Shown here in pieces: positions 1-64,000 of a stretch of DNA of 64,000 bases. A model generated the notes under the pieces. That model made no database searches and had not been told where the DNA came from. It was given only the letters and a program-made list of their open reading frames with translations. This DNA comes from Candidatus Anderseniibacteriota bacterium. GTDB taxonomy: Bacteria; Patescibacteriota; Andersenbacteria; UBA10190. Where the stretch lies: NCBI GenBank assembly GCA_040900375.1, contig JBBDZC010000012.1, forward strand, positions 39,301-103,300, written 5' to 3'. The position numbers were made by a program, and so were the translations under genes. The number at the start of each line of letters is the position of its first letter. Position 1 is the first letter of the stretch.

Positions 1-945
1 TGGCGAGACCAAGAACGGGCCCAGCATCAAACTCAAGAATTGGCACGGGCGAAAGCGACGGTGGAGTTCGTGGAGCAGCAGACAAAAATTATTGACGAGA
101 CGCGCGAACTCCTCAAGCTTGCCACAGCAGAAGAGGATGCAGCTACCCTTAGCGATATTAAAAAAACGAGCGCGGCGGTGGCAGCGACACTGACACGGAA
201 AGAACGAGAATTACTCTTCAATGGACCGCATGATCAAAGTAATGCGATTGTGATGATTCAAGCCGGCGCGGGGGGGACTGATGCCCAGGATTGGGCGATG
301 ATGCTCGAGCGCATGTACCTACGGTTGGCAGAGTCCCGGGGTTGGAAAAGCCATTTGCTCGAGCGCCAAATAGGGGAGGAGGCCGGCATTAAACACTCAA
401 CGTTTGAGCTTAAAGGGAATTATGCTTATGGCATCTTAAAACAAGAGCATGGTGTCCATCGGTTAGTGCGTCTCTCACCCTTTAACGCGGATAATTTACG
501 CCAAACATCCTTTGCTGGTGTAGAAATTCTGCCCAAAATTACTTTCCAAGAAGCAATGCCGCTTGATACCAAGGATCTTGTTATTGATACGTTTCGGGCA
601 AGTGGGGCGGGCGGGCAGCATGTTAATAAAACCAGCTCGGCCGTGCGGATTCACCATTTGCCCACGGGCATTATTGTCAGCTGTCAGAATGAACGTTCCC
701 AGGCGCAAAACAAGGAGCAAGCATTGAGTATCCTGCGCGCCAAACTTCAAATCCTAGCTGAACAGGCGCACGCAGAGCAATTAAGCGAGCTAAAAGGAGT
801 GGCTCATGAAGTAGCCTGGGGAAATCAAATTCGCTCATATATCTTGCATCCCTATACACTCGTTAAAGATCACCGCACTGGCCAAGAGGAAACCGATGTA
901 CACAAGGTTCTTGATGGCGATCTGCAGGCTTTTTTACCGCTGTAA
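1..945 (+). CDS. prfB: Peptide chain release factor 2, 5'-truncated by window start (frame stays open to position 1)
   Basis: SPF tripeptide (RF2-specific) and GGQ motif (SGAGGQHVNKT) are present in the translation. The reading frame is open from nt 1, so the gene begins upstream of the window. Confidence 0.9.
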   Translation, partial: WRDQERAQHQTQELARAKATVEFVEQQTKIIDETRELLKLATAEEDAATLSDIKKTSAAVAATLTRKERELLFNGPHDQSNAIVMIQAGAGGTDAQDWAMMLERMYLRLAESRGWKSHLLERQIGEEAGIKHSTFELKGNYAYGILKQEHGVHRLVRLSPFNADNLRQTSFAGVEILPKITFQEAMPLDTKDLVIDTFRASGAGGQHVNKTSSAVRIHHLPTGIIVSCQNERSQAQNKEQALSILRAKLQILAEQAHAEQLSELKGVAHEVAWGNQIRSYILHPYTLVKDHRTGQEETDVHKVLDGDLQAFLPL

Positions 946-1047
946 TCTTCTTTTCTTAAAATAGACGCTTAGGGGGAAGCAAAGCATATGATATACTGGC
1001 CTATACAAGCTTTCCCTATATATGCTTACTTATAACCAGCCGCGCGC

Positions 1048-1728
1048 ATGATTACCTTTACCGAGGTATCAAAAGCCTATACGCCCGAAAGTGCCGCGCT
1101 TGCGAACGTTACCCTCAAGATTCCAACTGGTGATTTTGTTTCGATCGTGGGTCAGTCCGGCGCCGGTAAATCAACGCTCCTCAAACTACTCTCCGCCGAA
1201 GAGCGCCCGTCAGCGGGAAAAATTGTCATTGACGGCTGGGATATCACCCAGATCAAGAAATGGCAAATTCCTCACCTGCGGCGGCAAATTGGCGTGGTGT
1301 TTCAGGATTTTAAACTCCTGCCCAAGCGCACGGCTTTTGAAAACGTGGCGTTTGCCATGGAAGTGGGTGGCGCTCTGTCGCGCGAGATTCGCGAAACAGT
1401 ACCGCATATTCTCAAATTAGTTAACTTGCTGGAAAAAGCGAATGTCTACCCCACGGAAATGTCGGGTGGCGAGAAACAGCGCGTGGCAATTGCTCGGGCC
1501 TTAGCGTATAAGCCACAGATTCTCTTAGCTGATGAGCCAACCGGTAACCTCGATGCACTCCATTCGTGGGATATTGTCCAACTGCTAATTAAAATTAATA
1601 AATTAGGTACAACCGTGTTGCTGGCCACACATAATGATGACATTGTGAACGCACTTAAAAAAAGAGTAGTTACTATTAACAAGGGGGCGGTGATCTCTGA
1701 TCAGCAGGGAGGAACCTATAAATTATGA
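1048..1728 (+). CDS. ftsE: Cell-division ABC transporter ATP-binding protein FtsE
   Basis: Walker A GQSGAGKST, ABC signature LSGGEKQRVAIARAL, Walker B LLADEPTGNLD. About 226 aa, immediately upstream of an FtsX-like permease. Confidence 0.9.
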   Translation: MITFTEVSKAYTPESAALANVTLKIPTGDFVSIVGQSGAGKSTLLKLLSAEERPSAGKIVIDGWDITQIKKWQIPHLRRQIGVVFQDFKLLPKRTAFENVAFAMEVGGALSREIRETVPHILKLVNLLEKANVYPTEMSGGEKQRVAIARALAYKPQILLADEPTGNLDALHSWDIVQLLIKINKLGTTVLLATHNDDIVNALKKRVVTINKGAVISDQQGGTYKL

Positions 1729-1898
1729 CCCCGAAATACATCTTTCCCCATGTTCTTCTCGCAATTTTAGGAAATACTACGGATACTTACCTGCTGGAGA
1801 AGAACATGGTAGTGCTCAACGTCATAATTGTTTAGAATAGCTATGTTGCCAGAAATATTTTTCCCTCTAAGGAATCTAAAACTAGTCGTATCGGCCAA

Positions 1899-2852
1899 AT
1901 GGCCGGGAAAGTTGTTATACGGGGTATGATTGGCATTTCCTTTATGCGCATTCTGCGGACCGCTTTCCAGAATTTGTGGCGTAATATCTGGCTGGCGGTG
2001 GCAACGCTCATTATCACGACGATTACGCTCTTGATGATGTCCGTGCTCTACTTTGCTAACATTTTTGGGGTGCAAGTTCTCCAAAATATTGAAGATAAAG
2101 TTGACTTGTCCGTGATTTTCAAAGAAAACGTTCAGGAACAATACATTACTACCATTGCCCAGGAAGTACGGGCACGGCAGGATGTGCAGGCGGTAACCAT
2201 TGTGACGAGCGCGCAAGCTTTGGATATTTTCCGCCAACGCCACGTAGATGACCCCTTAATCGAGGAATCGCTGCAAGAGCTCCAAGATAATCCGCTGCCG
2301 GCCACTATGTACATTGTGGCCACTGAACCGCGGTTCTATCAAAATATTGCTCAAAGCCTTGAGGCTGAGAAGTACAGCCCTTTTATTGATCGGGTTAATT
2401 ATGAGAATTCGCGCGGAGTGATTGAGCGCCTAATTGCCATTATTTCCTCGGTTAAAAACATCGGATTCTTGGTGACGGTGACGTTTGCGTTGCTCGTGGT
2501 CCTGATCATGTTTAATACCGTCCGGCTCGCCATTTATAGTTTCCGTGAAGAGATTGACATTATGCGCTTGGTCGGTGCCTCGCGCTGGTTTATCCAGGGA
2601 CCCTTTGTGATTGAGGCAGTGATTGTGGCAGTTGTCGCCGTCGGGGTTGCCAGTACATTGATCTACCCCGCGCTCAAAGCAGTCGCCCCGCAACTACAAC
2701 GGTTCTTCTTTGATACGCAAGAGAGCCAATTCAATATTTACCAGTACGCGCTTGAACACTGGACAACCGTGATTGGTTTACAAATGCTTTTGGCCGTGGG
2801 TCTGGCAATCTTCAGTAGCTTGATCGCCGTCCGCCGTTACCTCCGCGATTGA
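1899..2852 (+). CDS. ftsX: Cell-division permease FtsX (start may be the internal ATG near 1926)
   Basis: About 300 aa with an N-terminal TM, a large extracytoplasmic loop and three C-terminal TMs, typical of FtsX. Follows ftsE. Confidence 0.8.
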   Translation: MAGKVVIRGMIGISFMRILRTAFQNLWRNIWLAVATLIITTITLLMMSVLYFANIFGVQVLQNIEDKVDLSVIFKENVQEQYITTIAQEVRARQDVQAVTIVTSAQALDIFRQRHVDDPLIEESLQELQDNPLPATMYIVATEPRFYQNIAQSLEAEKYSPFIDRVNYENSRGVIERLIAIISSVKNIGFLVTVTFALLVVLIMFNTVRLAIYSFREEIDIMRLVGASRWFIQGPFVIEAVIVAVVAVGVASTLIYPALKAVAPQLQRFFFDTQESQFNIYQYALEHWTTVIGLQMLLAVGLAIFSSLIAVRRYLRD

Positions 2853-2894
2853 TAATACCCTGGGTAGGTGTCTTTAAAGGTAGGTAAACGGCGT

Positions 2895-3848
2895 TTAAAG
2901 GCGACTTAAAATATCATTTAAGGACGCGGGTAGTTCTTGGACACGGACAAGGGGCGTTTGGCTGACAATGTCATAGACAGAAGGCAGGTAGCGCGCTGAC
3001 TGCACGATAATGCGCAGTCGTTGGCCGACAAAGCGAGATGAAGGCAGCAGCCGCACCTCTATCACTCCAGGGTGGCCGCGGAGCTTGCGCAAAACGTCAT
3101 ACCGCAAACCCTCGATCCAAACATCAAGAATGCGCGGACAAGCTAAGGCATTGGCAATCTCATTGCATGTGCCTAAATGCGCCAGAGTAGCTTGGTGGAG
3201 AAGCACCATGGGCCAGTCTAACGTTTCAGCGGTAGCGACAAATCGCGTGGCAACAATAATAGTGCGGTTAGGAAAGAGTGAGGGTAATAAACTCTTGAGC
3301 GGTAGAACACCGAGCTGATCGGCAGTATCATCAAGTAAGATGAGCGGGGCATCCGAGAGGGCCGCACGCGCGAGATTAAGACGCAGCCGCTCGGCCGTAG
3401 AAAGTAAACGAGCAGACCGATGCATAACCGAGTTTAATTGTACCAGGTCACTAATCTCACCAATGCGGGCTGGCAGACTGGTAATCTGATGAGTAGTGCC
3501 AAAAGCTTGGAGAACCTCAAACGCGCTCTCGTGCGCAGGTTCCGACTCTTCGGCCGAAACATACCCAGCTGCTAAATCTTTAACTTTATGGGGGGCCACG
3601 CCATTAACATGAATTGTACCCTTGCTCGCTGCCGTTATACCGGCCAGAAGCCGCAGTAACGTAGTTTTGCCTGCTCCTTCACGGCCGAAAACGGTCACGC
3701 AGTCACTTTGATTTAGGCGTAAATTGATGTCGCGCAAGACAGAGTGAGGGTGAGGAGACCGGCCGAAAAGTGAAGTCAGGAAGGAGGATTGGGGCTGATA
3801 GTCGACGTAGACATGGCGCAGATCAACAAACGAAGGCTGGTGGTCCAT
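2895..3848 (-). CDS. ABC-type ATPase with degenerate signature motif; the ORF as listed extends to 3956, but the likely start is Met at 3848 (MDHQPSF...)
   Basis: Walker A GREGAGKTTLLRLLAG is present. The signature reads LSTAERLRL instead of LSGGQ. Walker B reads LILLDDTAD, so the catalytic Glu is replaced by Asp. A C-terminal extension of about 100 aa follows. Confidence 0.65.
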   Translation of the reverse strand: MDHQPSFVDLRHVYVDYQPQSSFLTSLFGRSPHPHSVLRDINLRLNQSDCVTVFGREGAGKTTLLRLLAGITAASKGTIHVNGVAPHKVKDLAAGYVSAEESEPAHESAFEVLQAFGTTHQITSLPARIGEISDLVQLNSVMHRSARLLSTAERLRLNLARAALSDAPLILLDDTADQLGVLPLKSLLPSLFPNRTIIVATRFVATAETLDWPMVLLHQATLAHLGTCNEIANALACPRILDVWIEGLRYDVLRKLRGHPGVIEVRLLPSSRFVGQRLRIIVQSARYLPSVYDIVSQTPLVRVQELPASLNDILSRL

Positions 3849-3976
3849 GCAGGCTAGTATATCATACTGCCCTTGGGTTAGGCGCCCGGCAGTGGACAAA
3901 AAATAAAGGGTGGCGGTATGGTAATTGCAGAAGATTGTTCTCTTTAACCAATCCACCCAATTCGGGAGGAAAAATC

Positions 3977-4552
3977 ATGACGCAAGCTCTGGCTGTCGAA
4001 AAGATAGTGGAAAAACTTTGCGCCTTCTTCACTCCACCCCGTTCCCATCTCATTCTCAATCAAAAGCAATACAAAAGATTGAACACTCCCGTCTATGTGA
4101 TGGCGGTGTGGCAAGGGCAGAGCAGAAATTTTGCTTTTCCGGTCGATGAACCGATGGACGCTGACATTCTTCCCCGTACTTTCACACTGACCAAGTCTGA
4201 TGATTTAGCAGTATTCATGCTCGGCAGTGCGGCGGAAGTATTGAATGCCAGAGTGAGGCACCTCACTGCTTTTCTTGGCCATCGCTCACCGAATTTGCAT
4301 CTACCGGCTGACTCGACGCTGGACTACTTGACTGCCGCCGAGACCAATAACCAACTTGATACACTAGAGCAGCTTGGCGAAGTTGAGGTTGGCCTCGATA
4401 TACATGTTGCTCTGCCAGGGACAATGCAGGCGCCAAGGTGCTTTAAATCAGTGGTTCGGGCGGTGCCTTTGGCCGCGCTGTTTACTCCGGCACAGTTGGC
4501 GCAGGCACTCCAAGTGGACCAGCCAAAGCTGCGATTTCGAGAGTTTTTCTAA
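3977..4552 (+). CDS. Hypothetical protein (start chosen at ATG 3977, preceded by GGAGG)
   Basis: The ORF 3770..4552 has its 5' part antisense to the ABC ATPase. An internal ATG with a GGAGG Shine-Dalgarno 8 nt upstream gives a 191-aa product with no recognised motif. Confidence 0.4.
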   Translation: MTQALAVEKIVEKLCAFFTPPRSHLILNQKQYKRLNTPVYVMAVWQGQSRNFAFPVDEPMDADILPRTFTLTKSDDLAVFMLGSAAEVLNARVRHLTAFLGHRSPNLHLPADSTLDYLTAAETNNQLDTLEQLGEVEVGLDIHVALPGTMQAPRCFKSVVRAVPLAALFTPAQLAQALQVDQPKLRFREFF

Positions 4553-4604
4553 AGCGCAGACCATGAGAGCCCCCACGTCGATCAGGGAAGACGACGTGGG
4601 ATTT

Positions 4605-5195
4605 TTAATTGTGAGACTCGGCGGGCGGCGGGAGAGGTGTCCCTGTTGTTACGGGCGTTTGCCAAGCTTGCTTGGCGGATAGGCGAGCGCCGAGTAACCC
4701 GGGAACATACTGAATGGCTAAAAATAAACTAAAGGTAAAAATCATGTCGCCAAAGAGCGTGTTGCGGAAGAAGGGCAGGGCATAGAGATACGATAAGATA
4801 AGGCCGTCGAGCGTGCGGGCATACATGCCTGACCACCACCACACCGCGGCATTCGTCACGAGATAAAATAACACCGAGCTTATAACAGTCACGCCGATGG
4901 TCCGCCAGGGCCGAAAACTGCCATGAAGCAGGTGGCCGAGTAAGGCAATAAGGCCAAAGCAGCTATAAACTGCCACCGTGATTTCGATTTGGTCAAAGCC
5001 GATCATGGTGTCGGAAATGAACATGGCAACCAACGGCAGGGCGAGAGCCAGAGGAACACTCACCATAGATCCAGCGACAAGTGCCAGGGCGGCTATGGGT
5101 GCCACGTTAGGAATATGCTCGCTCACCCGGGCGGCAACGGAGAAAATAACGAGGCTTATCATTAACAAGAAAGTATAAAATTGCGATAATCTCAT
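4605..5195 (-). CDS. Small polytopic membrane protein, ECF-transporter S-component-like (about 6 TM, 196 aa)
   Basis: Six predicted hydrophobic helices in about 190 aa, the size and topology of ECF substrate-capture subunits. Lies 3' of the DUF4430 operon on the same strand. Confidence 0.45.
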   Translation of the reverse strand: MRLSQFYTFLLMISLVIFSVAARVSEHIPNVAPIAALALVAGSMVSVPLALALPLVAMFISDTMIGFDQIEITVAVYSCFGLIALLGHLLHGSFRPWRTIGVTVISSVLFYLVTNAAVWWWSGMYARTLDGLILSYLYALPFFRNTLFGDMIFTFSLFLAIQYVPGLLGARLSAKQAWQTPVTTGTPLPPPAESHN

Positions 5196-5204
5196 ATCAC
5201 CACC

Positions 5205-7301
5205 TTAGAGCACGTTAAGCTTAGCGAGCAAGCGCGTCAGCGTTACCCCCACGCCAATATTCGCTAATCCAAAGAGAGCAAAGGCAAACCGGTGATCAGT
5301 TGCCGTCACTGGCACAGGCGGAGTAAGCGAGGAGGAAAGTGGTGGCGTAACGCGCGGCGATGATAGCGGAGAGATTATCGGTGACGATAGAGCCGCTTGG
5401 GTAGCCAATCTCTCATCGGGGCCGGCGAGGCTCTGGTAGTAAGGAGAGGGCGACATAACGGGGACGCTGGTGGTGGTGCCGGCTGCTCTTGCGACGGGCG
5501 GCACGGAAATTTGAGTCGCAAGGAGAGAAGAGTCGTCGGTGGTAATTTGGCCGCCCACAATATCAGTAATCACTGGCAGGGTCGTAACCGGCCACGGCGT
5601 ACCGAGAAGAGCGACTGCTGCGTACGCTGTCATAAAAGCCGACACATCGGTATGTGACCGCCACCCAAAACCACCGGTGGCTGATTGATACCGCAGCAGA
5701 GCATGCCAGGGTGTGGCGCCGGTAGTATTTTGCCAATCGTTGGGATTCTCACCTAGGGCAATAATGGCTTGCAGAGCCCACGCCGTGCTGGCCGAGTTTT
5801 CGCCAAAGCCACCATACTGATCTTGATTAAGCTGCAAGTAGTGCCGCGCGCGCTCGAGCGCCTCCTGAACATTATGCTCGCCACCCTGTCGCTGATAGGC
5901 TTGCAGGGCTTGGGTCGCCGCGGCGGTAATATCAATGCCTACCCACGAACCGTTCGCTGTCTGCTTGGTAAGAATTGTTTGGACGGTGGCGGCAATCGGG
6001 TTACCGCTGACTGGCTCACCGGCGGCCAGCAGAGCGAGAACTCCAAAAATATCATCATTCACGAGTGTTTCTTCGCCAATTTGATTGTGGTGATAGTAGC
6101 CTTTGAGCTTCGTAACTAAGTTTTGGCCGCCGAAGCGCCGCGGGTCACCGCCCCCCGCTCGCACCGCCAATACGAGCCGTTCTACATCTAGAGCGGATTC
6201 AAGAGACGTCCGGGCGAGCGCGTGGGCCAAACTATTGCTACCGACCGTAACGGCGCTGGCTCGTTCATTATTAGCTCCAAAGGCAATGGCACTCCACGCC
6301 GAGGTAATTTGACCATCAATACTGCCGTCACCCTGCTGGCGGGCGCGCAGATAACGGAGCGCTTGGGCAGCGCGCTCTTGCCGGTCAGTCGTTGTTATTC
6401 CAGCCACGTGCCCGGGTGGGGGAGTGGGGGATGGAGATAGTGTTGGTATCGCTGGAGTCGGTGAGGGACTGGGTAATGGTGACGGGAAAAGACTGGGGCT
6501 AGGAGAGCTACTGGCAACAGGGCTTGGGGAAGGGCTTAGAGATGGCGAGGGGGTGGGAGTGGGAGAGGATATGGGACTCGGTGAAGGCACAAGCACGGTG
6601 ACTACCTGGCGAGCACTGCGGATAAAAGTAGGGCCGGAAGCCTCAATAGTTAATTCACCAGGGGTGGGGGTGATGATCACCACGCCATCAGCGCCAACTT
6701 CGTGTGACTTGTCATTGACATGTAGGGTAGCGCCGCCAGCATTTTCCCACTGTCCGTGCCAGTTAAAATTTTCATCGTAGTCACCCACACGCTGCTCAAC
6801 CAAAATTTCCGCGGGTTGATCAGCATTTATGGGAGATGGCAAAGTGACGCGCAGGGGAACGCCCGGAAAAGCAGCAAAGGCTAACAGGAGATCATCTCCG
6901 GACTGGGGAGTGTAGCTATCTATCCCAACAGCCGCCGGGTCATAATTGACAAAAAATCCCCAGGATTTTGAGAAATCTGCAGGTGTGTCGTCATTGCCAA
7001 TTCGTTTGAGGAAAAGGCCAAAGCCAAAATCCTGAAATTCATAGGTTAAACCCGTAGCTTCCGCGGCAGCAACTAATGCGCAAGCACCCACTGAACTCAA
7101 CTCATGGGCAACTCCCGTCGTATCTACCACCGTGCAGTCACCAGCAGCGACGTGACCGGCGAACAGGGTGGCGGCGCTGCCCTCAATGCGCAGGTGGACA
7201 GTGGTGGCCGCGCGTACCGGAACAAATGTAACCGCAATGGCGCCGGTCGTGAGGATAAAGAACAGCCCGGCAGCGACAACGCGGTGAATGTTTTCTCTCA
7301 T
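5205..7301 (-). CDS. Cell-surface protein: signal peptide, DUF4430-like domain, Pro/Ser-rich linker, prenyltransferase/squalene-oxidase-like alpha/alpha-toroid repeats, C-terminal TM anchor
   Basis: N-terminal hydrophobic signal. The motif ...SWGFFVNYDPAAVGIDSYTPQSGDDLLLAF resembles DUF4430. A long PSPSP linker follows. QGDGS/GGFG repeats (QGDGSIDGQITSAWSAI, QTANGSWVG, YGGFGENSASTAWALQAI, TGGFGWRSHTDVSAF) are typical of terpenoid-cyclase/prenyltransferase repeats. The C-terminus is hydrophobic. Confidence 0.7.
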   Translation of the reverse strand: MRENIHRVVAAGLFFILTTGAIAVTFVPVRAATTVHLRIEGSAATLFAGHVAAGDCTVVDTTGVAHELSSVGACALVAAAEATGLTYEFQDFGFGLFLKRIGNDDTPADFSKSWGFFVNYDPAAVGIDSYTPQSGDDLLLAFAAFPGVPLRVTLPSPINADQPAEILVEQRVGDYDENFNWHGQWENAGGATLHVNDKSHEVGADGVVIITPTPGELTIEASGPTFIRSARQVVTVLVPSPSPISSPTPTPSPSLSPSPSPVASSSPSPSLFPSPLPSPSPTPAIPTLSPSPTPPPGHVAGITTTDRQERAAQALRYLRARQQGDGSIDGQITSAWSAIAFGANNERASAVTVGSNSLAHALARTSLESALDVERLVLAVRAGGGDPRRFGGQNLVTKLKGYYHHNQIGEETLVNDDIFGVLALLAAGEPVSGNPIAATVQTILTKQTANGSWVGIDITAAATQALQAYQRQGGEHNVQEALERARHYLQLNQDQYGGFGENSASTAWALQAIIALGENPNDWQNTTGATPWHALLRYQSATGGFGWRSHTDVSAFMTAYAAVALLGTPWPVTTLPVITDIVGGQITTDDSSLLATQISVPPVARAAGTTTSVPVMSPSPYYQSLAGPDERLATQAALSSPIISPLSSPRVTPPLSSSLTPPVPVTATDHRFAFALFGLANIGVGVTLTRLLAKLNVL

Positions 7302-7900
7302 TGCCCGTCCTCCATGTGCATCGCTTCATACTGCCAGCTGATTTGATCGCCCAGATTGACGATGGCATTAGAGGCTCCAAGCGGGGAACGAGTGCTATTG
7401 ATGTAGAGATACCAATAAAGTTGCTGGGTAGGATCATTGGCGAGGCCGTTAATAGATTCTACGAGCAGCCCAAGGGATCCGCCGAAATCTTTGGTAGTCA
7501 TAGTGAGACCATGCGCCGCCGCCGCGTTCATAACTTCAATTACCGTCCGGGGCGCAGTCGTGGCTACTTGATAATCGGTATTCTGGCCCTGCGCTGCTAT
7601 ACGTAAGCCCACTGTTTCTGTGGGTGCACTGGCTGTCGTTACGACAGCTGTCGTGGAGGGAGGGAGAACTACTGGAGCCACTGAAGCAGTGGCGGAAAAG
7701 GTGGCGGTGGCCGGTGTGGTTGCCAGAGATGGGGGTGTTTCACTGGCTGGTTGCTGGGGCCAGCGAGTGAGTACGAAACCGAGGATGATGACCAGCGGGA
7801 CAAGAATAGCGAGGATAATAGCTTCCCCCTGAATTAAACCTGTTTGTCCATTTTTTCTATAGGGTGGCGCCCCAGAGAGAAGATCGGCAATTTTCTTCAT
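7298..7900 (-). CDS. Membrane-anchored DUF4430-like protein
   Basis: N-terminal TM helix, Thr/Ala/Pro-rich linker, and a C-terminal domain with LYWYLYINSTRSPLGASNAIVNLGDQISWQY (DUF4430-like W.Y.N/GAS/GD..W.Y pattern). The stop overlaps the start of the downstream gene (ATGA), consistent with an operon. Confidence 0.65.
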   Translation of the reverse strand: MKKIADLLSGAPPYRKNGQTGLIQGEAIILAILVPLVIILGFVLTRWPQQPASETPPSLATTPATATFSATASVAPVVLPPSTTAVVTTASAPTETVGLRIAAQGQNTDYQVATTAPRTVIEVMNAAAAHGLTMTTKDFGGSLGLLVESINGLANDPTQQLYWYLYINSTRSPLGASNAIVNLGDQISWQYEAMHMEDGQ

Positions 7901-7905
7901 GATAA

Positions 7906-7944
7906 TAATAGTGATAAAAAAATTAACCTCTGCCCAAGACAGAG
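7906..7944 (-). terminator. Intrinsic terminator/attenuator in the 5' leader of the DUF4430 operon (putative riboswitch expression platform)
   Basis: On the minus strand: CCUCUG-ucuuggg-CAGAGG followed by UUAAUUUUUUUAU, directly upstream of the ATG at 7900. Confidence 0.45.
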
Positions 7945-8100
7945 GATATTTTTACACCACTAGTAGTGGATTCCTGCTCGGGAGAGTGACACGTTAGCGA
8001 AGGATCGGACTTTAACCCCTTGACTAGCTCGGGGTAAACCGTTGCGGCACAGTGTGGGAATTACACCCACTTCACTTCACAAACAATTTTTAATTGGCAA
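7930..8100 (-). promoter_or_regulatory. Candidate cobalamin (B12) riboswitch in the operon leader
   Basis: Minus-strand RNA reads ...GUGAAGUGGGUGUAAUUCCCACACUGUGCCGCAACGGUUUACCCCGAG...GAGCAGGAAUCCAC... This parallels the cobalamin-riboswitch core (GGUG.AA.UCC...C.G.CCCGC.AC.GU) and the B12-box (GCCAGGAGACCUGCC-like GCAGGAAUCCAC). A terminator hairpin follows. Confidence 0.4.
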
Positions 8101-8192
8101 CGAATTGCTTACTTATTAGTATTCCTAAAGTTGCGAAGCGGTCAAGTAAGAATGAATGAATTTTTCCACATAGTGTTTGGAAATCAATACTG

Positions 8193-8265
<73 letters not shown>

Positions 8266-8367
8266 ATAACCAAATGTGGGCGTACCTCACTATACGACGC
8301 AGATACCACCCCCGCAAGCATGCTGCCGCGCTATCTTTACAGGAGGATTGTCCCTGGGTATGCTTAG

Positions 8368-9072
8368 GTGTTTATGATGTCCATATGTCGTGGGGAAAGA
8401 ATATCCCCCTTAGGTTTTCTCTTTGTTGCCTGCGCACTCGTGAGTGCCTCCTGGGGACACGTGTTGCCTGATCATGTACTTGCGCAAGAAAGTTCAGCGG
8501 CAGTCGTTTTCCAGATAACCGATGATCGACACGCCGTGCAGCCGGGCGAGAGCGTTGTGTTTCGCGTTACCGCCCGCAACTCGCAAAGCAGTGATGCTGG
8601 GGGAGTACGAATCACTGCTCATATTCCTGATTACCTCGTGCCGCTCTCTACTTCGCCAGCGGTTATTGCAAATCCCGATGCCCGCACGTTGACGTGGGAG
8701 AATATTACTCTGCCGGCGCGAGCTGAACAAACTTTTTCCTTCCGTGCCCAAATCGCCCAAGAAACACCTCCTAACACCATGCTGCGCACTGCCGCCGAGA
8801 TTATTGGTCCGGGGGTGCGCAGTAATTCTACGGACACTACACTTGTGGAATCAGTGCCGTTTATTGTGACCGAACAAGCAGCTACCACCACTGCTCCAAG
8901 TGTAGTGACTACACCGGTGCCACCAGCGGTTGTGCCCACGGCCCGCACTGGTCCAGCACATGGTCTGGCTATAGCGAGCCTGGCGCTCGTACTAGCGGCG
9001 GCGGCAGGACGGGCTGCCTACCAACAAACAGGGGTATCTGTCCATAATTTTCGCCCATTCTCCCAATTTTAG
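8368..9072 (+). CDS. Secreted/anchored surface protein, DUF11-like repeat domain (true start probably an internal Met)
   Basis: N-terminal hydrophobic segment, a beta-rich domain with a GGVRITAHIP...TFSF pattern reminiscent of DUF11/CARDB surface repeats, a Thr/Pro-rich linker and a C-terminal hydrophobic anchor. Confidence 0.5.
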   Translation: MFMMSICRGERISPLGFLFVACALVSASWGHVLPDHVLAQESSAAVVFQITDDRHAVQPGESVVFRVTARNSQSSDAGGVRITAHIPDYLVPLSTSPAVIANPDARTLTWENITLPARAEQTFSFRAQIAQETPPNTMLRTAAEIIGPGVRSNSTDTTLVESVPFIVTEQAATTTAPSVVTTPVPPAVVPTARTGPAHGLAIASLALVLAAAAGRAAYQQTGVSVHNFRPFSQF

Positions 9073-9169
9073 CGTTAAGGATGTTAAAAATGGCAGGGAA
9101 ATGTCATTGCTCCTCTAATAGAGCCGCGTTATCGTAAGGAAATATTCATTACCTAACTAGATTTAAGAG

Positions 9170-9799
9170 ATGACGAGTGCAGCCATTATTACGATTGTGG
9201 TCGCCGTAACTATTGTCGCGGGCAGTACAGCCCTAGGGACGTACTACTGGCGTACTTCATCCACAACACCTCGCCCCGCATCTGTAGCAATATCTTTGCC
9301 GTCGGTTGCTCCTACACCTCCCGCCAGCCCTGACGTCAAGGAAGGCGACGAACAGACAGTGACAAGCCCCCTGGTCCAGGGCACGAGCCAGCAGGTTGTT
9401 CCGTCGCCCGCACCATCATCCTTGTCAGTAGCAATCTCGCCCCCGCCTGCCGCGACCGATTCTTCAGCCTCGTTTATGCTCGATTTTATGGATACTCCCG
9501 ATACCATCCGTACCGGGCAATCTTTTACAGTGCGGTGGCGCGTGACGGGACCCGCGGGAGCAGCAGGGGAGAAGACTGCTCTTAAAGTTTCATTAGCGAC
9601 TAACTCTGCCAATAATGGCAGCCAGGCGGCGACTACAAATAATACGACTAATTCCTTCGGCCCATTTATAGTGCCGCGCACATTTTCCAGCGACTTTAAA
9701 TTTGGTAATGCGCCAGGTACAATCAATGTAGAAATCACCGCCAACATTGGCGGCCAAGAACTACGGCAAACTAAGGCCATCCAATTAACACCTGCCTAG
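9170..9799 (+). CDS. Signal-anchored Pro/Ser-rich secreted hypothetical protein
   Basis: N-terminal TM (IITIVVAVTIVAGSTALG), PS-rich low-complexity region, C-terminal globular domain. No catalytic motif. Confidence 0.45.
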   Translation: MTSAAIITIVVAVTIVAGSTALGTYYWRTSSTTPRPASVAISLPSVAPTPPASPDVKEGDEQTVTSPLVQGTSQQVVPSPAPSSLSVAISPPPAATDSSASFMLDFMDTPDTIRTGQSFTVRWRVTGPAGAAGEKTALKVSLATNSANNGSQAATTNNTTNSFGPFIVPRTFSSDFKFGNAPGTINVEITANIGGQELRQTKAIQLTPA

Positions 9800-9866
9800 C
9801 AACTCAACGAGAAGCAGTGCCAGTAGTGGACGACAGTGCTAATGGCAACGTATACTTTTTCGTATC

Positions 9867-10625
9867 ATGGCAGACAATGTTATACCCACGACCCAATCCG
9901 GAAAACTACTTGGATTTGTTATTGTTGCCGGACTCTTTTATTTAGCGGGGCAGTATATTGCTTCAGCGCCCCAGCGTGCTTCTCAAGAGCAGGAAGCAGA
10001 ACGCCAAATTACCGTCTCGGGTCGCGGTGAAGTGCACAGTCGGCCTGACATCGCATATCTTACTTTAGGCGTCAATACGGGCGTGCGGCCATCGGCCGAA
10101 GAGGCATTAGGCCACTTAAGCGACCGCTTTACCGCCGTGGTCACGGCAGTGAAAGGCGCCGGGGTAGCCGAGGACGATATCACGACTACCAATGTATCCA
10201 TTAATCCGGTCTATGACTATGTCGAGGGCCGACAAATTCTTCGCGGCTTCGAAGCCCAGGAGTCTATCCGAGTAAAAATTCGCGAACTTAACCGCATTGG
10301 GGAAGTATTAACGCGGAGTACGATTGAAGGCGTTAATCAAGCTGGCGGAATTTCCTTTGCGATTGATGATGCCGAGGCGCTCCAACAAGAAGCGCAAGAA
10401 CAGGCGATCGCAGACGCCCAAGAAAAAGCGGAACAACTGGCGCGCGCGTTACAAGTCCGCTTAGGGTCCGTTAAATCTTTTTCCTCATCGCCCTCACCTC
10501 AAGACCCGCCAATTTTATACGAGCGAGCAGCCCTCGAGGCGGCGGGGAGTGCGGCTGCGCTTCCGGTGCCCCCAGGTTCGCAAGATATCGTGGCTCAAGT
10601 CACCATTACCTATGAACTACGCTAG
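9867..10625 (+). CDS. SIMPL/DUF541-family periplasmic protein
   Basis: N-terminal TM followed by ITVSGRGEVHSRPDIAYLTLGVNT...DITTTNVSINPVYDY..., characteristic of DUF541 (26-kDa periplasmic immunogenic protein family). Confidence 0.75.
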   Translation: MADNVIPTTQSGKLLGFVIVAGLFYLAGQYIASAPQRASQEQEAERQITVSGRGEVHSRPDIAYLTLGVNTGVRPSAEEALGHLSDRFTAVVTAVKGAGVAEDDITTTNVSINPVYDYVEGRQILRGFEAQESIRVKIRELNRIGEVLTRSTIEGVNQAGGISFAIDDAEALQQEAQEQAIADAQEKAEQLARALQVRLGSVKSFSSSPSPQDPPILYERAALEAAGSAAALPVPPGSQDIVAQVTITYELR

Positions 10626-10659
10626 TCGGTGGACGCCGTTCGAAACCTTTTCACCACTT

Positions 10660-10860
10660 AGTCCAAATAAAAGTCACCACGGGCATAAGCCCGTGGTATC
10701 GGGGGACTTTTGTCTGTGGCGTGCCGGCTCCGCCGGAACAGTGACAAAGCCCTTCATCCTCGGGCTTACGCCCGAGGTCTTACGGGCTCCAGATAAAGCT
10801 AATATGACAGGCAAGTAATGTACAAAAAAGGGTGCTAGTCCGTGGCACCCTAAAACTAAA
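10660..10860. repeat. Cluster of stable hairpins in a convergent intergenic region (REP-like)
   Basis: CCACGGGC-ataa-GCCCGTGG (about 10676-10695), CCGGC-tcc-GCCGG, CCTCGGGC-ttac-GCCCGAGG (about 10757-10776), AGGGTGC-tagtccgt-GGCACCCT (about 10831-10856). Confidence 0.5.
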
Positions 10861-10864
10861 TGAG

Positions 10865-11191
10865 CTATTGATTCTCTGCTTGTGGTTTCCATTGTCGGTA
10901 TTCTAGTTCACGCCGAAGTTCCTCAAGAAGTTCCTGCTCTGGTCGGTGAGCATTCTGCTGAAGAAATTGAGCGCATTTAAGCACTTTCGTTTTACCCTGC
11001 GGAAGAAGTTCACACCAGGCATCGAAAGTTTCTGCATTAATCTCTTCAATATCTTTTTCCATGCCATCCAGTAAAACAAGTGAAATTACTCTGCTCGTGC
11101 GTTTGTTTAGTTCAGTGAGCACTTCGTCTTGAGACAATCTAGCCGCAACACGAGCGACGTGAAGAGCTTGTCCCCAATACGCTTCAAACAT
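10865..11191 (-). CDS. Small hypothetical protein, possible HTH regulator of the divergent two-gene module
   Basis: 108 aa, low GC. ARVAARLSQDEVLTELNKRTSRVISL could form a helix-turn-helix. Divergent from the 11432 operon with a palindromic operator in between. Confidence 0.45.
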   Translation of the reverse strand: MFEAYWGQALHVARVAARLSQDEVLTELNKRTSRVISLVLLDGMEKDIEEINAETFDAWCELLPQGKTKVLKCAQFLQQNAHRPEQELLEELRRELEYRQWKPQAENQ

Positions 11192-11238
11192 AATTTATCC
11201 TTTCAAAAGAGCAGTTTGTTATCTATGTTGATCCGTTT

Positions 11239-11255
11239 TGTGATAGCTTATCACA
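11239..11255. promoter_or_regulatory. Perfect inverted repeat TGTGATA-gct-TATCACA in the divergent promoter region
   Basis: 7-bp arms separated by 3 nt, centred between the minus-strand 108-aa gene and the plus-strand ZnR-DUF4145 gene. Typical geometry of a dimeric repressor operator. Confidence 0.4.
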
Positions 11256-11431
11256 ATATTCAATTTTCATAGTTTCGCACTATAGACAGGATCAGAACCT
11301 TTTTCCAGAATACACCCGCCCAATTTTTTATCACCACCTTTGCGATACCAAATGCTTCCGACTAAGACGTTGGCTCCATTGTTGGTTCATGGACGGTGCC
11401 CTATAAGGCTGATATACTCCATAGTTAAACT

Positions 11432-12142
11432 ATGAGCATACTTCGTGATATTCAATTTAGGACAACTGATGGGAAGGGCGGCTACATAGCCCTTGATCGT
11501 TTTCCTGATTCTTGCCCAGCATGCGACCAGTCTATTGAGCCAGTCTTCGTTGATGCCTTCTCTAATTACACTGGAAGCATGGACGGTTTTCTGCAGGCAG
11601 TTTTTCGTTGCCCAAGACATAAGTGCGGGAGAATTTTCCTTGCGTATTATGTCGGTTCAAGAAGTATGCGCTCCGATTTAATGGAATTAAGCCAGATTGG
11701 CATTTTGACATCAGTGGAAGGTCGCTCTTTTGACCAGATAATCAGGGATATGTCAGAACGATTTACGGTTATATACCTTCAAGCCGAAATTGCGGAGCAT
11801 AATGGCTTAAAGGAGATATGTGGTCCAGGGTATAGAAAGGCACTTGAATTTTTGATTAAGGATTATTTGCTTCGGCAATGTGGAGGAGATGCACATAAAG
11901 AAGCCGCGGTAAAAAAGAAGAAGCTAGGAGCCGCCGTAAAAGACATTGACGATAGCAACATTCAGGCAACGGCAAAACGTGCTGCTTGGCTGGGAAATGA
12001 CGAAACGCACTACGAACGCAAATGGACCACTAAGGACCTGACTCACCTTAAAGACTTGATATCCTTAGTTGTGAACTGGATTGAGAACACAGAAAAAACT
12101 AAAAAATATGTGGAAGAAATGCCTGAAGAAGTAACTCCGTAG
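11432..12142 (+). CDS. Zinc-ribbon + DUF4145-like domain protein (candidate defence/abortive-infection component)
   Basis: Cys cluster CPAC...CPRHKC in the N-terminus. The C-terminal region (...YRKALEFLIKDYLL...RAAWLGNDETHYERKW) matches the DUF4145 pattern (R..GN...H). About 40% GC versus a flanking ~53%. Confidence 0.55.
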   Translation: MSILRDIQFRTTDGKGGYIALDRFPDSCPACDQSIEPVFVDAFSNYTGSMDGFLQAVFRCPRHKCGRIFLAYYVGSRSMRSDLMELSQIGILTSVEGRSFDQIIRDMSERFTVIYLQAEIAEHNGLKEICGPGYRKALEFLIKDYLLRQCGGDAHKEAAVKKKKLGAAVKDIDDSNIQATAKRAAWLGNDETHYERKWTTKDLTHLKDLISLVVNWIENTEKTKKYVEEMPEEVTP

Positions 12143-12143
12143 T

Positions 12144-12749
12144 ATGCCTGACGAAAAAATAAAAATATCCGAAAAAGACTTTGAGGAGTTCATGCAAAAG
12201 CAAGGTTCAAAGTTTTTTCAAATAGAATCGGATGCAATGGGTGCTTATGGGGATAAGCAAATGGAACTTTTCTACAAAATTCTTGATTTTACCTATAAAA
12301 CTCTGACGGTAATCGCCTTAGTGGCTGGTTTTGGATTTACCGGGTTAGATAAGGTGCACAGTATATTACTCTTCGTTTTGGGCGAGGGATTTCTTTTCGC
12401 TGCAATTATCTACGGGCTGTATTGGGTGCAAAAAGTTTATGAAAGCAACCTTGATGCGTTGGATAAAGCTAAGGTGCGAATCAAGGAAGGTTTTGCTGCT
12501 CGTAATGCTGCCTTCAGAAAAATCTACAACAGCTACTTAGAAAAGAAAGAGGTAGAAAAGGCTGATATGGAAGATTTAACGCAAAAGAATAATGATTTGC
12601 TTCAAGTGTTTGCGGGCAAAACAGGTGAAAATAACAAGCAAGAAAGGACCCCACTCAAGCCCATAATGATTTTGTTTATTGCAGGCTCAATCTTAATTTT
12701 ATTTTCCTTTCCTTTCATATGTACCTTCGTGTTCTTATCTAAAATCTAA
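12144..12749 (+). CDS. Three-TM membrane protein, translationally coupled to the DUF4145 gene (candidate effector)
   Basis: Starts 1 nt after the upstream stop. Two central TM helices, a long charged amphipathic region and a C-terminal TM. Very AT-rich (about 33% GC at the 5' end). Confidence 0.5.
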   Translation: MPDEKIKISEKDFEEFMQKQGSKFFQIESDAMGAYGDKQMELFYKILDFTYKTLTVIALVAGFGFTGLDKVHSILLFVLGEGFLFAAIIYGLYWVQKVYESNLDALDKAKVRIKEGFAARNAAFRKIYNSYLEKKEVEKADMEDLTQKNNDLLQVFAGKTGENNKQERTPLKPIMILFIAGSILILFSFPFICTFVFLSKI

Positions 12750-12758
12750 CACGATTTT

Positions 12759-13541
12759 TCAGCTCCGAATCATAGCGTCAAAAAAGGTTGGACCACCTTG
12801 TTTTGCTGATTCAGATTGCAAGCTAGCAAGGGTTGAAATCATTGCGCTATTCACCTCAAAAACAAAATCTTTACTTACCACCATTCGGTCATTAGCTAAG
12901 ACATTCAGCGCCCCGCTAACTGTGCCTTCGTGAATCAAGTTAATTTCAAGATTTTCAAACTCAATTGCTAGGCGGGCGATTCCCTTCCTAGCTACCACAA
13001 TAGGAAGGCGAGTCGTAAAATCATCTGCTCTACTCCCATTCTCGTTAATTTTGAAAAACTTCTTGAAATGCACAATACCATCACCCAAAGTAACGTAAAC
13101 CGCTTTAATTGCCACCGGCGCCTCGCTTTGGTTGTGAAAGGTAAATTCTAGGTGGATGCGAGTACCTGGAAGCTCCTGGCTCTTAATAACGCCCATAAAA
13201 GGACTAAGCGTTAAGAAAGACTGTTCAGTTGGACTATCATCTACCACGGGTGGCTTGTCTGAGGATGTAGTGCGCATAAGGTCTTGTATCTGTGCCACCA
13301 TGGTATCGTTGGCGCCGGATATTTGGTAAATGTTGAAGTTGGAGTTGTGAGTAGTATTGCCGACACCACCCTCAATATCCTTAATTGTCATTTTTTGCTT
13401 ATTTCTACTGGCAATTTCTTTATGCTCTTTAAAGTTATGGGAATTGTTCCGATTCCAAGTAAACGGAATAGACAATTTACCGACCAAATCTTTAAACCAA
13501 GATGATTCCATATCATCAGCATTTTGCTCTTTTTCCTGCAA
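12759..13541 (-). CDS. Hypothetical protein (island cargo), no recognised domain
   Basis: 260-aa ORF, low GC, convergent with the two-gene module. Ends about 130 nt from the 3' end of tRNA-Gln. Confidence 0.45.
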   Translation of the reverse strand: MQEKEQNADDMESSWFKDLVGKLSIPFTWNRNNSHNFKEHKEIASRNKQKMTIKDIEGGVGNTTHNSNFNIYQISGANDTMVAQIQDLMRTTSSDKPPVVDDSPTEQSFLTLSPFMGVIKSQELPGTRIHLEFTFHNQSEAPVAIKAVYVTLGDGIVHFKKFFKINENGSRADDFTTRLPIVVARKGIARLAIEFENLEINLIHEGTVSGALNVLANDRMVVSKDFVFEVNSAMISTLASLQSESAKQGGPTFFDAMIRS

Positions 13542-13677
13542 ATTTCAAGCAGGAAATGGGGGTTTTGAAGGCTAGGCTTGTAACTCTGTCATTGAAACGA
13601 GTTCTGCCAGTTGGCTTGAGGATAAAGGGGTCAAGTACAATTATTTCTGCATCTTGATCTAGCGACTATTGTGCGTG

Positions 13678-13748
13678 TTCCGGGACAGGGATTCGAACCC
13701 CAATTTTCAGGTTCAGAGCCTGACGTCCTGCCGTTAGACGATCCCGGA
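13678..13748 (-). tRNA. tRNA-Gln (anticodon CTG)
   Basis: Acceptor TCCGGGA/TCCCGGA, anticodon stem TCAGG/CCTGA with loop CTCTGAA, T-loop TTCGAAT. 71 nt. Confidence 0.85.
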
Positions 13749-13787
13749 TTAACTTTCACCTTCTGATTATTAGAGTATTATGGAAAT

Positions 13788-14255
13788 ATGCAAATCTACA
13801 TTGGCGCTGACCACCGTGGACTGGCCCTAAAAGAGAGCCTCAAGAATTGGTTGCAGGAGGCAGGCCATGAGGTTACGGACGTCGGGCCCACGACAGTCAA
13901 TAAAGATGATGACTACCCGGATTATGGCATTCAAGTCGCACGGGCCGTTGGGGAGGCTCCCAAAGAGCGGCGGGGGATTGTTATTTGCGGTTCAGGGGTG
14001 GGGATGGCAGTCGTAGCTGATAAAGTCAAGGGGGTGCGGGCCGGCTTGATTCATGACCCGCGGATTGCCGAAGCCGCTCGCCGTGATGATAACATTAACG
14101 TATTGGCGCTTGGGGCAGATTTCGTGGATGAAGAACAGGCGCGGGAGGTAGTGTCCGCCTGGCTGACAACTGATTTTTCGGGTAAAGACCGGCACCAGCG
14201 CCGCCTTGATAAGATTCAGCGCTATGAGCATGAACACTCGTGCCCCTGTGCTTAA
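13788..14255 (+). CDS. rpiB: Ribose-5-phosphate isomerase B
   Basis: MQIYIGADHRGLALKE...GIVICGSGVGMAVVADKVKGVRA is typical of the RpiB/LacAB family. Confidence 0.9.
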   Translation: MQIYIGADHRGLALKESLKNWLQEAGHEVTDVGPTTVNKDDDYPDYGIQVARAVGEAPKERRGIVICGSGVGMAVVADKVKGVRAGLIHDPRIAEAARRDDNINVLALGADFVDEEQAREVVSAWLTTDFSGKDRHQRRLDKIQRYEHEHSCPCA

Positions 14256-14925
14256 CGTAGAGATTGTCCCCGCCATCCTCCGGCGCACCTACGAAAAAAT
14301 CGAGGCGGACTGGAATACGATCCAAGTAGTGGCGCACCACGTCCAAATTGATATTACTGATGGGATCTTTGCCGGGGATGGTTCTTTTCGAGACTTGCCG
14401 CGCTTCAAGCGACTAGTCAACAGTGAAAAAATTGAGCTGCACCTTATGGTGCATACACCAGCACACTATGTTGACGGGGTTGTTGATCTCAATCCGGCGC
14501 GCTGCGTTTTTCACCTGGAGGCTTTCAGTGGGACCAATGATTTGCAATTTATTTACCAGAAACTGCGGGCGGAAACCCAAGCCCAGTTGGCGCTGGCCAT
14601 AAATCCCGAAAGTCCAACGGCGCGCCTCGAAGAATTCCTGCCGCTTCTAGATTACGTTTTATTCATGGGCTACAACCCTGGCTGGGCCAACCAGCCGCTC
14701 AATCCGATTGTTTATAACAAAATTCGGTCTTTTCGCGAGCAGCACGCGGACTTTCCGGTAGCGGTCGATGGCCACGTCAATCGCGAAACAATTGAACCGT
14801 TTATCCGCGCCGGCGCGGGCATTTTGTGCGCGAATACGGCGATCTTTGGCCAGGGAGAACCAGTGGAAAACTACCGCCAATTAACACTCCTGGCAGAAGC
14901 GGCCCACCAAGCAGTCCGCGCTTAA
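14224..14925 (+). CDS. rpe: Ribulose-phosphate 3-epimerase (the ORF opens at 14206; likely start at Met 14224, overlapping the rpiB 3' end)
   Basis: QIDITDG (like HVDVMDG), LHLMV, FHLEA, LAINP, NPGWANQ, VDGHV motifs, consistent with the Rpe TIM-barrel. Confidence 0.8.
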   Translation: MSMNTRAPVLNVEIVPAILRRTYEKIEADWNTIQVVAHHVQIDITDGIFAGDGSFRDLPRFKRLVNSEKIELHLMVHTPAHYVDGVVDLNPARCVFHLEAFSGTNDLQFIYQKLRAETQAQLALAINPESPTARLEEFLPLLDYVLFMGYNPGWANQPLNPIVYNKIRSFREQHADFPVAVDGHVNRETIEPFIRAGAGILCANTAIFGQGEPVENYRQLTLLAEAAHQAVRA

Positions 14926-15004
14926 ACGTGAACGAAAAAGCACGCGTACTTTTCTTAAAGTTACGGTATGATACTAGGGTAGTAATTCTTCAGGTCGTAG
15001 CGTC

Positions 15005-15889
15005 ATGAGAAAACTAACCACTCTGCCGGAACTCAACCGCATGGCTAACACAGTGCGGACAGATATTATTAAGATGCTGCTGGCGGCGGGGTCGGGGCAC
15101 AGCGCCGGACCCCTGGATTTAGCTGATATTGCGACCGCCCTCTACTTCAATGTCATGAATATGAGCCCGAAGCAGAAAGACGATCCCGACCGGGACCGCT
15201 TGTTCATCTCGTGCGGGCACACCGCCCCGGTGTGGTATGCCGTGCTTGCACGCGCAGGATTTTTTCCTGTTGAAGAACTCAAAACCCTGCGGAAGCTCGG
15301 CACGCGCTTGCAAGGTCATGTTGATCGCCTGACCGTGCCTGGTATTGAAAGCAGCCACGCCAGTTTAGGTCAGGGTTTAGGTGTCGCTGCCGGCTGCGCC
15401 TATGCGGGACAGCTCGACGGCAAACGGTACCAGACCTACTGCATTTTATCTGACGGAGAACATGACGAAGGCTCGGTCTGGGAAGCGATTTCGTTTGCCG
15501 GTCATTACCGCCTCATGCACTTAACGGCCATTATTGACCGCAACAACATTCAAATTGATGGGCCAACCGAACAGATAATGACGAAAGAGCCTCTGCGTGA
15601 ACGTTACGAGGCCTTTGGCTGGCACGTGATTGATGTGAACGGCCACAACATCGAGGAATTTATTGACGCGTGCCAAGAGGCTACAGCCATCATTGAGAAG
15701 CCGGTGTGTATTATTGCCCACACGATTGCCGGCAAAGGAGTTGACTTTATGGAATTTGATTACCGGTGGCATGGCGACCCGCCCGGTAAGCGCGAGACGG
15801 AGCGAGCGCCGGCTAAAGAAGACCAAGGGAGAATCGCCTTGCAGCAACTGCGAACGCTGCAGGGCAAAATTAAGAATATGGATCTCTAG
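15005..15889 (+). CDS. tkt: Transketolase, N-terminal (TPP-binding) subunit of a split enzyme
   Basis: GSGHSAGPLDLADIATALYF..., GHT, GQGLGVAAG, SDGEHDEGSVWEA. About 294 aa, the size of a split TktN subunit. Confidence 0.9.
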   Translation: MRKLTTLPELNRMANTVRTDIIKMLLAAGSGHSAGPLDLADIATALYFNVMNMSPKQKDDPDRDRLFISCGHTAPVWYAVLARAGFFPVEELKTLRKLGTRLQGHVDRLTVPGIESSHASLGQGLGVAAGCAYAGQLDGKRYQTYCILSDGEHDEGSVWEAISFAGHYRLMHLTAIIDRNNIQIDGPTEQIMTKEPLRERYEAFGWHVIDVNGHNIEEFIDACQEATAIIEKPVCIIAHTIAGKGVDFMEFDYRWHGDPPGKRETERAPAKEDQGRIALQQLRTLQGKIKNMDL

Positions 15890-15892
15890 CCT

Positions 15893-16888
15893 ATGTTCAG
15901 CAAGGGAGCGCACCTTAAGCGCACCACCCTCGACCCCGACGTGGAACTAATTCCCACCCGCGATGGCTATGGCATGGGCATTGTGGAGTTGGGTGAAAAA
16001 GACGAGCGAATTATGGTGTTGTGTGGTGATTTATCGGAATCAACCCGGAGCGCGAAATTTCGTGATGCCTTCCCCCAGCGATTCATCCAAGTAGGCATCG
16101 CTGAACAAAATATGGCGGTGGTCGCAGTCGGTTTGGCGCTCCAAGGTAAGATTCCCTTTATTTCTACGTACGCCGTTTTCTGTCCAGGGCGCAACTGGGA
16201 CCAGGTTCGTATTTCCGGCTGTTACAATAATGCCAACGTTAAGTATGCGGGAGCTCATACCGGCATCTCGGTCGGGCCGGATGGCGCCACGCACCAAGCG
16301 ATGGAAGACATTGCGTTGACGCGCGTGCTGCCTCGCATGACAGTGCTCGTACCGTGCGATGTAGAAGAAACCCGCAAGGTTGTCCACGCGGCGGCAAAAA
16401 TTAACGGGCCAGTCTACTTTCGCTTTGCGCGGACCGGCACACCAGCTTTTACCACAGATAAAACGCCTTTTAAAATCGGCAAAGCGACTGTTTTCCGCGA
16501 GGGGAGTGATGTTGCGATTATTGGAGCCGGGCCTATTATTCATTCGGCACTGATGGCCGCAGACCGTTTAGTCGAAAAAGGTATTTCCTGTCGGGTCATT
16601 AATTCACCCAGCATCAAGCCGCTCGATACGGAGACAATTGAACGCGCCGCGCGAGCATGTGGCGCAGTGGTTACCTGTGAAGAACATCAAGTTATGGGCG
16701 GCGTGGGCAGCGCCATCGCCGAGGCTTTAGCGACGAGCTACCCCGTACCGATAGAGTTTATTGGCATGCATAACTCATTTGGTGAATCAGGCGAGCCGAT
16801 GGAGCTCCTGAAAAAGTACCGCATGGACGCCGACGCAATTGCCGACGCAGTCAGGCGCGTGGTGAAACGTAAGCGCTCCTCACGATAG
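15893..16888 (+). CDS. tkt: Transketolase, C-terminal (pyrimidine-binding + C-terminal) subunit
   Basis: Follows TktN after a 3-nt gap. IAEQNMAVVAVGLAL..., GAHTGISVGPDGATHQ motifs. Confidence 0.9.
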   Translation: MFSKGAHLKRTTLDPDVELIPTRDGYGMGIVELGEKDERIMVLCGDLSESTRSAKFRDAFPQRFIQVGIAEQNMAVVAVGLALQGKIPFISTYAVFCPGRNWDQVRISGCYNNANVKYAGAHTGISVGPDGATHQAMEDIALTRVLPRMTVLVPCDVEETRKVVHAAAKINGPVYFRFARTGTPAFTTDKTPFKIGKATVFREGSDVAIIGAGPIIHSALMAADRLVEKGISCRVINSPSIKPLDTETIERAARACGAVVTCEEHQVMGGVGSAIAEALATSYPVPIEFIGMHNSFGESGEPMELLKKYRMDADAIADAVRRVVKRKRSSR

Positions 16889-16926
16889 TTTTTTCCTGTC
16901 TTAAATTCTTAAAACACCCTAATTTT

Positions 16927-17895
16927 ATGGCGAAAGTTTTCATCAGTTATAAACTACCAGTAATCGCACAGCAGCGCTTGGAACAAGCCGGTCACAGTGT
17001 GGTTGTTCGCGAAGAAGAAACGCTGGTCTCGCGGGAAGAGCTTGTCACCGCGGTCCAGGAGTATGAGGCACTCTTACTCCTGTTGACTGACAAGGTAGAC
17101 CAGCCCTTGCTGGCCCAAGCAGGCCCCCAGCTCAAAGTAATTGCCAATTATGCCGTGGGTTTTGACAATATTGATGTGGCGGCGGCCCAGGCGCGGGGGA
17201 TTGCGGTAACCAATACGCCCGAGGTATTAACCGAAGCGGTTGCTGAACACACCGTGACGCTCTTAGCAGCTCTCGCCCGGCGGATTGTAGAGTCAGACAG
17301 CTTCCTGCGAATGGGTAAGTATCACGGGTGGCGCCCCGAGTTGCTGCTGGGAACGGGTCTAGATAATAAAGTTCTGGGGATAGTGGGGTTAGGCCGAATA
17401 GGAGTGGAAGTAGCGCGGCGCGCGCAGTTTGGTTTCGGCATGAAAATTGCCTACAACGACCTCAAGCCCAATGCTGACTTCGAGCGAGAGTTTGCCGCGA
17501 CCTACTATGAGCATCTGGATGACCTGCTGCCTGCCGTGGATGCTGTTTCTTTGCATGTGCCCTTGCTGCCCGCCACACGCCATTTGATTAACCAGGAGCG
17601 GCTGGCGCTGATGAAGCCTACAGCCTTATTGGTGAATACTGCGCGCGGACCAGTGGTAGACGAAGCGGCGCTGGTAGCAGCGCTGCAAAACCAGACTATT
17701 GGAGGCGCCGCGCTTGATGTATTTGAACAGGAGCCAGAGCTTACTCCTGGTTTAGTTGAACTGCCCAACGTGGTTCTCACGCCGCATACCGCTTCGGCTA
17801 CAATTGAAGCCCGCGCGGCGATGGCGGAGTTGGCGGCGGATAATATTATCGCGGTGCTCGCCGGCAAGACGGCACTAACACCCGTTAAAGTCTAG
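16927..17895 (+). CDS. D-isomer-specific 2-hydroxyacid dehydrogenase (glyoxylate/hydroxypyruvate reductase-like)
   Basis: NAD-binding GLGRIGVEVARRA and a catalytic-domain pattern typical of the GyaR/SerA family. Confidence 0.8.
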   Translation: MAKVFISYKLPVIAQQRLEQAGHSVVVREEETLVSREELVTAVQEYEALLLLLTDKVDQPLLAQAGPQLKVIANYAVGFDNIDVAAAQARGIAVTNTPEVLTEAVAEHTVTLLAALARRIVESDSFLRMGKYHGWRPELLLGTGLDNKVLGIVGLGRIGVEVARRAQFGFGMKIAYNDLKPNADFEREFAATYYEHLDDLLPAVDAVSLHVPLLPATRHLINQERLALMKPTALLVNTARGPVVDEAALVAALQNQTIGGAALDVFEQEPELTPGLVELPNVVLTPHTASATIEARAAMAELAADNIIAVLAGKTALTPVKV

Positions 17896-17911
17896 ACAAA
17901 GGGAAGATGCC

Positions 17912-18400
17912 ATGAAGCCGAGGTTAAGTCCGCGCCAACGTATTTTCGGGATCGTACTCGTCGCTAGTCTGTGTGTCGGCGCGGGGGTGCTAGTGGCAAC
18001 CCAGATTGATTTTACAATGTGGGGCAAAAGCCGAGCCTCACCTGACCCGATGCTTTTGTTACGAGAAGTTACCTTGGGAACACTGGCCTCACCTGGTGAA
18101 GCTACCAAAACTACCCCGAAGCTGCGCCAAGCAAGTAGCTACCGCGTCAACGACCCGCTTGCTTTACGGATTACGATGGACCCGGCCGTCACCGAGCCAG
18201 TGACTCTCGTGGCCCGCCTGCTGACCCCAACCGGCCAGGTGGTAGAACTAGAACCCTCGTCAGTTACTTTTAGACCCGGCACTTCGACCCATTGTTGCTG
18301 GCAAGTTGCCCAGGGCAATGATTACACGTTACAAGTTTTCTATCTTGACCGTGTGATCACCGCTTTGCCACTGCGCATTGATGCTCCCTTTACTCGATAA
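17912..18400 (+). CDS. Signal-anchored hypothetical protein
   Basis: N-terminal TM (IFGIVLVASLCVGAGVLV), otherwise no recognised motif. Confidence 0.4.
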   Translation: MKPRLSPRQRIFGIVLVASLCVGAGVLVATQIDFTMWGKSRASPDPMLLLREVTLGTLASPGEATKTTPKLRQASSYRVNDPLALRITMDPAVTEPVTLVARLLTPTGQVVELEPSSVTFRPGTSTHCCWQVAQGNDYTLQVFYLDRVITALPLRIDAPFTR

Positions 18401-18534
18401 GCTCATGGTGGCCATGCTCAATCGACAAGCACATCGCTACTCCTCTCACCAGCGCCGCCGGCAGCAAGTGTATCTCGGACTAATTTTACTACTAGTGATA
18501 GGTATTGATTGGTACCTACGGTCAAGGCAGTAAC

Positions 18535-18632
18535 CAACCCCACGTACTTACTTCCACAACCGCGGGTCCAGCCTTCGCTAAAGCTTAAGTCACCCGCGGC
18601 TGATGGGGGAATGAATCAGGTAGGGTTGGTAT
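18535..18632. repeat. MITE-like ~98-bp element, copy 1 (terminal inverted repeats ...CCAACCCC / GGGTTGGTAT, internal CCGCGGGT/ACCCGCGG stem)
   Basis: Near-identical (1 mismatch, aaagctt vs aaggctt) to the copy at about 21200-21299. The termini are inverted complements of each other. Confidence 0.7.
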
Positions 18633-18680
18633 AAGTTCAAAAAGCCCGCACAAACTTTGTACGGGCAGAGCAGGAGTAGT

Positions 18681-19109
18681 TTAAGAGACGGCAACGGGAA
18701 CGGTTCGGCCTTCTTTTAAGAAACGCCAGGATAAATCTGGCCGGCGCTCCAGGTGGTATGCATCTTTCAGGCGCTCGCTAAAGCAACTCTGCGCGCTGAC
18801 CCATTGGTGCGGCTTGCGCTCGCCCGAAGAGTAACGGACCCACCACGAGTTATTCTGCAGGGCAAGACAGTAAACTCCGTACGTTATGTCAGGGTCTTTT
18901 TGCAGAGCATACTGGTGAGCGGAGCGACAATAAGGCTCATTCTCGGCAATGACCGCCGCCAAGGAAAGAGTCCGACTAGTAGGGCGATGGCACCAGTGAT
19001 CCAAATCCTCATGGGTTAGCTCTGCGCCAGTCAGGAGTCTAAGCAGCCGCTGTGGGTGTTCATGGCGAGACGACATCTCCACGTTATTCATGGGAATCCT
19101 TTCTGTCAA
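18681..19109 (-). CDS. Hypothetical Cys/His-containing protein
   Basis: 142-aa ORF immediately downstream of the priA homolog on the same strand. No recognised domain. Confidence 0.4.
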   Translation of the reverse strand: MTERIPMNNVEMSSRHEHPQRLLRLLTGAELTHEDLDHWCHRPTSRTLSLAAVIAENEPYCRSAHQYALQKDPDITYGVYCLALQNNSWWVRYSSGERKPHQWVSAQSCFSERLKDAYHLERRPDLSWRFLKEGRTVPVAVS

Positions 19110-19215
19110 AGAACGGTAAGAAAGTACAGGTGGGCCGCAAGCAAGATTGGTCGGTAGGATAAGCAGTGAAGAGATTTTATCTGCCGCAGATCAGCTCGTC
19201 AACCCCTCGATCCTA

Positions 19216-21117
19216 CTAGAGAATTCGTTCAGGAGTGACATCAACCCGATCGAGTGGCAGAGAGGCGTACAGCGAGGTAAGTGTGTCGAGAGCACCTAAT
19301 AGTAAGAGGTGGCGTTCATACTTGCCGCGGCGCTTGGTAAGAAAACTGCTAAACGGTCCCCGAATACTGACCGGCGTACCCGCTGTCATTTTCTCTTCGA
19401 TAGCTGTACGCAATGCGATAGCTTTATGGTCTGCTCCGGCGGGGGTAGCGCTGGCGGCTGTGATAATCACTGCTTCCCGGACTGGAGGATAGCCAAAATG
19501 CTGGCGCTCGCGTAACTGACGCTCGGCGAAGGCTGTTGGGGTAAGGATTAATTGATCGGCAACCAGTTGCTCTTTGCGCGTCACGATCACAACAGGCTGG
19601 CGGGCAGGCAGGAGAGACTGTAAACGAACAAGCGTATAATATGTGCGCTCCGAACTCCGGAAATCAGGGTAGAGTAAGCCCCGTTCGGGGAAGAGGTACA
19701 CCGCGTGCTCAAGACGCTGATTCGCGAGGGCAGCAAAAAGGGCAGTCGTTCCCAGGATGACTGTCCCACCCTTGAGAGTGCTTAGGGGAGAATTAGGGCG
19801 ACGGAGGGTATCAGCATCAAGTCGGAGGAGGGAAGCGGAAGCAGGCAGAAGTTCCTGCAAAAGGTCAGCGATTTTTTCTGTGCCGGCACCAAAGGAACGC
19901 AGCTTTTCCTGGTGACAGTGCGGGCAACGAGACGGGACTGCCTGTACCTTCCCACAGTGATGACATTGGAGACGGCGTAAGCCGGGCCCATGCACCGTGA
20001 AAGCAATATTACACTCGGGACAGCGCACAGCCTGATGACATGAACTACAAACAATTGTTTGCCAGACACCCCGTACATTATGGAGAATCGCGATACGCTC
20101 ACGTGCGGCCACCCAGCTTTTTAGCTGTCTCACAAACGTCGAGGGCAAACTCAAGTACTGCTTTTGCTCCGCCTCGGATAAAGCTATGACCCTAGGTTGC
20201 GGCAGACGGGGACGCCGTGTCAGCGGCGGTAAGGTGCCAGAAGCAACGGCGTGTTCTATGCGGAGCGAGGGGAAGCTTGTGGCATAGACTTGCACAGCGT
20301 GGTGAATTCCTGCCAGCACCCGGCTGATATCGAGATTGTGGAGGCGCGGATATTGATCCCATAATTTGTGGGTGCTGTAAAATTCTTCTTCGATCACAAT
20401 TACACCAAGGTTAGCGAAAGGTAAGAAAGCTGCTTTCTGGGTACCAATGATAAGCTGCAGGTTACCCGTGCGAACCTGGTGCCAGATCAGCGTAGATTGC
20501 TTCGGGGTCAAATCAGCGTGCATGAGGGCGAAGCGAGAAGCGGCGGTGGTGGTCTCCGCGAGACGAGCAATATGCTCGAGCATCCATTTTTCCGGGACTA
20601 ATATTAACACTTGTCGGCTTTGGCGCCAGGCTTGCTCCATCCGGGGTAGGTAGCGGCGAAAACGACTCATAAGCCTTCGGGCCACCACGACGGTATCATT
20701 GGCAATGAGCGGGGGAGCGGGGGAGGGCTGGGTGAGAACGGTCTGCGCCGCAGCCGGAAAAGATGGTGACTGCTGGCGCGTGACTGCTGGCGGATAGAAG
20801 AGACGCAACGTGTAGCCTAAACCCCCGCGCATGGTGCGATGAATCCAATGCGCAAATTCCACCTGGCGCGCAGTGAGCTGCAGGGGGGAGAGAAGAGTTA
20901 GCTCCTTGGTGAGGTAGGGGACACGCTGACGATGTACATTAACTACTACGCCCGGCACAACACGGCGGCCAAAAGGAATGGTTACCCGGGCAAATATCTC
21001 GGGCTCATGGCGTAGGGTAGCCGGCACATGGTAGGTGTAGGCCTGGGCGCTGGTGGCCGGCAGAGGAATGGCAGGGGCGACCTCGACATACACACGTGAT
21101 TTTTTTGTAGATACCAT
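19216..21117 (-). CDS. priA: Primosomal protein N' (PriA) homolog with degenerate ATPase motifs
   Basis: Collinear with PriA through the helicase core and the Cys-rich region (CSSC...CPEC...CHHC...CPHC). Walker A is absent (RRLMSRFRRYLP where GVTGSGKTEVYL is expected). Motif II reads IEEEF (expected DEEH). Motif VI lacks GRAGR. Confidence 0.75.
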   Translation of the reverse strand: MVSTKKSRVYVEVAPAIPLPATSAQAYTYHVPATLRHEPEIFARVTIPFGRRVVPGVVVNVHRQRVPYLTKELTLLSPLQLTARQVEFAHWIHRTMRGGLGYTLRLFYPPAVTRQQSPSFPAAAQTVLTQPSPAPPLIANDTVVVARRLMSRFRRYLPRMEQAWRQSRQVLILVPEKWMLEHIARLAETTTAASRFALMHADLTPKQSTLIWHQVRTGNLQLIIGTQKAAFLPFANLGVIVIEEEFYSTHKLWDQYPRLHNLDISRVLAGIHHAVQVYATSFPSLRIEHAVASGTLPPLTRRPRLPQPRVIALSEAEQKQYLSLPSTFVRQLKSWVAARERIAILHNVRGVWQTIVCSSCHQAVRCPECNIAFTVHGPGLRRLQCHHCGKVQAVPSRCPHCHQEKLRSFGAGTEKIADLLQELLPASASLLRLDADTLRRPNSPLSTLKGGTVILGTTALFAALANQRLEHAVYLFPERGLLYPDFRSSERTYYTLVRLQSLLPARQPVVIVTRKEQLVADQLILTPTAFAERQLRERQHFGYPPVREAVIITAASATPAGADHKAIALRTAIEEKMTAGTPVSIRGPFSSFLTKRRGKYERHLLLLGALDTLTSLYASLPLDRVDVTPERIL

Positions 21118-21199
21118 ACATTATCACCGTACCATGAGGACCAGAATTGCACCGCTCTTTTTGGTAGACTGTTCGCCCACCATGCTCCCTCAAGCTCAT

Positions 21200-21299
21200 A
21201 CCAACCCCACGTACTTACTTCCACAACCGCGGGTCCAGCCTTCGCTAAGGCTTAAGTCACCCGCGGCTGATGGGGGAATGAATCAGGTAGGGTTGGTAT
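21200..21299. repeat. MITE-like ~98-bp element, copy 2
   Basis: ATACCAACCCCACGTACTTACTTCCACAACCGCGGGTCCAGCCTTCGCTAAGGCTTAAGTCACCCGCGGCTGATGGGGGAATGAATCAGGTAGGGTTGGTAT. Abuts the stop of the AMMECR1-like gene. Confidence 0.7.
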
Positions 21300-21817
21300 C
21301 ACTCATCGTAATGGGTCACTTCAAAACGATACATCGTGAAATCCTCGCGGTGGGAATCAATCCGTGACTCACGCAAAGCCGTAGCAATTTGGTCTTGGCC
21401 TGTTTCGATGCCAACCCGTTGGGGCAACAGCAGCGCTGATTTTTCCGTCGTGGACTTGAGGTATAGCCCAAAATGTTGGGGATCTAAATGATCGGGATCA
21501 CTAATACGCTGGAGGGGGCCCAACAGTGCCACACTATAAACCAAATACGATAAGTCTGCGTGGCGCACGCGGCGGGTTTGGTGATTGCTAATCGCAATAA
21601 TCGTATTAGTAATAATTTCTTCAGCAAGAGTGGGTTGATAGGGTAAAGGCTGGCCATACATGGAGCGCAAGCGCCGTCCCGGATTCTCAAAAATTGAGAC
21701 ATAGCATGCTTTCTGTCGCAAGGCCTCGGGCGGTAGGGCAGGGGGTAAGGGCAACGGTTCGTTGGTGCGAACATAATGTTCGGCAGAATGGCGGGCTAAT
21801 TTAACGTAGGTGCTCAT
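21299..21817 (-). CDS. AMMECR1-domain protein
   Basis: KACYVSIFENPGRRLRSMYG resembles the AMMECR1 core (G.FVT....LRGCIG-like). 172 aa. Confidence 0.55.
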   Translation of the reverse strand: MSTYVKLARHSAEHYVRTNEPLPLPPALPPEALRQKACYVSIFENPGRRLRSMYGQPLPYQPTLAEEIITNTIIAISNHQTRRVRHADLSYLVYSVALLGPLQRISDPDHLDPQHFGLYLKSTTEKSALLLPQRVGIETGQDQIATALRESRIDSHREDFTMYRFEVTHYDE

Positions 21818-21907
21818 GATGAGTAAATCATTCTAAGATACCATACCCGGGTCTCGCGCATCATTTTACCTTGCTGGAAGCGGCCGCTTGACCTACAGTG
21901 CAGCTAT

Positions 21908-22468
21908 ATGGAGCCGTCGATGATTCGCACTGATACTCGTGTTCGCTTGTTTGTGGCTGTACCGATACCAGCGCTTATCCAGAAAAATTTAATAGCAGCG
22001 CTTAATAGTTTTCCGCAGTACATTGAGCAGACAATTGATCAAGAAAGGTGGCATTTGACGCTCGTTTTCTTGGGTGAAGTTGAAAACCCACGACAATACT
22101 GGTCGCGACTTACCAAGGCCTTACCGCAAGCCTTTATGCCAACCATCTCAATTACGCACATCGGGCGCGGTCTCCAGCGCGATCAATTATGGGCCTATGC
22201 CCATCCGACAGCTATTCTCTTTAATTTATACCGCGAGCTGGGACAACGACTGCGCGGCATGCGCTTTCCTTTGCCCCGGCAACAGTACGATGATTTTGTG
22301 CCACACGTTCACGTGGCCAATCTATACCCTATGGCACGGGGCATTGGGATTGCTGATGCAGCCGTTACCACCACTTTTAGCGTCCGCGAACTCCTAGTAT
22401 ACCGGAGCGTTCCGGGTGCCCACGGATCACAGTACGCGACAGAAGCGGCTATACCCTTAGGTGCGTAA
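21908..22468 (+). CDS. 2H-phosphoesterase family protein (LigT/ThpR-like RNA 2',3'-cyclic phosphodiesterase)
   Basis: First H-x-T-x motif HLTLVFLG. The second motif is a variant, PHVHVANL. About 186 aa. Confidence 0.6.
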   Translation: MEPSMIRTDTRVRLFVAVPIPALIQKNLIAALNSFPQYIEQTIDQERWHLTLVFLGEVENPRQYWSRLTKALPQAFMPTISITHIGRGLQRDQLWAYAHPTAILFNLYRELGQRLRGMRFPLPRQQYDDFVPHVHVANLYPMARGIGIADAAVTTTFSVRELLVYRSVPGAHGSQYATEAAIPLGA

Positions 22469-22470
22469 GT

Positions 22471-23442
22471 ATGTCGCTATCTACCCGTACTGCACAACGA
22501 GAAAAAGTCTTGGCCCCGGCTGCGGCAACTTTGTCGCCAAGGAGTGAGCCCGATCTGACTGCGGCCATACCGCGGGGAACAATCGAGCAATTGCAACTAG
22601 GTCACGTAATTTGTGACTTCTTGCGGCAGGAGATCTTTCAGAACTTGTGTACCACCTGGCTCACTAATGATGAACAACGTTTTCATCATGTAATCACTCT
22701 TAACCCGGAGATGGTCATGGCCGCGGAAAGTAATATCCCTTTTCGCCAGGCGCTCCAACAAGCAAAGCTGCGCGTTCCTGACGGGGCTGGTTTAATTTGG
22801 GCCCAGTGGTTTATCCGTTCTCAATTTTGGTCGCTGATTCCTAGCTTAATCGCTTTTTCTTTCCGTGATGTTGAACGCATTACGGGGGTTGACACAGTTT
22901 GGCTACTGGCCCGCCTGTGTGCCCGCTTTGATCACCCCTTGTACCTCTTAGGCGGCACGGCTCGGGAGGTAGAGAGAACAGCTACGCTGCTCCGTGATGC
23001 TCTGCCGAGCCTTCAGGTTCATACGAGTGCCGACCATACCTACAATCTTGAGGGTCCCGCGGAAATTTTAGCAGACATTCGCCACCGGGCACCCGCCGTA
23101 CTCTTAGTGGCTTATGGGGCGGTCAAGCAAACATTGTGGATTGAACGCCATAAGCAGGAACTTCCGAGTGTCCGAATTGCCGTGGGGGTCGGTGGCGCCT
23201 TTTCTATTTTAAGCGAAGAGAAACCGCGGGCACCGCGAATCTTGCGGCAATTTAACCTGGAATGGTTGTGGCGACTCTTGTTAGAACCCTCACGATTACC
23301 ACGTATTTGGCAGGCAACTGTCCGGTTTCCACTGCTCATCCAGCGCCAAAAAGCGGCTGACCCGCCACTATTTGCCTCGCCCGATACTCAATCTACGCCC
23401 GCTACACCTCCGTTAGACAAACAGGATACTGCTGCAAGATAA
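22471..23442 (+). CDS. WecB/TagA/CpsF-family glycosyltransferase (TagA/WecG-like)
   Basis: ITLNPEMVMAA...LRVPDGAGLIWA...PLYLLGG pattern of the WecG/TagA family. Confidence 0.75.
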   Translation: MSLSTRTAQREKVLAPAAATLSPRSEPDLTAAIPRGTIEQLQLGHVICDFLRQEIFQNLCTTWLTNDEQRFHHVITLNPEMVMAAESNIPFRQALQQAKLRVPDGAGLIWAQWFIRSQFWSLIPSLIAFSFRDVERITGVDTVWLLARLCARFDHPLYLLGGTAREVERTATLLRDALPSLQVHTSADHTYNLEGPAEILADIRHRAPAVLLVAYGAVKQTLWIERHKQELPSVRIAVGVGGAFSILSEEKPRAPRILRQFNLEWLWRLLLEPSRLPRIWQATVRFPLLIQRQKAADPPLFASPDTQSTPATPPLDKQDTAAR

Positions 23443-23714
23443 GGAGCAAGAAAGGGGGTAAAGTTACTATTTTCAATGTGCTCGCGGCATTTATAAAAGT
23501 AAATATTAGCTTTATTTGGTAAATAATTAGGCTTTTGCACATGTAGCTATATTTGACGCAATATCATGCCCTTTTTAGGGTGAAATGATGGTCGAATTTA
23601 TCTACCGGTTTAGCACAAGGGTTTTAGTTAGTCTCATCCGGGAGGCGTAATGCTCTTGTAAGACTTAGCAGGGTATGAATATCCTTACCGACTTTAAAGG
23701 AGGTGACGGCAGAC

Positions 23715-24377
23715 ATGAATGATCACGATAAAGATGACGATGCAGTAGATTATGAGGAAGGAAGTTTTTTTGATCGAATCAAAGAATCACCTCGAACTGT
23801 TTCTGCCCTAATTATCATTTTAATTGTCGCGGCCGCGATTTACGCTTTTTCCGGAAATGATGACCAGGGGTTGCAAGATGAGCCTGGTGACCAGGTAGCA
23901 GTTACCACGCAAGAACCAGGAACGGGTGAGGAAGAAGAAGCGGGAACCGAGACGACACCCTCGCCAGGCGAGGGGGATGGAGCAGACGTTACGAGCGCGC
24001 CAACAACAACGCCCGCCGCGCCTTCGGAGCCAGTCACCCAAGAGCAGCTGCGCGAGGCCGCCCAAGCCTTGCCCCAGGCACGCACCACTGACAATGCGTA
24101 CGTGGAAGTAGCACAAGCGGGTGATGGGATCACCCACCTAAGTCGTCGAGCGGTCACTCATTGGCTCGCCGAAAATCAACCCGGCTATTCCGTAACCAAT
24201 GAACACCGCATCTACATCGAGGACTATATCCAGAATCGTCTAGGAAGTGAGCGTCTAGAAATAGGCGGAGAAAAATCCATTTCCTTTGACCTAATCCGTG
24301 AGGCAGTCGCCGCCGCCGGACAATTAAACGAGCAGCAACTGCGTAACCTAAGCCAGTACACCCACGCATTAACATGA
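23715..24377 (+). CDS. Acidic membrane-anchored hypothetical protein (start at ATG 23715 with AAAGGAGGTG Shine-Dalgarno; the ORF opens at GTG 23703)
   Basis: Strong Shine-Dalgarno 9 nt upstream of ATG. Asp/Glu-rich N-terminus, one TM (ALIIILIVAAAIYAF), Glu/Thr/Pro-rich linker, C-terminal globular part. Confidence 0.45.
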   Translation: MNDHDKDDDAVDYEEGSFFDRIKESPRTVSALIIILIVAAAIYAFSGNDDQGLQDEPGDQVAVTTQEPGTGEEEEAGTETTPSPGEGDGADVTSAPTTTPAAPSEPVTQEQLREAAQALPQARTTDNAYVEVAQAGDGITHLSRRAVTHWLAENQPGYSVTNEHRIYIEDYIQNRLGSERLEIGGEKSISFDLIREAVAAAGQLNEQQLRNLSQYTHALT

Positions 24378-24471
24378 TTGTAGTGGGCCTTTCGGGGAAT
24401 CAAAAAGCTCCACTGTATACGGTGGAGCTTTTTGCTACACTGCCTTAATCTATGAGTACCATGTCGCGGCT

Positions 24472-25233
24472 ATGACTTTACCCTTACCTACCCGTGAAGC
24501 TCCACGGGCTCACGCCCGTGGCCTCTCCCGTCAAGGGACGCCGCCGCAGGCGGTGAGCGGAACCCCGCGAAGCCGAAGGCCCAGCTACCCCACTTCGCTC
24601 GCCGTTGGCGAGCTCCGCGGGGTACCCCATTCGCCTTCATCCACGGGCTCACGCCCGTGGCTTTCGGCGAAGTGGGGTAAACTTCCATCCGAGGCTAAGC
24701 GCGTCTTTACCGGACGCATTTTTAGTGTGTGGCAATGGGAACAGCAACTATATAACGGTAGTACGGCAATCTTTGAAGGGATTAGCCGCCCCGACTATGT
24801 TTGTGCTATTGGAATATTGCCTAATCAAAAACTCCTGTTAGTGGAAGATGAACAACCTGATCGTCCAGCCATCATCACGCCGGCAGGCGGTCAACTCGAG
24901 CCGGGTGAAGAACCAAGCGCGGGCGCAGGACGAGAATTCCGGGAAGAAACAGGCTATGAAGCCAGGCAGCTTGTACCCTGGTTTACGTATCAGCCAAATA
25001 GTAAATTATTTATGACGTGCCACTTCTTCATCGCCCGCCATCTTACAGCGCACGGTCAGACCGCGCTTGAAGCAGGGGAGCGCATCACGCTTAAGCAGTA
25101 CACTTTTGCGGAATTTGTCGCCCTTGGGAGCGACCCGGCTGTACGAGATGGAATGTTACGTATTAAGCTGCTTGAAGCCCAGCTTGATCCCCAAAAGAAA
25201 CAAGATCTCCACCACTTACTCTATGCCCGGTAG
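24472..25233 (+). CDS. NUDIX hydrolase (ADP-ribose pyrophosphatase-like); the first ~75 codons of the ORF are encoded by the hairpin-repeat element and the true start is uncertain
   Basis: NUDIX box GGQLEPGEEPSAGAGREFREETG. Conserved N-terminal strand GRIFSVWQWEQQ begins about nt 24700. The upstream in-frame sequence is Pro/Arg-rich low complexity derived from the repeats. Confidence 0.75.
   Translation: MTLPLPTREAPRAHARGLSRQGTPPQAVSGTPRSRRPSYPTSLAVGELRGVPHSPSSTGSRPWLSAKWGKLPSEAKRVFTGRIFSVWQWEQQLYNGSTAIFEGISRPDYVCAIGILPNQKLLLVEDEQPDRPAIITPAGGQLEPGEEPSAGAGREFREETGYEARQLVPWFTYQPNSKLFMTCHFFIARHLTAHGQTALEAGERITLKQYTFAEFVALGSDPAVRDGMLRIKLLEAQLDPQKKQDLHHLLYAR
24514..24661. repeat. Pair of identical 20-nt palindromic hairpins (CCACGGGCTCACGCCCGTGG) flanking a ~108-nt structured segment, within the 5' region of the NUDIX ORF
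   Basis: Exact copies at about 24514-24533 and 24642-24661. Between them, 13-nt complementary arms TACCCCACTTCGC / GCGAAGTGGGGTA. Same hairpin family as 10676 and 10757. Confidence 0.55.
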
Positions 25234-26572
25234 TGAAAAACAGGTTCGTGTCCGGATCGCGCCTAGTCCCACCGGTAATCTTCATGTGGGCACGGTCCGC
25301 GCGGCTCTTTTTAATGAACTTTTTGCTCGCCACCACGGCGGCAGCTTCATCATCCGTATTGAAGATACTGATAAGGCGCGCTCGCGTCCCGAGTTTGAAC
25401 GTAATATTCTCGAGGGCTTAGCCTGGCTGGGAATAGAGTGGCAGGAAGGGCCGGACAAAGACGGTAGTTTTGGTCCCTACCGTCAGTCAGAACGTATTGA
25501 ACACTACCGCGCCGCTTTGCAGGCGCTCTTGGACCAGGATAAAGCTTACTATGATGAGACAGCTAATAACGTCATTCGGTTACGTGTGGCTCCTCAAGAA
25601 GTACGGTTTACTGACCTTATCCGGGGAGAAATTATTACCCATACTGATAGTTGGGGAGGGGACTTTGTGATCGCGCGCGACCTTAAAGATCCTGTTTTTC
25701 ATCTCGCGGTTGTGGTTGATGATGCCGCCCAGCAGATTAGCCATGTGATTAGGGGAGAGGACCATATCAGCAATACCGCCCGCCATCTTTTACTGCAGCA
25801 AGCGCTTAATCTTCCAACACCGCACTATGCTCACTTACCATTACTCCTGGATGAGCATCGCCGGAAACTCTCGAAGCGGGCAGGGGAAGTCAGTGTGCTC
25901 ACGTACCAACAGCACGGCTACTTGCCGGATGCTCTGCTAAACTATTTAGCGCTGCTGGGTTGGAATCCCAAGAATGACCAAGAATATTTCACCCACGAAG
26001 AACTAATTCGTAACTTTAACCTGCCGGGTATCCAAAAGGGCGGAGCAGTTTTCTCCCTGGTAAAGCTGCAAGGTTTTAATAAGTATTATTTACGCCAATT
26101 ATCACCGCCGGCGTTGTTGGCGGCAGCCGAGCCGTATTTACGCCAGGCGGGAATCGCGGTGGATAATACGGCTTACTGGCAGTCGGCGCTGCAAACAGAG
26201 CAAGAGCGGGTGAGTACTCTTCAAGAATTAGGCCAGGCTGTAGCGTTTTTTGCACCAGACTGGCAAGGTGATTTCCCGGGGACGCTGCTTATATGGAAAA
26301 AAAGTGATCGTCAGCAGACACGGCAGATTCTAGAAAAATTAGCCCAGTTTCTTGAGACCCTGCCCGAGCCGACGTTTACGGTGCAAAGTCTCCACGATGA
26401 GATTATGAACTGGCTGGAGACAGAACAGTTGGGACGAGGGGATACACTGTGGCCTCTGCGGGTGGCCCTGACTGGACGCGAGCATTCACCTGGGCCCTTT
26501 GAAGTAGCCGCCGTCCTGGGCAAACAGGCGACGCTGCAGCGCATTGCGCAGGCGCTGGAGAAACTATTATAA
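25223..26572 (+). CDS. gltX: Glutamyl-tRNA synthetase (the ORF opens at 25067; likely start at MPGSEKQ, 25223, overlapping the NUDIX stop)
   Basis: HIGH-region PSPTGNLHVG and KMSKS-like KLSKR, in the class I GluRS arrangement. Confidence 0.9.
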   Translation: MPGSEKQVRVRIAPSPTGNLHVGTVRAALFNELFARHHGGSFIIRIEDTDKARSRPEFERNILEGLAWLGIEWQEGPDKDGSFGPYRQSERIEHYRAALQALLDQDKAYYDETANNVIRLRVAPQEVRFTDLIRGEIITHTDSWGGDFVIARDLKDPVFHLAVVVDDAAQQISHVIRGEDHISNTARHLLLQQALNLPTPHYAHLPLLLDEHRRKLSKRAGEVSVLTYQQHGYLPDALLNYLALLGWNPKNDQEYFTHEELIRNFNLPGIQKGGAVFSLVKLQGFNKYYLRQLSPPALLAAAEPYLRQAGIAVDNTAYWQSALQTEQERVSTLQELGQAVAFFAPDWQGDFPGTLLIWKKSDRQQTRQILEKLAQFLETLPEPTFTVQSLHDEIMNWLETEQLGRGDTLWPLRVALTGREHSPGPFEVAAVLGKQATLQRIAQALEKLL

Positions 26573-26844
26573 TTTTAACCATTATGAAACATTTTCGCCC
26601 CCGCTGGCAGCGCATCCTCTACACTATCATTGTGGCGTTGTTGGCCCTTGGTATGGTATCTATTTCGTTTATCTACTAAGCAATCCCTGATTGGGAGATA
26701 TTGCAGGAATAGCCTGGCGCTTCGGCATAATGAATATCCAAGGCCCCTGATGGGCCGGAGCCGTTGATATACTGGGCAGGCTGTATCGCGCCGATAAGTC
26801 GTGGCATAATAAGAGAGTTAGCTTATGGTCCTCACGCATTACTT

Positions 26845-28047
26845 GTGAAGCCACGTTTTGTTGTTGGTTTGCTCTTCCTGGCAGCGCTGTTTATAGTGGC
26901 GCAGCCTGGTCAATTGTGGGCAAAAACGGTTGAGGAGCTCCGGGCGGAACTGAATGCTCGGCGCGAACAGTTGAAAGAGGCGGAATCAAACATTGCCCAG
27001 TTTAAACAAGAGATTCAACTAAAAAAGAGAGAGGCCCGTACGCTCGAAGAGCAAATTGACCTCATGGATTACAATATTGATGAAATAGAGCTCACGATTA
27101 CCAGGACCCTCGCCGAAGTAGAGAAGACGAATAGTGAGATTGAGTCAGTCGCTGCCGAAATTGCGCAGCGCGAAGAAGAAATTATTGGCCAGAAGGCTAA
27201 GCTAGCGGAGTACATTCGGGCCATGCATATCTTGGATCAACAATCGACCGTCACCGTATTCCTTAAGTATGCCACTTTTTCCGAGGCAGTTAGCGAAGCG
27301 GCCACGTATCAAGAGTTACAGAATAGGGGGCAGGAGACATTAGTTGCCGTCCAGCAACTGCGCGATGAACTAAGCGCTAAGCAGCGTGAACTAGAAGATT
27401 TTAAACAGACGCTAGAAGCCCTCCAGCGGCGACAAGAACAGCAGCAGCAAACACTAACCGTGCAGCGTAATTCGAAAGAACGAATTCTCCAACTTACTAA
27501 TGCGCAAGAGGTACAATTTCAGCAGCTTCTCAAGCAATCTCAGCAAGCCCATCAAGCAGCTGATGCCGACATTAAACAAATTGACCAGCTCATTCGTGAG
27601 GAGCTACGTAAGCAAGGTATTGGCAAGCTACCCGCCATCGGCATACTTGATTGGCCGGTAGAGGCAATTTTTGGTGTTTCCTGTCCTTTTCACTGTGCCG
27701 GATATCCTTATCAGTATCTCATTGGCCCGCACGCCGGGATTGATATTCCAACCTATGTAGGGACGCCTATTAGAGCGCCGGCTGACGGCTATGTGGCCCG
27801 GCTGCATGACGCGGGAGGACCAGGCTACAGTTATATTTTGATGCTGCACGGGGAAAGTGTTTCGACGGTCTATGGTCATGTTTCTGGTTTTGCTACTAAT
27901 GAGGGCCAACTAGTCACTCGGGGCACGATCATTGGCTATACCGGCGGGGCGCCTGGCACAAGGGGAGCGGGGCTTTCCTCGGGACCACATCTTCATTTCG
28001 AAGTACGGGTTAATAACACGCCGGTGGATCCCGCTAAATACTTATAA
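26845..28047 (+). CDS. M23-family peptidoglycan endopeptidase with N-terminal signal peptide and long coiled coil (the ORF opens at 26764; likely GTG start at 26845)
   Basis: A GTG start gives MKPRFVVGLLFLAALFIVAQPGQLWA as signal peptide. About 250 aa of heptad-rich coiled coil follow. C-terminal M23 motifs HAGIDIP...HGESVSTVYGH...GPHLHFEV. Confidence 0.8.
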   Translation: MKPRFVVGLLFLAALFIVAQPGQLWAKTVEELRAELNARREQLKEAESNIAQFKQEIQLKKREARTLEEQIDLMDYNIDEIELTITRTLAEVEKTNSEIESVAAEIAQREEEIIGQKAKLAEYIRAMHILDQQSTVTVFLKYATFSEAVSEAATYQELQNRGQETLVAVQQLRDELSAKQRELEDFKQTLEALQRRQEQQQQTLTVQRNSKERILQLTNAQEVQFQQLLKQSQQAHQAADADIKQIDQLIREELRKQGIGKLPAIGILDWPVEAIFGVSCPFHCAGYPYQYLIGPHAGIDIPTYVGTPIRAPADGYVARLHDAGGPGYSYILMLHGESVSTVYGHVSGFATNEGQLVTRGTIIGYTGGAPGTRGAGLSSGPHLHFEVRVNNTPVDPAKYL

Positions 28048-28249
28048 ATATTTACCTTAAGGTGCGTCGTGATGGCTTTTGATCCGGATAAAATTTTTGA
28101 GGCCTGGGTGGTTCGACTCTCCCCAGTGTGGGGACCTTTCTATGCGGTGTTTTATATCCTGCGTCTTTTTTGGCGAGAGCTTTTTCGCCGCGAGCCCTGA
28201 AGTATTCAACCATCGCCTGACTGATCACAAACTAGTACAATAGCTTTTA

Positions 28250-28441
28250 ATGGCATTGCCGACTTTGGCTGAATTTATTCAAAAACTGGAAGGACCTTAT
28301 AAGTGGTACGTCATTATGGCTGTCATTTTAGTTCTGACTGCTTTCTTTAGTCGTTTCGTTTTTAAAACAATTAAGTGGTTTCTCATGATTATTGCTTTAG
28401 GTGTGATTATGCTGGCAGTGGTTATGTATCTGACCACATAA
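28250..28441 (+). CDS. Small two-TM membrane protein (hypothetical)
   Basis: 63 aa with two hydrophobic helices, followed by a hairpin terminator. Confidence 0.35.
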   Translation: MALPTLAEFIQKLEGPYKWYVIMAVILVLTAFFSRFVFKTIKWFLMIIALGVIMLAVVMYLTT

Positions 28442-28447
28442 AAAAAT

Positions 28448-28474
28448 CCCCTGCTCTTACTTAAAGAGTAGGGG
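28448..28474. terminator. Hairpin terminator (CCCCTGCTCTT-actt-AAGAGTAGGGG) after the small membrane gene; a second hairpin GCCCCGC-taa-GCGGGGC lies about 45 nt further
   Basis: Imperfect 11-bp stem preceded by an A-run on the plus strand, giving bidirectional potential. Confidence 0.45.
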
Positions 28475-29201
28475 ATAGGAACAAAGAGGCTTTAGTGCAG
28501 ACCCAAGCGGCTACTTGCCCCGCTAAGCGGGGCTTGCTGTGCCCTTCCGAAACGTCGGGTGAAGGAGAGCCGGCGAGGAGGAAGCGACAGTAGTCATCCC
28601 ACCTGCTGTCGTAGTAGTCGAGGTCCAGCTCGCGCCCGTCACCCCACCTGCCGAGACACGGGACATGGCGATCGCCATCCAGCACGGCAGAGGAGCCGAG
28701 GCAGATGGTGGGGAATTCCCGCTGCAGCTCCTTGTGCTTCGGGTGTAAACCGACGGCGAGCAGGTCCTCGGTTTTCGCCAGCTCCTTGTCGCCCATCGCT
28801 GCGACCGCTGCTTCCACCTGTTCGCTCTCCATATCCTTCTTGAAATGGACGAGGTACAGCTTGCGCGGACCGCGGCGGGTGATGGGGAAGTTGGCGGTGG
28901 TGATGTTCTCGTTGGCGTAGTTGTACTCGCCAGCGCGGACCATCTCCTCCGTGGTCGCTTTCTCGCCGACCGTCAGCTCGCCCAGTTCCGTGACGCTCGG
29001 GTCAGGCGTGAGCTTTGGGAGACCCAGAGCCACGCGGACCGTATCCCGATGAAGTGTAGGGAAGCCGTCCGTGGCAGCGGCTTCCAGGATGTCGGTGAAG
29101 AGACCGCTGACGAGCAGCTGTTGGAGCTGCTTGCCAGAGAGGTCCTGCTGACCAACGAACTTCAACACTTGCTGCGCCTGCCGATAGGTTGCCGATTTCA
29201 T
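28461..29201 (-). CDS. Hypothetical protein encoded by an atypically GC-rich (~62%) segment
   Basis: Longest ORF in a locally high-GC block with codon usage biased to G/C third positions, unlike neighbouring genes. No recognised domain. Upstream is a 950-bp AT-rich gene desert. Confidence 0.4.
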   Translation of the reverse strand: MKSATYRQAQQVLKFVGQQDLSGKQLQQLLVSGLFTDILEAAATDGFPTLHRDTVRVALGLPKLTPDPSVTELGELTVGEKATTEEMVRAGEYNYANENITTANFPITRRGPRKLYLVHFKKDMESEQVEAAVAAMGDKELAKTEDLLAVGLHPKHKELQREFPTICLGSSAVLDGDRHVPCLGRWGDGRELDLDYYDSRWDDYCRFLLAGSPSPDVSEGHSKPRLAGQVAAWVCTKASLFLSPTL

Positions 29202-30158
29202 CTGGCAATCCTCCTTCTTAGGTAGTAGGCCAGTACCTTATTGCACCTAGCAATGGATACATCGCCTCTGAAAAGAACAGCGTAATAATACAATTAATAC
29301 CTATCAATGTCAATGGCCTATCGCGAGGCCGAGAGGGCAGGGGAAGAATACTCTCTGCGATTTTTATATTGTGCGACGTTTTAGGTAGCTAGAAACTCAT
29401 AAGCCGGATTTTGCCACTATCGGAGTGTTTCTAGAGCTTAAGCGACAACGCTAGGCGTTTGAGAAAAAGTGCTATTAAAACTACTACTGCGGAGGTCATA
29501 AAAAATATTCCGGAAGATACTCTTTGCAAGAGAAAATTTTTGATCTTGAAGTTCACGTATGGGTGAAGAGGTGATAAGAGGGAAGCTACACCGAGGGGCT
29601 AATAAAGAATATATAAGCTCACAAGACTCATACTAGGTACCTATAAACTCGCATACGCGATTTAAACGCTTCGTGATAGGTAATATTTACTAGTACCCAT
29701 GATACATATGTATCTATGTGGCTCGAGAGAATAACAAAATGTTCCAGGGTGAGTATGATAGAGAGATAGACGAGATATGTACGTCCCCGCCGGGGCAGAA
29801 CTTTTCAGCAGGGCAGGCGAGGAGGGAGACAGAAAAGAGAGCGATGTAGCTCAAGCGGTAGATCATGCTCAGCGATGGCGTACGTCGCACAATATACCTT
29901 TTGCGACATTCTATGTTTCCCCTTTATGTTATCCACATATACGAACATATTTAATACATCCGTCAATTTATGTCGTAGTGTTTTTCAGCTCGGTTTAATT
30001 CCCTCCTTATTACTTACTCTCTCATTAACTTATTCCGCCCAACTATCTTCTCCTCCCCTACCCTACAGGGAAAAGAGTATGGCTGAGGTGAGGACTTAGT
30101 AAAAATATGAAGTTATTTATATAAGAGAGGGTAGAGCGGGGGTGCCCACTCCCCTACC

Positions 30159-30653
30159 CTAGGTTGCCGGCTGGCCTAATTTTTCGCGGGTGCATTGGCT
30201 CGGAACATACCCCGCTGACTCGGCTTCCTCGGCAGAGTTAAACCATACTTCATTTTCGGCCTTTATTTGCCGGCGAGCCGCACAATCGCGGTGATGATAC
30301 TTATCGGAGTTAACACTAGCCACAAATAATTTTTCTAACGTGCCGGCAGTGGGTGGCGCTGTCTGTTGGACCGCCGCCACAGTGGGCGTGGAAGATTCGG
30401 TGGTGATATTATTTTTTTCATCAGCGAGCGCTTGGCCGTCTGCCTGTAAAACCTGCAAGGCCTCGGCTGTGCCACCGGCACTCGGTTTATCCGGGTAGGC
30501 TTGGTCGCTAAAGACAATGGGATGCGAAGCATAGTACGGAGACATTACACGCCCGACCTGCCACCCTGCCCCGAAGAGCACTATCCCCACCACTAGAAAT
30601 ACGAGCACGCTGCGATGTTGCTGTGACCATACCCAGAGCGAAGTTATGTCCAT
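30159..30653 (-). CDS. Membrane-anchored protein with C-terminal Ada-like metal-binding domain
   Basis: N-terminal TM. C-terminal YHHRDCAARRQIKAENEVWFNSAEEAESAGYVPSQC aligns with the Ada N-terminal Zn-binding motif (C..AR.....EN V.F....EA..AG+.PC). Confidence 0.5.
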   Translation of the reverse strand: MDITSLWVWSQQHRSVLVFLVVGIVLFGAGWQVGRVMSPYYASHPIVFSDQAYPDKPSAGGTAEALQVLQADGQALADEKNNITTESSTPTVAAVQQTAPPTAGTLEKLFVASVNSDKYHHRDCAARRQIKAENEVWFNSAEEAESAGYVPSQCTREKLGQPAT

Positions 30654-30700
30654 GATCTAAGCCTAGAACTTGTGACCCAAAACGTAAATGAGATTTCTTC

Positions 30701-31414
30701 TTATGTGCCAAAGCGCCGCGCCCGCTGGCCATACTGTGTGAGAGCTTGCTCAAGATCAGCCACGCTGAAATCGGGGTAAAACTTTGGTACAAAGATCCAC
30801 TCGGCGTACGCGCTCTGCCAGAGTGCAAAGCCGCTAGTGCGCTGTTCGCCCGAAGTGCGAATTACCAAATCAATATCGGGTAATGCGGGCTGATCAAGAT
30901 ACTGTCTAAAGTTTTCTTCCGTAACCGCCTGGAGATCAGATAGACGATGCACGGCCCGAATAATTTCATCTTTTCCACTATAATCCAAGGCAAAATTTAA
31001 CGTGAAAGTTGTATAGTCCGCCGTCTCGGCGCTTAGATCAGTAATTAATCTGGCTAAAGAAGGAGGAATACGGTCCAGGCGGCCGGAATGGGCCAGACGA
31101 GTTTTGTTACGGTTAAATTTCTCTCGTTCCTGCCGCAGAAACTGTTCATAGAGACGCATCAGATGCTTAATCTCTTCATCTCGCCGCTGCCAGTTTTCCG
31201 TAGAAAATCCCCAAAAGGTAACCGTGGCAATACGCGGATGTTGATAGCACCAGTCGATCAGGGACCGACTGTTTTCTATTGCTTGCTGGTGACCCAGCCA
31301 AGGTGCCAGTGCCCGTTGGCGCGCCCAGCGGCGATTACCATCGGGGATAATGGCGAGATGCAGTGGTGGTAAAGCCATAGTAGTAACTAATCTCCTGTGG
31401 CTATTTTGTAGCAC
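30701..31414 (-). CDS. uppS: Undecaprenyl-diphosphate synthase (isoprenyl transferase)
   Basis: HLAIIPDGNRRWA, FWGFSTENW and RTSGEQRTSGF(A)LWQSAYAE motifs of cis-prenyltransferases. Confidence 0.9.
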   Translation of the reverse strand: MLQNSHRRLVTTMALPPLHLAIIPDGNRRWARQRALAPWLGHQQAIENSRSLIDWCYQHPRIATVTFWGFSTENWQRRDEEIKHLMRLYEQFLRQEREKFNRNKTRLAHSGRLDRIPPSLARLITDLSAETADYTTFTLNFALDYSGKDEIIRAVHRLSDLQAVTEENFRQYLDQPALPDIDLVIRTSGEQRTSGFALWQSAYAEWIFVPKFYPDFSVADLEQALTQYGQRARRFGT

Positions 31415-31437
31415 ATTTCCTCCCCGTGGGTAATTGA

Positions 31438-31493
31438 CCCTTCGACCGGCTCACCCTTCGACTAACCCAGGATACCTTGAGCCGGTCGAAGGG
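31438..31493. promoter_or_regulatory. Long perfect inverted repeat (16-bp arms CCCTTCGACCGGCTCA / TGAGCCGGTCGAAGGG, 24-nt loop) in the uppS / 31571 divergent intergenic region
   Basis: Seen directly. The loop contains a third partial copy, CCCTTCGAC. Confidence 0.4.
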
Positions 31494-31570
31494 CAAGCTC
31501 AATCTGGGCTTATCGAAGATTGACCGCCCAATCAGTACGCGTACAGTGCTAAGCAGTAATCTCTCCTACT

Positions 31571-32824
31571 ATGTCGCAATCTCAATATGTTTTCTTCCTC
31601 GGCAATCACCCCGAGCTGTCCGGCGCAGAATGTCTGGGGGTACTTTCATCTCAAGCAATAACCTGGCAGCTTGAGGTAGTTACCCCGGCATATTTTATTA
31701 TTTCTGTAACGCCTGAGCTGCCCGCTGGTTTCTTATCGCGGCTGGGCGGCACCGAGCGCATTGCCCGGGTCGTTGCAGTTCAGGAAAAACCCTGGCAGGC
31801 ACACGAACTCCGGGAGCGGCTTTTCCCTTCATCATTGCCCGAGAAATTAACGCTCGGGGTCAGCACTCTCAACATAGGCAAAGATTATGGTAAGCAGCTC
31901 GGGCGAGACCTAAAAAATCTTATGCGCCAGCATAATGTTCGTTTGCGTTTCATCTTACCGCAAGGTAAGTCACCGCGCTTAAACAGTGCCCAGGTACTGT
32001 TCAACAAGTTGCTCTCGGCTCCCCATCAAGAAATTACGGTGCTCAAGCATAGTGATCGCTACTGGTTGCTGCAGACGGTCCAAATTCAAGATATTGCTGC
32101 CTACGAACTTCGCGACACGCAGCGCCCCGTTCGTGACGCAAAAATCGGCATGCTGCCGCCGAAGCTGGCCCAGATCATGCTGAATCTGGCTACCGCTTCT
32201 CTTTCCCCGCAGCCTAGCCTCCATATCCTTGATCCTTTCTGTGGCATGGGGACCATTGTGCAGGAAGGCTGGCTGCAGAGACAAATAATGGTGGGGACAG
32301 ATATCGAGGCCACTATGATTACCGCTAGTCAGAAAAACATAGCTTGGGTAGCAGGACATGGGGTAGTCTCCCCTACTCCCCTACCCCGCTTCCAGGTACA
32401 TGATGTCCGCCAGCCTTTTCCACTAAACTGGCGGCGCCAATTTGATGCGGTGGTAACGGAGCCCTACTTGGGTCCGCCGCTGCACTCTCCCCTACCCGCT
32501 ATTAAGGCCGAATATCACATTGCGCCGCTTGCCGATCTCTACATGGCTTTCTTCGAGAATGTTCGACCCTTGCTTAAGCCCGGCGGGATGGTTCTCGTGT
32601 TGCTGCCTGCTTTCCGGCGAGGCAAACGCAGCTCTGCCTCTTTTACGCTGTTTCCTCAAGCTTTTCTTGACGCTGTGGGCCGGCTTGGGTATAGTCCAAG
32701 ACAGCTTATTCCTGAAGAGCTTGCGGACATCTTTAGGCCTTCGCCCCGCCACAGTCTGCTCTACAGCCGGAGCGACGCTCTCGTGGGCCGGGAAATAACT
32801 CTTTGGGAAAGCATTGGTACTTAA
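31571..32824 (+). CDS. THUMP-domain RNA (guanine-N2) methyltransferase-like protein (Trm11/TrmN/COG1041-like)
   Basis: The N-terminus [15 protein letters not shown] resembles Trm11-type starts. Central [14 protein letters not shown] and SAM-binding [14 protein letters not shown] resemble the UPF0020 methylase family. Confidence 0.55.
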
Positions 32825-32832
32825 GTACTACT

Positions 32833-33117
32833 ATGGCACATAAGAAAGCTGGTGGATCAACTAGTTTAGGACGTGAATCACATTCCAAGCGATTGGGAGT
32901 TAAAATCTATGGCGGTGAATCAGTTAGTGCTGGCCAAATTATCATTCGACAGCGCGGCAGCCGCTACCGCGAAGGTCAGGGAGTACGACGCGGGAGTGAT
33001 GATACCCTCTATGCTGCTTCCGCTGGGATTGTCCGCTTTACCCGGCGCCATATTAAACGGTTTACCGGCGCCCTTAAGAAAGCAACCTTCGTCAGTGTTG
33101 AAGGGCAAACAAAGTAG
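32833..33117 (+). CDS. rpmA: 50S ribosomal protein L27 (the ORF opens at 32803; start at MAHKK, 32833)
   Basis: [29 protein letters not shown]...IIIRQRG is the canonical L27. Confidence 0.85.
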
Positions 33118-33184
33118 CAAAACGATCTTATGACTCTTTAAAATTCCCGACTGGGAATTTTTTAATAGCCGCAAAATGAGTCGC

Positions 33185-34861
33185 CTACGTTTTATGGTGG
33201 CGGCGGTGATACCGCTTGGCCGCAGCGATAAAGGCATTAAATAAGGGATGGCCGGTGCGCGGGCGCGAGGTAAATTCAGGATGGAACTGCACGCCAACAA
33301 ACCAAGGGTGGTCAGCAACCTCAATAATCTCTACTAGTTTGGCATCGGGCGTGGTACCGGCAATGCGTAAACCCGCCCGTGTTAGCTGGTCCCGGAAATC
33401 ATTGTTAAACTCATACCGATGCCGGTGACGTTCGCGAATCTGTCGGGCTTGGTATGCCTTGTAGGCAAACGAGGTTGGTTCGAGGACACAGTCCCAACCG
33501 CCCAGTCGCATTGTCCCGCCTTTGTCGGCAATTGTTTTTTGCTCGGCCATTAAGTGAATAACGCAGCGAGCGTTATTAACCATCCCCTCTTTTGCTTCAA
33601 TAAACTCCTGACTGGTTGCTTGGGGGACCCCCGCAACATTCCGAGCGAACTCAATGACTGCTAACTGCATACCCAGGCACAACCCAAAATAAGGAATTTT
33701 TTGCTCGCGCGCGTGTTGAATTGCCCTGATCTTTCCTTCGGTGCCCCGGACACCAAATCCGCCGGGGACCACAATACCGTCAGCCTCGTTAAGTAAATCT
33801 ATGCCTCGCTTGTTCTCTAATTGCTCGGCCTCCACCCACCGCAAGATTAAGTCTAGGTTGTTATACCACGAGGCGGCTTTGAGAGCCTCAACTAAGCTGG
33901 CATAGGTGTCGAGCATGGTCGTATATTTCCCGACCATGGCCAGGGTAATGGTGGGTTTAGGGGCCTTGATCTTAGTTACAAACCGCTGCCAATCGCCATT
34001 GCGCCGGGGGCGCACTCGTAGGCCAAGTTTTTTTAAGATCACTTCGTCGAGCCGCTGTTCTTCCATGAGGAGGGGTACCTCGTAGACACTTTTAACCGTC
34101 AGAAGCGGCATGATGGCTTCGGGCGCTACATTGGTATAGAGTGAAAGCTTGTGTACAAGATCGTGTTTGACCGGATAATCTGTCCGGGTAATGAGAATAT
34201 CGGGTTGGATCCCGATGCTCCGTAGTTCCCGTACGCTGTTTTGCGCGGGCTTTGTCTTAACCTCCTCACTCGCCTTCAAGTACGGTAAGAAAACCACGTG
34301 CACGTAGAGCACATTCTCGCGGCCTTCATCAAGAATCATCTGTCGGGCAGCTTCAATGAAATGGAAGCCTTCGTTGTCACCGACCGTGCCGCCAATTTCT
34401 ACGATATGGACGTCGTAGTGATTTTCAAGAGCGGCAGTGCGGGCACGGCGCTTGACCTCATCCGTGAGGTGAGGAATGACCTGAACGGTTTTACCCAAGT
34501 AATCACCGCGTCGCTCCCGGGCGATAACGTTTTGGTAAACCTCGCCTGTCATGACCGATGAGTCGCCTGTTAAGTTAGAATCTAAGAAGCGTTCATAGTG
34601 TCCTAAATCAAGATCGCACTCCGCCCCATCATCCGTTACAAATACTTCGCCGTGCTCGGCAGGATTAAGCGTCCCTGCATCCACGTTAATATACTGGTCA
34701 AACTTTTGCATGTTGACCGCTAGCCCCCGGCTCTTGAGGATGTTGCCAATTGAGGCTGCGGTAATGCCTTTGCCAAGACCAGAGAGCACGCCCCCTGTTA
34801 CAAAAATATACTTTACCTGTTTCTTCCGGCGGCGCCGGGGAGAAGAAGAGCTTGTAACCAT
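33185..34861 (-). CDS. pyrG: CTP synthase
   Basis: N-terminal synthetase domain (KYIFVTGGVLSGLGKG) and C-terminal glutamine amidotransferase domain (GLCLGMQLAVIE, HPEF). Confidence 0.95.
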   Translation of the reverse strand: MVTSSSSPRRRRKKQVKYIFVTGGVLSGLGKGITAASIGNILKSRGLAVNMQKFDQYINVDAGTLNPAEHGEVFVTDDGAECDLDLGHYERFLDSNLTGDSSVMTGEVYQNVIARERRGDYLGKTVQVIPHLTDEVKRRARTAALENHYDVHIVEIGGTVGDNEGFHFIEAARQMILDEGRENVLYVHVVFLPYLKASEEVKTKPAQNSVRELRSIGIQPDILITRTDYPVKHDLVHKLSLYTNVAPEAIMPLLTVKSVYEVPLLMEEQRLDEVILKKLGLRVRPRRNGDWQRFVTKIKAPKPTITLAMVGKYTTMLDTYASLVEALKAASWYNNLDLILRWVEAEQLENKRGIDLLNEADGIVVPGGFGVRGTEGKIRAIQHAREQKIPYFGLCLGMQLAVIEFARNVAGVPQATSQEFIEAKEGMVNNARCVIHLMAEQKTIADKGGTMRLGGWDCVLEPTSFAYKAYQARQIRERHRHRYEFNNDFRDQLTRAGLRIAGTTPDAKLVEIIEVADHPWFVGVQFHPEFTSRPRTGHPLFNAFIAAAKRYHRRHHKT

Positions 34862-34871
34862 ATAACTAGCC

Positions 34872-35360
34872 TTAAGCGGCCGCAGGCTTGCGGCCCAGGT
34901 GCGGTTCAGCAGTAACTGTTACCTGAATTGATGTTTCCACTGTGGGTGCGAGACGGACCGTCACTGCCTGGCTACTTATAGATGTAATCGGATGGGCTAG
35001 CTTTACATCCTTGGGGGTAATAGTTAGGCCTGCCTGCTGCCGCAGTTCCTCGGCAATTTTCTTGGCGGTAATGCTGCCAAAAATCTGTTCGCCATCTTTG
35101 ACGCGGACAGGAATCACCAACTCGGTGCCATCAAGTTGCTGCGCTTGTTCCTGCAACTGCTGTAACTCGGCTTCTTGTTGCTTCAAAGCGGTGGCGCGAT
35201 GCCGCTTTTTCTCTGCCACTACTTTACTTGTGGCGAGGGCCGCCTTACCTTGTACAAATAAAAAATTTCGGGCATATCCTTCGGACACTGCCACGATATC
35301 GCCGGCTCGGCCAATGGAGTTAATGTCCTCCAAAAGTATAACCTGAATACGTTTTGCCAT
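34872..35360 (-). CDS. rplI: 50S ribosomal protein L9
   Basis: MAKRIQVILLEDINSIGRAGDIVAVSEGYARNFL... is the L9 N-domain. Confidence 0.85.
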   Translation of the reverse strand: MAKRIQVILLEDINSIGRAGDIVAVSEGYARNFLFVQGKAALATSKVVAEKKRHRATALKQQEAELQQLQEQAQQLDGTELVIPVRVKDGEQIFGSITAKKIAEELRQQAGLTITPKDVKLAHPITSISSQAVTVRLAPTVETSIQVTVTAEPHLGRKPAAA

Positions 35361-35369
35361 TAGGTCAAT

Positions 35370-35660
35370 CTAGTACATGGTGAATGATGAATATGGAGTA
35401 CTGGCCCGGTGCCAATTGCTTTGTACCTGATCTACCCGGGCACTTCCGGGTCCATCGTAGCATCTCTTGAGGAGTGTTTCTAGAGCGCTTCTTTCCCCTT
35501 GTGCACACACCACAACACTGCCGTCTGGTTCATTGCGAACAAAACCCTGAAGGTGTAGTTCGACGGCCCAGGCTTTTATTGTCTGACGAAAAAATACCCC
35601 TTGGACCTTACCGGTAATTTTTACCTGCAGTTCCTGGAGGGTCGAAAAATTGTCCGCCAT
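35370..35660 (-). CDS. acyP: Acylphosphatase
   Basis: VQGVFFRQ...GFVRNEPDGSV is the acylphosphatase signature. 96 aa. Confidence 0.8.
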   Translation of the reverse strand: MADNFSTLQELQVKITGKVQGVFFRQTIKAWAVELHLQGFVRNEPDGSVVVCAQGERSALETLLKRCYDGPGSARVDQVQSNWHRASTPYSSFTMY

Positions 35661-35675
35661 AGTGGCCCCGAAGCT

Positions 35676-36920
35676 TTAAGACTGGTCGAGTTGGCGTTGC
35701 AGCTCCTCGCGAGCGCGAATGAGCTGTTCGTCTTCTTCTGTGTCATGGTTCTGCTCGATGGTAATAGTGGGCTCAATCCCCTCTTCGTTAATGTTGCGAC
35801 CGCGCGGAGTAAACCACTTAGCCACGGTAATCCGCAAGCTTGAGCCATCACGTAATTTGAGAAATTCTTGCACCGAGCCTTTACCAAAGGTTTTTGTACC
35901 GACGATAGGCGCCTGGCGGTGATCATGAAGAGCACCCGCTAAAATTTCTGAAGCTGATGCCGAGCCACCGTTGACCATAACCACGACGGGGAGGGCTTCC
36001 AGCAGCGCGTTGCCCTCCGCGGTATAATCTTTTGTGACACTTCCCTTTTCCGAAACAACAACACTGCCGGCTGGCACAAAACGAGAAGCAATTTCCACCG
36101 CTGATTGCAAAAAACCACCGGGATTATTGCGGACGTCAACAATGACGCCCCGCACACCGGCTTGCAGCGCACCCCGGACTGCCGTCGTGAAACGTTCAGC
36201 GGTATCACCATTAAAGCTAGTGATGGTTAGAATGGCAATGTCACCTTCCTGTTGGGCTTTGACGCTCTCGACTTCAATGCGGTCACGCCTAATTTCGATA
36301 TCCTGGGTCTCACGGTCGTCCTTATGGATAACGGTCAACACCACTTTCGTTCCGCGCTCCCCCCGAATCTGGGTTACGATTTCATCTAAGCTTGACTCGG
36401 GCGTTAGGGGTTTATGATCAATGGCAACAATGATATCTCCCTCACGAATGCCCGCTTGCTGGGCAGGTGAACCCTGGAGAGGCGTAATCACCGTGACTAA
36501 TCCTGTGCGCAAGCCAATTTCGACACCGATACCAGAGAAACTGCCTTCGATTGTTTCCTCAAATTGCTTGGTCGCTTCGGGGTCGGCAAAAACTGTATAC
36601 GGGTCACCGGCCGCGCGGATCATCCCCGCTACCGCGCCGTAGTATAAATCTTCATCTTGCAACTCCCCTGTATCGATGTACTTCTCGTGCAATTTATCCC
36701 ACGCCTCCCAAAATGTCGGGAAAACCAGCTGGCGATTACCTTCTTCTACCCGGACAAAGCGCAGGGGTGAGTTAGGCCCAAAAGGAGTGGCCGGAACAAT
36801 GTAGCGCCCAATAAAAATACCCAGACCTAAAATAAGAACCACGACGCCCAGCCGGCGAGCAACCTGGGCCCGCCTTGAAGTTTTCAATATGATTGGCACT
36901 GGGTTATCCATCTCCATCAC
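35676..36920 (-). CDS. ctpA: Carboxyl-terminal processing protease (S41) with PDZ domain
   Basis: N-terminal TM, PDZ segment, and S41 catalytic region GGSASASEILAGAL and TFGKGSVQ. Confidence 0.85.
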   Translation of the reverse strand: MMEMDNPVPIILKTSRRAQVARRLGVVVLILGLGIFIGRYIVPATPFGPNSPLRFVRVEEGNRQLVFPTFWEAWDKLHEKYIDTGELQDEDLYYGAVAGMIRAAGDPYTVFADPEATKQFEETIEGSFSGIGVEIGLRTGLVTVITPLQGSPAQQAGIREGDIIVAIDHKPLTPESSLDEIVTQIRGERGTKVVLTVIHKDDRETQDIEIRRDRIEVESVKAQQEGDIAILTITSFNGDTAERFTTAVRGALQAGVRGVIVDVRNNPGGFLQSAVEIASRFVPAGSVVVSEKGSVTKDYTAEGNALLEALPVVVMVNGGSASASEILAGALHDHRQAPIVGTKTFGKGSVQEFLKLRDGSSLRITVAKWFTPRGRNINEEGIEPTITIEQNHDTEEDEQLIRAREELQRQLDQS

Positions 36921-36945
36921 AGTATACTGATTGCGACGAGATTGA

Positions 36946-38745
36946 CTATTCGAGTTCGCGTATTGCCAAGTGCAACTCTTCGATTTGCGTTGGCGATACG
37001 GGTGAGGGGGCCCCCATCATAACGTCCTGCGCCCGGCCATTCTTGGGAAAAGCGTAGATATCACGAATACTCTCACACGCCCATAGGACCATCATAAGGC
37101 GGTCAATTCCTGGGGCAATACCGCCGTGAGGCGGGGCGCCATACGCAAATGCCCGCAACATGGCGCCAAATTTCTCATCCACGGCTTCTTGACTATAGCC
37201 AGCTAACGCGAAAGCTTTATACATAATGGCGGGATTGTGATTACGAATACCGCCGGAGCTAATCTCAAAGCCGTTACACACCAGATCATATTGATAAGCT
37301 AAAATATCAGTTGGCTCCTGTTGCTCGAGCGCTTGTAATCCCCCTTGGGGCATAGAGAAAGGATTGTGAGAAAAATTGATTTTACCTTCGGCCTCATTCC
37401 ACTCATACATGGGAAAATCAACAATCCAGCACCAAGCGGCTTTAGTTACATCAATTAATGACAACTTTTGGGCCACAGCAGTCCGCACTGCCCCGAGGGC
37501 CTTACTGGCCGTCAACCACTGGTCGGCCGCAAAGAAAATAGCGTCACCAGATTTTGCCCCGACCTTCTTAAGTAACGCTGCCACTATGTCGTCACCCAAA
37601 AACTTAAGGATTGGGGATGTCGGTTTATCCTTAATGAGGATATAGGCCAGCCCACCGGTGCCGGTCGCGCGGGCGGCGTGGGTTAGTTCATCAATGGCCT
37701 GGCGCGACAGCTTCGCGCCACCAGGTACTCGGAGAGCGTGCACTACTCCCCCATGCGCGAGTGCGTCCGCAAATACTTTAAATTCACTGGCGGCAACTTC
37801 GTCACTCACGACCGTAATTTTAAGATCGTAACGCAGATCAGGTTTGTCACTGCCATAGGTTATCATAGCCTCACGCCAGGTTAAGCGCGGAAATGGTTTA
37901 GCGGCGACCTGCTTATCACTGAATTTTTCCGTGAGGGCAATCATTAAAGGTTCAGTAACAGCAAAAATGTCTTCTTGGGTGACAAAACTCATTTCCAAAT
38001 CAAGTTGATAAAATTCACCGGGGTGGCGATCCGCCCGTGGATCTTCATCGCGGAAGCATGGGGCAATCTGAAAATAGCGGTCGAAACCAGCAACCATGAG
38101 CAGCTGTTTAAATTGCTGCGGGGCTTGCGGCAGCGCGTAAAACTTACCCGGGTGCAGCCGGCTGGGAACTAAATAATCGCGGGCGCCTTCGGGCGAAGAG
38201 TTAGCCAGAATGGGTGTCTGCACTTCGACAAACTGCTGGGCGTGCATGTAGGCCCGAATATGGGCAATAAAAGCATCTCGTTGTAAGATTATCGCCTTGA
38301 GCCGCTCTCGTCGCAGGTCAAGAAAGCGGTACTTTAAGCGCAATTCTTCATTGACGGCGGTATCAGACGCTACTTCAAAGGGCAGCGGCTGGGCCGCGCT
38401 TAACACTTCTACAGTAGTGACCGCTACTTCAATCTTGCCAGTGGTCAGCTCTTTATTAACCATGGCTTTCGGACGCGCCATCACGGTCCCGGCAACTGCA
38501 ATCACAAACTCACTGCGTAGGTTTTCGGCCGCGGCATGTGTTGTCGGCTGTTCCGTAGGATTAAACGTCAGCTGCGTGATTCCCCACCGATCGCGCAGAT
38601 CAATAAAAATTAGTCCGCCATGATCACGGCGAGCATGCACCCACCCGGTCAGGCGCACTGGCTGTCCCACGTGAGCGGGACGCAACTCACTGTTGGTATG
38701 CGTTCGATATTTATTGGGCGTAATCAGGGTGGAGGCCAAGGGCAT
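36946..38745 (-). CDS. aspS: Aspartyl-tRNA synthetase (the ORF extends to 38877; likely start at the internal Met at about 38745)
   Basis: Anticodon-binding OB fold (VRLTGWVHARRDHGGLIFIDLRD), class II motifs (FRDEDPRADRHPGEFYQLD, GGIRNH, GAPPHGGIAPGIDR). Confidence 0.9.
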   Translation of the reverse strand: MPLASTLITPNKYRTHTNSELRPAHVGQPVRLTGWVHARRDHGGLIFIDLRDRWGITQLTFNPTEQPTTHAAAENLRSEFVIAVAGTVMARPKAMVNKELTTGKIEVAVTTVEVLSAAQPLPFEVASDTAVNEELRLKYRFLDLRRERLKAIILQRDAFIAHIRAYMHAQQFVEVQTPILANSSPEGARDYLVPSRLHPGKFYALPQAPQQFKQLLMVAGFDRYFQIAPCFRDEDPRADRHPGEFYQLDLEMSFVTQEDIFAVTEPLMIALTEKFSDKQVAAKPFPRLTWREAMITYGSDKPDLRYDLKITVVSDEVAASEFKVFADALAHGGVVHALRVPGGAKLSRQAIDELTHAARATGTGGLAYILIKDKPTSPILKFLGDDIVAALLKKVGAKSGDAIFFAADQWLTASKALGAVRTAVAQKLSLIDVTKAAWCWIVDFPMYEWNEAEGKINFSHNPFSMPQGGLQALEQQEPTDILAYQYDLVCNGFEISSGGIRNHNPAIMYKAFALAGYSQEAVDEKFGAMLRAFAYGAPPHGGIAPGIDRLMMVLWACESIRDIYAFPKNGRAQDVMMGAPSPVSPTQIEELHLAIRELE

Positions 38746-39917
38746 ACCTAGAGGGTAGATGAGAGCGTAGGAGAGAGCAACAGATCCAAGTCTTAAAAAA
38801 GTAGCTTGAAGAACTCTACTGTTTCTTTCTCGAGAGTGATGCAACATGAAGGTAGTAACCCAGAAGTCTGTCGGCAAACCGGGTAAGAAAAGTTTGTATA
38901 AAGACTCCTAGGTTCCCCGCTCATAGGCGGGGAGGTCGTATGCCTAGGATGCGCCCCGCTCCTTCAGACGGGGCTAGCTTGTTGGCACCCTACGTAGTAG
39001 GCATGCCGAGATAAAGAACACTGCACGTCTTCTTTAAGAAGACGCACATTGCCTAAAGCAAAAGCCCTGGGCAATAAGCACCCTCTTCATGGATTAAGGA
39101 GCTTTACTAAAGAACTTTCTAGTATAACTAGCCAAACAGAAAACGCAAGTCCGCTGCATTTCCTTACGTCGTACCCTAAAACTTAAAGAAAAAGCCGTGT
39201 AGTATGCGAGCACTCCTAGGGGGCAGTACCAGGATTGCGGACACATACCACACGGCATAGTCTCCTCTGTTCCGACAGAGAAGAAAGAACCCAGTGAGCT
39301 GGTCAGTCTCCAGCGTTAGCTGGTATGTAAGCCTAAGGGATAGCGGACCTCCTTGTGTGAGGACCTCCAGGCCTTCACGGCTACCTTTATGGCCTACTCA
39401 CTGGGTTACTCTGTTGGACTTGACGCAGATAAACTGCCGTCCAACTGATGAAAAAGAACACTATGATGACTCCGCGACCCCGCCTTTTTAAGAGAAAGGA
39501 GATGAGGCCGCGGAGCTAAAGACTTCTGATACCTTCTTAGTGACGAGGAGCACCTGGAGTCTAGTTACAGACATAGGTTCTTTATAACGTCGTGTGAGCA
39601 GTAGGATTCACGCGACATACTTAAACGTGCGCAAGACACGGTAAGTCGAAACTGACCGAGCTGTAGTTGCACGCAAGCTCCCTCCTCACCACTAAGAAGG
39701 TGTAGAAGTTTTTTAAGATGCTTTTCTCTTCTCAAGGTACGGCAATAACCATTTAGTATACTCTTCCGTGATAGTTTGTCAAGTTTTGTTTACATTTTCC
39801 TTGTACTATCTGATTCTTCTGCCAAGTAAAGCCGTTTTATTATAAAATATGTGTCAATTTTTACCGTCAATACTATGGATATTCTCAACAATTAAAAAGT
39901 AAGGCACAATAAAGGAG

Positions 39918-40553
39918 ATGAAGATTTGTGTTATTGGTAGTCCGAGTACGGGCAAGTCAGTATTTGCGCGGACGCTCTCGGCCGAGATGGGTAAACGAGG
40001 TATTAATTGTGAATTAGTCCAGGAATACGCCAGTGCCTATATCCAACAAGTGGGCGCGCCCGAGCAAGCCTGGGAACAGTTAGTGATTAGTATCGGCCAA
40101 TATTTGTCCGAGCAAAAAACCACTCGTGATCATATGGTTACCGATGCGGCGGCATTTGCTACCTATGTGTATGCCCAGCGAGCTTTGCCGAAGATGATTA
40201 ATTCACGGGTCTGGCCAAAGTATCGTCATTTACTCGATATGTTGCGGACGCTCGCCCGCATCTCGGCTGAATCGTACGATCTTATTTTCTTACTCACCCA
40301 CGTTTTTCTTCCCCGCCAAGATGGCGTGCGGCTCGAGACCCACCTTTCGTATGACGAATGCAAGGAAATCAATCGGGATATGGAGGTCTACTTAGAATCC
40401 GAGCGAGTAGCCTACCATCGGCTGAAAGCTAACTCTGCCAAAGCTTTGGGCACGGCCATACAGATTATTGAGCAGCGGCTCTTGATTCAATCGCCCCAAC
40501 CCAAGTCTCACAAAGAGAGCGACCGCCTGACCATTGGCATTCGGTCCCCATGA
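39918..40553 (+). CDS. P-loop NTPase, AAA_28/NadR-like kinase family
   Basis: MKICVIGSPSTGKSVFARTL Walker A at the N-terminus, about 210 aa, resembling the nicotinamide-riboside-kinase-like AAA_28 family. Confidence 0.55.
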   Translation: MKICVIGSPSTGKSVFARTLSAEMGKRGINCELVQEYASAYIQQVGAPEQAWEQLVISIGQYLSEQKTTRDHMVTDAAAFATYVYAQRALPKMINSRVWPKYRHLLDMLRTLARISAESYDLIFLLTHVFLPRQDGVRLETHLSYDECKEINRDMEVYLESERVAYHRLKANSAKALGTAIQIIEQRLLIQSPQPKSHKESDRLTIGIRSP

Positions 40554-41060
40554 CTAGGTCAGCACAATTAATGAGTGAGTATATAACCTTTTTGGTGTAT
40601 AGCTGGCAGCGGGGCTTCCTTAATGTAAAAGTCAGCAGGTAAAAAGCACCCAAGACTAGAGAGTGGAACCCCTTAGTCCAGCAAATGAGGCGTTTAGCAG
40701 CTATAGAAGAAGCCTCGGCGGCTGCGTGGTAGCCGGTTGCGGCTATAGCAGCGCATTTTATTTTTATTTGTCGAACCCTTTTATTTACCGCATCCCGCAG
40801 ACCCCTAGCCCAAAAAACGGCACTCTTTATTGGTGGTCTATATTACAAAAAGAAACTTCCTAATTGATAGCGCGCGACAGCGACACCCCCTACCCCCCAA
40901 AAAAATCAGGAGCCCGATAAGCGATTTACGCTTTTTTAGAGATATGGCCACATATACTTCGGTGTCCTCGAAGTAACACACCCTCTGCTTGACTATCCAA
41001 GACAGGCTTTTTCTTTACCGCTACTATAATAAGACTTGTACTAAGCAATATTATATTTTT

Positions 41061-41462
41061 ATGCATTCACCTACTCACTACGGTATTGAACTGGTTATTA
41101 ATGCGAGCGGTTGCGACCCATCACTCATGACGCGTGAGAAATTAGCAGTCTTCATTGAGCAATTATGTGAGAGAATTGACATGAAGCGCGCGCTCGAACC
41201 TTATTTCTGGGACGAGATTAATGGCGGTTCGACGCCTGAACCGCACTTAAAAGGAGTATCGGTTTTTCAGTTTATTGAAACGAGCAATATTGCCATTCAC
41301 GCGCTGACCATGCTCGAAGTGATTTTCCTTAATATTTTCTCTTGTAAGCCATTCGAGCAAAAAGCTGTGGAGAAATTCGTCAAGGAATATTTCAAAGCTC
41401 AACACGTAGAAAGTAAGTTGATTGAACGAACGTATGTCGCGCGCCTACGAGAAAAATCTTAA
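41061..41462 (+). CDS. S-adenosylmethionine decarboxylase-family (pyruvoyl-dependent decarboxylase-like) protein with non-canonical processing motif (the ORF opens at 40989)
   Basis: HYGIELVINASGCD...GVSVFQFIETSNIAIH aligns with small AdoMetDC proenzymes (G..vis.l.GCD...GVSGVVIISESHLTIH). It has T-S at the E-S cleavage site and lacks the FPE motif. Confidence 0.45.
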   Translation: MHSPTHYGIELVINASGCDPSLMTREKLAVFIEQLCERIDMKRALEPYFWDEINGGSTPEPHLKGVSVFQFIETSNIAIHALTMLEVIFLNIFSCKPFEQKAVEKFVKEYFKAQHVESKLIERTYVARLREKS

Positions 41463-42687
41463 ACTCGACTGGCGACTTTCGCCGGCTGATTTACACCAAC
41501 AGGCTTTAGCACAGCTTGCGGCAAGCGAATCAATTGTCCGATGCGTCTTTGGGACAGATACCTCAGAAGTCGGCTTGCTAGACATAGCTCTGCCCACACG
41601 AACGCCTTTTTCGTTCCAAAAACGTGCTATTGAAAACCAAGCCCAATTTAATGTGGCATACATCGTCCCCACTGGCGTCGGTGCTGCCCAGGGTGGGCAC
41701 GCTGGCGATGCAACACCGGTTCTGAAGGCCATTTCCAGTATTGCCGATACTGTCTTTACACATCCAAACGTGGTTAATGCCTCCGATGTAAATGAGATGC
41801 CCAATAATACTCTCTATGTAGAAGGAAGCCTACTCTCAGCGTTTCTAATGGGCACTATTGGCCTTATGCGACGCCGAGGTAATCGCGTCCTCGCACTTCT
41901 CGGTCAACACCACAGGCGATACGTTGAGGCTGCAATAAACACAATTAATGCCGCTCGTGCGACTTACGGCCTTGATTGCTTAACCTTAGCCATTGTTCCG
42001 CTCACCATGAAAGCTGATTGGTCGCCCTCTGGTCGGGCATCTGGAGAAATTACCGGGCTCGATAATGTCTGGCAGGAACTCAACAAGCACGAGGGAGAAT
42101 TTGATACTATTGCCATCACGTCGCCGATTACTATGAATCCGGAAGCACGTGACTTTTATCTCGAAGAAACAAAGGGGGAATCCGTAAATCCGTGGGGTGG
42201 TATCGAGGCACTACTCACACATGCTATTGCTATGAGGATGCAAGTCCCTGTTGCACACGCACCCATGATGGAATCACTAGAGGTAGAGGCACTTAATTAC
42301 GGCATTGTTGATGCCCGTGTGGCCGCCGAGATGATTTCACTTTCGTATTTACAGTGTGTTCTTAAGGGATTGCAGCGGGCCCCTGTCGTTGCAGACCCAG
42401 CTACGCCCCACAGTTTGACTGCCGCCGATGTTAATGCCTTAATAATTCCCCGTGGATGTTTTGGCATGCCAATTTACGCTGCACTGCACCAAGGTATTCG
42501 CGTTATCGCGGTAGCGGATAAAATATACGCGGAAGACCATACTGAGGTTATTCGTGCTCTACCCTGGCGGCCAGGTCAATACAGAGAAGTCAGCAATTAT
42601 TCTGAAGCCCTAGGCATCCTGGCTTGCATGAAAGCAGGTATAGTGCCTGAAGCTATCAGTCGTCCCTTGCAAACAATCTCACTCTAA
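41422..42687 (+). CDS. Conserved hypothetical protein (PTGVGAAQGGHAGDA motif), translationally overlapping the AdoMetDC-like gene
   Basis: 421-aa ORF overlapping the upstream stop by about 40 nt. No confidently recognised family. Confidence 0.45.
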   Translation: MNERMSRAYEKNLKLDWRLSPADLHQQALAQLAASESIVRCVFGTDTSEVGLLDIALPTRTPFSFQKRAIENQAQFNVAYIVPTGVGAAQGGHAGDATPVLKAISSIADTVFTHPNVVNASDVNEMPNNTLYVEGSLLSAFLMGTIGLMRRRGNRVLALLGQHHRRYVEAAINTINAARATYGLDCLTLAIVPLTMKADWSPSGRASGEITGLDNVWQELNKHEGEFDTIAITSPITMNPEARDFYLEETKGESVNPWGGIEALLTHAIAMRMQVPVAHAPMMESLEVEALNYGIVDARVAAEMISLSYLQCVLKGLQRAPVVADPATPHSLTAADVNALIIPRGCFGMPIYAALHQGIRVIAVADKIYAEDHTEVIRALPWRPGQYREVSNYSEALGILACMKAGIVPEAISRPLQTISL

Positions 42688-43013
42688 TAAGAGCCGGCAA
42701 CTCATGCCAGTCTAAAGTTTTACTTCGGTTGGCCCCTTGCCATGAATCAATGCGCCAAAATAGGCCGTGCGCATTGAGCGCAACAAGTGTGAGGTATCAG
42801 AGGTGTCTATCCAAAAGTACCTAGATCGCTGCATTGCAGTTATTACTGATCCGGTCCAACGATGGCTGACCTACACAATTCCCGAAAATACTCAGAGGTT
42901 CCAAAGAGAATTATTTCCCGCGGGCATTGAATTTGACGGCGAACTTTGTCGAACCCATGAATTATCGCCTATTGTAGAGATTTTAGAGGACTTTCCTATT
43001 ACAAAGTCCGGTT

Positions 43014-43089
43014 TGGTGCGCCCGGCAGGAATCGAACCTGCGACCGTTGGCTTAAAAGGCCACTGCTCTACCAATTGAGCTACGGGCGC
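43014..43089 (-). tRNA. tRNA-Lys (anticodon TTT), CCA encoded
   Basis: GCGCCCGTAGCTCAATTGGTAGAGCAGTGGCCTTTTAAGCCAACGGTCGCAGGTTCGATTCCTGCCGGGCGCACCA. Anticodon loop CTTTTAA. Confidence 0.85.
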
Positions 43090-43207
43090 GTACGAACTAT
43101 ATACCGATTTGATTGCAAATAGTCAATTACTACTAAATGTGATACCATATAGGTGATAACTTATCCACATTTATCCTTCATTCATTTATTTAAATTTATC
43201 CACGCCT

Positions 43208-43918
43208 ATGGCTCACACAAAAACACTGCAGTTTAATGTTTCGGCCTGGCTGTACGGGGGGATGGTTGCGGTACTGCTGCTTGGTCTCATCTTTGCGGCT
43301 CGGCAATCGTCAGCCGCTGATCGCTACACCTTCTTGATGCGCGGTGATGTCATGAAGCTTGATGCTGCCAATAAAAATATTCACGTGTATATTCGTCACG
43401 TCAATTCAGCGGCCGAACATGATGCTGGCCAAACTATTGAGATTGATGTCCGCTCGGCTACTTTCTACAATTATGACAGCAAGCAGCGCAAGGTACGGAC
43501 AACTCTCGGTTCATTGGCCGTGGGTGACGAAGTCGTGATTCGGGGTACCGGCGGGAGCGGGATCTATAATGCGGATTGGGTAGTGGAAAATGATAACTTA
43601 GTTAAGGTTTTAGGGACGGTTGATACACAGGATGTCAGTAATAACTTCTTGAAAGTTGAGATTGAATCAGTGACATTTCAATCAACTGGTAAGGCCTATA
43701 AGGCAAATATCTTCAAGAAGGGTGCTGTGGTCCGTGTCTACTACGATGAAGATAGTGTAAAGTTTATCAGCCGGGATGGGAATGCGATGAGGGCAGATGA
43801 AATTGCGAATAACGGCGAAAAGATCACACTTAAGAACATTAAGGTCAAGTACGGCTCGCGTTTTGAAGCTGATGCCGCCGCACCTGTTTCAGAGATTACC
43901 GACGGTAAACACCTGTAG
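43208..43918 (+). CDS. Signal-anchored hypothetical secreted protein (tandem beta-rich domains)
   Basis: N-terminal TM (WLYGGMVAVLLLGLIFAA). An internal duplicated pattern (...VYIRHV...VRS / ...VRVYYDEDSVKFI...) resembles DUF5666-type repeats. Confidence 0.4.
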   Translation: MAHTKTLQFNVSAWLYGGMVAVLLLGLIFAARQSSAADRYTFLMRGDVMKLDAANKNIHVYIRHVNSAAEHDAGQTIEIDVRSATFYNYDSKQRKVRTTLGSLAVGDEVVIRGTGGSGIYNADWVVENDNLVKVLGTVDTQDVSNNFLKVEIESVTFQSTGKAYKANIFKKGAVVRVYYDEDSVKFISRDGNAMRADEIANNGEKITLKNIKVKYGSRFEADAAAPVSEITDGKHL

Positions 43919-43925
43919 CCTGAAC

Positions 43926-45011
43926 CTAAAAGAATGATCGCTTACGAGCGGCAGTAAACTCTTCGAGTAGCTGCCGCTGTTTGCGTGAGAGTTTCGTGGG
44001 AATGATTACCTGGGCCCTGACAATCTGATCACCGCTACGTCCCCCCCCAATTACCGGAAATCCCTGGCCGCGTAATTTAAACTCTGTCCCCGGTTGAGTG
44101 CCGGCAGGAATTTTGAGAGGCGTTATTCCCGCAAGAGTAGGGATGTTCTTGGTTGCGCCCAGCGTAGCTTCGACAAATGATAACTCAACCTGTGAACGAA
44201 CATCGCTACCGTCGCGCCGCAAGTGGGCGTGCGGCCGGATATGCACAGTGACATAGAGGTCGCCGGGGATACCACCCCGAACCGGAAATTCTCCCTGGCC
44301 GGCAATGCGAACCGTCTGACCATCGTCAATACCCGCTGGAATGGTAATTTTTAAGGTTTTACTTCGGCGTTGTCTGCCCTCACCCCGACACTTTGTGCAC
44401 ACTGTTTCTGGTTTCTTGCCTTCGCCCTGACAGTCGGGACAGATACTGGATTGGCTAAAGACGCCAAACATAGTTTGCCGCGACGTGGTGACACTGCCGG
44501 TGCCCCGGCACATTGCGCACTCCTTAATGGGAGTGTTGGGCTCGGCACCGTTGCCGTGACACAAGCGACAGGATTGATAGAGTTGAAGAGTAGTGTCACG
44601 CTTCATATCGGCTGCCGGCTCCGCAAAATCCAGCGTGACATCAATGGCGACATCATTGCCTTGGCGCACCGAGGCGCGCGTTCGTGACCCTGACTGTCGT
44701 CTGCCAAAAAACTGTTCAAAGATATCACTCACGCCGCCTAAGTCTTCAAAGTTAACGCTATAATTACCAAATCCGCTAAAGCCCCCTCCCCCACCGGCTT
44801 GGTCAAAGTTCTGGCCAAACTGATCATACTGGGCCCGTTTTTGCTCATCACTTAATACTTGGTATGCAGCGTTAACCTGCTTGAATTTCTCTTCATCCCC
44901 ACCTTTTTTATCGGGATGATACTGATGTGCCATACGGCGATATGCCCGCTTGATTTCATCTGCGGAAGCGTCTTGGGTAATGCCTAAAATTTGGTAGTAA
45001 TTTTGAGCCAC
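43926..45011 (-). CDS. dnaJ: Chaperone DnaJ
   Basis: J-domain with HPDK, a G/F-rich region, and four CxxCxGxG zinc-finger repeats. Confidence 0.95.
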   Translation of the reverse strand: MAQNYYQILGITQDASADEIKRAYRRMAHQYHPDKKGGDEEKFKQVNAAYQVLSDEQKRAQYDQFGQNFDQAGGGGGFSGFGNYSVNFEDLGGVSDIFEQFFGRRQSGSRTRASVRQGNDVAIDVTLDFAEPAADMKRDTTLQLYQSCRLCHGNGAEPNTPIKECAMCRGTGSVTTSRQTMFGVFSQSSICPDCQGEGKKPETVCTKCRGEGRQRRSKTLKITIPAGIDDGQTVRIAGQGEFPVRGGIPGDLYVTVHIRPHAHLRRDGSDVRSQVELSFVEATLGATKNIPTLAGITPLKIPAGTQPGTEFKLRGQGFPVIGGGRSGDQIVRAQVIIPTKLSRKQRQLLEEFTAARKRSFF

Positions 45012-45070
45012 AAAGTAATTAGTTATTTAAGACCTTCTTGAATGTTTATGCGTTTTCTCCTCATCGGAAG

Positions 45071-46024
45071 TTACAGCTGGAGACGCTCCACCATAGCTTG
45101 CGTACGGGTAATCGTAAAGAGCTGTGCTTCTTGCCCAAGTTGGACACTTAAGGCAATGAGCCCTAGCGTGGGCCAGACGATAAAGGGTACCAACACCCGG
45201 AAGGTTAGAAAGATAATAATCATCAAGAGGATGGAAGCAATTAGAGGATTTTGACTGGTTAACTCATTAATCTGGCGATTAATGAGGCCGGCTACGATGG
45301 TAGAAAAGCTTTCTTGACCACTTAGATTTTGGCCGAGCCGCTGGGCAATTTCTTGTCGCGAACGCTGCAATTGCTGTTCATCAATTATATACCCCGGAGG
45401 CAGTTTCTTTCGTTCTTCGGCAATGCTTGCTTCGAGCAACTCGTCAAAGGAAGTCTGCGGCGTATAACCAGGAAAGAAATCATTAATAATTGGATCAAAG
45501 GGTTTTAAGAGAGGTTCTATTTGGCGTTCAGTAATCTGAAACCGCGCCTGGGCCACCGAGTTAGTAATCAGTGGCCAGGCGACACCGAGTAAAGCAATCA
45601 TGAGACCCAGGGTTAACAACTGGACGCCACCCGGGAATATTTGAGTAATACGATAGTACACCCGATTATGAACTTCGCGAACGATTGTCCGCTGCGCCAT
45701 AGCCATAAAAACAACCAGCAACACTGCGGCGCCAATGCCGACTGGTGACAGTATACTGAAGGCGACAACCATGAGCGCGGGAACCAGGTAGAGGGCGGCG
45801 AGGCTAGCGGGCCGACGAAGGATCGATAAGCAGAGCGCCATGAGCATGATCCACACCAGCGCTAGTAAAATAATTACCAGAGCATACCACCCGTGCTGCA
45901 GCGAGAGCGGCAACAGAAGCATCATTGCCGCAAACGGCAACAGGCTATAGCTGCAGACAAAAATGACCAGCGCTAATTCTTTTTGGTAGGCAGTCATGTC
46001 CTTATAGTGTAGCGCACTCATCAA
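45071..46024 (-). CDS. Polytopic membrane protein inserted between dnaK and dnaJ (possibly AI-2E/UPF0118-like)
   Basis: 317 aa, at least 7 hydrophobic helices with a central cytoplasmic loop. Family assignment is uncertain. Confidence 0.45.
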   Translation of the reverse strand: MMSALHYKDMTAYQKELALVIFVCSYSLLPFAAMMLLLPLSLQHGWYALVIILLALVWIMLMALCLSILRRPASLAALYLVPALMVVAFSILSPVGIGAAVLLVVFMAMAQRTIVREVHNRVYYRITQIFPGGVQLLTLGLMIALLGVAWPLITNSVAQARFQITERQIEPLLKPFDPIINDFFPGYTPQTSFDELLEASIAEERKKLPPGYIIDEQQLQRSRQEIAQRLGQNLSGQESFSTIVAGLINRQINELTSQNPLIASILLMIIIFLTFRVLVPFIVWPTLGLIALSVQLGQEAQLFTITRTQAMVERLQL

Positions 46025-46079
46025 TAACCCTTAAACATGCTTTGGCTACTCTCCCGGCAGTAAAGCTCCCACTTAAGCC

Positions 46080-47999
46080 TCAAGATTGCTTACTAGAAGA
46101 GGGGGATTTGTCGGGGGCTTCCTCGGCTTTACCATCAACTACCCCACCCGGGTTTGGTGTCTGGGCTGTCGCCGGCTCGGGAGAGCCAGTGCTAGCTGAT
46201 TGTTGGTAGAGTTTCTCACCAATTTTCTGGGCGGCCGCGGAGAGCTCCTCGGTAGCGCGCTTGATGGCAGCAGTGTCCTCTCCTGACTGAATTGCTTTAA
46301 GTGCTTCTATTTTTTCCGTGACGGTCTTTTTTGTCGACTCGTCAATTTTATTTTCTGCCTCGCGCAGAGCTTTTTCCGTGGCGTAGATGAGTTGTTCAGC
46401 CTGGTTCTTGACCTCCACAATTTCTTTTTTACGTCGGTCCTCCTCGGCATGGGCGGCGGCTTCTTGCTGCATCCGCTGGATTTCCTCTGCCGAGATGCCC
46501 GAGCTACCTTCAATTTTAATACTTTGCTGCTTGCCACTGGCTTTATCCTTAGCTGAAACATTCAAGATGCCGTTAGCATCAATATCAAAGGTTACTTCAA
46601 TCTGGGGTGTACCCCGCGGAGCGGGCGGAATACCATCCAAGACAAATCGCCCCAAAGATTTATTATCAGCGGCCATCTCGCGTTCCCCTTGCAAGACATG
46701 GATTTCAACCTGGGGCTGACTATCAGCGGCGGTCGAAAATACTTGCGACTTTTTGGTCGGCACCGTGGTGTTCTTAGGAATGAGTGATGTGCGTACACCC
46801 CCCAGAGTTTCTAGACCGAGTGTGAGCGGCGTAACATCGAGCAGTAAAACATCTTTAACATCGCCGCCCAAGATGCCGCCCTGAATGGCGGCGCCATACG
46901 CCACCACTTCGTCAGGGTTAATGCCTTTGTGGGGATCTTTGCCAAAGTATTGCTGGACGACCTGGGTAACTTTTGGCATGCGGGTCTGGCCACCCACGAG
47001 AATAACTTCATTGATATCAGCCGGTTGCAGCTTAGCTTCGGCTAAAGCTTCTTTAGTCACGGCGAGTGCTTTCTCGATTAAATCATCAACAAGCTCTTCT
47101 AATTTGGCGCGGGTGAGTGTTAGGACTAAGTGCTTGGGGCCATGAGCGTCGGTGGTAATGAAGGGTTGGTTAATCTCGGTAGTGGTTGAACTCGACAGCT
47201 CGTGTTTAGCTTTTTCAGCCGCTTCCTTTAAGCGCTGCAGGGCCATAGTATCGCGGCTTAAATCAATGCCCTCATGGCTCTTAAATTCCTTCACGATCCA
47301 ATCAATGATGCGCTGGTCAAAGTCATCTCCCCCTAAGTGTGTATCACCATGCGTGGCGCGGACTTCGATAGTATCAGCTGCAATCTCGAGAATGGAGACA
47401 TCAAATGTTCCTCCACCTAAATCAAAGACAACGACTTTCTCTTCTTTCTTCTTATCCAGGCCGTACGCCAGGGCGGCGGCCGTGGGCTCATTGATAATGC
47501 GACGGACTTGTAAACCTGCAATTTTACCCGCATCTTTAGTCGCTTTTCGTTGCGCATCATCAAAGTATGCTGGGACGGTAATCACCGCATCAGTAATGGT
47601 GGTGCCGAGCTTGCTTTCGGCATCCGCTTTAAGCTTTTGCAGGACCATGGCGGAAATTTCTGCGGGTTGGGCCCATTTTTCACCCAACTGGATCTCTACT
47701 CCCCCATCGGATCCTTCCCGAATCTCGTAGGGTAGCAGCTCTTTGTCACGCTGGACTTCCAGATCGCTAAAACGACGGCCAATTAAGCGCTTGGCCGAGT
47801 AAATAGTATTATGGGGATTAATAATGCTCTGGCGCTTAGCGACAACACCAACCAGCCGCTCATTTGACTTACTTAAAGCTACGACTGACGGCGTGGTGCG
47901 GTTACCCTCACTATTTTCAATAATAGTTGGTTCGCCCCCTACCATGTAGGCGATAGCTGAATTAGTGGTGCCTAAGTCGATACCTAAAATAGTACTCAT
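46080..47999 (-). CDS. dnaK: Chaperone DnaK (Hsp70)
   Basis: [26 protein letters not shown] and [11 protein letters not shown] motifs. 639 aa. Confidence 0.97.
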
Positions 48000-48037
48000 A
48001 TGAATGTGAAGATTAAGAAATTAAGGATAATTATAAA

Positions 48038-48499
48038 TTAAAGACTGACTTTGACCTTCGCTGGGCGGAGTACCTGATTGGCCAGCTTGTAGCCTTGTTG
48101 GACTACCTCGATCACTTGATTACTTGGTACTCCCTCCTTTTTGACCTGGGCAATCGCTTCGTGGAGCTGGGGATCAAACGACTGTCCCTGCGTTTCAATG
48201 ATTTGTAAACCAAAACTATGAAGTGTTTGCTCAAGCTGGCGCGCGACATGGAGGACACCTTGCACCCAGGCATCGTCCTGGAGATGAGACGGCACGTGGG
48301 AAGTGACTGCTTGGAAATTATCAGCAATTGCGAGCAGCGGTTCTAAAGTGCGGCGTTGTAATTGGAGCATCTGTATCGCCTGGTTCTCTCGCAGCGACTT
48401 ACGGAAATTGAGCAACTCTGCTCGGGAGCGCTGCCAGCCTTCTAAATATTCTTGTTCACGGGGGGAACCTATAGTATGAGCTTGACGGGCATGAATCAT
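48038..48499 (-). CDS. grpE: Nucleotide exchange factor GrpE
   Basis: C-terminal GrpE domain pattern (...FDPQLHEAI...VIEVVQQGYKL...). Confidence 0.85.
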   Translation of the reverse strand: MIHARQAHTIGSPREQEYLEGWQRSRAELLNFRKSLRENQAIQMLQLQRRTLEPLLAIADNFQAVTSHVPSHLQDDAWVQGVLHVARQLEQTLHSFGLQIIETQGQSFDPQLHEAIAQVKKEGVPSNQVIEVVQQGYKLANQVLRPAKVKVSL

Positions 48500-49209
48500 A
48501 GAGATTGTTGTTTAATGATTGTGGCAAGGGCCTGAACGAGAGACAAGGTACGGTGGTAGTGCATCCGCTTTGGCCCAACCACAACAAGTACCATCTGGGG
48601 AACAAGCGGCGAGGTAATAGTTTGCACCACCAGGCTAATATGCTCGGCCGAAAAAAAAGGATTTTCTTTGCCAATGAAAACTGTTGTTTCGCTCGCTAGG
48701 TGGGCTAGTTGGGCGACATAGTCATCAATCCCCTCGAGCACGGCCGACATTTCTCGCACGGCGGCAAGGTGATCTCCTTCAGGCTGGTTTAAGACTTCAT
48801 GGAGACCAGCTTCTTGCAATTCTCCGGTTGAAACCACTCCGCTGACAACCATGGCATGAGAGCGACGAGACAGCAGTTTAGAGATTGTGCGGGCTAAGTG
48901 GCGATACTCCTCCTGCATGCGCTGAAGCTCCTGTCGGAGGGTGTGCCGCTGCCCGGCAGTGAGTTCGCGGAGGCGTACATGATCAACATAGTAGCGATAT
49001 CCCTGGTCAGTGGGTACGCGGCCGGCCGATGTATGCGGCTGAACCAGGTATCCCGCTGCTTCCAACTCGCGCAGAATTGCGCGAATCGTCGCCGGACTTA
49101 ATGCCAGGTTAAAGCGATGCTGTAAGGCAGTACTGCCCACGGGGCGGGCCGTGCGAATGTACTCTCGCACCACTCCCCCCAGTATATAAGCTTCTCGGGG
49201 CTCCATCAT
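48496..49209 (-). CDS. hrcA: Heat-inducible transcription repressor HrcA
   Basis: N-terminal winged helix (AYILGGVVREYIRTARPVGSTAL...LRELEAAGYL). First gene of the dnaK operon. Perfect CIRCE operator immediately upstream. Confidence 0.85.
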   Translation of the reverse strand: MMEPREAYILGGVVREYIRTARPVGSTALQHRFNLALSPATIRAILRELEAAGYLVQPHTSAGRVPTDQGYRYYVDHVRLRELTAGQRHTLRQELQRMQEEYRHLARTISKLLSRRSHAMVVSGVVSTGELQEAGLHEVLNQPEGDHLAAVREMSAVLEGIDDYVAQLAHLASETTVFIGKENPFFSAEHISLVVQTITSPLVPQMVLVVVGPKRMHYHRTLSLVQALATIIKQQSL

Positions 49210-49227
49210 AGCATCATAGAGTGATAA

Positions 49228-49254
49228 TTAGCACTCAAGACGTTTGAGTGCTAA
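49228..49254. promoter_or_regulatory. CIRCE operator (TTAGCACTC-N9-GAGTGCTAA)
   Basis: Exact match to the CIRCE consensus, 19 nt upstream of the hrcA start codon. Confidence 0.9.
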
Positions 49255-49303
49255 CTCCATACTACGTTGTGCGGACAAGATGTCAAGGATTCCTGGGCGG
49301 GCT

Positions 49304-50473
49304 TTAAGTACGAATCGGGGTGGTCACTATCAATATGTTTGCTGGATTTTCTGGGTCGATCAGCAGCGCAGTCACACCGTGATTTGGCAGGTTGAGAGAA
49401 AAAGTCTGCCACGTTTTGCCGCCATCTTCCGAACGGAAAACAACACTATTAATCGCAACAAGCATCCGGGTGAAATTAGTAGGACTGACTGCGACCGCAG
49501 TTGTATTAAACGACTGGAATTGATCAAGGGGCAGGGCTAATTGCTCCCAGCTCTCACCATTATCGCGGCTGATGACCGCGCCATCATCAACCCCCACCAT
49601 GAGTGCCTGGGGAAAATCTTGCACAAAGGTTACATCAAATACTCGCTTACGATTAGTAAAACTCAAAGCGCCAGGGTTTTTGAGGTCGCGGGGAATCAAC
49701 AACTCTTCTTGAGTGGTGGGTGTCACTCGTAGTAAGGTGTGGGTGGAAGTAAGGAGGAGTAACTCACCGGCTCGATGCGGCGAAGGAATAATATTGCGAA
49801 TACTTAAGCCCTGGCGGTTGCCACCGACTAAGGTGCTCGCTTGCAAGGTATATTCTGTCCGCCACGTCTTGCCTGACTGTTCGCCTACAAAGATACTCCC
49901 CAAGCTACTGCCAGCATAGATACGGTCCGCGTTAAAAGGATCGAGTTCGATAGAAATAACTCGAGGATCAGGGGCCTCTGGCGCTCGAATGATTTGCCAT
50001 TGGCGCGTATCGAGCGGCAACGGGATAGCGAGCGCGACGTCCCAGCTATGGCCGTCGTCAATGGTGCGGATGACAAATCCTTGACCCTCCCCGGTGGTGC
50101 CTGCAGTAATGATAACGCCGTTGGCTAGCGCGACCACGTCACTGACAAAAGTTAAGGGAGTGGTCAGACGCACCCAACTGCCTCCCCCATCATCAGACCG
50201 AATAATGCCCTGTGCCCCGGCCGCGATGTAGATTGTTTGCGGACTATGGGGCGGGCGGTGAGCACGCTGGAGGCTAAATGAAGCAATATTAGTTGTTCGT
50301 TCATCGTCACGTAAGGTCACAGTTTGCTCAAATAAGGCCCCGGCACTCTGCGAGTAGTAGGTACCACCCGGCGGTGCCGCCGCCGGACGGGGGGTGCACC
50401 CGGCAATCTGGGCGACACTAATGACGAGCAGCGGCAGAACAACCACGCGCAGCGGGAGCGAAGATGAGGACAT
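49304..50473 (-). CDS. Lipoprotein with BNR/Asp-box repeats (Ycf48/sialidase-like beta-propeller)
   Basis: Lipobox-like LLVISVAQIAGC. Repeated S-x-D-x-G-x-[ST]-W motifs (SDDGGGSW, DDGHSW, SRDNGESW, SEDGGKTW). Confidence 0.6.
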   Translation of the reverse strand: MSSSSLPLRVVVLPLLVISVAQIAGCTPRPAAAPPGGTYYSQSAGALFEQTVTLRDDERTTNIASFSLQRAHRPPHSPQTIYIAAGAQGIIRSDDGGGSWVRLTTPLTFVSDVVALANGVIITAGTTGEGQGFVIRTIDDGHSWDVALAIPLPLDTRQWQIIRAPEAPDPRVISIELDPFNADRIYAGSSLGSIFVGEQSGKTWRTEYTLQASTLVGGNRQGLSIRNIIPSPHRAGELLLLTSTHTLLRVTPTTQEELLIPRDLKNPGALSFTNRKRVFDVTFVQDFPQALMVGVDDGAVISRDNGESWEQLALPLDQFQSFNTTAVAVSPTNFTRMLVAINSVVFRSEDGGKTWQTFSLNLPNHGVTALLIDPENPANILIVTTPIRT

Positions 50474-50499
50474 AAAAATCTGTTATACTTGAATCCTAC

Positions 50500-51405
50500 A
50501 TGCAATCCTCTCTCACTTCAAAGAATGTGGCGTGGACAAATATTACTGCGCCTGCCGCGGAAGAACTGGCTGCCCTCGTTCGGGAAACAATCTTGTTGCC
50601 GCTGGACGCCGAATTCATCGCCTATGAAAACCCCCGGCCGGAAATTACGGTTCGAGCACCCTATCTGTTAATTTTGATCCAAGTACCGGTCTTTGATAAG
50701 CAGCTACGCGTGACCACCGGTGCCTCTCTCTATTTTATTATCAAGGAGAATCATTTGTGGACGTTGCAGTATGATAGTATCGCTAATCTAGAGAAACTAC
50801 GGCAAGATTTTGAAACTAATTTGGAGAAACAAGAGGAGTACTTTAATGACGGGGCTCTTGGTCTTGCTATATATCTCATTAATCAAATGGTGAACAGCGC
50901 CTTTCGCAAGCTGGACCGAGTCCATAAGCACATTAATATTGCCGAAGATGCAGTCTTTCAGGGCAATGAACGTAAAATGGTAGAAGAAGTTGCCATTCTT
51001 GCCCGTGACGTTATGGACTTCCGCAAAATTATTCGCCCCCACAAAAATTTGTTTGCGCAAGTCCCCTCCCACAGCCTCATCACCCCCGCGGTGGTGGGGC
51101 CGTGGCTGCGCCTACATAATCAAGTTAATAAACTCTGGGAAATGCTCGAAAGTTTGTCGGAAAGCACAAGAGATCTAGGTCGAACAAACTCAAATCTTTT
51201 GCAGTACAAAGAAGGACAACTACTGCAAATGCTTACGTACTACTCTATTATCTCTATTCCCGTTTTTATCTTACTGACACCATTTAACCCCCGCCAGGAG
51301 CAGGCTACTATAGTTGATATCACGATCTACTGGGGAGTTTTAAGCCTGCTCGTAGTGGTCCTAATACTCATTTTTTTGCGCTTTAAAGGAAAACGAGTGC
51401 TATGA
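50500..51405 (+). CDS. CorA-like divalent-cation transporter superfamily protein with non-canonical pore motif
   Basis: Cytoplasmic N-domain plus two C-terminal TM helices in a CorA-like arrangement. The first-TM motif reads PFNP rather than GMN. Confidence 0.45.
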   Translation: MQSSLTSKNVAWTNITAPAAEELAALVRETILLPLDAEFIAYENPRPEITVRAPYLLILIQVPVFDKQLRVTTGASLYFIIKENHLWTLQYDSIANLEKLRQDFETNLEKQEEYFNDGALGLAIYLINQMVNSAFRKLDRVHKHINIAEDAVFQGNERKMVEEVAILARDVMDFRKIIRPHKNLFAQVPSHSLITPAVVGPWLRLHNQVNKLWEMLESLSESTRDLGRTNSNLLQYKEGQLLQMLTYYSIISIPVFILLTPFNPRQEQATIVDITIYWGVLSLLVVVLILIFLRFKGKRVL

Positions 51406-51439
51406 AAAAAGCGCCCGTGAACGAGCGCCAAGAAATAAC

Positions 51440-52153
51440 TCACATGACCAGGATGTCATCGTGGGGCCAGAAAAGCTCGCAAATATTGAGAGCTGCTGCT
51501 GTCGCCTCTTGCCAAGCCTGGCGGTAGAGGCTCTCGAGCTGGACAGAGGACATATCTTGCACATCTTCCCGACTCGTGGGAAGGATAATGAGCCGGCGAT
51601 GAGGTGTTCCCGGCGGCACATGCGTCAGCGGGTTGAAGTAGAGAATAGTAAAGACTTCAGCCGCCGTCTCGACAATGCGTTGGCATTCCAGTAAACTGTC
51701 GTCCACGTGTAGATTAATGCCGTGCTGCTCCACCACGCGATGCTTAGTCCCATTAGCGGAAAACCAGCCTTCAGTGATCCGACCATTATAGTACTGGTGC
51801 AGCTCTCGCATTGTCCGCATCCGCGTCTGCTCGCTGCGGGCAGTGAGGATTGGTATACGAGCCAGGGGCGCCAAAGTTTCCACGGCTTCTTGAGAACCAG
51901 GGATGACAGTGGCTGGAGGGCAAAGATCAGAACAAAGAAACTCCGCATAGAGAAGACCTAATTCTTCAGTCGGTCTCCCACCCGTGGCAGTATTCCACGA
52001 ATGAGTTTTGCGAAATAATTCCTGATCAAAGGGACAACCCATGTGTGGCAAGGCCATTTTAAAGGCTTGACCGATGCCGTCCAGGAGAGTGTCATCGGCG
52101 TCGAGCGAGATTATTCTGGCACCTGCCATCGGTGGTCGCTCCTTAATTAGCAA
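51440..52153 (-). CDS. HAD-superfamily hydrolase
   Basis: Motif I IISLDADDTLLDG (DxDxT) close to the N-terminus. Confidence 0.55.
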   Translation of the reverse strand: MLIKERPPMAGARIISLDADDTLLDGIGQAFKMALPHMGCPFDQELFRKTHSWNTATGGRPTEELGLLYAEFLCSDLCPPATVIPGSQEAVETLAPLARIPILTARSEQTRMRTMRELHQYYNGRITEGWFSANGTKHRVVEQHGINLHVDDSLLECQRIVETAAEVFTILYFNPLTHVPPGTPHRRLIILPTSREDVQDMSSVQLESLYRQAWQEATAAALNICELFWPHDDILVM

Positions 52154-52211
52154 GAGAGGTAAATTGTAAGGTACGTTGCTCTACCGATATAGTATACACT
52201 GATACAACGTC

Positions 52212-53645
52212 ATGCCCGACCTACTTTTCTACAACTCATTTACTAAGCAGGTGGAGCCTCTCCGTCCCCAAGAGCCTGGTAAAGTTCGTCTCTACCACTG
52301 CGGGCCAACGGTGTACAAGCGACAACATATCGGCAACATGCGTCGTTTTTTGTTCGCTGACTACCTGCGCCGCACGCTGGAATTCTTTGGTTACGAGGTT
52401 CGAGAAATTACTAATATTACTGACGTCGGCCATCTTACTCAAGACGAAATTGATGCGGGTGAAGATAAAATGGAGCGGGCCGCGAAAGAGGCAAAGGTCA
52501 CACCCCAAGTTATTGCCGACAAGCAAATAGCGGCTTTTATAGCTGATGTGCAGGCGTTAAATATTCAACTCTCTCATAAGTATCCGCGCGCGACCCAGCA
52601 TATTCCCCAGATGCAGCAGCTCATTACCCAGTTACTGGAAAAGCAATATGCTTACCAAACGACCACGGGCATCTATTTTGATGTGCAATCTTTCCCCGCC
52701 TATGGAAAATTGTCTGGCAATACCCTAGAGAACATTGCGGCTGGCAAACGAGTGGCTATCCGCGAAGAAAAGAAACACCCGGCTGACTTTGCGCTATGGA
52801 TATTTGATAAGCAGAGCCTCCAGCGCTGGGATTCACCGTGGGGCGAGGGTTTCCCCGGCTGGCACATCGAGTGTTCCGCTATGAGTCTGGAATATTTGGG
52901 GTCGGGTATTGATATCCATACCGGAGGCGAAGATAATCGTTTTCCCCACCATGAGAATGAAATTGCCCAGTCCGAGGCTGCCACGGGTGAGAGTTTTGTG
53001 CGTCTCTGGATGCATAATCGGCACCTGCACCTTTCTGGCCAGAAACTGGCAAAGCGAGCCGGAGAACAGATTACGCTCGATACAATTAAGGAAAAAGGCT
53101 TTACCGCGTTAGCGTTTCGCTTACTGGTTTTCAGTGTTCACTACCGTACCCCCATGGATTTTTCCTGGGAGGCTTTGGCGGCCGCGGAAGAGCACGTGCG
53201 CTCTCTTCGGGGAACACTACGGCGGCTTCTCAATCTTGATCTGGTTGCTAATCAAGCTGATGCAACTGTCGACCGAGAAGTTACGCAAGCTTTTGGCAAA
53301 GCACTCGCTGATGATTTAAATACTCCACAAGCCTGGACGGTTTTTTTACAGTACGTGCGAACGATTAATACCGCCCTTGAAACCACAACACTCACCACTG
53401 CGGCTGCCAAGCAGTATTTGACAACCCTCTTCCATCTTGACCACGTTCTGGGGGTTCTCCAGCCCCTACGCTACGAACTGGAAGCCGAACATATCCCGGC
53501 CGAGATTACTGATTTAGCCAAGCAGCGCGAACGGGCCCGCCAAGGAAACCAATTTGTCGAGGCTGACCGCCTACGAACCATTCTTGAGAGTAAAGGCTAT
53601 TATATAGAAGATACGCCGAGTGGGCCGAGAATTATGCCAAAGTAG
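52212..53645 (+). CDS. cysS: Cysteinyl-tRNA synthetase
   Basis: YHCGPTVYKRQHIGN (HIGH region with Zn-binding Cys), WHIECSAM, FPHHENEIAQSEA. The KMSKS position reads KLAKR. Confidence 0.9.
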   Translation: MPDLLFYNSFTKQVEPLRPQEPGKVRLYHCGPTVYKRQHIGNMRRFLFADYLRRTLEFFGYEVREITNITDVGHLTQDEIDAGEDKMERAAKEAKVTPQVIADKQIAAFIADVQALNIQLSHKYPRATQHIPQMQQLITQLLEKQYAYQTTTGIYFDVQSFPAYGKLSGNTLENIAAGKRVAIREEKKHPADFALWIFDKQSLQRWDSPWGEGFPGWHIECSAMSLEYLGSGIDIHTGGEDNRFPHHENEIAQSEAATGESFVRLWMHNRHLHLSGQKLAKRAGEQITLDTIKEKGFTALAFRLLVFSVHYRTPMDFSWEALAAAEEHVRSLRGTLRRLLNLDLVANQADATVDREVTQAFGKALADDLNTPQAWTVFLQYVRTINTALETTTLTTAAAKQYLTTLFHLDHVLGVLQPLRYELEAEHIPAEITDLAKQRERARQGNQFVEADRLRTILESKGYYIEDTPSGPRIMPK

Positions 53646-53675
53646 TCGCCAGGATCTTTTGCACTGTTTTTCCAC

Positions 53676-55154
53676 GTGCACCCGCGAGGCGGGCGCGTTA
53701 TGCTATCTTATGTGAAGACACGAGGTCGTATGCTAGATCAACGTCATGACAAACCGCGCCGCTCCACGGCGGCGGGGACGGGCTCACGCGTGCCGCCGCA
53801 GAACCAAGAGGCTGAAGAATCAGTCCTGGGCAGTCTGCTGATTGATAAAAACGCTATGGTTGCCGTAGCGGATTTTTTGAACGCGGAAGATTTCTATAGC
53901 GACAAGCACGGCATCATCTACCAGAGTATGGTAGAACTCTACGAAAAGAGCGAGCCGATTGATATCCTATCGGTAATGAACCGCCTGAAAGAGAAAAAAC
54001 AGCTGACGTTGATCGGCGGCGAGAATTTAGTTACCCACCTGGCCACAGTTGTACCCACTGCCGGGAATGTCTCTCACTATTCTCGGATCGTCCAAAAAAA
54101 TTCAACGCTGCGCCGGCTAATCTCCGCCGCCGCTGATATTACAGAGCTCGGTTTTGCTGAAGCAGAAGAAATCGATGTGGTTCTTGATAAAGCCGAGCAG
54201 GCACTATTTGCTGTCTCCCAAGACCATAAGCAGAGTAATTTTATTAAGCTCTCGGAAGCGCTCGAAGATGCCTTTGTGCGTATTGATAAGCTCCATAAGG
54301 GCGATAAGGATTTGCGGGGGGTAACGACTGGTTTTGGTAGTCTGGATAAGAAACTGGCGGGCTGGCAAAACTCTGATCTTATTATCCTGGCCGCCCGTCC
54401 GTCAGTCGGTAAGACAACTTTAGCGCTCGACTTTGCCCGCCATGCAGCCTTGAAGGGGGTGCCAGTCGGGGTGTTTAGCCTGGAAATGTCGAAAGAGCAA
54501 TTAGTTGATCGCATGCTCGCCGCCCAAGCCCATGTTGATCTGTGGCGACTGCGCACGGGCAATTTAGAGACCGGCGGTGAATTTGATGATTTTTCTCGGA
54601 TTGGCGAAGCTATGGGCGAACTGTCAGAAGCGCCGATTTACATTGATGACCATGCCTCTACCGGGGTGATGGGCATGCGCACGATGGCCCGGCGTTTGCA
54701 GGCAGAACACGGCTTAGGCTTGTTGATTATTGATTATCTGCAGCTGATGGAGTCGAGCCGTTATGTTGATAATCGCGTGCAAGAAGTTTCTGATATTTCG
54801 CGCAGCCTGAAGCGCTTAGCGATTGAGCTTAACGTGCCGATTATTGCTTTATCCCAGCTATCCCGAGCAGTGGAAATGCGTACGGATCAGCGCCCTAAGC
54901 TCTCCGATCTCCGTGAATCAGGCAGTATTGAACAAGATGCTGATGTTGTCCTCTTCATCCACCGTCAGCCTTTGGCGGAAGGCGTTGAGCGGCCGGATAC
55001 GCTTGATATTTCTCTGCTCATTGAAAAACATCGTAATGGCCCCACGGGAGAGATACCGATGCGCTTCCATAGCCGCTATGTTTCCTGTACCGAACCAGAA
55101 GATGCTTACGAAGAAATTTCACTGGCCTCTCCCGCGCGCGTTGCTCTTTCTTAA
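53676..55154 (+). CDS. dnaB: Replicative DNA helicase DnaB
   Basis: N-terminal PPQNQEAEESVLGSLLID and a RecA-like domain with Walker A AARPSVGKTTLAL. Confidence 0.9.
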   Translation: MHPRGGRVMLSYVKTRGRMLDQRHDKPRRSTAAGTGSRVPPQNQEAEESVLGSLLIDKNAMVAVADFLNAEDFYSDKHGIIYQSMVELYEKSEPIDILSVMNRLKEKKQLTLIGGENLVTHLATVVPTAGNVSHYSRIVQKNSTLRRLISAAADITELGFAEAEEIDVVLDKAEQALFAVSQDHKQSNFIKLSEALEDAFVRIDKLHKGDKDLRGVTTGFGSLDKKLAGWQNSDLIILAARPSVGKTTLALDFARHAALKGVPVGVFSLEMSKEQLVDRMLAAQAHVDLWRLRTGNLETGGEFDDFSRIGEAMGELSEAPIYIDDHASTGVMGMRTMARRLQAEHGLGLLIIDYLQLMESSRYVDNRVQEVSDISRSLKRLAIELNVPIIALSQLSRAVEMRTDQRPKLSDLRESGSIEQDADVVLFIHRQPLAEGVERPDTLDISLLIEKHRNGPTGEIPMRFHSRYVSCTEPEDAYEEISLASPARVALS

Positions 55155-55365
55155 AACAGAGAGCTACCTCCTGCCAAAGTTGTCTTCCTTAGGGTACCTA
55201 CCCTGCGGTAGTATGGAATCTATATGCCCAGTAGAATCACCTCGATCACCCGCTCGTAATTTCAGCTCTATGGATACACCAACGAGCAGTCTTGTTCCTA
55301 CGCCGCTGCTCTTCCTTACTGCCGTCCCGTCAGAACGGGACTTAATCTAGATAGTTCTACTGGGT

Positions 55366-55959
55366 ATGCTTCCCAAAGCTGTTCGAGATTTAACCCAAGA
55401 GCTTACGCGCCTGCCAGGAATTGGGCCAAAGACGGCGCAGCGCTTAAGTATTTACCTATTGCGCCAGCCCCGCGCTGTGGTGGCCCGCTTTGCGGATACG
55501 TTAAAAAATCTCCACGCTAATGTACGAATCTGCAGCCAGTGCTACAACTTAGCCGAAGATACAATTTGTATTGTGTGCCAAGACCAAATGCGTAGTCCTA
55601 AACTCCTCTGTGTGGTCGAAGATGCTCTCGATGTTGAGGCAATTGAGCGTACCAACTCGTACGAGGGACGATACCATGTTTTAGGTGGGGTTCTTTCCCC
55701 GCTTGAAGGAATTGGGGTCGAGCAATTGACGCTCCGAGAGCTTTTTTCCCGGGTAGACCACGAGCAGATTGAGGAACTTATTATTGCCCTCGATCATACG
55801 ATGGAAAGCGAGGCTACCACCCGTCATATCATTAACCACCTGCGCGGCATGCCTATTAAAATCACGCGCTTGGCGCGTGGTTTACCTACTGGGGGTGATA
55901 TTGAGTTTGCTGATACCCTCACATTGACTGCCGCGCTAAGCGGTCGTAAAAAACTCTAA
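55366..55959 (+). CDS. recR: Recombination protein RecR
   Basis: HhH LPGIGPKTAQRL, C4 zinc finger CSQC...CIVC, and a Toprim domain. Confidence 0.9.
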   Translation: MLPKAVRDLTQELTRLPGIGPKTAQRLSIYLLRQPRAVVARFADTLKNLHANVRICSQCYNLAEDTICIVCQDQMRSPKLLCVVEDALDVEAIERTNSYEGRYHVLGGVLSPLEGIGVEQLTLRELFSRVDHEQIEELIIALDHTMESEATTRHIINHLRGMPIKITRLARGLPTGGDIEFADTLTLTAALSGRKKL

Positions 55960-56277
55960 TTACTTGGCCGAGATTTTTGTAATCTCTACTTCCGTGAAGT
56001 GCTGCTTGTGGCCAAAGTACTTCTTGTAACGCTTTTTGGCTTTCATTTTCACGCCCGTCACTTTCGGGCGACGGCCATGAAGGATGACGGTGCCTTCTAC
56101 TTTTGCTCCCTTAACTGTCGGCTTGCCGAGGGCCACGCTTTTTTCCGTGGCGACAAGTAAAACTTCGTTAAAGGTAACCTTTTTCCCAGCCGCCGTCGGC
56201 AATTTTTCAACTTTGATTCTGGTACCATCAGTCACCACGTACTGCTTGCTGCCGGTTTTAATCACTGCATGCGCCAT
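55960..56277 (-). CDS. rplU: 50S ribosomal protein L21 (the ORF extends to 56346; start at MAHAVIKTG)
   Basis: MAHAVIKTGSKQYVVTDGTRIKVEKL is the canonical L21 N-terminus. Confidence 0.85.
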   Translation of the reverse strand: MAHAVIKTGSKQYVVTDGTRIKVEKLPTAAGKKVTFNEVLLVATEKSVALGKPTVKGAKVEGTVILHGRRPKVTGVKMKAKKRYKKYFGHKQHFTEVEITKISAK

Positions 56278-56284
56278 AGTAGAG

Positions 56285-56497
56285 ATAATTAACTTATGCC
56301 CCATCATGGGGGGAAAGCATCTTTTTGTCAACCCATTCGACTCCACGGTCTAAAGGCCGTGGCTTGCTTAAGGGTTGACTCTAAAGCCGCGCGTATCTCC
56401 ACCCTGAAGGGTGGAGCTTGCGCGAGTCGAAGAGTCAATCTTTGATAAGCTCCCCTCGACTCTTAAAGATCGGGGTCGAATGGGTCAAGGGGAAAAC
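56285..56497 (-). promoter_or_regulatory. Highly structured 5' leader of rplU (nested long hairpins); possible ribosomal-protein leader / terminator of the upstream gene
   Basis: CCACGG-n8-CCGTGG, a long imperfect hairpin TTGACTCT...CTCCACCC-tgaa-GGGTGGAG...AGAGTCAA, and CCCCTCGA...GGGGTCGA. Confidence 0.35.
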
Positions 56498-56992
56498 CTA
56501 GTCGCTGGGAAGGTAGGTAATAATACTACCTACATTGATGCCATATTCACGAGCCTTGCCCGCCCCCACTTCTAGAACTCCATCAACCGGTCGCGGCGAG
56601 CGATAGATTGGTGGCGGTAGAGTGATACTTTCATCAATTACCGGCACGTTCTCTTCAATACCGATTACGCTTCCTTGAGAAACCCAGACAATATCAATTG
56701 GTATAAGCATGCCTTTCATCCAGTAGCGAGCCTCTTGGAGCTCGGTATAAGGAAAGTACATGCCTCGCCACTGCGGTATCGCAGAGCACCCAGCTAAACC
56801 CTGCTGCCGCTCCACCTCATTATCAGCAAGAGCCACGCGAAAGGTCTTGCCATTAACGCTTATTTTTCCCTCGGAAAAATCCCGGCATGTTTCCGTGGCG
56901 TTCAGGCTGCCATTTATGACTAGTAGGCCGACGATAATAATAACCACGACGCCTGTAGTAATCCCTAGTCCACCCAAGATCACACGGCTCAT
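56498..56992 (-). CDS. DUF192-domain protein (COG1430)
   Basis: N-terminal TM, then ...FRVALADNEVERQQGLAG...MLIPIDIVWVSQGSVIGIEENVP typical of DUF192. Confidence 0.6.
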   Translation of the reverse strand: MSRVILGGLGITTGVVVIIIVGLLVINGSLNATETCRDFSEGKISVNGKTFRVALADNEVERQQGLAGCSAIPQWRGMYFPYTELQEARYWMKGMLIPIDIVWVSQGSVIGIEENVPVIDESITLPPPIYRSPRPVDGVLEVGAGKAREYGINVGSIITYLPSD

Positions 56993-58053
56993 ACCGAGGA
57001 GCGACTACGGGCCTGTTGGTAAATCAAACTGGCAATAACTAGCGTCAACATACAGCCAGCAATCAGGAAGGCAATAATCTTAGCTCTGGTCTGTAGGGTA
57101 ATGGCGCCAATTCCCAAACCCACACTCAATAATGTGCCGAGGATAGCAATACTGCGCGCTTGGAAACCGGCGGAGAGTAAGCGGTGGTGAAAATGGCGAA
57201 CGGTATCGCCGTGCCAAGGAATCTGCCGTGCCCAGAGACGCGCGATAATTACTGCCAACATATCAATGACCGGCAACGCCAGTACGAGCAGGGTGGTAAC
57301 AATTTTACCGCCACCCACAATAGCAATCATGCCAATGTACAACCCTAAAAACCAGCTGCCACTCGTGCCTAAGTAGACCCGGGCGGGGGGAAAGTTCCAC
57401 AGCAAAAATCCTAACACGCCGCCCGCGCCAATGGCTGCTAAGGCTAAAGTAGTGCTGTCTTGAACAGACGGAAGCAGGCTCACTGCCCCGAGGGTGAAAA
57501 AAGTAACGACCCCCACTCCCCCGGCTAAGCCATCAATGCCATCGAGCCAGTTAACGGCGTTCATAAGAAACACGAGCCAGATAATTGCTAGTAGTGCTCC
57601 CGGCAGAACCAGTGACCCAATCGTATACGAGTTAAGACTGATCACGCCCGATTCCCATGGGTTACTAATTTCCCGAATCGTCCACCCCCACCCCACGGCG
57701 ATTGTGGCAATCACGATTTGCCAGACAAACTGTCTGCTGGCGGGCAACTTAACATGTTCATCAATAATACCAATCAGCAGGGTGAGGAAAGCACTGGCGA
57801 GTAAGCCAATTCGTAAATAAACATCATCTAAGACGATGTATCCGAGCAAACTAATCACGCCGATGACCATAGCCCCACCGAAGTAAACCTGAGGGTGCTC
57901 AATATGGGCTCGAAGAGAAAAAGGACTAAGGCGTAGCAGGGCAGCAAATAAGCCAAAGACTAAAATAAAGCTGCTGCCAAACAAGAGGAGGTGCGAAAGG
58001 GTGAGAGGAGTTAGATCAAGAAGCATACGGAGACTATAGTTGACATAGTGCAA
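56989..58053 (-). CDS. Glycosyltransferase family 4 polyprenyl-phosphate N-acetylhexosamine-1-phosphate transferase (WecA/TagO/MraY family)
   Basis: Polytopic, with the conserved NAVNWLDGIDGLAGG motif. It is not in a dcw cluster, so it is WecA/TagO-like rather than MraY. Confidence 0.8.
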   Translation of the reverse strand: MHYVNYSLRMLLDLTPLTLSHLLLFGSSFILVFGLFAALLRLSPFSLRAHIEHPQVYFGGAMVIGVISLLGYIVLDDVYLRIGLLASAFLTLLIGIIDEHVKLPASRQFVWQIVIATIAVGWGWTIREISNPWESGVISLNSYTIGSLVLPGALLAIIWLVFLMNAVNWLDGIDGLAGGVGVVTFFTLGAVSLLPSVQDSTTLALAAIGAGGVLGFLLWNFPPARVYLGTSGSWFLGLYIGMIAIVGGGKIVTTLLVLALPVIDMLAVIIARLWARQIPWHGDTVRHFHHRLLSAGFQARSIAILGTLLSVGLGIGAITLQTRAKIIAFLIAGCMLTLVIASLIYQQARSRSSV

Positions 58054-58154
58054 TTGTTGTTGTCCGATATCGTAATCTAGGAATTAACATCATAAAGCTG
58101 TCTGCTGTTTAGGTGTACAACGTTTCTTTTACCCTAACAACCCTCTCTAAAAAT

Positions 58155-59837
58155 TCAAATATTCTTGCTCTTAGCTAGAGCTATGTGGGGCCGACGAGAC
58201 TTTTGCATGACATTAAACTCAAGATCGCGGCCCAAGAACAGTCTGGTTTCAGCATCCAGGGCCGGTAAAGCGGAAAGCACGGCGGCAATCAGGGGCACGA
58301 GCGCCCACTGCAACATAATACCGAGGTAACGCCAGCGGCTGTATGCCTGCGGTCGCGGAGGGAGAAGCAGGAGTGAGAGAGTAGTCGAGATAAGTAAGCC
58401 AACCATGGCAATAGACACAATCGTGCGAGCAACAAAGGGTAAACTATACGACAGCACCGTTGCGTGAAATTCTGGTCCGCCAAAAAAAATGGGGAGCCAG
58501 CCGAGACCGGCAATAATAATAGGCGCTGTGGCCCAGGAATGATGACCTTCAAGAGTGCGGAAAATATAGGTAAACTTGGTGCGGAAGGAAATCTGCTTCT
58601 GGCGGAGAAACCCTTCGGCAATATAAGGAAAGTTTTCGATCCCCCAGGCCCAGCGACGCTTTTGCTTATACTGGTTCTTCAGCGTTTGCCACCAGTTTCC
58701 TGCCAGGGCGGCATCCATGGAAACAGTCGTGTATAAAGGTTCGGTGCGGTAATGACCATGGTAATGAAGCAAACACTGCCAAAAAATGCGCGAATCTTCG
58801 GAAACAATATTTTTCTGCCAATAGCCGACTTCCTGGAGCGCTCTAAGCGTCATAGAGTGACTCGAGAATGTCACCAGACGTTCGGGCCGAGTCGATTCTA
58901 TCATCTGCCAAAAGGTCGAACCGGTAGCGATAACCCGGGAAAAGGCTGGGGCATCCCATAAGTTATTATTGTACATAGGCAGCGGCTGGTAGCTGACGCG
59001 GTAGCGGTCAGGATGGGTGATGAAAGTATAGGTTAAAAGAGAAAAATAAGAAGGGTTAACAACTGTATCGCTATCAAAGTTACTCACGAGAATATGCGCT
59101 ACCGGAATCCCCAAGCGCTGCAGCTCAACCTCCATATGTTTGAGTGCCCACGTGGCATTAGCGCTCTTGACACGCGCCTCGCCCGGTAAGCCATCAGGAT
59201 GAAAGGTAATCAAGAGAGTCCCAAACTTGGCGGCAAATTCACGCTGCAAGGCTGCTGACTTTTCCTGTGCCGGCTTGCCAACGCGCTCTTCGAAACCAAT
59301 CACCACATGCAGCCGCTCCTGCGGGTAATCAACTGCGGCGAGTGAGGCTAAAGAGGTCCGCAGAACTGCTAGTGATTCATCATAGGTCGGCAGGATTACC
59401 ACGTGGTGAATTTTTTCCCAGTTTAAGGGTTCTTCACCTCGTTGGCGCAAGTTTTCTACTTCTGTAAGATGCTGGCGCAATATCGCCTGCTCGTCGAGCG
59501 AACCTGCCGCTGCCGTTAAGCGTGCACGCAAGTGCTGGCAATAGTCTGTAAGATCGCCCGAGACCCCTTGGCAACGCTTGATCCAATTAACGCTCCGTTC
59601 GCGCCCTAAGCGCCGATACGCATACACAAGGTGAACGGACATATACACGCCGCGGATCAAAGCGTACAAATCATAAATAATAATGAAAATAGCAATCCAA
59701 AAAGGAATGATGAAAGCCAAGACTGACAGACCAATCAGGGTGCCCCATGACAACGTTGCTGGAATGATTTGAAAAAATCTCCGGCGCAGCGCGACCGGGT
59801 TAACTTCAATCACCCATTGTCCGGAAGACTTGATCAT
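58155..59837 (-). CDS. Processive family-2 glycosyltransferase (cellulose-synthase-like)
   Basis: ILPTYDES..., D-S-D (LVSNFDSDTVV), and Q-x-x-R-W (KQKRRWAWG), with TM helices at both ends. Confidence 0.75.
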   Translation of the reverse strand: MIKSSGQWVIEVNPVALRRRFFQIIPATLSWGTLIGLSVLAFIIPFWIAIFIIIYDLYALIRGVYMSVHLVYAYRRLGRERSVNWIKRCQGVSGDLTDYCQHLRARLTAAAGSLDEQAILRQHLTEVENLRQRGEEPLNWEKIHHVVILPTYDESLAVLRTSLASLAAVDYPQERLHVVIGFEERVGKPAQEKSAALQREFAAKFGTLLITFHPDGLPGEARVKSANATWALKHMEVELQRLGIPVAHILVSNFDSDTVVNPSYFSLLTYTFITHPDRYRVSYQPLPMYNNNLWDAPAFSRVIATGSTFWQMIESTRPERLVTFSSHSMTLRALQEVGYWQKNIVSEDSRIFWQCLLHYHGHYRTEPLYTTVSMDAALAGNWWQTLKNQYKQKRRWAWGIENFPYIAEGFLRQKQISFRTKFTYIFRTLEGHHSWATAPIIIAGLGWLPIFFGGPEFHATVLSYSLPFVARTIVSIAMVGLLISTTLSLLLLPPRPQAYSRWRYLGIMLQWALVPLIAAVLSALPALDAETRLFLGRDLEFNVMQKSRRPHIALAKSKNI

Positions 59838-59839
59838 TA

Positions 59840-60205
59840 CTAAAAATTAACCTGCCACAAGAGGTAAAAAGAAAGCAGCATAATCAATTGCAAAACTGGC
59901 ATAATACTCCATAAAACCCACGCGGCGCGGTGATCAGCGCGCAAGACTGCGATTCCCACCACTGTATTAAAAATCAGGATTAATGAGCCAATCAATGGCA
60001 GGACAATAATCTGCTCGCCTTCACCGATGAAGTCAATACCCACGTCAATGGAATAGTGTAAAACAACAGCCGGATCATGGCGGGGAAAAGCGAGTAAGGC
60101 AGCCGCCCAAAGGGCACCATTTAAAAGAACACTCCAGCCCAGCACAATAAAAAATATGCGCACGAGCGCAGTGGAGAGATAGGGTTTCAAGAAAGGCAGT
60201 GCCAT
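59840..60205 (-). CDS. Small 4-TM membrane protein co-transcribed with the GT2 gene
   Basis: 121 aa, four hydrophobic segments, starting 2 nt after the upstream stop. Confidence 0.4.
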   Translation of the reverse strand: MALPFLKPYLSTALVRIFFIVLGWSVLLNGALWAAALLAFPRHDPAVVLHYSIDVGIDFIGEGEQIIVLPLIGSLILIFNTVVGIAVLRADHRAAWVLWSIMPVLQLIMLLSFYLLWQVNF

Positions 60206-60206
60206 A

Positions 60207-61559
60207 CTACAACCCTTCTTTCTCGTATTCCTTAGCGACGGCCATTACCCTATCACCATACCAGGTAAACCGCTGCCAATTAGGTCCGGCTAAATAGCGA
60301 TTGACAGCTTCGTACTCACCGGCCGGGCTAGTCGCGCCTCTATCAGCGAGAAAAATGGCCGTGGCGACAAAGGCATCAGTCAGTTCATAAGGATTAGGTT
60401 GGGCTTTATTCATGAGCTGTCCTACACGCGCTTCAATCACTTCCCATGTAGCGGGCATAAACTGACCAGGGCCCATCGCGCCTCCCCATCCCTGGTAGCT
60501 GCGGGGTCGCGCAGAGATTGGTGCCTGCTGGGGATCAAGCCCAAGCTTTTTGGTAATACGCAGAAAGGCTTCGCGACTACCAGGATGCATATCGTCAGGA
60601 AAGACACCACTGCCGATATTCGTACCCAAATTAGTTTCAACTTTTAAGACACCTAACAGGAGCGCGGCGCGCACTCCCGTGAGCTTACTTGCATAGCGCG
60701 CGATATCAGTGGCCTCGGTTAAGGTGAGCTTAATCCCTGAATTTTTTAAGGTGAAAATATCTTGTTCAATTTCCTGGCGGGCGAGGCGCGCCTCGGCGAG
60801 GCGATTGTCATACTCGACTTGTTGTTGCTTTTTCGCGCGCAGGAATTTTTCCTGCTCGCCTTGTTGGGAAGATAGTTCCTGCTGTTGACTGGCTAATAAT
60901 TGTTGCAAGGTGCTTAAATCTTGCTCTTGGACCTCTAATTCATTTTGTTTCTTTGATAAATCTTCTTCGTGCGCCCGCAGCTCATGCACTAAGGTAATAT
61001 GGCGATCTTGGAGTGTTTGATAGGCTGCCCGCGCGCTCAAGACTTCACCGAGACTGCCGGTATCAAAGAAGAGGCGAATGAGTGACTGTTGTTCATGCTC
61101 ATACAGGAGACGAATCAACGCTCGTAGTTGCTGGCGCTTTGTCTGCACATTGCCTTGCAAATCCTCAATTCTTTCAGTCGTTACTGTCTGCTCTTCGCGC
61201 ACCACGTGAATGGTTAACTGGGTTTGCTTCAACTCAAGTTGAGCTTTTTGCAGTTGGCGCTGGAGGCGCGTGAGCTGGTCAGCAATTAGTGCGGCTTCGG
61301 CTTGCGTCGTATCGCTTCGGGATTGCAGCAGGCGGATCTTTTCATCGAGCGCGGCAATTTCTTCGCGCTTGGTTGCCACTTCCTCTTGATTCTTTTCTAA
61401 TTCCTTAAGCGCCACCGAGGCTTGGTCACTATCAGGATTACTACTAGGAGTGGGACTAGGGATTGGTGTTTCCTGGGCCTGCAGTGGCCCGGGGATAAGC
61501 ATGACCACGGCGATCCACAGCCCACTGATGATTATCCTCTTGCAAGAATAAGGCCTCAT
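60207..61559 (-). CDS. Secreted coiled-coil protein with C-terminal MltB-like lytic transglycosylase domain
   Basis: Signal peptide, about 250 aa of Gln/Glu/Leu-rich coiled coil, and a C-terminal YQGWGGAMGPGQFMPATW matching the MltB family GAMGPMQFMPSTW motif. Confidence 0.6.
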   Translation of the reverse strand: MRPYSCKRIIISGLWIAVVMLIPGPLQAQETPIPSPTPSSNPDSDQASVALKELEKNQEEVATKREEIAALDEKIRLLQSRSDTTQAEAALIADQLTRLQRQLQKAQLELKQTQLTIHVVREEQTVTTERIEDLQGNVQTKRQQLRALIRLLYEHEQQSLIRLFFDTGSLGEVLSARAAYQTLQDRHITLVHELRAHEEDLSKKQNELEVQEQDLSTLQQLLASQQQELSSQQGEQEKFLRAKKQQQVEYDNRLAEARLARQEIEQDIFTLKNSGIKLTLTEATDIARYASKLTGVRAALLLGVLKVETNLGTNIGSGVFPDDMHPGSREAFLRITKKLGLDPQQAPISARPRSYQGWGGAMGPGQFMPATWEVIEARVGQLMNKAQPNPYELTDAFVATAIFLADRGATSPAGEYEAVNRYLAGPNWQRFTWYGDRVMAVAKEYEKEGL

Positions 61560-61570
61560 AGCACTTCGCG

Positions 61571-62023
61571 TTAGCGCCTAATACCCAGCCCTCGGATCCA
61601 CTCTTGCCACCCACTGGTTGATCCGGTTTCCTCTTGGAATTTAATCCACGCCTCTTGCGGTGTCACCAAAGCTACACCTGCCACTTCGCCCAGCTGTAAG
61701 AGGTGGTGATCTTGCGTGACAAGTAAATCTGCTTGCCCTCCTACGGCCGCAGCCACGAACTTATAATCGTCCTCATCATCAATGGTGATGTCTACAAGAG
61801 CTGGCTCCACGGCTTCAGTGGCGGCAATGAATTCGGCAATCTGTTGGTGGTATTGCTCATTATCAATGCGCCGACGCAAAATCAGGCGATACTCGCGCAC
61901 TGTCGGGGGTGTGGCTAGAGCCGTAAGCTTGCCCGCGCAGACAGCCTTAATCAACTGGGCCTGTGCGTTAAAATCATCGAGGTAGCCATCAATTAAAACA
62001 TTCGTGTCTAAAACAACACGCAT
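61571..62023 (-). CDS. PIN-domain protein (VapC-like, TIGR00305-type)
   Basis: MRVVLDTNVLI... N-terminal Asp and downstream acidic residues (DITIDDEDD, TQD). 150 aa. No adjacent antitoxin gene. Confidence 0.65.
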   Translation of the reverse strand: MRVVLDTNVLIDGYLDDFNAQAQLIKAVCAGKLTALATPPTVREYRLILRRRIDNEQYHQQIAEFIAATEAVEPALVDITIDDEDDYKFVAAAVGGQADLLVTQDHHLLQLGEVAGVALVTPQEAWIKFQEETGSTSGWQEWIRGLGIRR

Positions 62024-62171
62024 ATATCAAATCGTAAATCTTCTATCAAAAAACTCAAAGTCATTATTTTACAGGTGCCAAGAATTTTCGTTATCACAAG
62101 ACATGACGGGTTTCTACTAACTGTGCAAAAGTAATCTATAGGTCAAGGCTAGTATGTGGTATTATTTAAAT

Positions 62172-62185
62172 TGTTCGTACAAACA
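62172..62185. promoter_or_regulatory. Candidate LexA operator (imperfect palindrome TGTTCGTACAAACA)
   Basis: GTTC-N4-GAAC-like dyad about 90 nt upstream of lexA, related to GAAC-N4-GTTC Cheo-type boxes. Confidence 0.3.
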
Positions 62186-62274
62186 TTTCTCATCCTTCGT
62201 GTTAATTTTGTATGCCTAAGGATTGAGCCCCTAGTTTTTTCTCTTCCTTTTTATTAATTAACTTTTATGTTTCT

Positions 62275-62883
62275 ATGGCTTATAGCGACTTGACCAAGCG
62301 GCAAAGTGAGACCCTCGATTGCATCCGCAACTTTTTAGCCCAGCACAACTATGCGCCCAGTTATCGCGACATTATGAAGGACACTGGCATTAGTTCTCCC
62401 GCCACCGCCTACGCTCATGTCCAGGCACTGCGGGACAAGGGTTATCTTAAATTACGGGATGGGCAAATGCGCTCGGTAGAACTAACAGAGAAATCTAATA
62501 TGTTCACGCGCGGTATTGAGTTGCCGCTGGTAGGTGCCATTGCGGCGGGAGAGCCGATCGAGGCTATTGAGAATAAGGAAAGCATCGCTGTGCCGCTCGA
62601 ACTCTTGCCTAATCTTAATTGTTATGCCCTGCAAGTTAAGGGTGACTCCATGATTGAGGATGGTATTCTCGACGGCGATTACGTGATCGTGGAGCGCAAT
62701 TTTTATCCCAATAATGGTGATGTGGTAGTGGCCTTAATTAGTAATGAGAATGCGACCCTCAAGCGCTACTACCGGGAGAAAACCCGGATTCGACTACAGC
62801 CAGCTAATAAAAACATGAAGCCTATTTACACTCGTAACCCTGTGATTCAAGGCATTGTTCGGGGGGTGCTGCGCCGGTATTAA
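62275..62883 (+). CDS. lexA: SOS repressor LexA
   Basis: N-terminal winged HTH and a C-terminal S24 peptidase with VGAIAAGEPIEA cleavage region, Ser in GDSM and Lys in TLKRY. Confidence 0.9.
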   Translation: MAYSDLTKRQSETLDCIRNFLAQHNYAPSYRDIMKDTGISSPATAYAHVQALRDKGYLKLRDGQMRSVELTEKSNMFTRGIELPLVGAIAAGEPIEAIENKESIAVPLELLPNLNCYALQVKGDSMIEDGILDGDYVIVERNFYPNNGDVVVALISNENATLKRYYREKTRIRLQPANKNMKPIYTRNPVIQGIVRGVLRRY

Positions 62884-62962
62884 AAGGCTGCAGCTAGCTT
62901 TTGACTTTGGCGCAGTATCGCTCTAGAGTAGAAGGCGTGTTCTTTCCTAGAAGATTGCCTTT

Positions 62963-63295
62963 ATGAAGGATAGCTACGTGGCTCAACAATTTCCTGGAGT
63001 GTGGATACAAATTGCCGGTAACTCTAAGCGCATTAAAGGATGCGAGCCGCCACCTCACTGGCGCTACCGTATCAACGACACATCCGCCGAAGTCTTTCTT
63101 CTCTCCTCCTGGGCGGCGATCGGTGAAGCCACCCCTGAAAATCATACTCAAGGTACTAACTCTTCCGCTAAAGGCGAGGAGTTTATCGCCTGGGTACTGT
63201 ACTTTGGTGATGTGGAAATAGACACCACGGGTCATGCTACGATTCGGCTGAAAACACCCTCGGCACCATTGCCCAAAAGCTTCCGTGGAAAATAG
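62963..63295 (+). CDS. Hypothetical protein (one of two mutually exclusive overlapping ORFs; strand unresolved)
   Basis: The 110-aa plus ORF overlaps the 113-aa minus ORF (62894..63235). Neither has a recognisable motif. Confidence 0.2.
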   Translation: MKDSYVAQQFPGVWIQIAGNSKRIKGCEPPPHWRYRINDTSAEVFLLSSWAAIGEATPENHTQGTNSSAKGEEFIAWVLYFGDVEIDTTGHATIRLKTPSAPLPKSFRGK

Positions 63296-63327
63296 CCCTT
63301 ACGTGTAAACGCCAGGGCTTTTCTTTT

Positions 63328-64000
63328 TCATGACTCTATTGATTCACCTTCAGACAAGCCTGCCGCCGGGGTAGTTGTCTCAATTTGGTCTAAGCGATTG
63401 GAGAATTTATCTAAGCGGCGGGCGGAATCGTCAAAACGGTTTTTAGCATTCCCCAAGTGCTTACCGACCATAGTGAAATCATCAGCGAATTGTTTAAAAT
63501 CATGCCGGACTGTATTTAAGGCTTGCAAGATCTCGCGGGCCTGTTGTTGGATCTTCATGCCGCGGAGCCCCAGTAAAATAGTTTGCAGGTACGCCAGAAA
63601 ACTATTAGGGGAAACCGGAATGACCTTATGGCTTAAGCAAAATTCCCATAAACTCTCCCCTGCCGGATCATGGACCATGGTTTCGTAGTATACGCCTTCA
63701 ATGGGAATATACATAAATGCGAATTCTAAAGTTTTTTCGGTCGGGGCAATGTACTTGCGAGCGATGTCAGTAATATGTTTCTTGATATCGCGCCGGAAGG
63801 ATTGGCGCGCCAAAGCCTTGCGCTCTGGAGTTCGCTCATCCATGAAAAGTTGGTAATTAGCGAGCGGAAATTTAGCATCAATCGCCACGATGTAGCCGTC
63901 CTGGAGGCGAATAATCGCATCGGCAATCTCCCCGCTGCTGGGCAACGTAAACTGGGTAGCATAACGATCATGGGGTAAAACATCGGCGAGCAAATTGGTC
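63328..64000 (-). CDS. rmuC: DNA recombination protein RmuC, C-terminal part (5' end off-window; the listed 63993 start is internal)
   Basis: The C-terminal RmuC nuclease-like domain pattern (...IDAKFPL...YIPIEGVYYE...). The frame stays open to the window end. Confidence 0.75.
   Translation of the reverse strand, partial: TNLLADVLPHDRYATQFTLPSSGEIADAIIRLQDGYIVAIDAKFPLANYQLFMDERTPERKALARQSFRRDIKKHITDIARKYIAPTEKTLEFAFMYIPIEGVYYETMVHDPAGESLWEFCLSHKVIPVSPNSFLAYLQTILLGLRGMKIQQQAREILQALNTVRHDFKQFADDFTMVGKHLGNAKNRFDDSARRLDKFSNRLDQIETTTPAAGLSEGESIES

Follow-up and report, generated by a model that had tools for sequence, protein, structure and literature searches.

The locus raised the question of why the most GC-rich gene in the window (the whole 64-kb stretch of DNA analysed) lies beside a long AT-rich segment that encodes almost nothing. 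The gene is a 246-aa ORF on the minus strand at 28461–29201, and the gene desert beside it spans 29225–30158. The preliminary description had proposed three origins for the pair, namely a decayed integrated element, a large non-coding RNA locus, or a recently acquired gene with its foreign promoter region.

The ORF was present as described. Its GC content was 0.614 and its GC3 0.761, compared with a GC content of 0.507 for the window and GC3 values of 0.39–0.57 for the neighbouring genes, which confirmed that its third positions are G/C-biased unlike those of its neighbours. It formed the highest-GC 741-nt stretch of the window, equalled by only 0.16% of such stretches, and C- and G-ending codons were preferred, with A-ending codons at ~8%. 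The Pfam search of the 246-aa product gave no match, and the earlier statement that it has no recognisable domain held for sequence profiles. It did not hold for structure, as the predicted structure matched TvpA and Mtd, which have a C-type-lectin fold. Residues 1–214 were predicted to form a helical N-terminal part followed by a C-type-lectin-fold domain. Residues 215–246 represented a disordered read-through tail (the last 32–34 residues were unstructured) that was absent from most family members. The variable region of the product is C-terminal and lies on the C-type-lectin fold.

The variable region (VR) comprised 126 nt at 28569–28694 on the minus strand, corresponding to residues 170–211 (SSAVLDGDRHVPCLGRWGDGRELDLDYYDSRWDDYCRFLLAG), and aligned with both the VR (6508–6633) and the template repeat (TR; 6997–7122) of locus L001. 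The gene order in L001 was target-TR-Avd-RT (Avd, accessory protein; RT, reverse transcriptase), and all 28 of its VR/TR mismatches fell at TR adenines. The window VR differed from the L001 TR at 21 positions, of which 15 coincided with one of the 31 TR adenines and 6 with one of the remaining 95 bases. The adenine share of the window VR, 71% (15/21) when measured against the template of this diverged cassette, is below the cut-off of 75% used in large surveys. Locus L228 was a second cassette of the same architecture, with a paralogous target and its own VR/TR pair, and the family homologues displayed a hypervariable C-terminus on a fixed scaffold. The gene at 28461–29201 is thus no orphan, as the preliminary description had it, and belongs to a family of variable proteins of diversity-generating retroelements (DGRs). 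We infer from these alignments that the window copy itself would have undergone adenine mutagenesis.

RT, Avd and a template repeat were found nearby at the homologous loci L001 and L228, but none of them was detected in the 64-kb window by tblastn with the L001 RT and Avd or by blastn with the variable region. Lone family copies were also located among housekeeping genes in L003, L004, L230, and L231. The cognate template was sought in two Andersenbacteria DGR loci; the L228 template was only 77% similar, and L229 ended at the contig edge. A DGR clade restricted to Patescibacteria, with C-lectin folds in the variable regions and with remote targets, has been reported (Roux et al., 2021; PMC8144416). 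Since remote targets are known, the absence of an adjacent RT, Avd and TR does not exclude DGR membership. In complete cassettes, the error-prone RT acts with Avd to copy the nearby TR and randomise its adenines, and the cDNA then takes the place of the VR. The window copy is therefore either a stranded copy or a remote target, the latter being served in trans by machinery encoded elsewhere in the genome.

The 3′ end of the gene bears on these two possibilities. In an alignment of the 3′ ends of the window copy, L001, L230, L231, and L003, the window copy carried a 19-nt insertion (28514–28532, minus strand) relative to its close family members. The insertion included the hairpin CCCCGC-TTA-GCGGGG (28518–28532) and put the family TAG stop out of frame, which gave rise to the extra C-terminal tail. 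The 3′ recognition elements of a DGR target are a GC-rich end of homology and a hairpin downstream of it. An inverted repeat, GGCAAGT...ACTTGCC, was kept just past the VR in L001, L230, and L003; in the window, a 52-nt insert separated the VR end from GGCAAGT, and the 3′ arm was gone. Given the loss of the normal stop codon through the insertion and the damage to the hairpin downstream, we lean slightly towards a stranded or decaying copy rather than a remote target. We infer, rather than observe, both any continued diversification of this copy and the route by which the gene arrived.

Upstream of the gene, the promoter scan (11/12 matches) placed the promoter and 5′ UTR at 29202–29314 on the minus strand, with TTGACA (29313–29308), a 17-nt spacer, TATTAT (to 29285), and the ribosome-binding site AAGGAGG. 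This block was conserved with L001, L230, and L231 starting exactly at the −35 hexamer, and was divergent upstream of it. At the other end, a terminator hairpin (TCCCCTGCTCTT / AAGAGTAGGGGA) followed by seven T was read on the minus strand at 28447–28475. Its loop held the stop codon of the extended ORF, and it was common to the target gene and a convergent 63-aa gene. By these predictions, the target gene in the window has a promoter, a ribosome-binding site and a terminator to itself and forms a self-contained transcription unit.

The target gene was found together with ~110 bp of upstream DNA (a sigma-70-like promoter and the 5′ UTR) and its 3′ end, at 86–88% nucleotide identity, in at least three other, unrelated gene neighbourhoods, and it was absent at the same site in three syntenic relatives. 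Of the three origins proposed earlier, a recently acquired gene with a foreign promoter region came closest, as the gene recurs in unrelated neighbourhoods and is missing from these relatives. The promoter region that travels with the gene is, however, these ~110 bp and not the 950-bp desert, and the high GC content is no evidence for a date or a source. Six of the seven family copies measured had GC3 values of 0.76–0.80 and A3 values of 0.07–0.11. The most distant copy, in L004, had a GC3 of 0.57 and an A3 of 0.17, which was still above the flanks of that locus. The loci of the measured copies had GC contents of 45–55%, and the RT and Avd genes of the same cassettes were much less GC3-rich (RT GC3 of 0.55 in L001 and 0.39 in L228). 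The gene is indeed the GC maximum of the sliding-window analysis, but the high GC3 and low A3 are a trait of the target gene family and no sign of recent transfer. Since the trait was present even inside the family's own retroelement cassette, high GC neither dates nor sources a transfer.

These data also bear on recent horizontal acquisition from a high-GC donor, with the desert as the remnant of a carrier element (a prophage, plasmid or island). Such a transfer would be in keeping with the gene being the GC maximum of the window, with its recurrence at 86–88% identity in unrelated neighbourhoods and its absence from syntenic relatives, and with the location of the L001 copy in an island that holds restriction-modification genes, Vsr, PDDEXK, and a stand-alone FtsK-gamma protein. 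However, every family member measured was GC3-rich and A3-poor, including paralogues ~40% identical and copies beside their own host-like RT and Avd genes, and therefore the composition marks no donor. Moreover, beyond the 28-bp site described below and ~60 nt adjoining it, the desert matched no phage, plasmid or other locus, and its part nearest the 164-aa gene was backbone conserved in relatives. There was no trace of an integrase (20 window ORFs scanned), RT or Avd. We consider an origin of this kind unlikely. The decayed integrated element of the preliminary description was not demonstrated either: the proposed blastn of the desert against phage and plasmid DNA gave no match, and RT and Avd left no trace.

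The desert had a GC content of 0.426 (43%) and a longest ORF of 74 aa, in agreement with its earlier description as AT-rich and free of ORFs over 75 aa. It ranked in the lowest 3% of 934-nt stretches by GC, the lowest of which lay near 12 kb. The short repeats reported at about 30050 and 30150 were recovered as a 13-mer, CTCCCCTACCCTA, at 30053 (30053–30065) and 30149. The second copy lay in an imperfect GC-rich hairpin (30129–30161, minus strand) just 3′ of the stop of the 164-aa gene, which by its sequence and position is probably the terminator of that gene. A 502-bp AT-rich spacer with no detectable function (29380–29881) contained the palindrome CCCCGCCGGGG at 29785–29795 and the D-arm-like fragment GTAGCTCAAGCGGTAGATC at 29846–29864, both noted before. 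The latter was present but was no tRNA remnant: the best match of the 19-mer to 44 tRNAs was 9–10 nt, and ARAGORN and Rfam returned nothing there. No homologue of the spacer was found in ~140 dif-bearing loci, phages or plasmids. The small ORFs of the desert had no Pfam match.

A large structured non-coding RNA, or a long regulatory leader of the target gene, would suit ~840 bp without an ORF over 74 aa in a compact genome, all the more as the segment lies upstream of the gene on the same strand. However, the Rfam search of the region returned nothing at gathering or permissive thresholds (E up to 10), and folding of 29225–29881 on both strands gave z-scores of −0.26 and −0.75, no better than shuffles. 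The target gene's own promoter lies downstream of the segment. Conservation in relatives, which had been expected to extend across the whole desert if it were functional RNA, covered only ~90 nt, being confined to a 28-bp site and its immediate flank. The cross-lineage conservation in the desert was that of a palindrome resembling a protein-binding site, and an RNA locus or leader is scarcely credible here.

This site, ATGTCGCAAAA-GGTATA-TTGTGCGACGT, was located at 29882–29909 on the minus strand. It has the 28-bp layout of dif, with two 11-bp arms (9/11 positions dyad-symmetric) around a 6-bp centre. At least 120 metagenome contigs carried an exact copy of its 22-nt core; each locus had a single site, the flanks were not conserved, and the 64-kb window likewise contained one full site. 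The criteria for dif and the Escherichia coli dif sequence were taken from PMC2731167; the core CGCAAAAGGTATATTGTG matched the E. coli sequence CGCATAATGTATATTATG at 15 of 18 positions. Of the 11 positions of the right arm TTGTGCGACGT, only 6 agreed with the canonical XerD arm TTATGTTAAAT, and a conserved XerD arm was not present. The dif-like site would be a variant form, recognised by a divergent Xer recombinase or by one that acts singly.

The site is intergenic, between the 164-aa gene and the target gene, with 12 of its 28 positions G or C (0.43, against 0.507 for the window). The cumulative GC skew of the window peaked at 29–31 kb, and the genes converged on the site. The left-minus-right skew was positive at 18 of the 20 non-viral loci centred on the site (p 0.0004), and the switch from plus to minus is in the sense of a terminus. 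The controls stayed near 50%, with 22/43 when the centre was shifted by 4 kb and 24/44 in unrelated loci. A replication origin had also been considered, as the desert is AT-rich and contains a perfect DnaA box. It was rejected because only one such box was present, the skew had terminus-type polarity, and the genes converged. We propose that the desert is the intergenic zone at the replication terminus, where replication most likely finishes and the chromosomes are untangled, and that an Xer-like tyrosine recombinase would resolve chromosome dimers at the site. A recombinase scan of 20 ORFs of 239–421 aa, out of the ~40 window ORFs of at least 200 aa, yielded neither an Xer nor an integrase gene; xer genes are usually not near dif. 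Neither the motif nor dimer resolution in Patescibacteria turned up in full-text searches of the literature. Xer action at the site would fit its sequence and setting. Altogether, the gene at 28461–29201 is quite probably a DGR target gene of the Patescibacteria (CPR) type, and the desert a terminus zone with a dif-type site.

Next to the site, a lineage-specific conserved segment (29910–29967, minus strand) shared 80–88% identity with L006, L143, and L187 at the same syntenic position. It contained the perfect DnaA box TTATCCACA at 29929–29937. Across loci, perfect DnaA boxes were enriched ~11-fold at distances of up to 300 nt from the site, a finding not predicted if the site is dif and nothing more. 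On the far side of this segment, the backbone gene at 30159–30653 (minus strand) encoded the 164-aa protein. This protein begins with a membrane helix, and its C-terminus gave a weak match to an Ada-type zinc-binding domain (Pfam Ada_Zn_binding, E 1.3e-4, just short of the curated cut-off). The gene reads toward the site, and 20 of 144 loci had a homologue no more than 1.5 kb from the site, always pointing at it.

The 28-bp palindrome could be read as an operator or anchoring site for a DNA-binding protein, such as the adjacent membrane-anchored Ada-zinc-type protein or DnaA with its nearby box, or as the attachment site of a widespread integrative element. The fixed orientation of the 164-aa gene, the DnaA boxes, the non-canonical XerD-type arm, the variable cargo adjoining the site, and the occurrence of the motif in 22 contigs classed as viral all agree with such a reading. 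However, the site was invariant although the 164-aa gene was absent nearby in most loci, and an operator would not explain why the skew switch has its centre at the site and disappears at a distance of 4 kb. Both the 11-6-11 layout and the 15/18 core match are specific, and the use of an attachment site by mobile elements is compatible with dif, as is known for elements that exploit Xer (PMC5357621). We judged a role other than dif quite improbable.

A perfect 15-nt inverted repeat (29365–29379 / 29882–29896) was the most significant repeat of the desert, and none arose by chance in shuffles. The preliminary description had missed it. One of its copies belongs to the dif-like site, and the other to a degenerate dif-like half-site at 29352–29379 (plus strand), which shares one arm and four central bases with the main site. 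These 15 nt of the half-site, TATATTGTGCGACGT (29365–29379), agreed with the main site throughout but ran in the opposite orientation, whereas the remaining arm was unrelated. The two sites lay ~0.5 kb apart, with 502 bp of non-coding DNA between them, and the same geometry (ATGTCGCACAATAT at 0.2–0.9 kb from the main site) occurred in ~10 independent loci.

Two 15-nt inverted repeats could bound a 0.5-kb invertible segment, in which case a tyrosine recombinase would, by phase variation, switch the target gene or a neighbour on and off. The perfection of the repeat beyond chance expectation, its recurrence in other contigs, the 502-bp spacing typical of invertible promoters, and the position upstream of a gene for a variable binding protein would all suit a switch. 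However, the segment does not include the strong promoter of the target gene, which is conserved in copies lacking such repeats, and the only promoter-like match inside it was a weak one (9/12). The orientation was the same in L227, an independent assembly of the same population, and no recombinase gene was found nearby among the 20 window ORFs scanned. Moreover, one repeat simply belongs to the conserved 28-bp site. An invertible segment appears very improbable. A third dif-like site was sought beyond the target gene, and none was found. Xer-mediated arrival of the gene is unsupported because the target cassette is outside the two dif-like sites.

With the desert taken as a terminus zone, its surroundings showed a stable backbone around a changing interval. 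The order PyrG-L27-MT-UppS-164aa-[site]-63aa-43aa-M23-GltX was conserved in L006, and the shorter contigs L143 and L187 had the same order over the part of the backbone they covered. The synteny check proposed earlier thus found the uppS side and the side with M23 and the small genes linked in L006 also. The UppS synteny search in reference genomes recovered no relative closer than 59% identity, and L006 was the sole syntenic one among them, L143 and L187 having been picked up by the motif scan. The interval from the site to the 63-aa gene contained three ORFs in L006, one in L143 and none in L187, and the single Pfam match among these ORFs was a short-chain dehydrogenase in L006. Cargo specific to each lineage thus accumulates beside the site, and in the present lineage this cargo is the target gene.

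A bolder reading would make this interval beside the Patescibacteria dif-like site an active capture site. Recombination of the Xer type, acting on dif and on degenerate half-sites, would then shuffle small promoter-bearing cassettes between genomes; the DGR target gene would be one such cassette, and the half-sites would be leftover scars. The site itself might belong to a terminus apparatus peculiar to the clade, together with the DnaA boxes and the membrane-anchored Ada-zinc-type DNA-binding protein, the gene for which always points at the site. We regard this reading as distinctly unlikely.

The target gene and the dif-like site are both ordinary features of known kinds, previously unlabelled, that stand side by side. 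Through the first, a family of candidate-phyla bacteria that stood unannotated as "hypothetical protein" becomes recognisable as a class, the small C-lectin DGR targets, which are often alone and far from an RT and are missed by surveys that require an adjacent RT. From the second comes a candidate dif consensus, atGTCGCAAAAGGTATATTGTGCGACat (in pattern form for genome matching, ATGTCGCAAAAGGTATATTGTGCGACAT), for a bacterial radiation that is large and little studied. It could serve as a marker for replication termini, circularity and completeness of assembled genomes, and the flank of the site is a hot spot for strain-specific genes. The GC3-rich, A3-poor targets, the DnaA boxes by the site and the zinc-protein gene pointing at it could inform terminus organisation in reduced genomes.

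The window protein resembles Mtd of the Bordetella phage, TvpA of Treponema denticola, and the Patescibacteria DGR clade (PMC8144416) in having a C-terminal variable region on a C-lectin scaffold. The homologous cassettes share with these DGRs a TR with AAC codons at the variable positions, VR/TR differences at adenines only, and the presence of Avd and RT; that a remote target may have no RT next to it is well recognised. Unlike those DGR proteins, however, the protein of this family is very small (212 aa), has no Pfam match and carries a helical N-terminal part. The window copy also differs from them in that it has no TR, Avd or RT within 64 kb, its putative 3′ recognition region is altered, and the whole gene is GC3-rich and A3-poor compared with its own cassette and host.

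The dif-like site resembles the chromosomal dif sites of E. coli and B. subtilis, difH, difSL, and the archaeal sites in its 28-bp length, its 11-bp arms with partial dyad symmetry and its 6-bp centre. It is also intergenic, below the genome in GC content and located at the GC-skew maximum, and it is conserved clade-wide without conservation of the flanks, with a core matching E. coli dif as given above. It departs from proteobacterial and Firmicute dif in the outer half of each arm, and it has not retained the canonical XerD arm (6/11). The arms of the window site are nearly palindromic, as in single-recombinase systems, and a further difference is that DnaA boxes often lie close to sites of this type.

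The arrangement of a full dif and a nearby degenerate site keeping one arm and part of the centre can be likened to Xer-exploiting elements (CTX-phi and the gonococcal genetic island) and to the Acinetobacter dif modules. The gonococcal genetic island has dif on one flank and, on the other, a site whose XerD arm is divergent (PMC5357621). Here, unlike in those elements, the two sites are separated by only 502 bp, all of it non-coding, the cargo gene is not bracketed by them but lies outside, and the shared 15-mer is inverted. As in those elements and modules, variable cargo adjoins dif.

The 246-aa ORF described earlier on the minus strand at 28461–29201 was present in the ORF listing, and its strong bias toward G and C at third codon positions was confirmed (GC content 61.4%, GC3 76%), the GC3 of neighboring genes being 0.39–0.57. 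This gene was the GC maximum of the window, which averaged 50.7%; only 0.16% of equal-length stretches reached 61.4%. The adjoining desert (29225–30158) was AT-rich as reported (42.6% GC), falling in the lowest 3% of the window though not at its minimum. Its longest ORF encoded 74 aa, in agreement with the stated absence of ORFs above 75 aa, and the short repeats quoted for it were found in the sequence. The gene product was identical to a deposited hypothetical protein of Candidatus Andersenbacteria bacterium, and the genome bin to which the window belongs is from the candidate phyla (Patescibacteria). The compositional mosaic of a GC-rich gene and an AT-rich desert is real. Two features of types already known account for it: a diversity-generating retroelement (DGR) variable protein from a family without annotation, and a terminus or dif region. 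Elsewhere, the lowest-GC stretch of the window (~11000–13600; 0.38–0.42) contained three ORFs of 201–260 aa and adjoined tRNA-Gln (13677–13748). Pfam gave no match for the one of these ORFs that was scanned, and this stretch may be another island.

The preliminary description found no recognizable domain in the 246-aa protein. Pfam indeed returned no match, but 27 homologs exist, most of them 212 aa long, and they form a DGR-target family. Their alignment showed a constant scaffold, GSSAVLxGxRxVPCLxxWxxxRxLxLxxYxxxWxxxCRFLL, in which the x residues varied in nearly every sequence. In locus L001, gene content revealed a complete cassette, comprising a homolog followed by a bacterial accessory protein (Avd) gene and a reverse transcriptase (RT). 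Window positions 28569–28694 aligned at the DNA level to two places in this locus: the variable region (VR, 6508–6633) at the end of the homolog, and a second copy (6997–7122) located 360 nt downstream of it. All 28 mismatches between the second copy and the VR fell at adenines of the former. Its translation is SSAVLNGHRNVPYLNRWNDKRKLNLNYYDNRWNDNCRFLLVG, and asparagine codons (AAC) stand at the positions that are variable among the proteins. This second copy is the template repeat (TR). Another complete cassette in the genome of L001 (L228) had the same order of target, TR, Avd (opposite strand) and RT, its target being a 208-aa paralog. The predicted structure of the window protein was confident over residues 1–214 (mean pLDDT 83). 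One DGR clade is confined to Patescibacteria, DGR variable regions are carried on C-lectin folds, and remote DGR targets have been documented (PMC8144416). The 28461–29201 gene is a DGR target.

The complete DGR cassette of L001 is part of an island, where genes at 612–5029 encode a cytosine methylase, a PDDEXK nuclease, Vsr and a restriction enzyme of the NgoFVII type. Also encoded there is a 224-aa stand-alone protein that contains the FtsK-gamma domain, which activates XerD in model bacteria.

Neither a TR nor any relative of RT or Avd was detectable within the 64-kb window, and copies with no RT next to them were common in the family (L003, L004, L230, and L231). Against the template of L001, the window VR had 21 mismatches: the 31 adenine positions accounted for 15 of these and the remaining 95 positions for six. 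This bias is in the direction expected of a DGR, but its measurement against a diverged template makes it indirect. Judged from sequence, the gene appears as a complete transcription unit, with a predicted promoter (29313–29285, minus strand; TTGACA-17-TATTAT), a 5′ UTR and ribosome-binding site conserved with the family copies between promoter and start, and a putative terminator hairpin with a T-run (28475–28447, minus strand). The 86–88% DNA identity to the copies in L001, L230, and L231 began precisely at the -35 hexamer and stopped just beyond the VR, and the genes around these four copies were unrelated from case to case. In the window, a 19-nt insertion with a small hairpin (28514–28532) threw the TAG stop of the family out of frame, adding a C-terminal tail predicted to be disordered and lower in GC3, and one arm of the inverted repeat that follows the VR in other copies was missing. 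The displaced stop and the lost arm suggest that this copy is decaying. An insert of variable length between the end of the VR and the stop codon was observed at 28533–28568 and at the equivalent positions of L230, L231, and L003; it encodes tails such as GPPSPEASEGHSK, and the L230 version was longer and internally repetitive.

The third-position bias was a property of the family. Six of the seven copies measured (window 28461–29201; L001 6001–6639; L228 3469–4095; and those in L230, L231, and L003) had GC3 values of 0.76–0.80, with 7–11% A-ending and 40–47% C-ending codons, in loci of 45–55% GC. The seventh and most distant copy, in L004, was milder (GC3 0.57 versus flanks of 44% GC). GC3-rich targets persisted beside their own RT and Avd genes, which were far less GC3-rich (RT GC3 0.55 in L001 and 0.39 in L228). 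Along the window gene the bias was even, falling only in the read-through tail. The composition of the gene does not point to recent transfer.

As for the earlier question about the usual neighbors of uppS, proximity to the M23 and small-membrane genes is the normal state: the arrangement was kept in the syntenic relative L006, in the order PyrG-L27-methyltransferase-UppS-164aa-[site]-63aa-43aa-M23-GltX. Two relatives on shorter contigs (L143 and L187) retained this order over the part covered. The interval from the site to the 63-aa gene held three unrelated ORFs in L006, a single 142-aa ORF in L143, and only 580 bp of non-coding DNA in L187. The DGR target gene thus represents the cargo of one lineage, lodged in a variable interval next to a dif-like site. 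The mechanically listed NUDIX (24472–25233) and GltX (25067–26572) ORFs overlapped by 167 nt; translation of GltX probably begins farther downstream than the TTG given in the list.

A perfect 15-nt inverted repeat (29365–29379/29882–29896), unexpected by chance, was found in the desert. L006, whose nine backbone proteins were 42–74% identical to those of the window, had ~90 nt in common with the desert at the equivalent position, terminating in ATGTCGCAAAAGGTATATTGTGCGAC. Exact copies of the 22-nt core of this motif were present in at least 120 metagenome contigs, one per locus; with three degenerate positions it was present in 22 contigs classed as viral. Among 137 distinct occurrences aligned, conservation was limited to ~28 bp and the flanks were unrelated, a pattern that favors a protein-binding site over an RNA or a promoter. 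The site (29882–29909, minus strand) consisted of a 6-bp center between two 11-bp arms with dyad symmetry at 9 of 11 positions; it was intergenic, and its GC content was below that of the window.

The cumulative GC skew of the window peaked at 29–31 kb, and genes were convergent on the site. Skew to the left of the site exceeded skew to its right in all 21 non-viral loci, the window among them, that extended at least 2.5 kb in both directions. With 2.5-kb arms, 18 of 20 loci showed the skew switch (p 0.0004), which was gone when the center was shifted by 4 kb (22/43) and missing in unrelated loci (24/44). The 22 viral-collection contigs (L205–L226) also bear the motif, and the four with sufficient flank all lacked a terminus-type skew switch; DnaA boxes were enriched 0.3–1.5 kb from the site in viral-classed contigs. 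In these contigs the motif may serve a plasmid or phage for multimer resolution or attachment.

Perfect DnaA boxes (TTATCCACA) showed ~11-fold enrichment in the 300 nt around the dif-like site: 12 were found in 66 kb from 116 metagenome loci versus about one expected, the background farther away or in control loci being 1.2–1.65 per 100 kb. Such enrichment is unexpected for a terminus site. Another perfect box (43161–43169) and a one-mismatch box (43196–43204), 35 bp apart, sit between tRNA-Lys (43014–43089) and an ORF starting at 43208. The small protein encoded by the 164-aa gene (30159–30653, minus strand) has a membrane helix at its N-terminus and a weak match to an Ada-type zinc-binding domain at its C-terminus; this zinc-protein gene was located within 1.5 kb of the site in 20 of 144 dif-bearing loci from several lineages, oriented toward the site in all 20.

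The part of the desert adjoining the 164-aa gene comprised the probable terminator of that gene and a stretch whose conservation was lineage-specific and which included a perfect DnaA box (29929–29937). The 13-nt direct repeat CTCCCCTACCCTA (30053–30065 and 30149–30161) is real, with a chance expectation of ~0.05 in the region, and one copy belongs to the hairpin past the stop codon of the 164-aa gene. In the 502 bp beyond the main site, no homolog, RNA-family match, stable fold or domain-bearing ORF was found. Farther on, a degenerate half-site (29352–29379) matched the main site in a single arm plus four bases of the center. The 12-mer ATGTCGCACAATAT occurred 0.2–0.9 kb from the main site in ~10 independent loci (L095, L159, L145, L130, L202, L112, L199, L206/L221, L210, and the window at 29352–29379), compared with 0.06 expected by chance. 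Some of these loci had the zinc-protein gene or another small ORF inside the enclosed segment.

This arrangement is reminiscent of Xer-exploiting elements flanked by degenerate dif sites. Unlike in those elements, the enclosed segment in the window is non-coding and does not include the target gene, around which no third dif-like site was found. Delivery of the gene by Xer recombination is therefore not claimed. Our literature search found no paper describing the motif. Compared with Escherichia coli dif, whose sequence and defining criteria were taken from PMC2731167 and PMC5357621, the core of the window site was identical at 15 of 18 positions, but the XerD-type arm of canonical dif was not retained (6/11 matches). 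We regard 29882–29909 as a dif-like site and a candidate dif, and the candidate consensus is of practical use. Neither the DGR-target gene nor the dif-like region is categorically new; each adds to a known kind.
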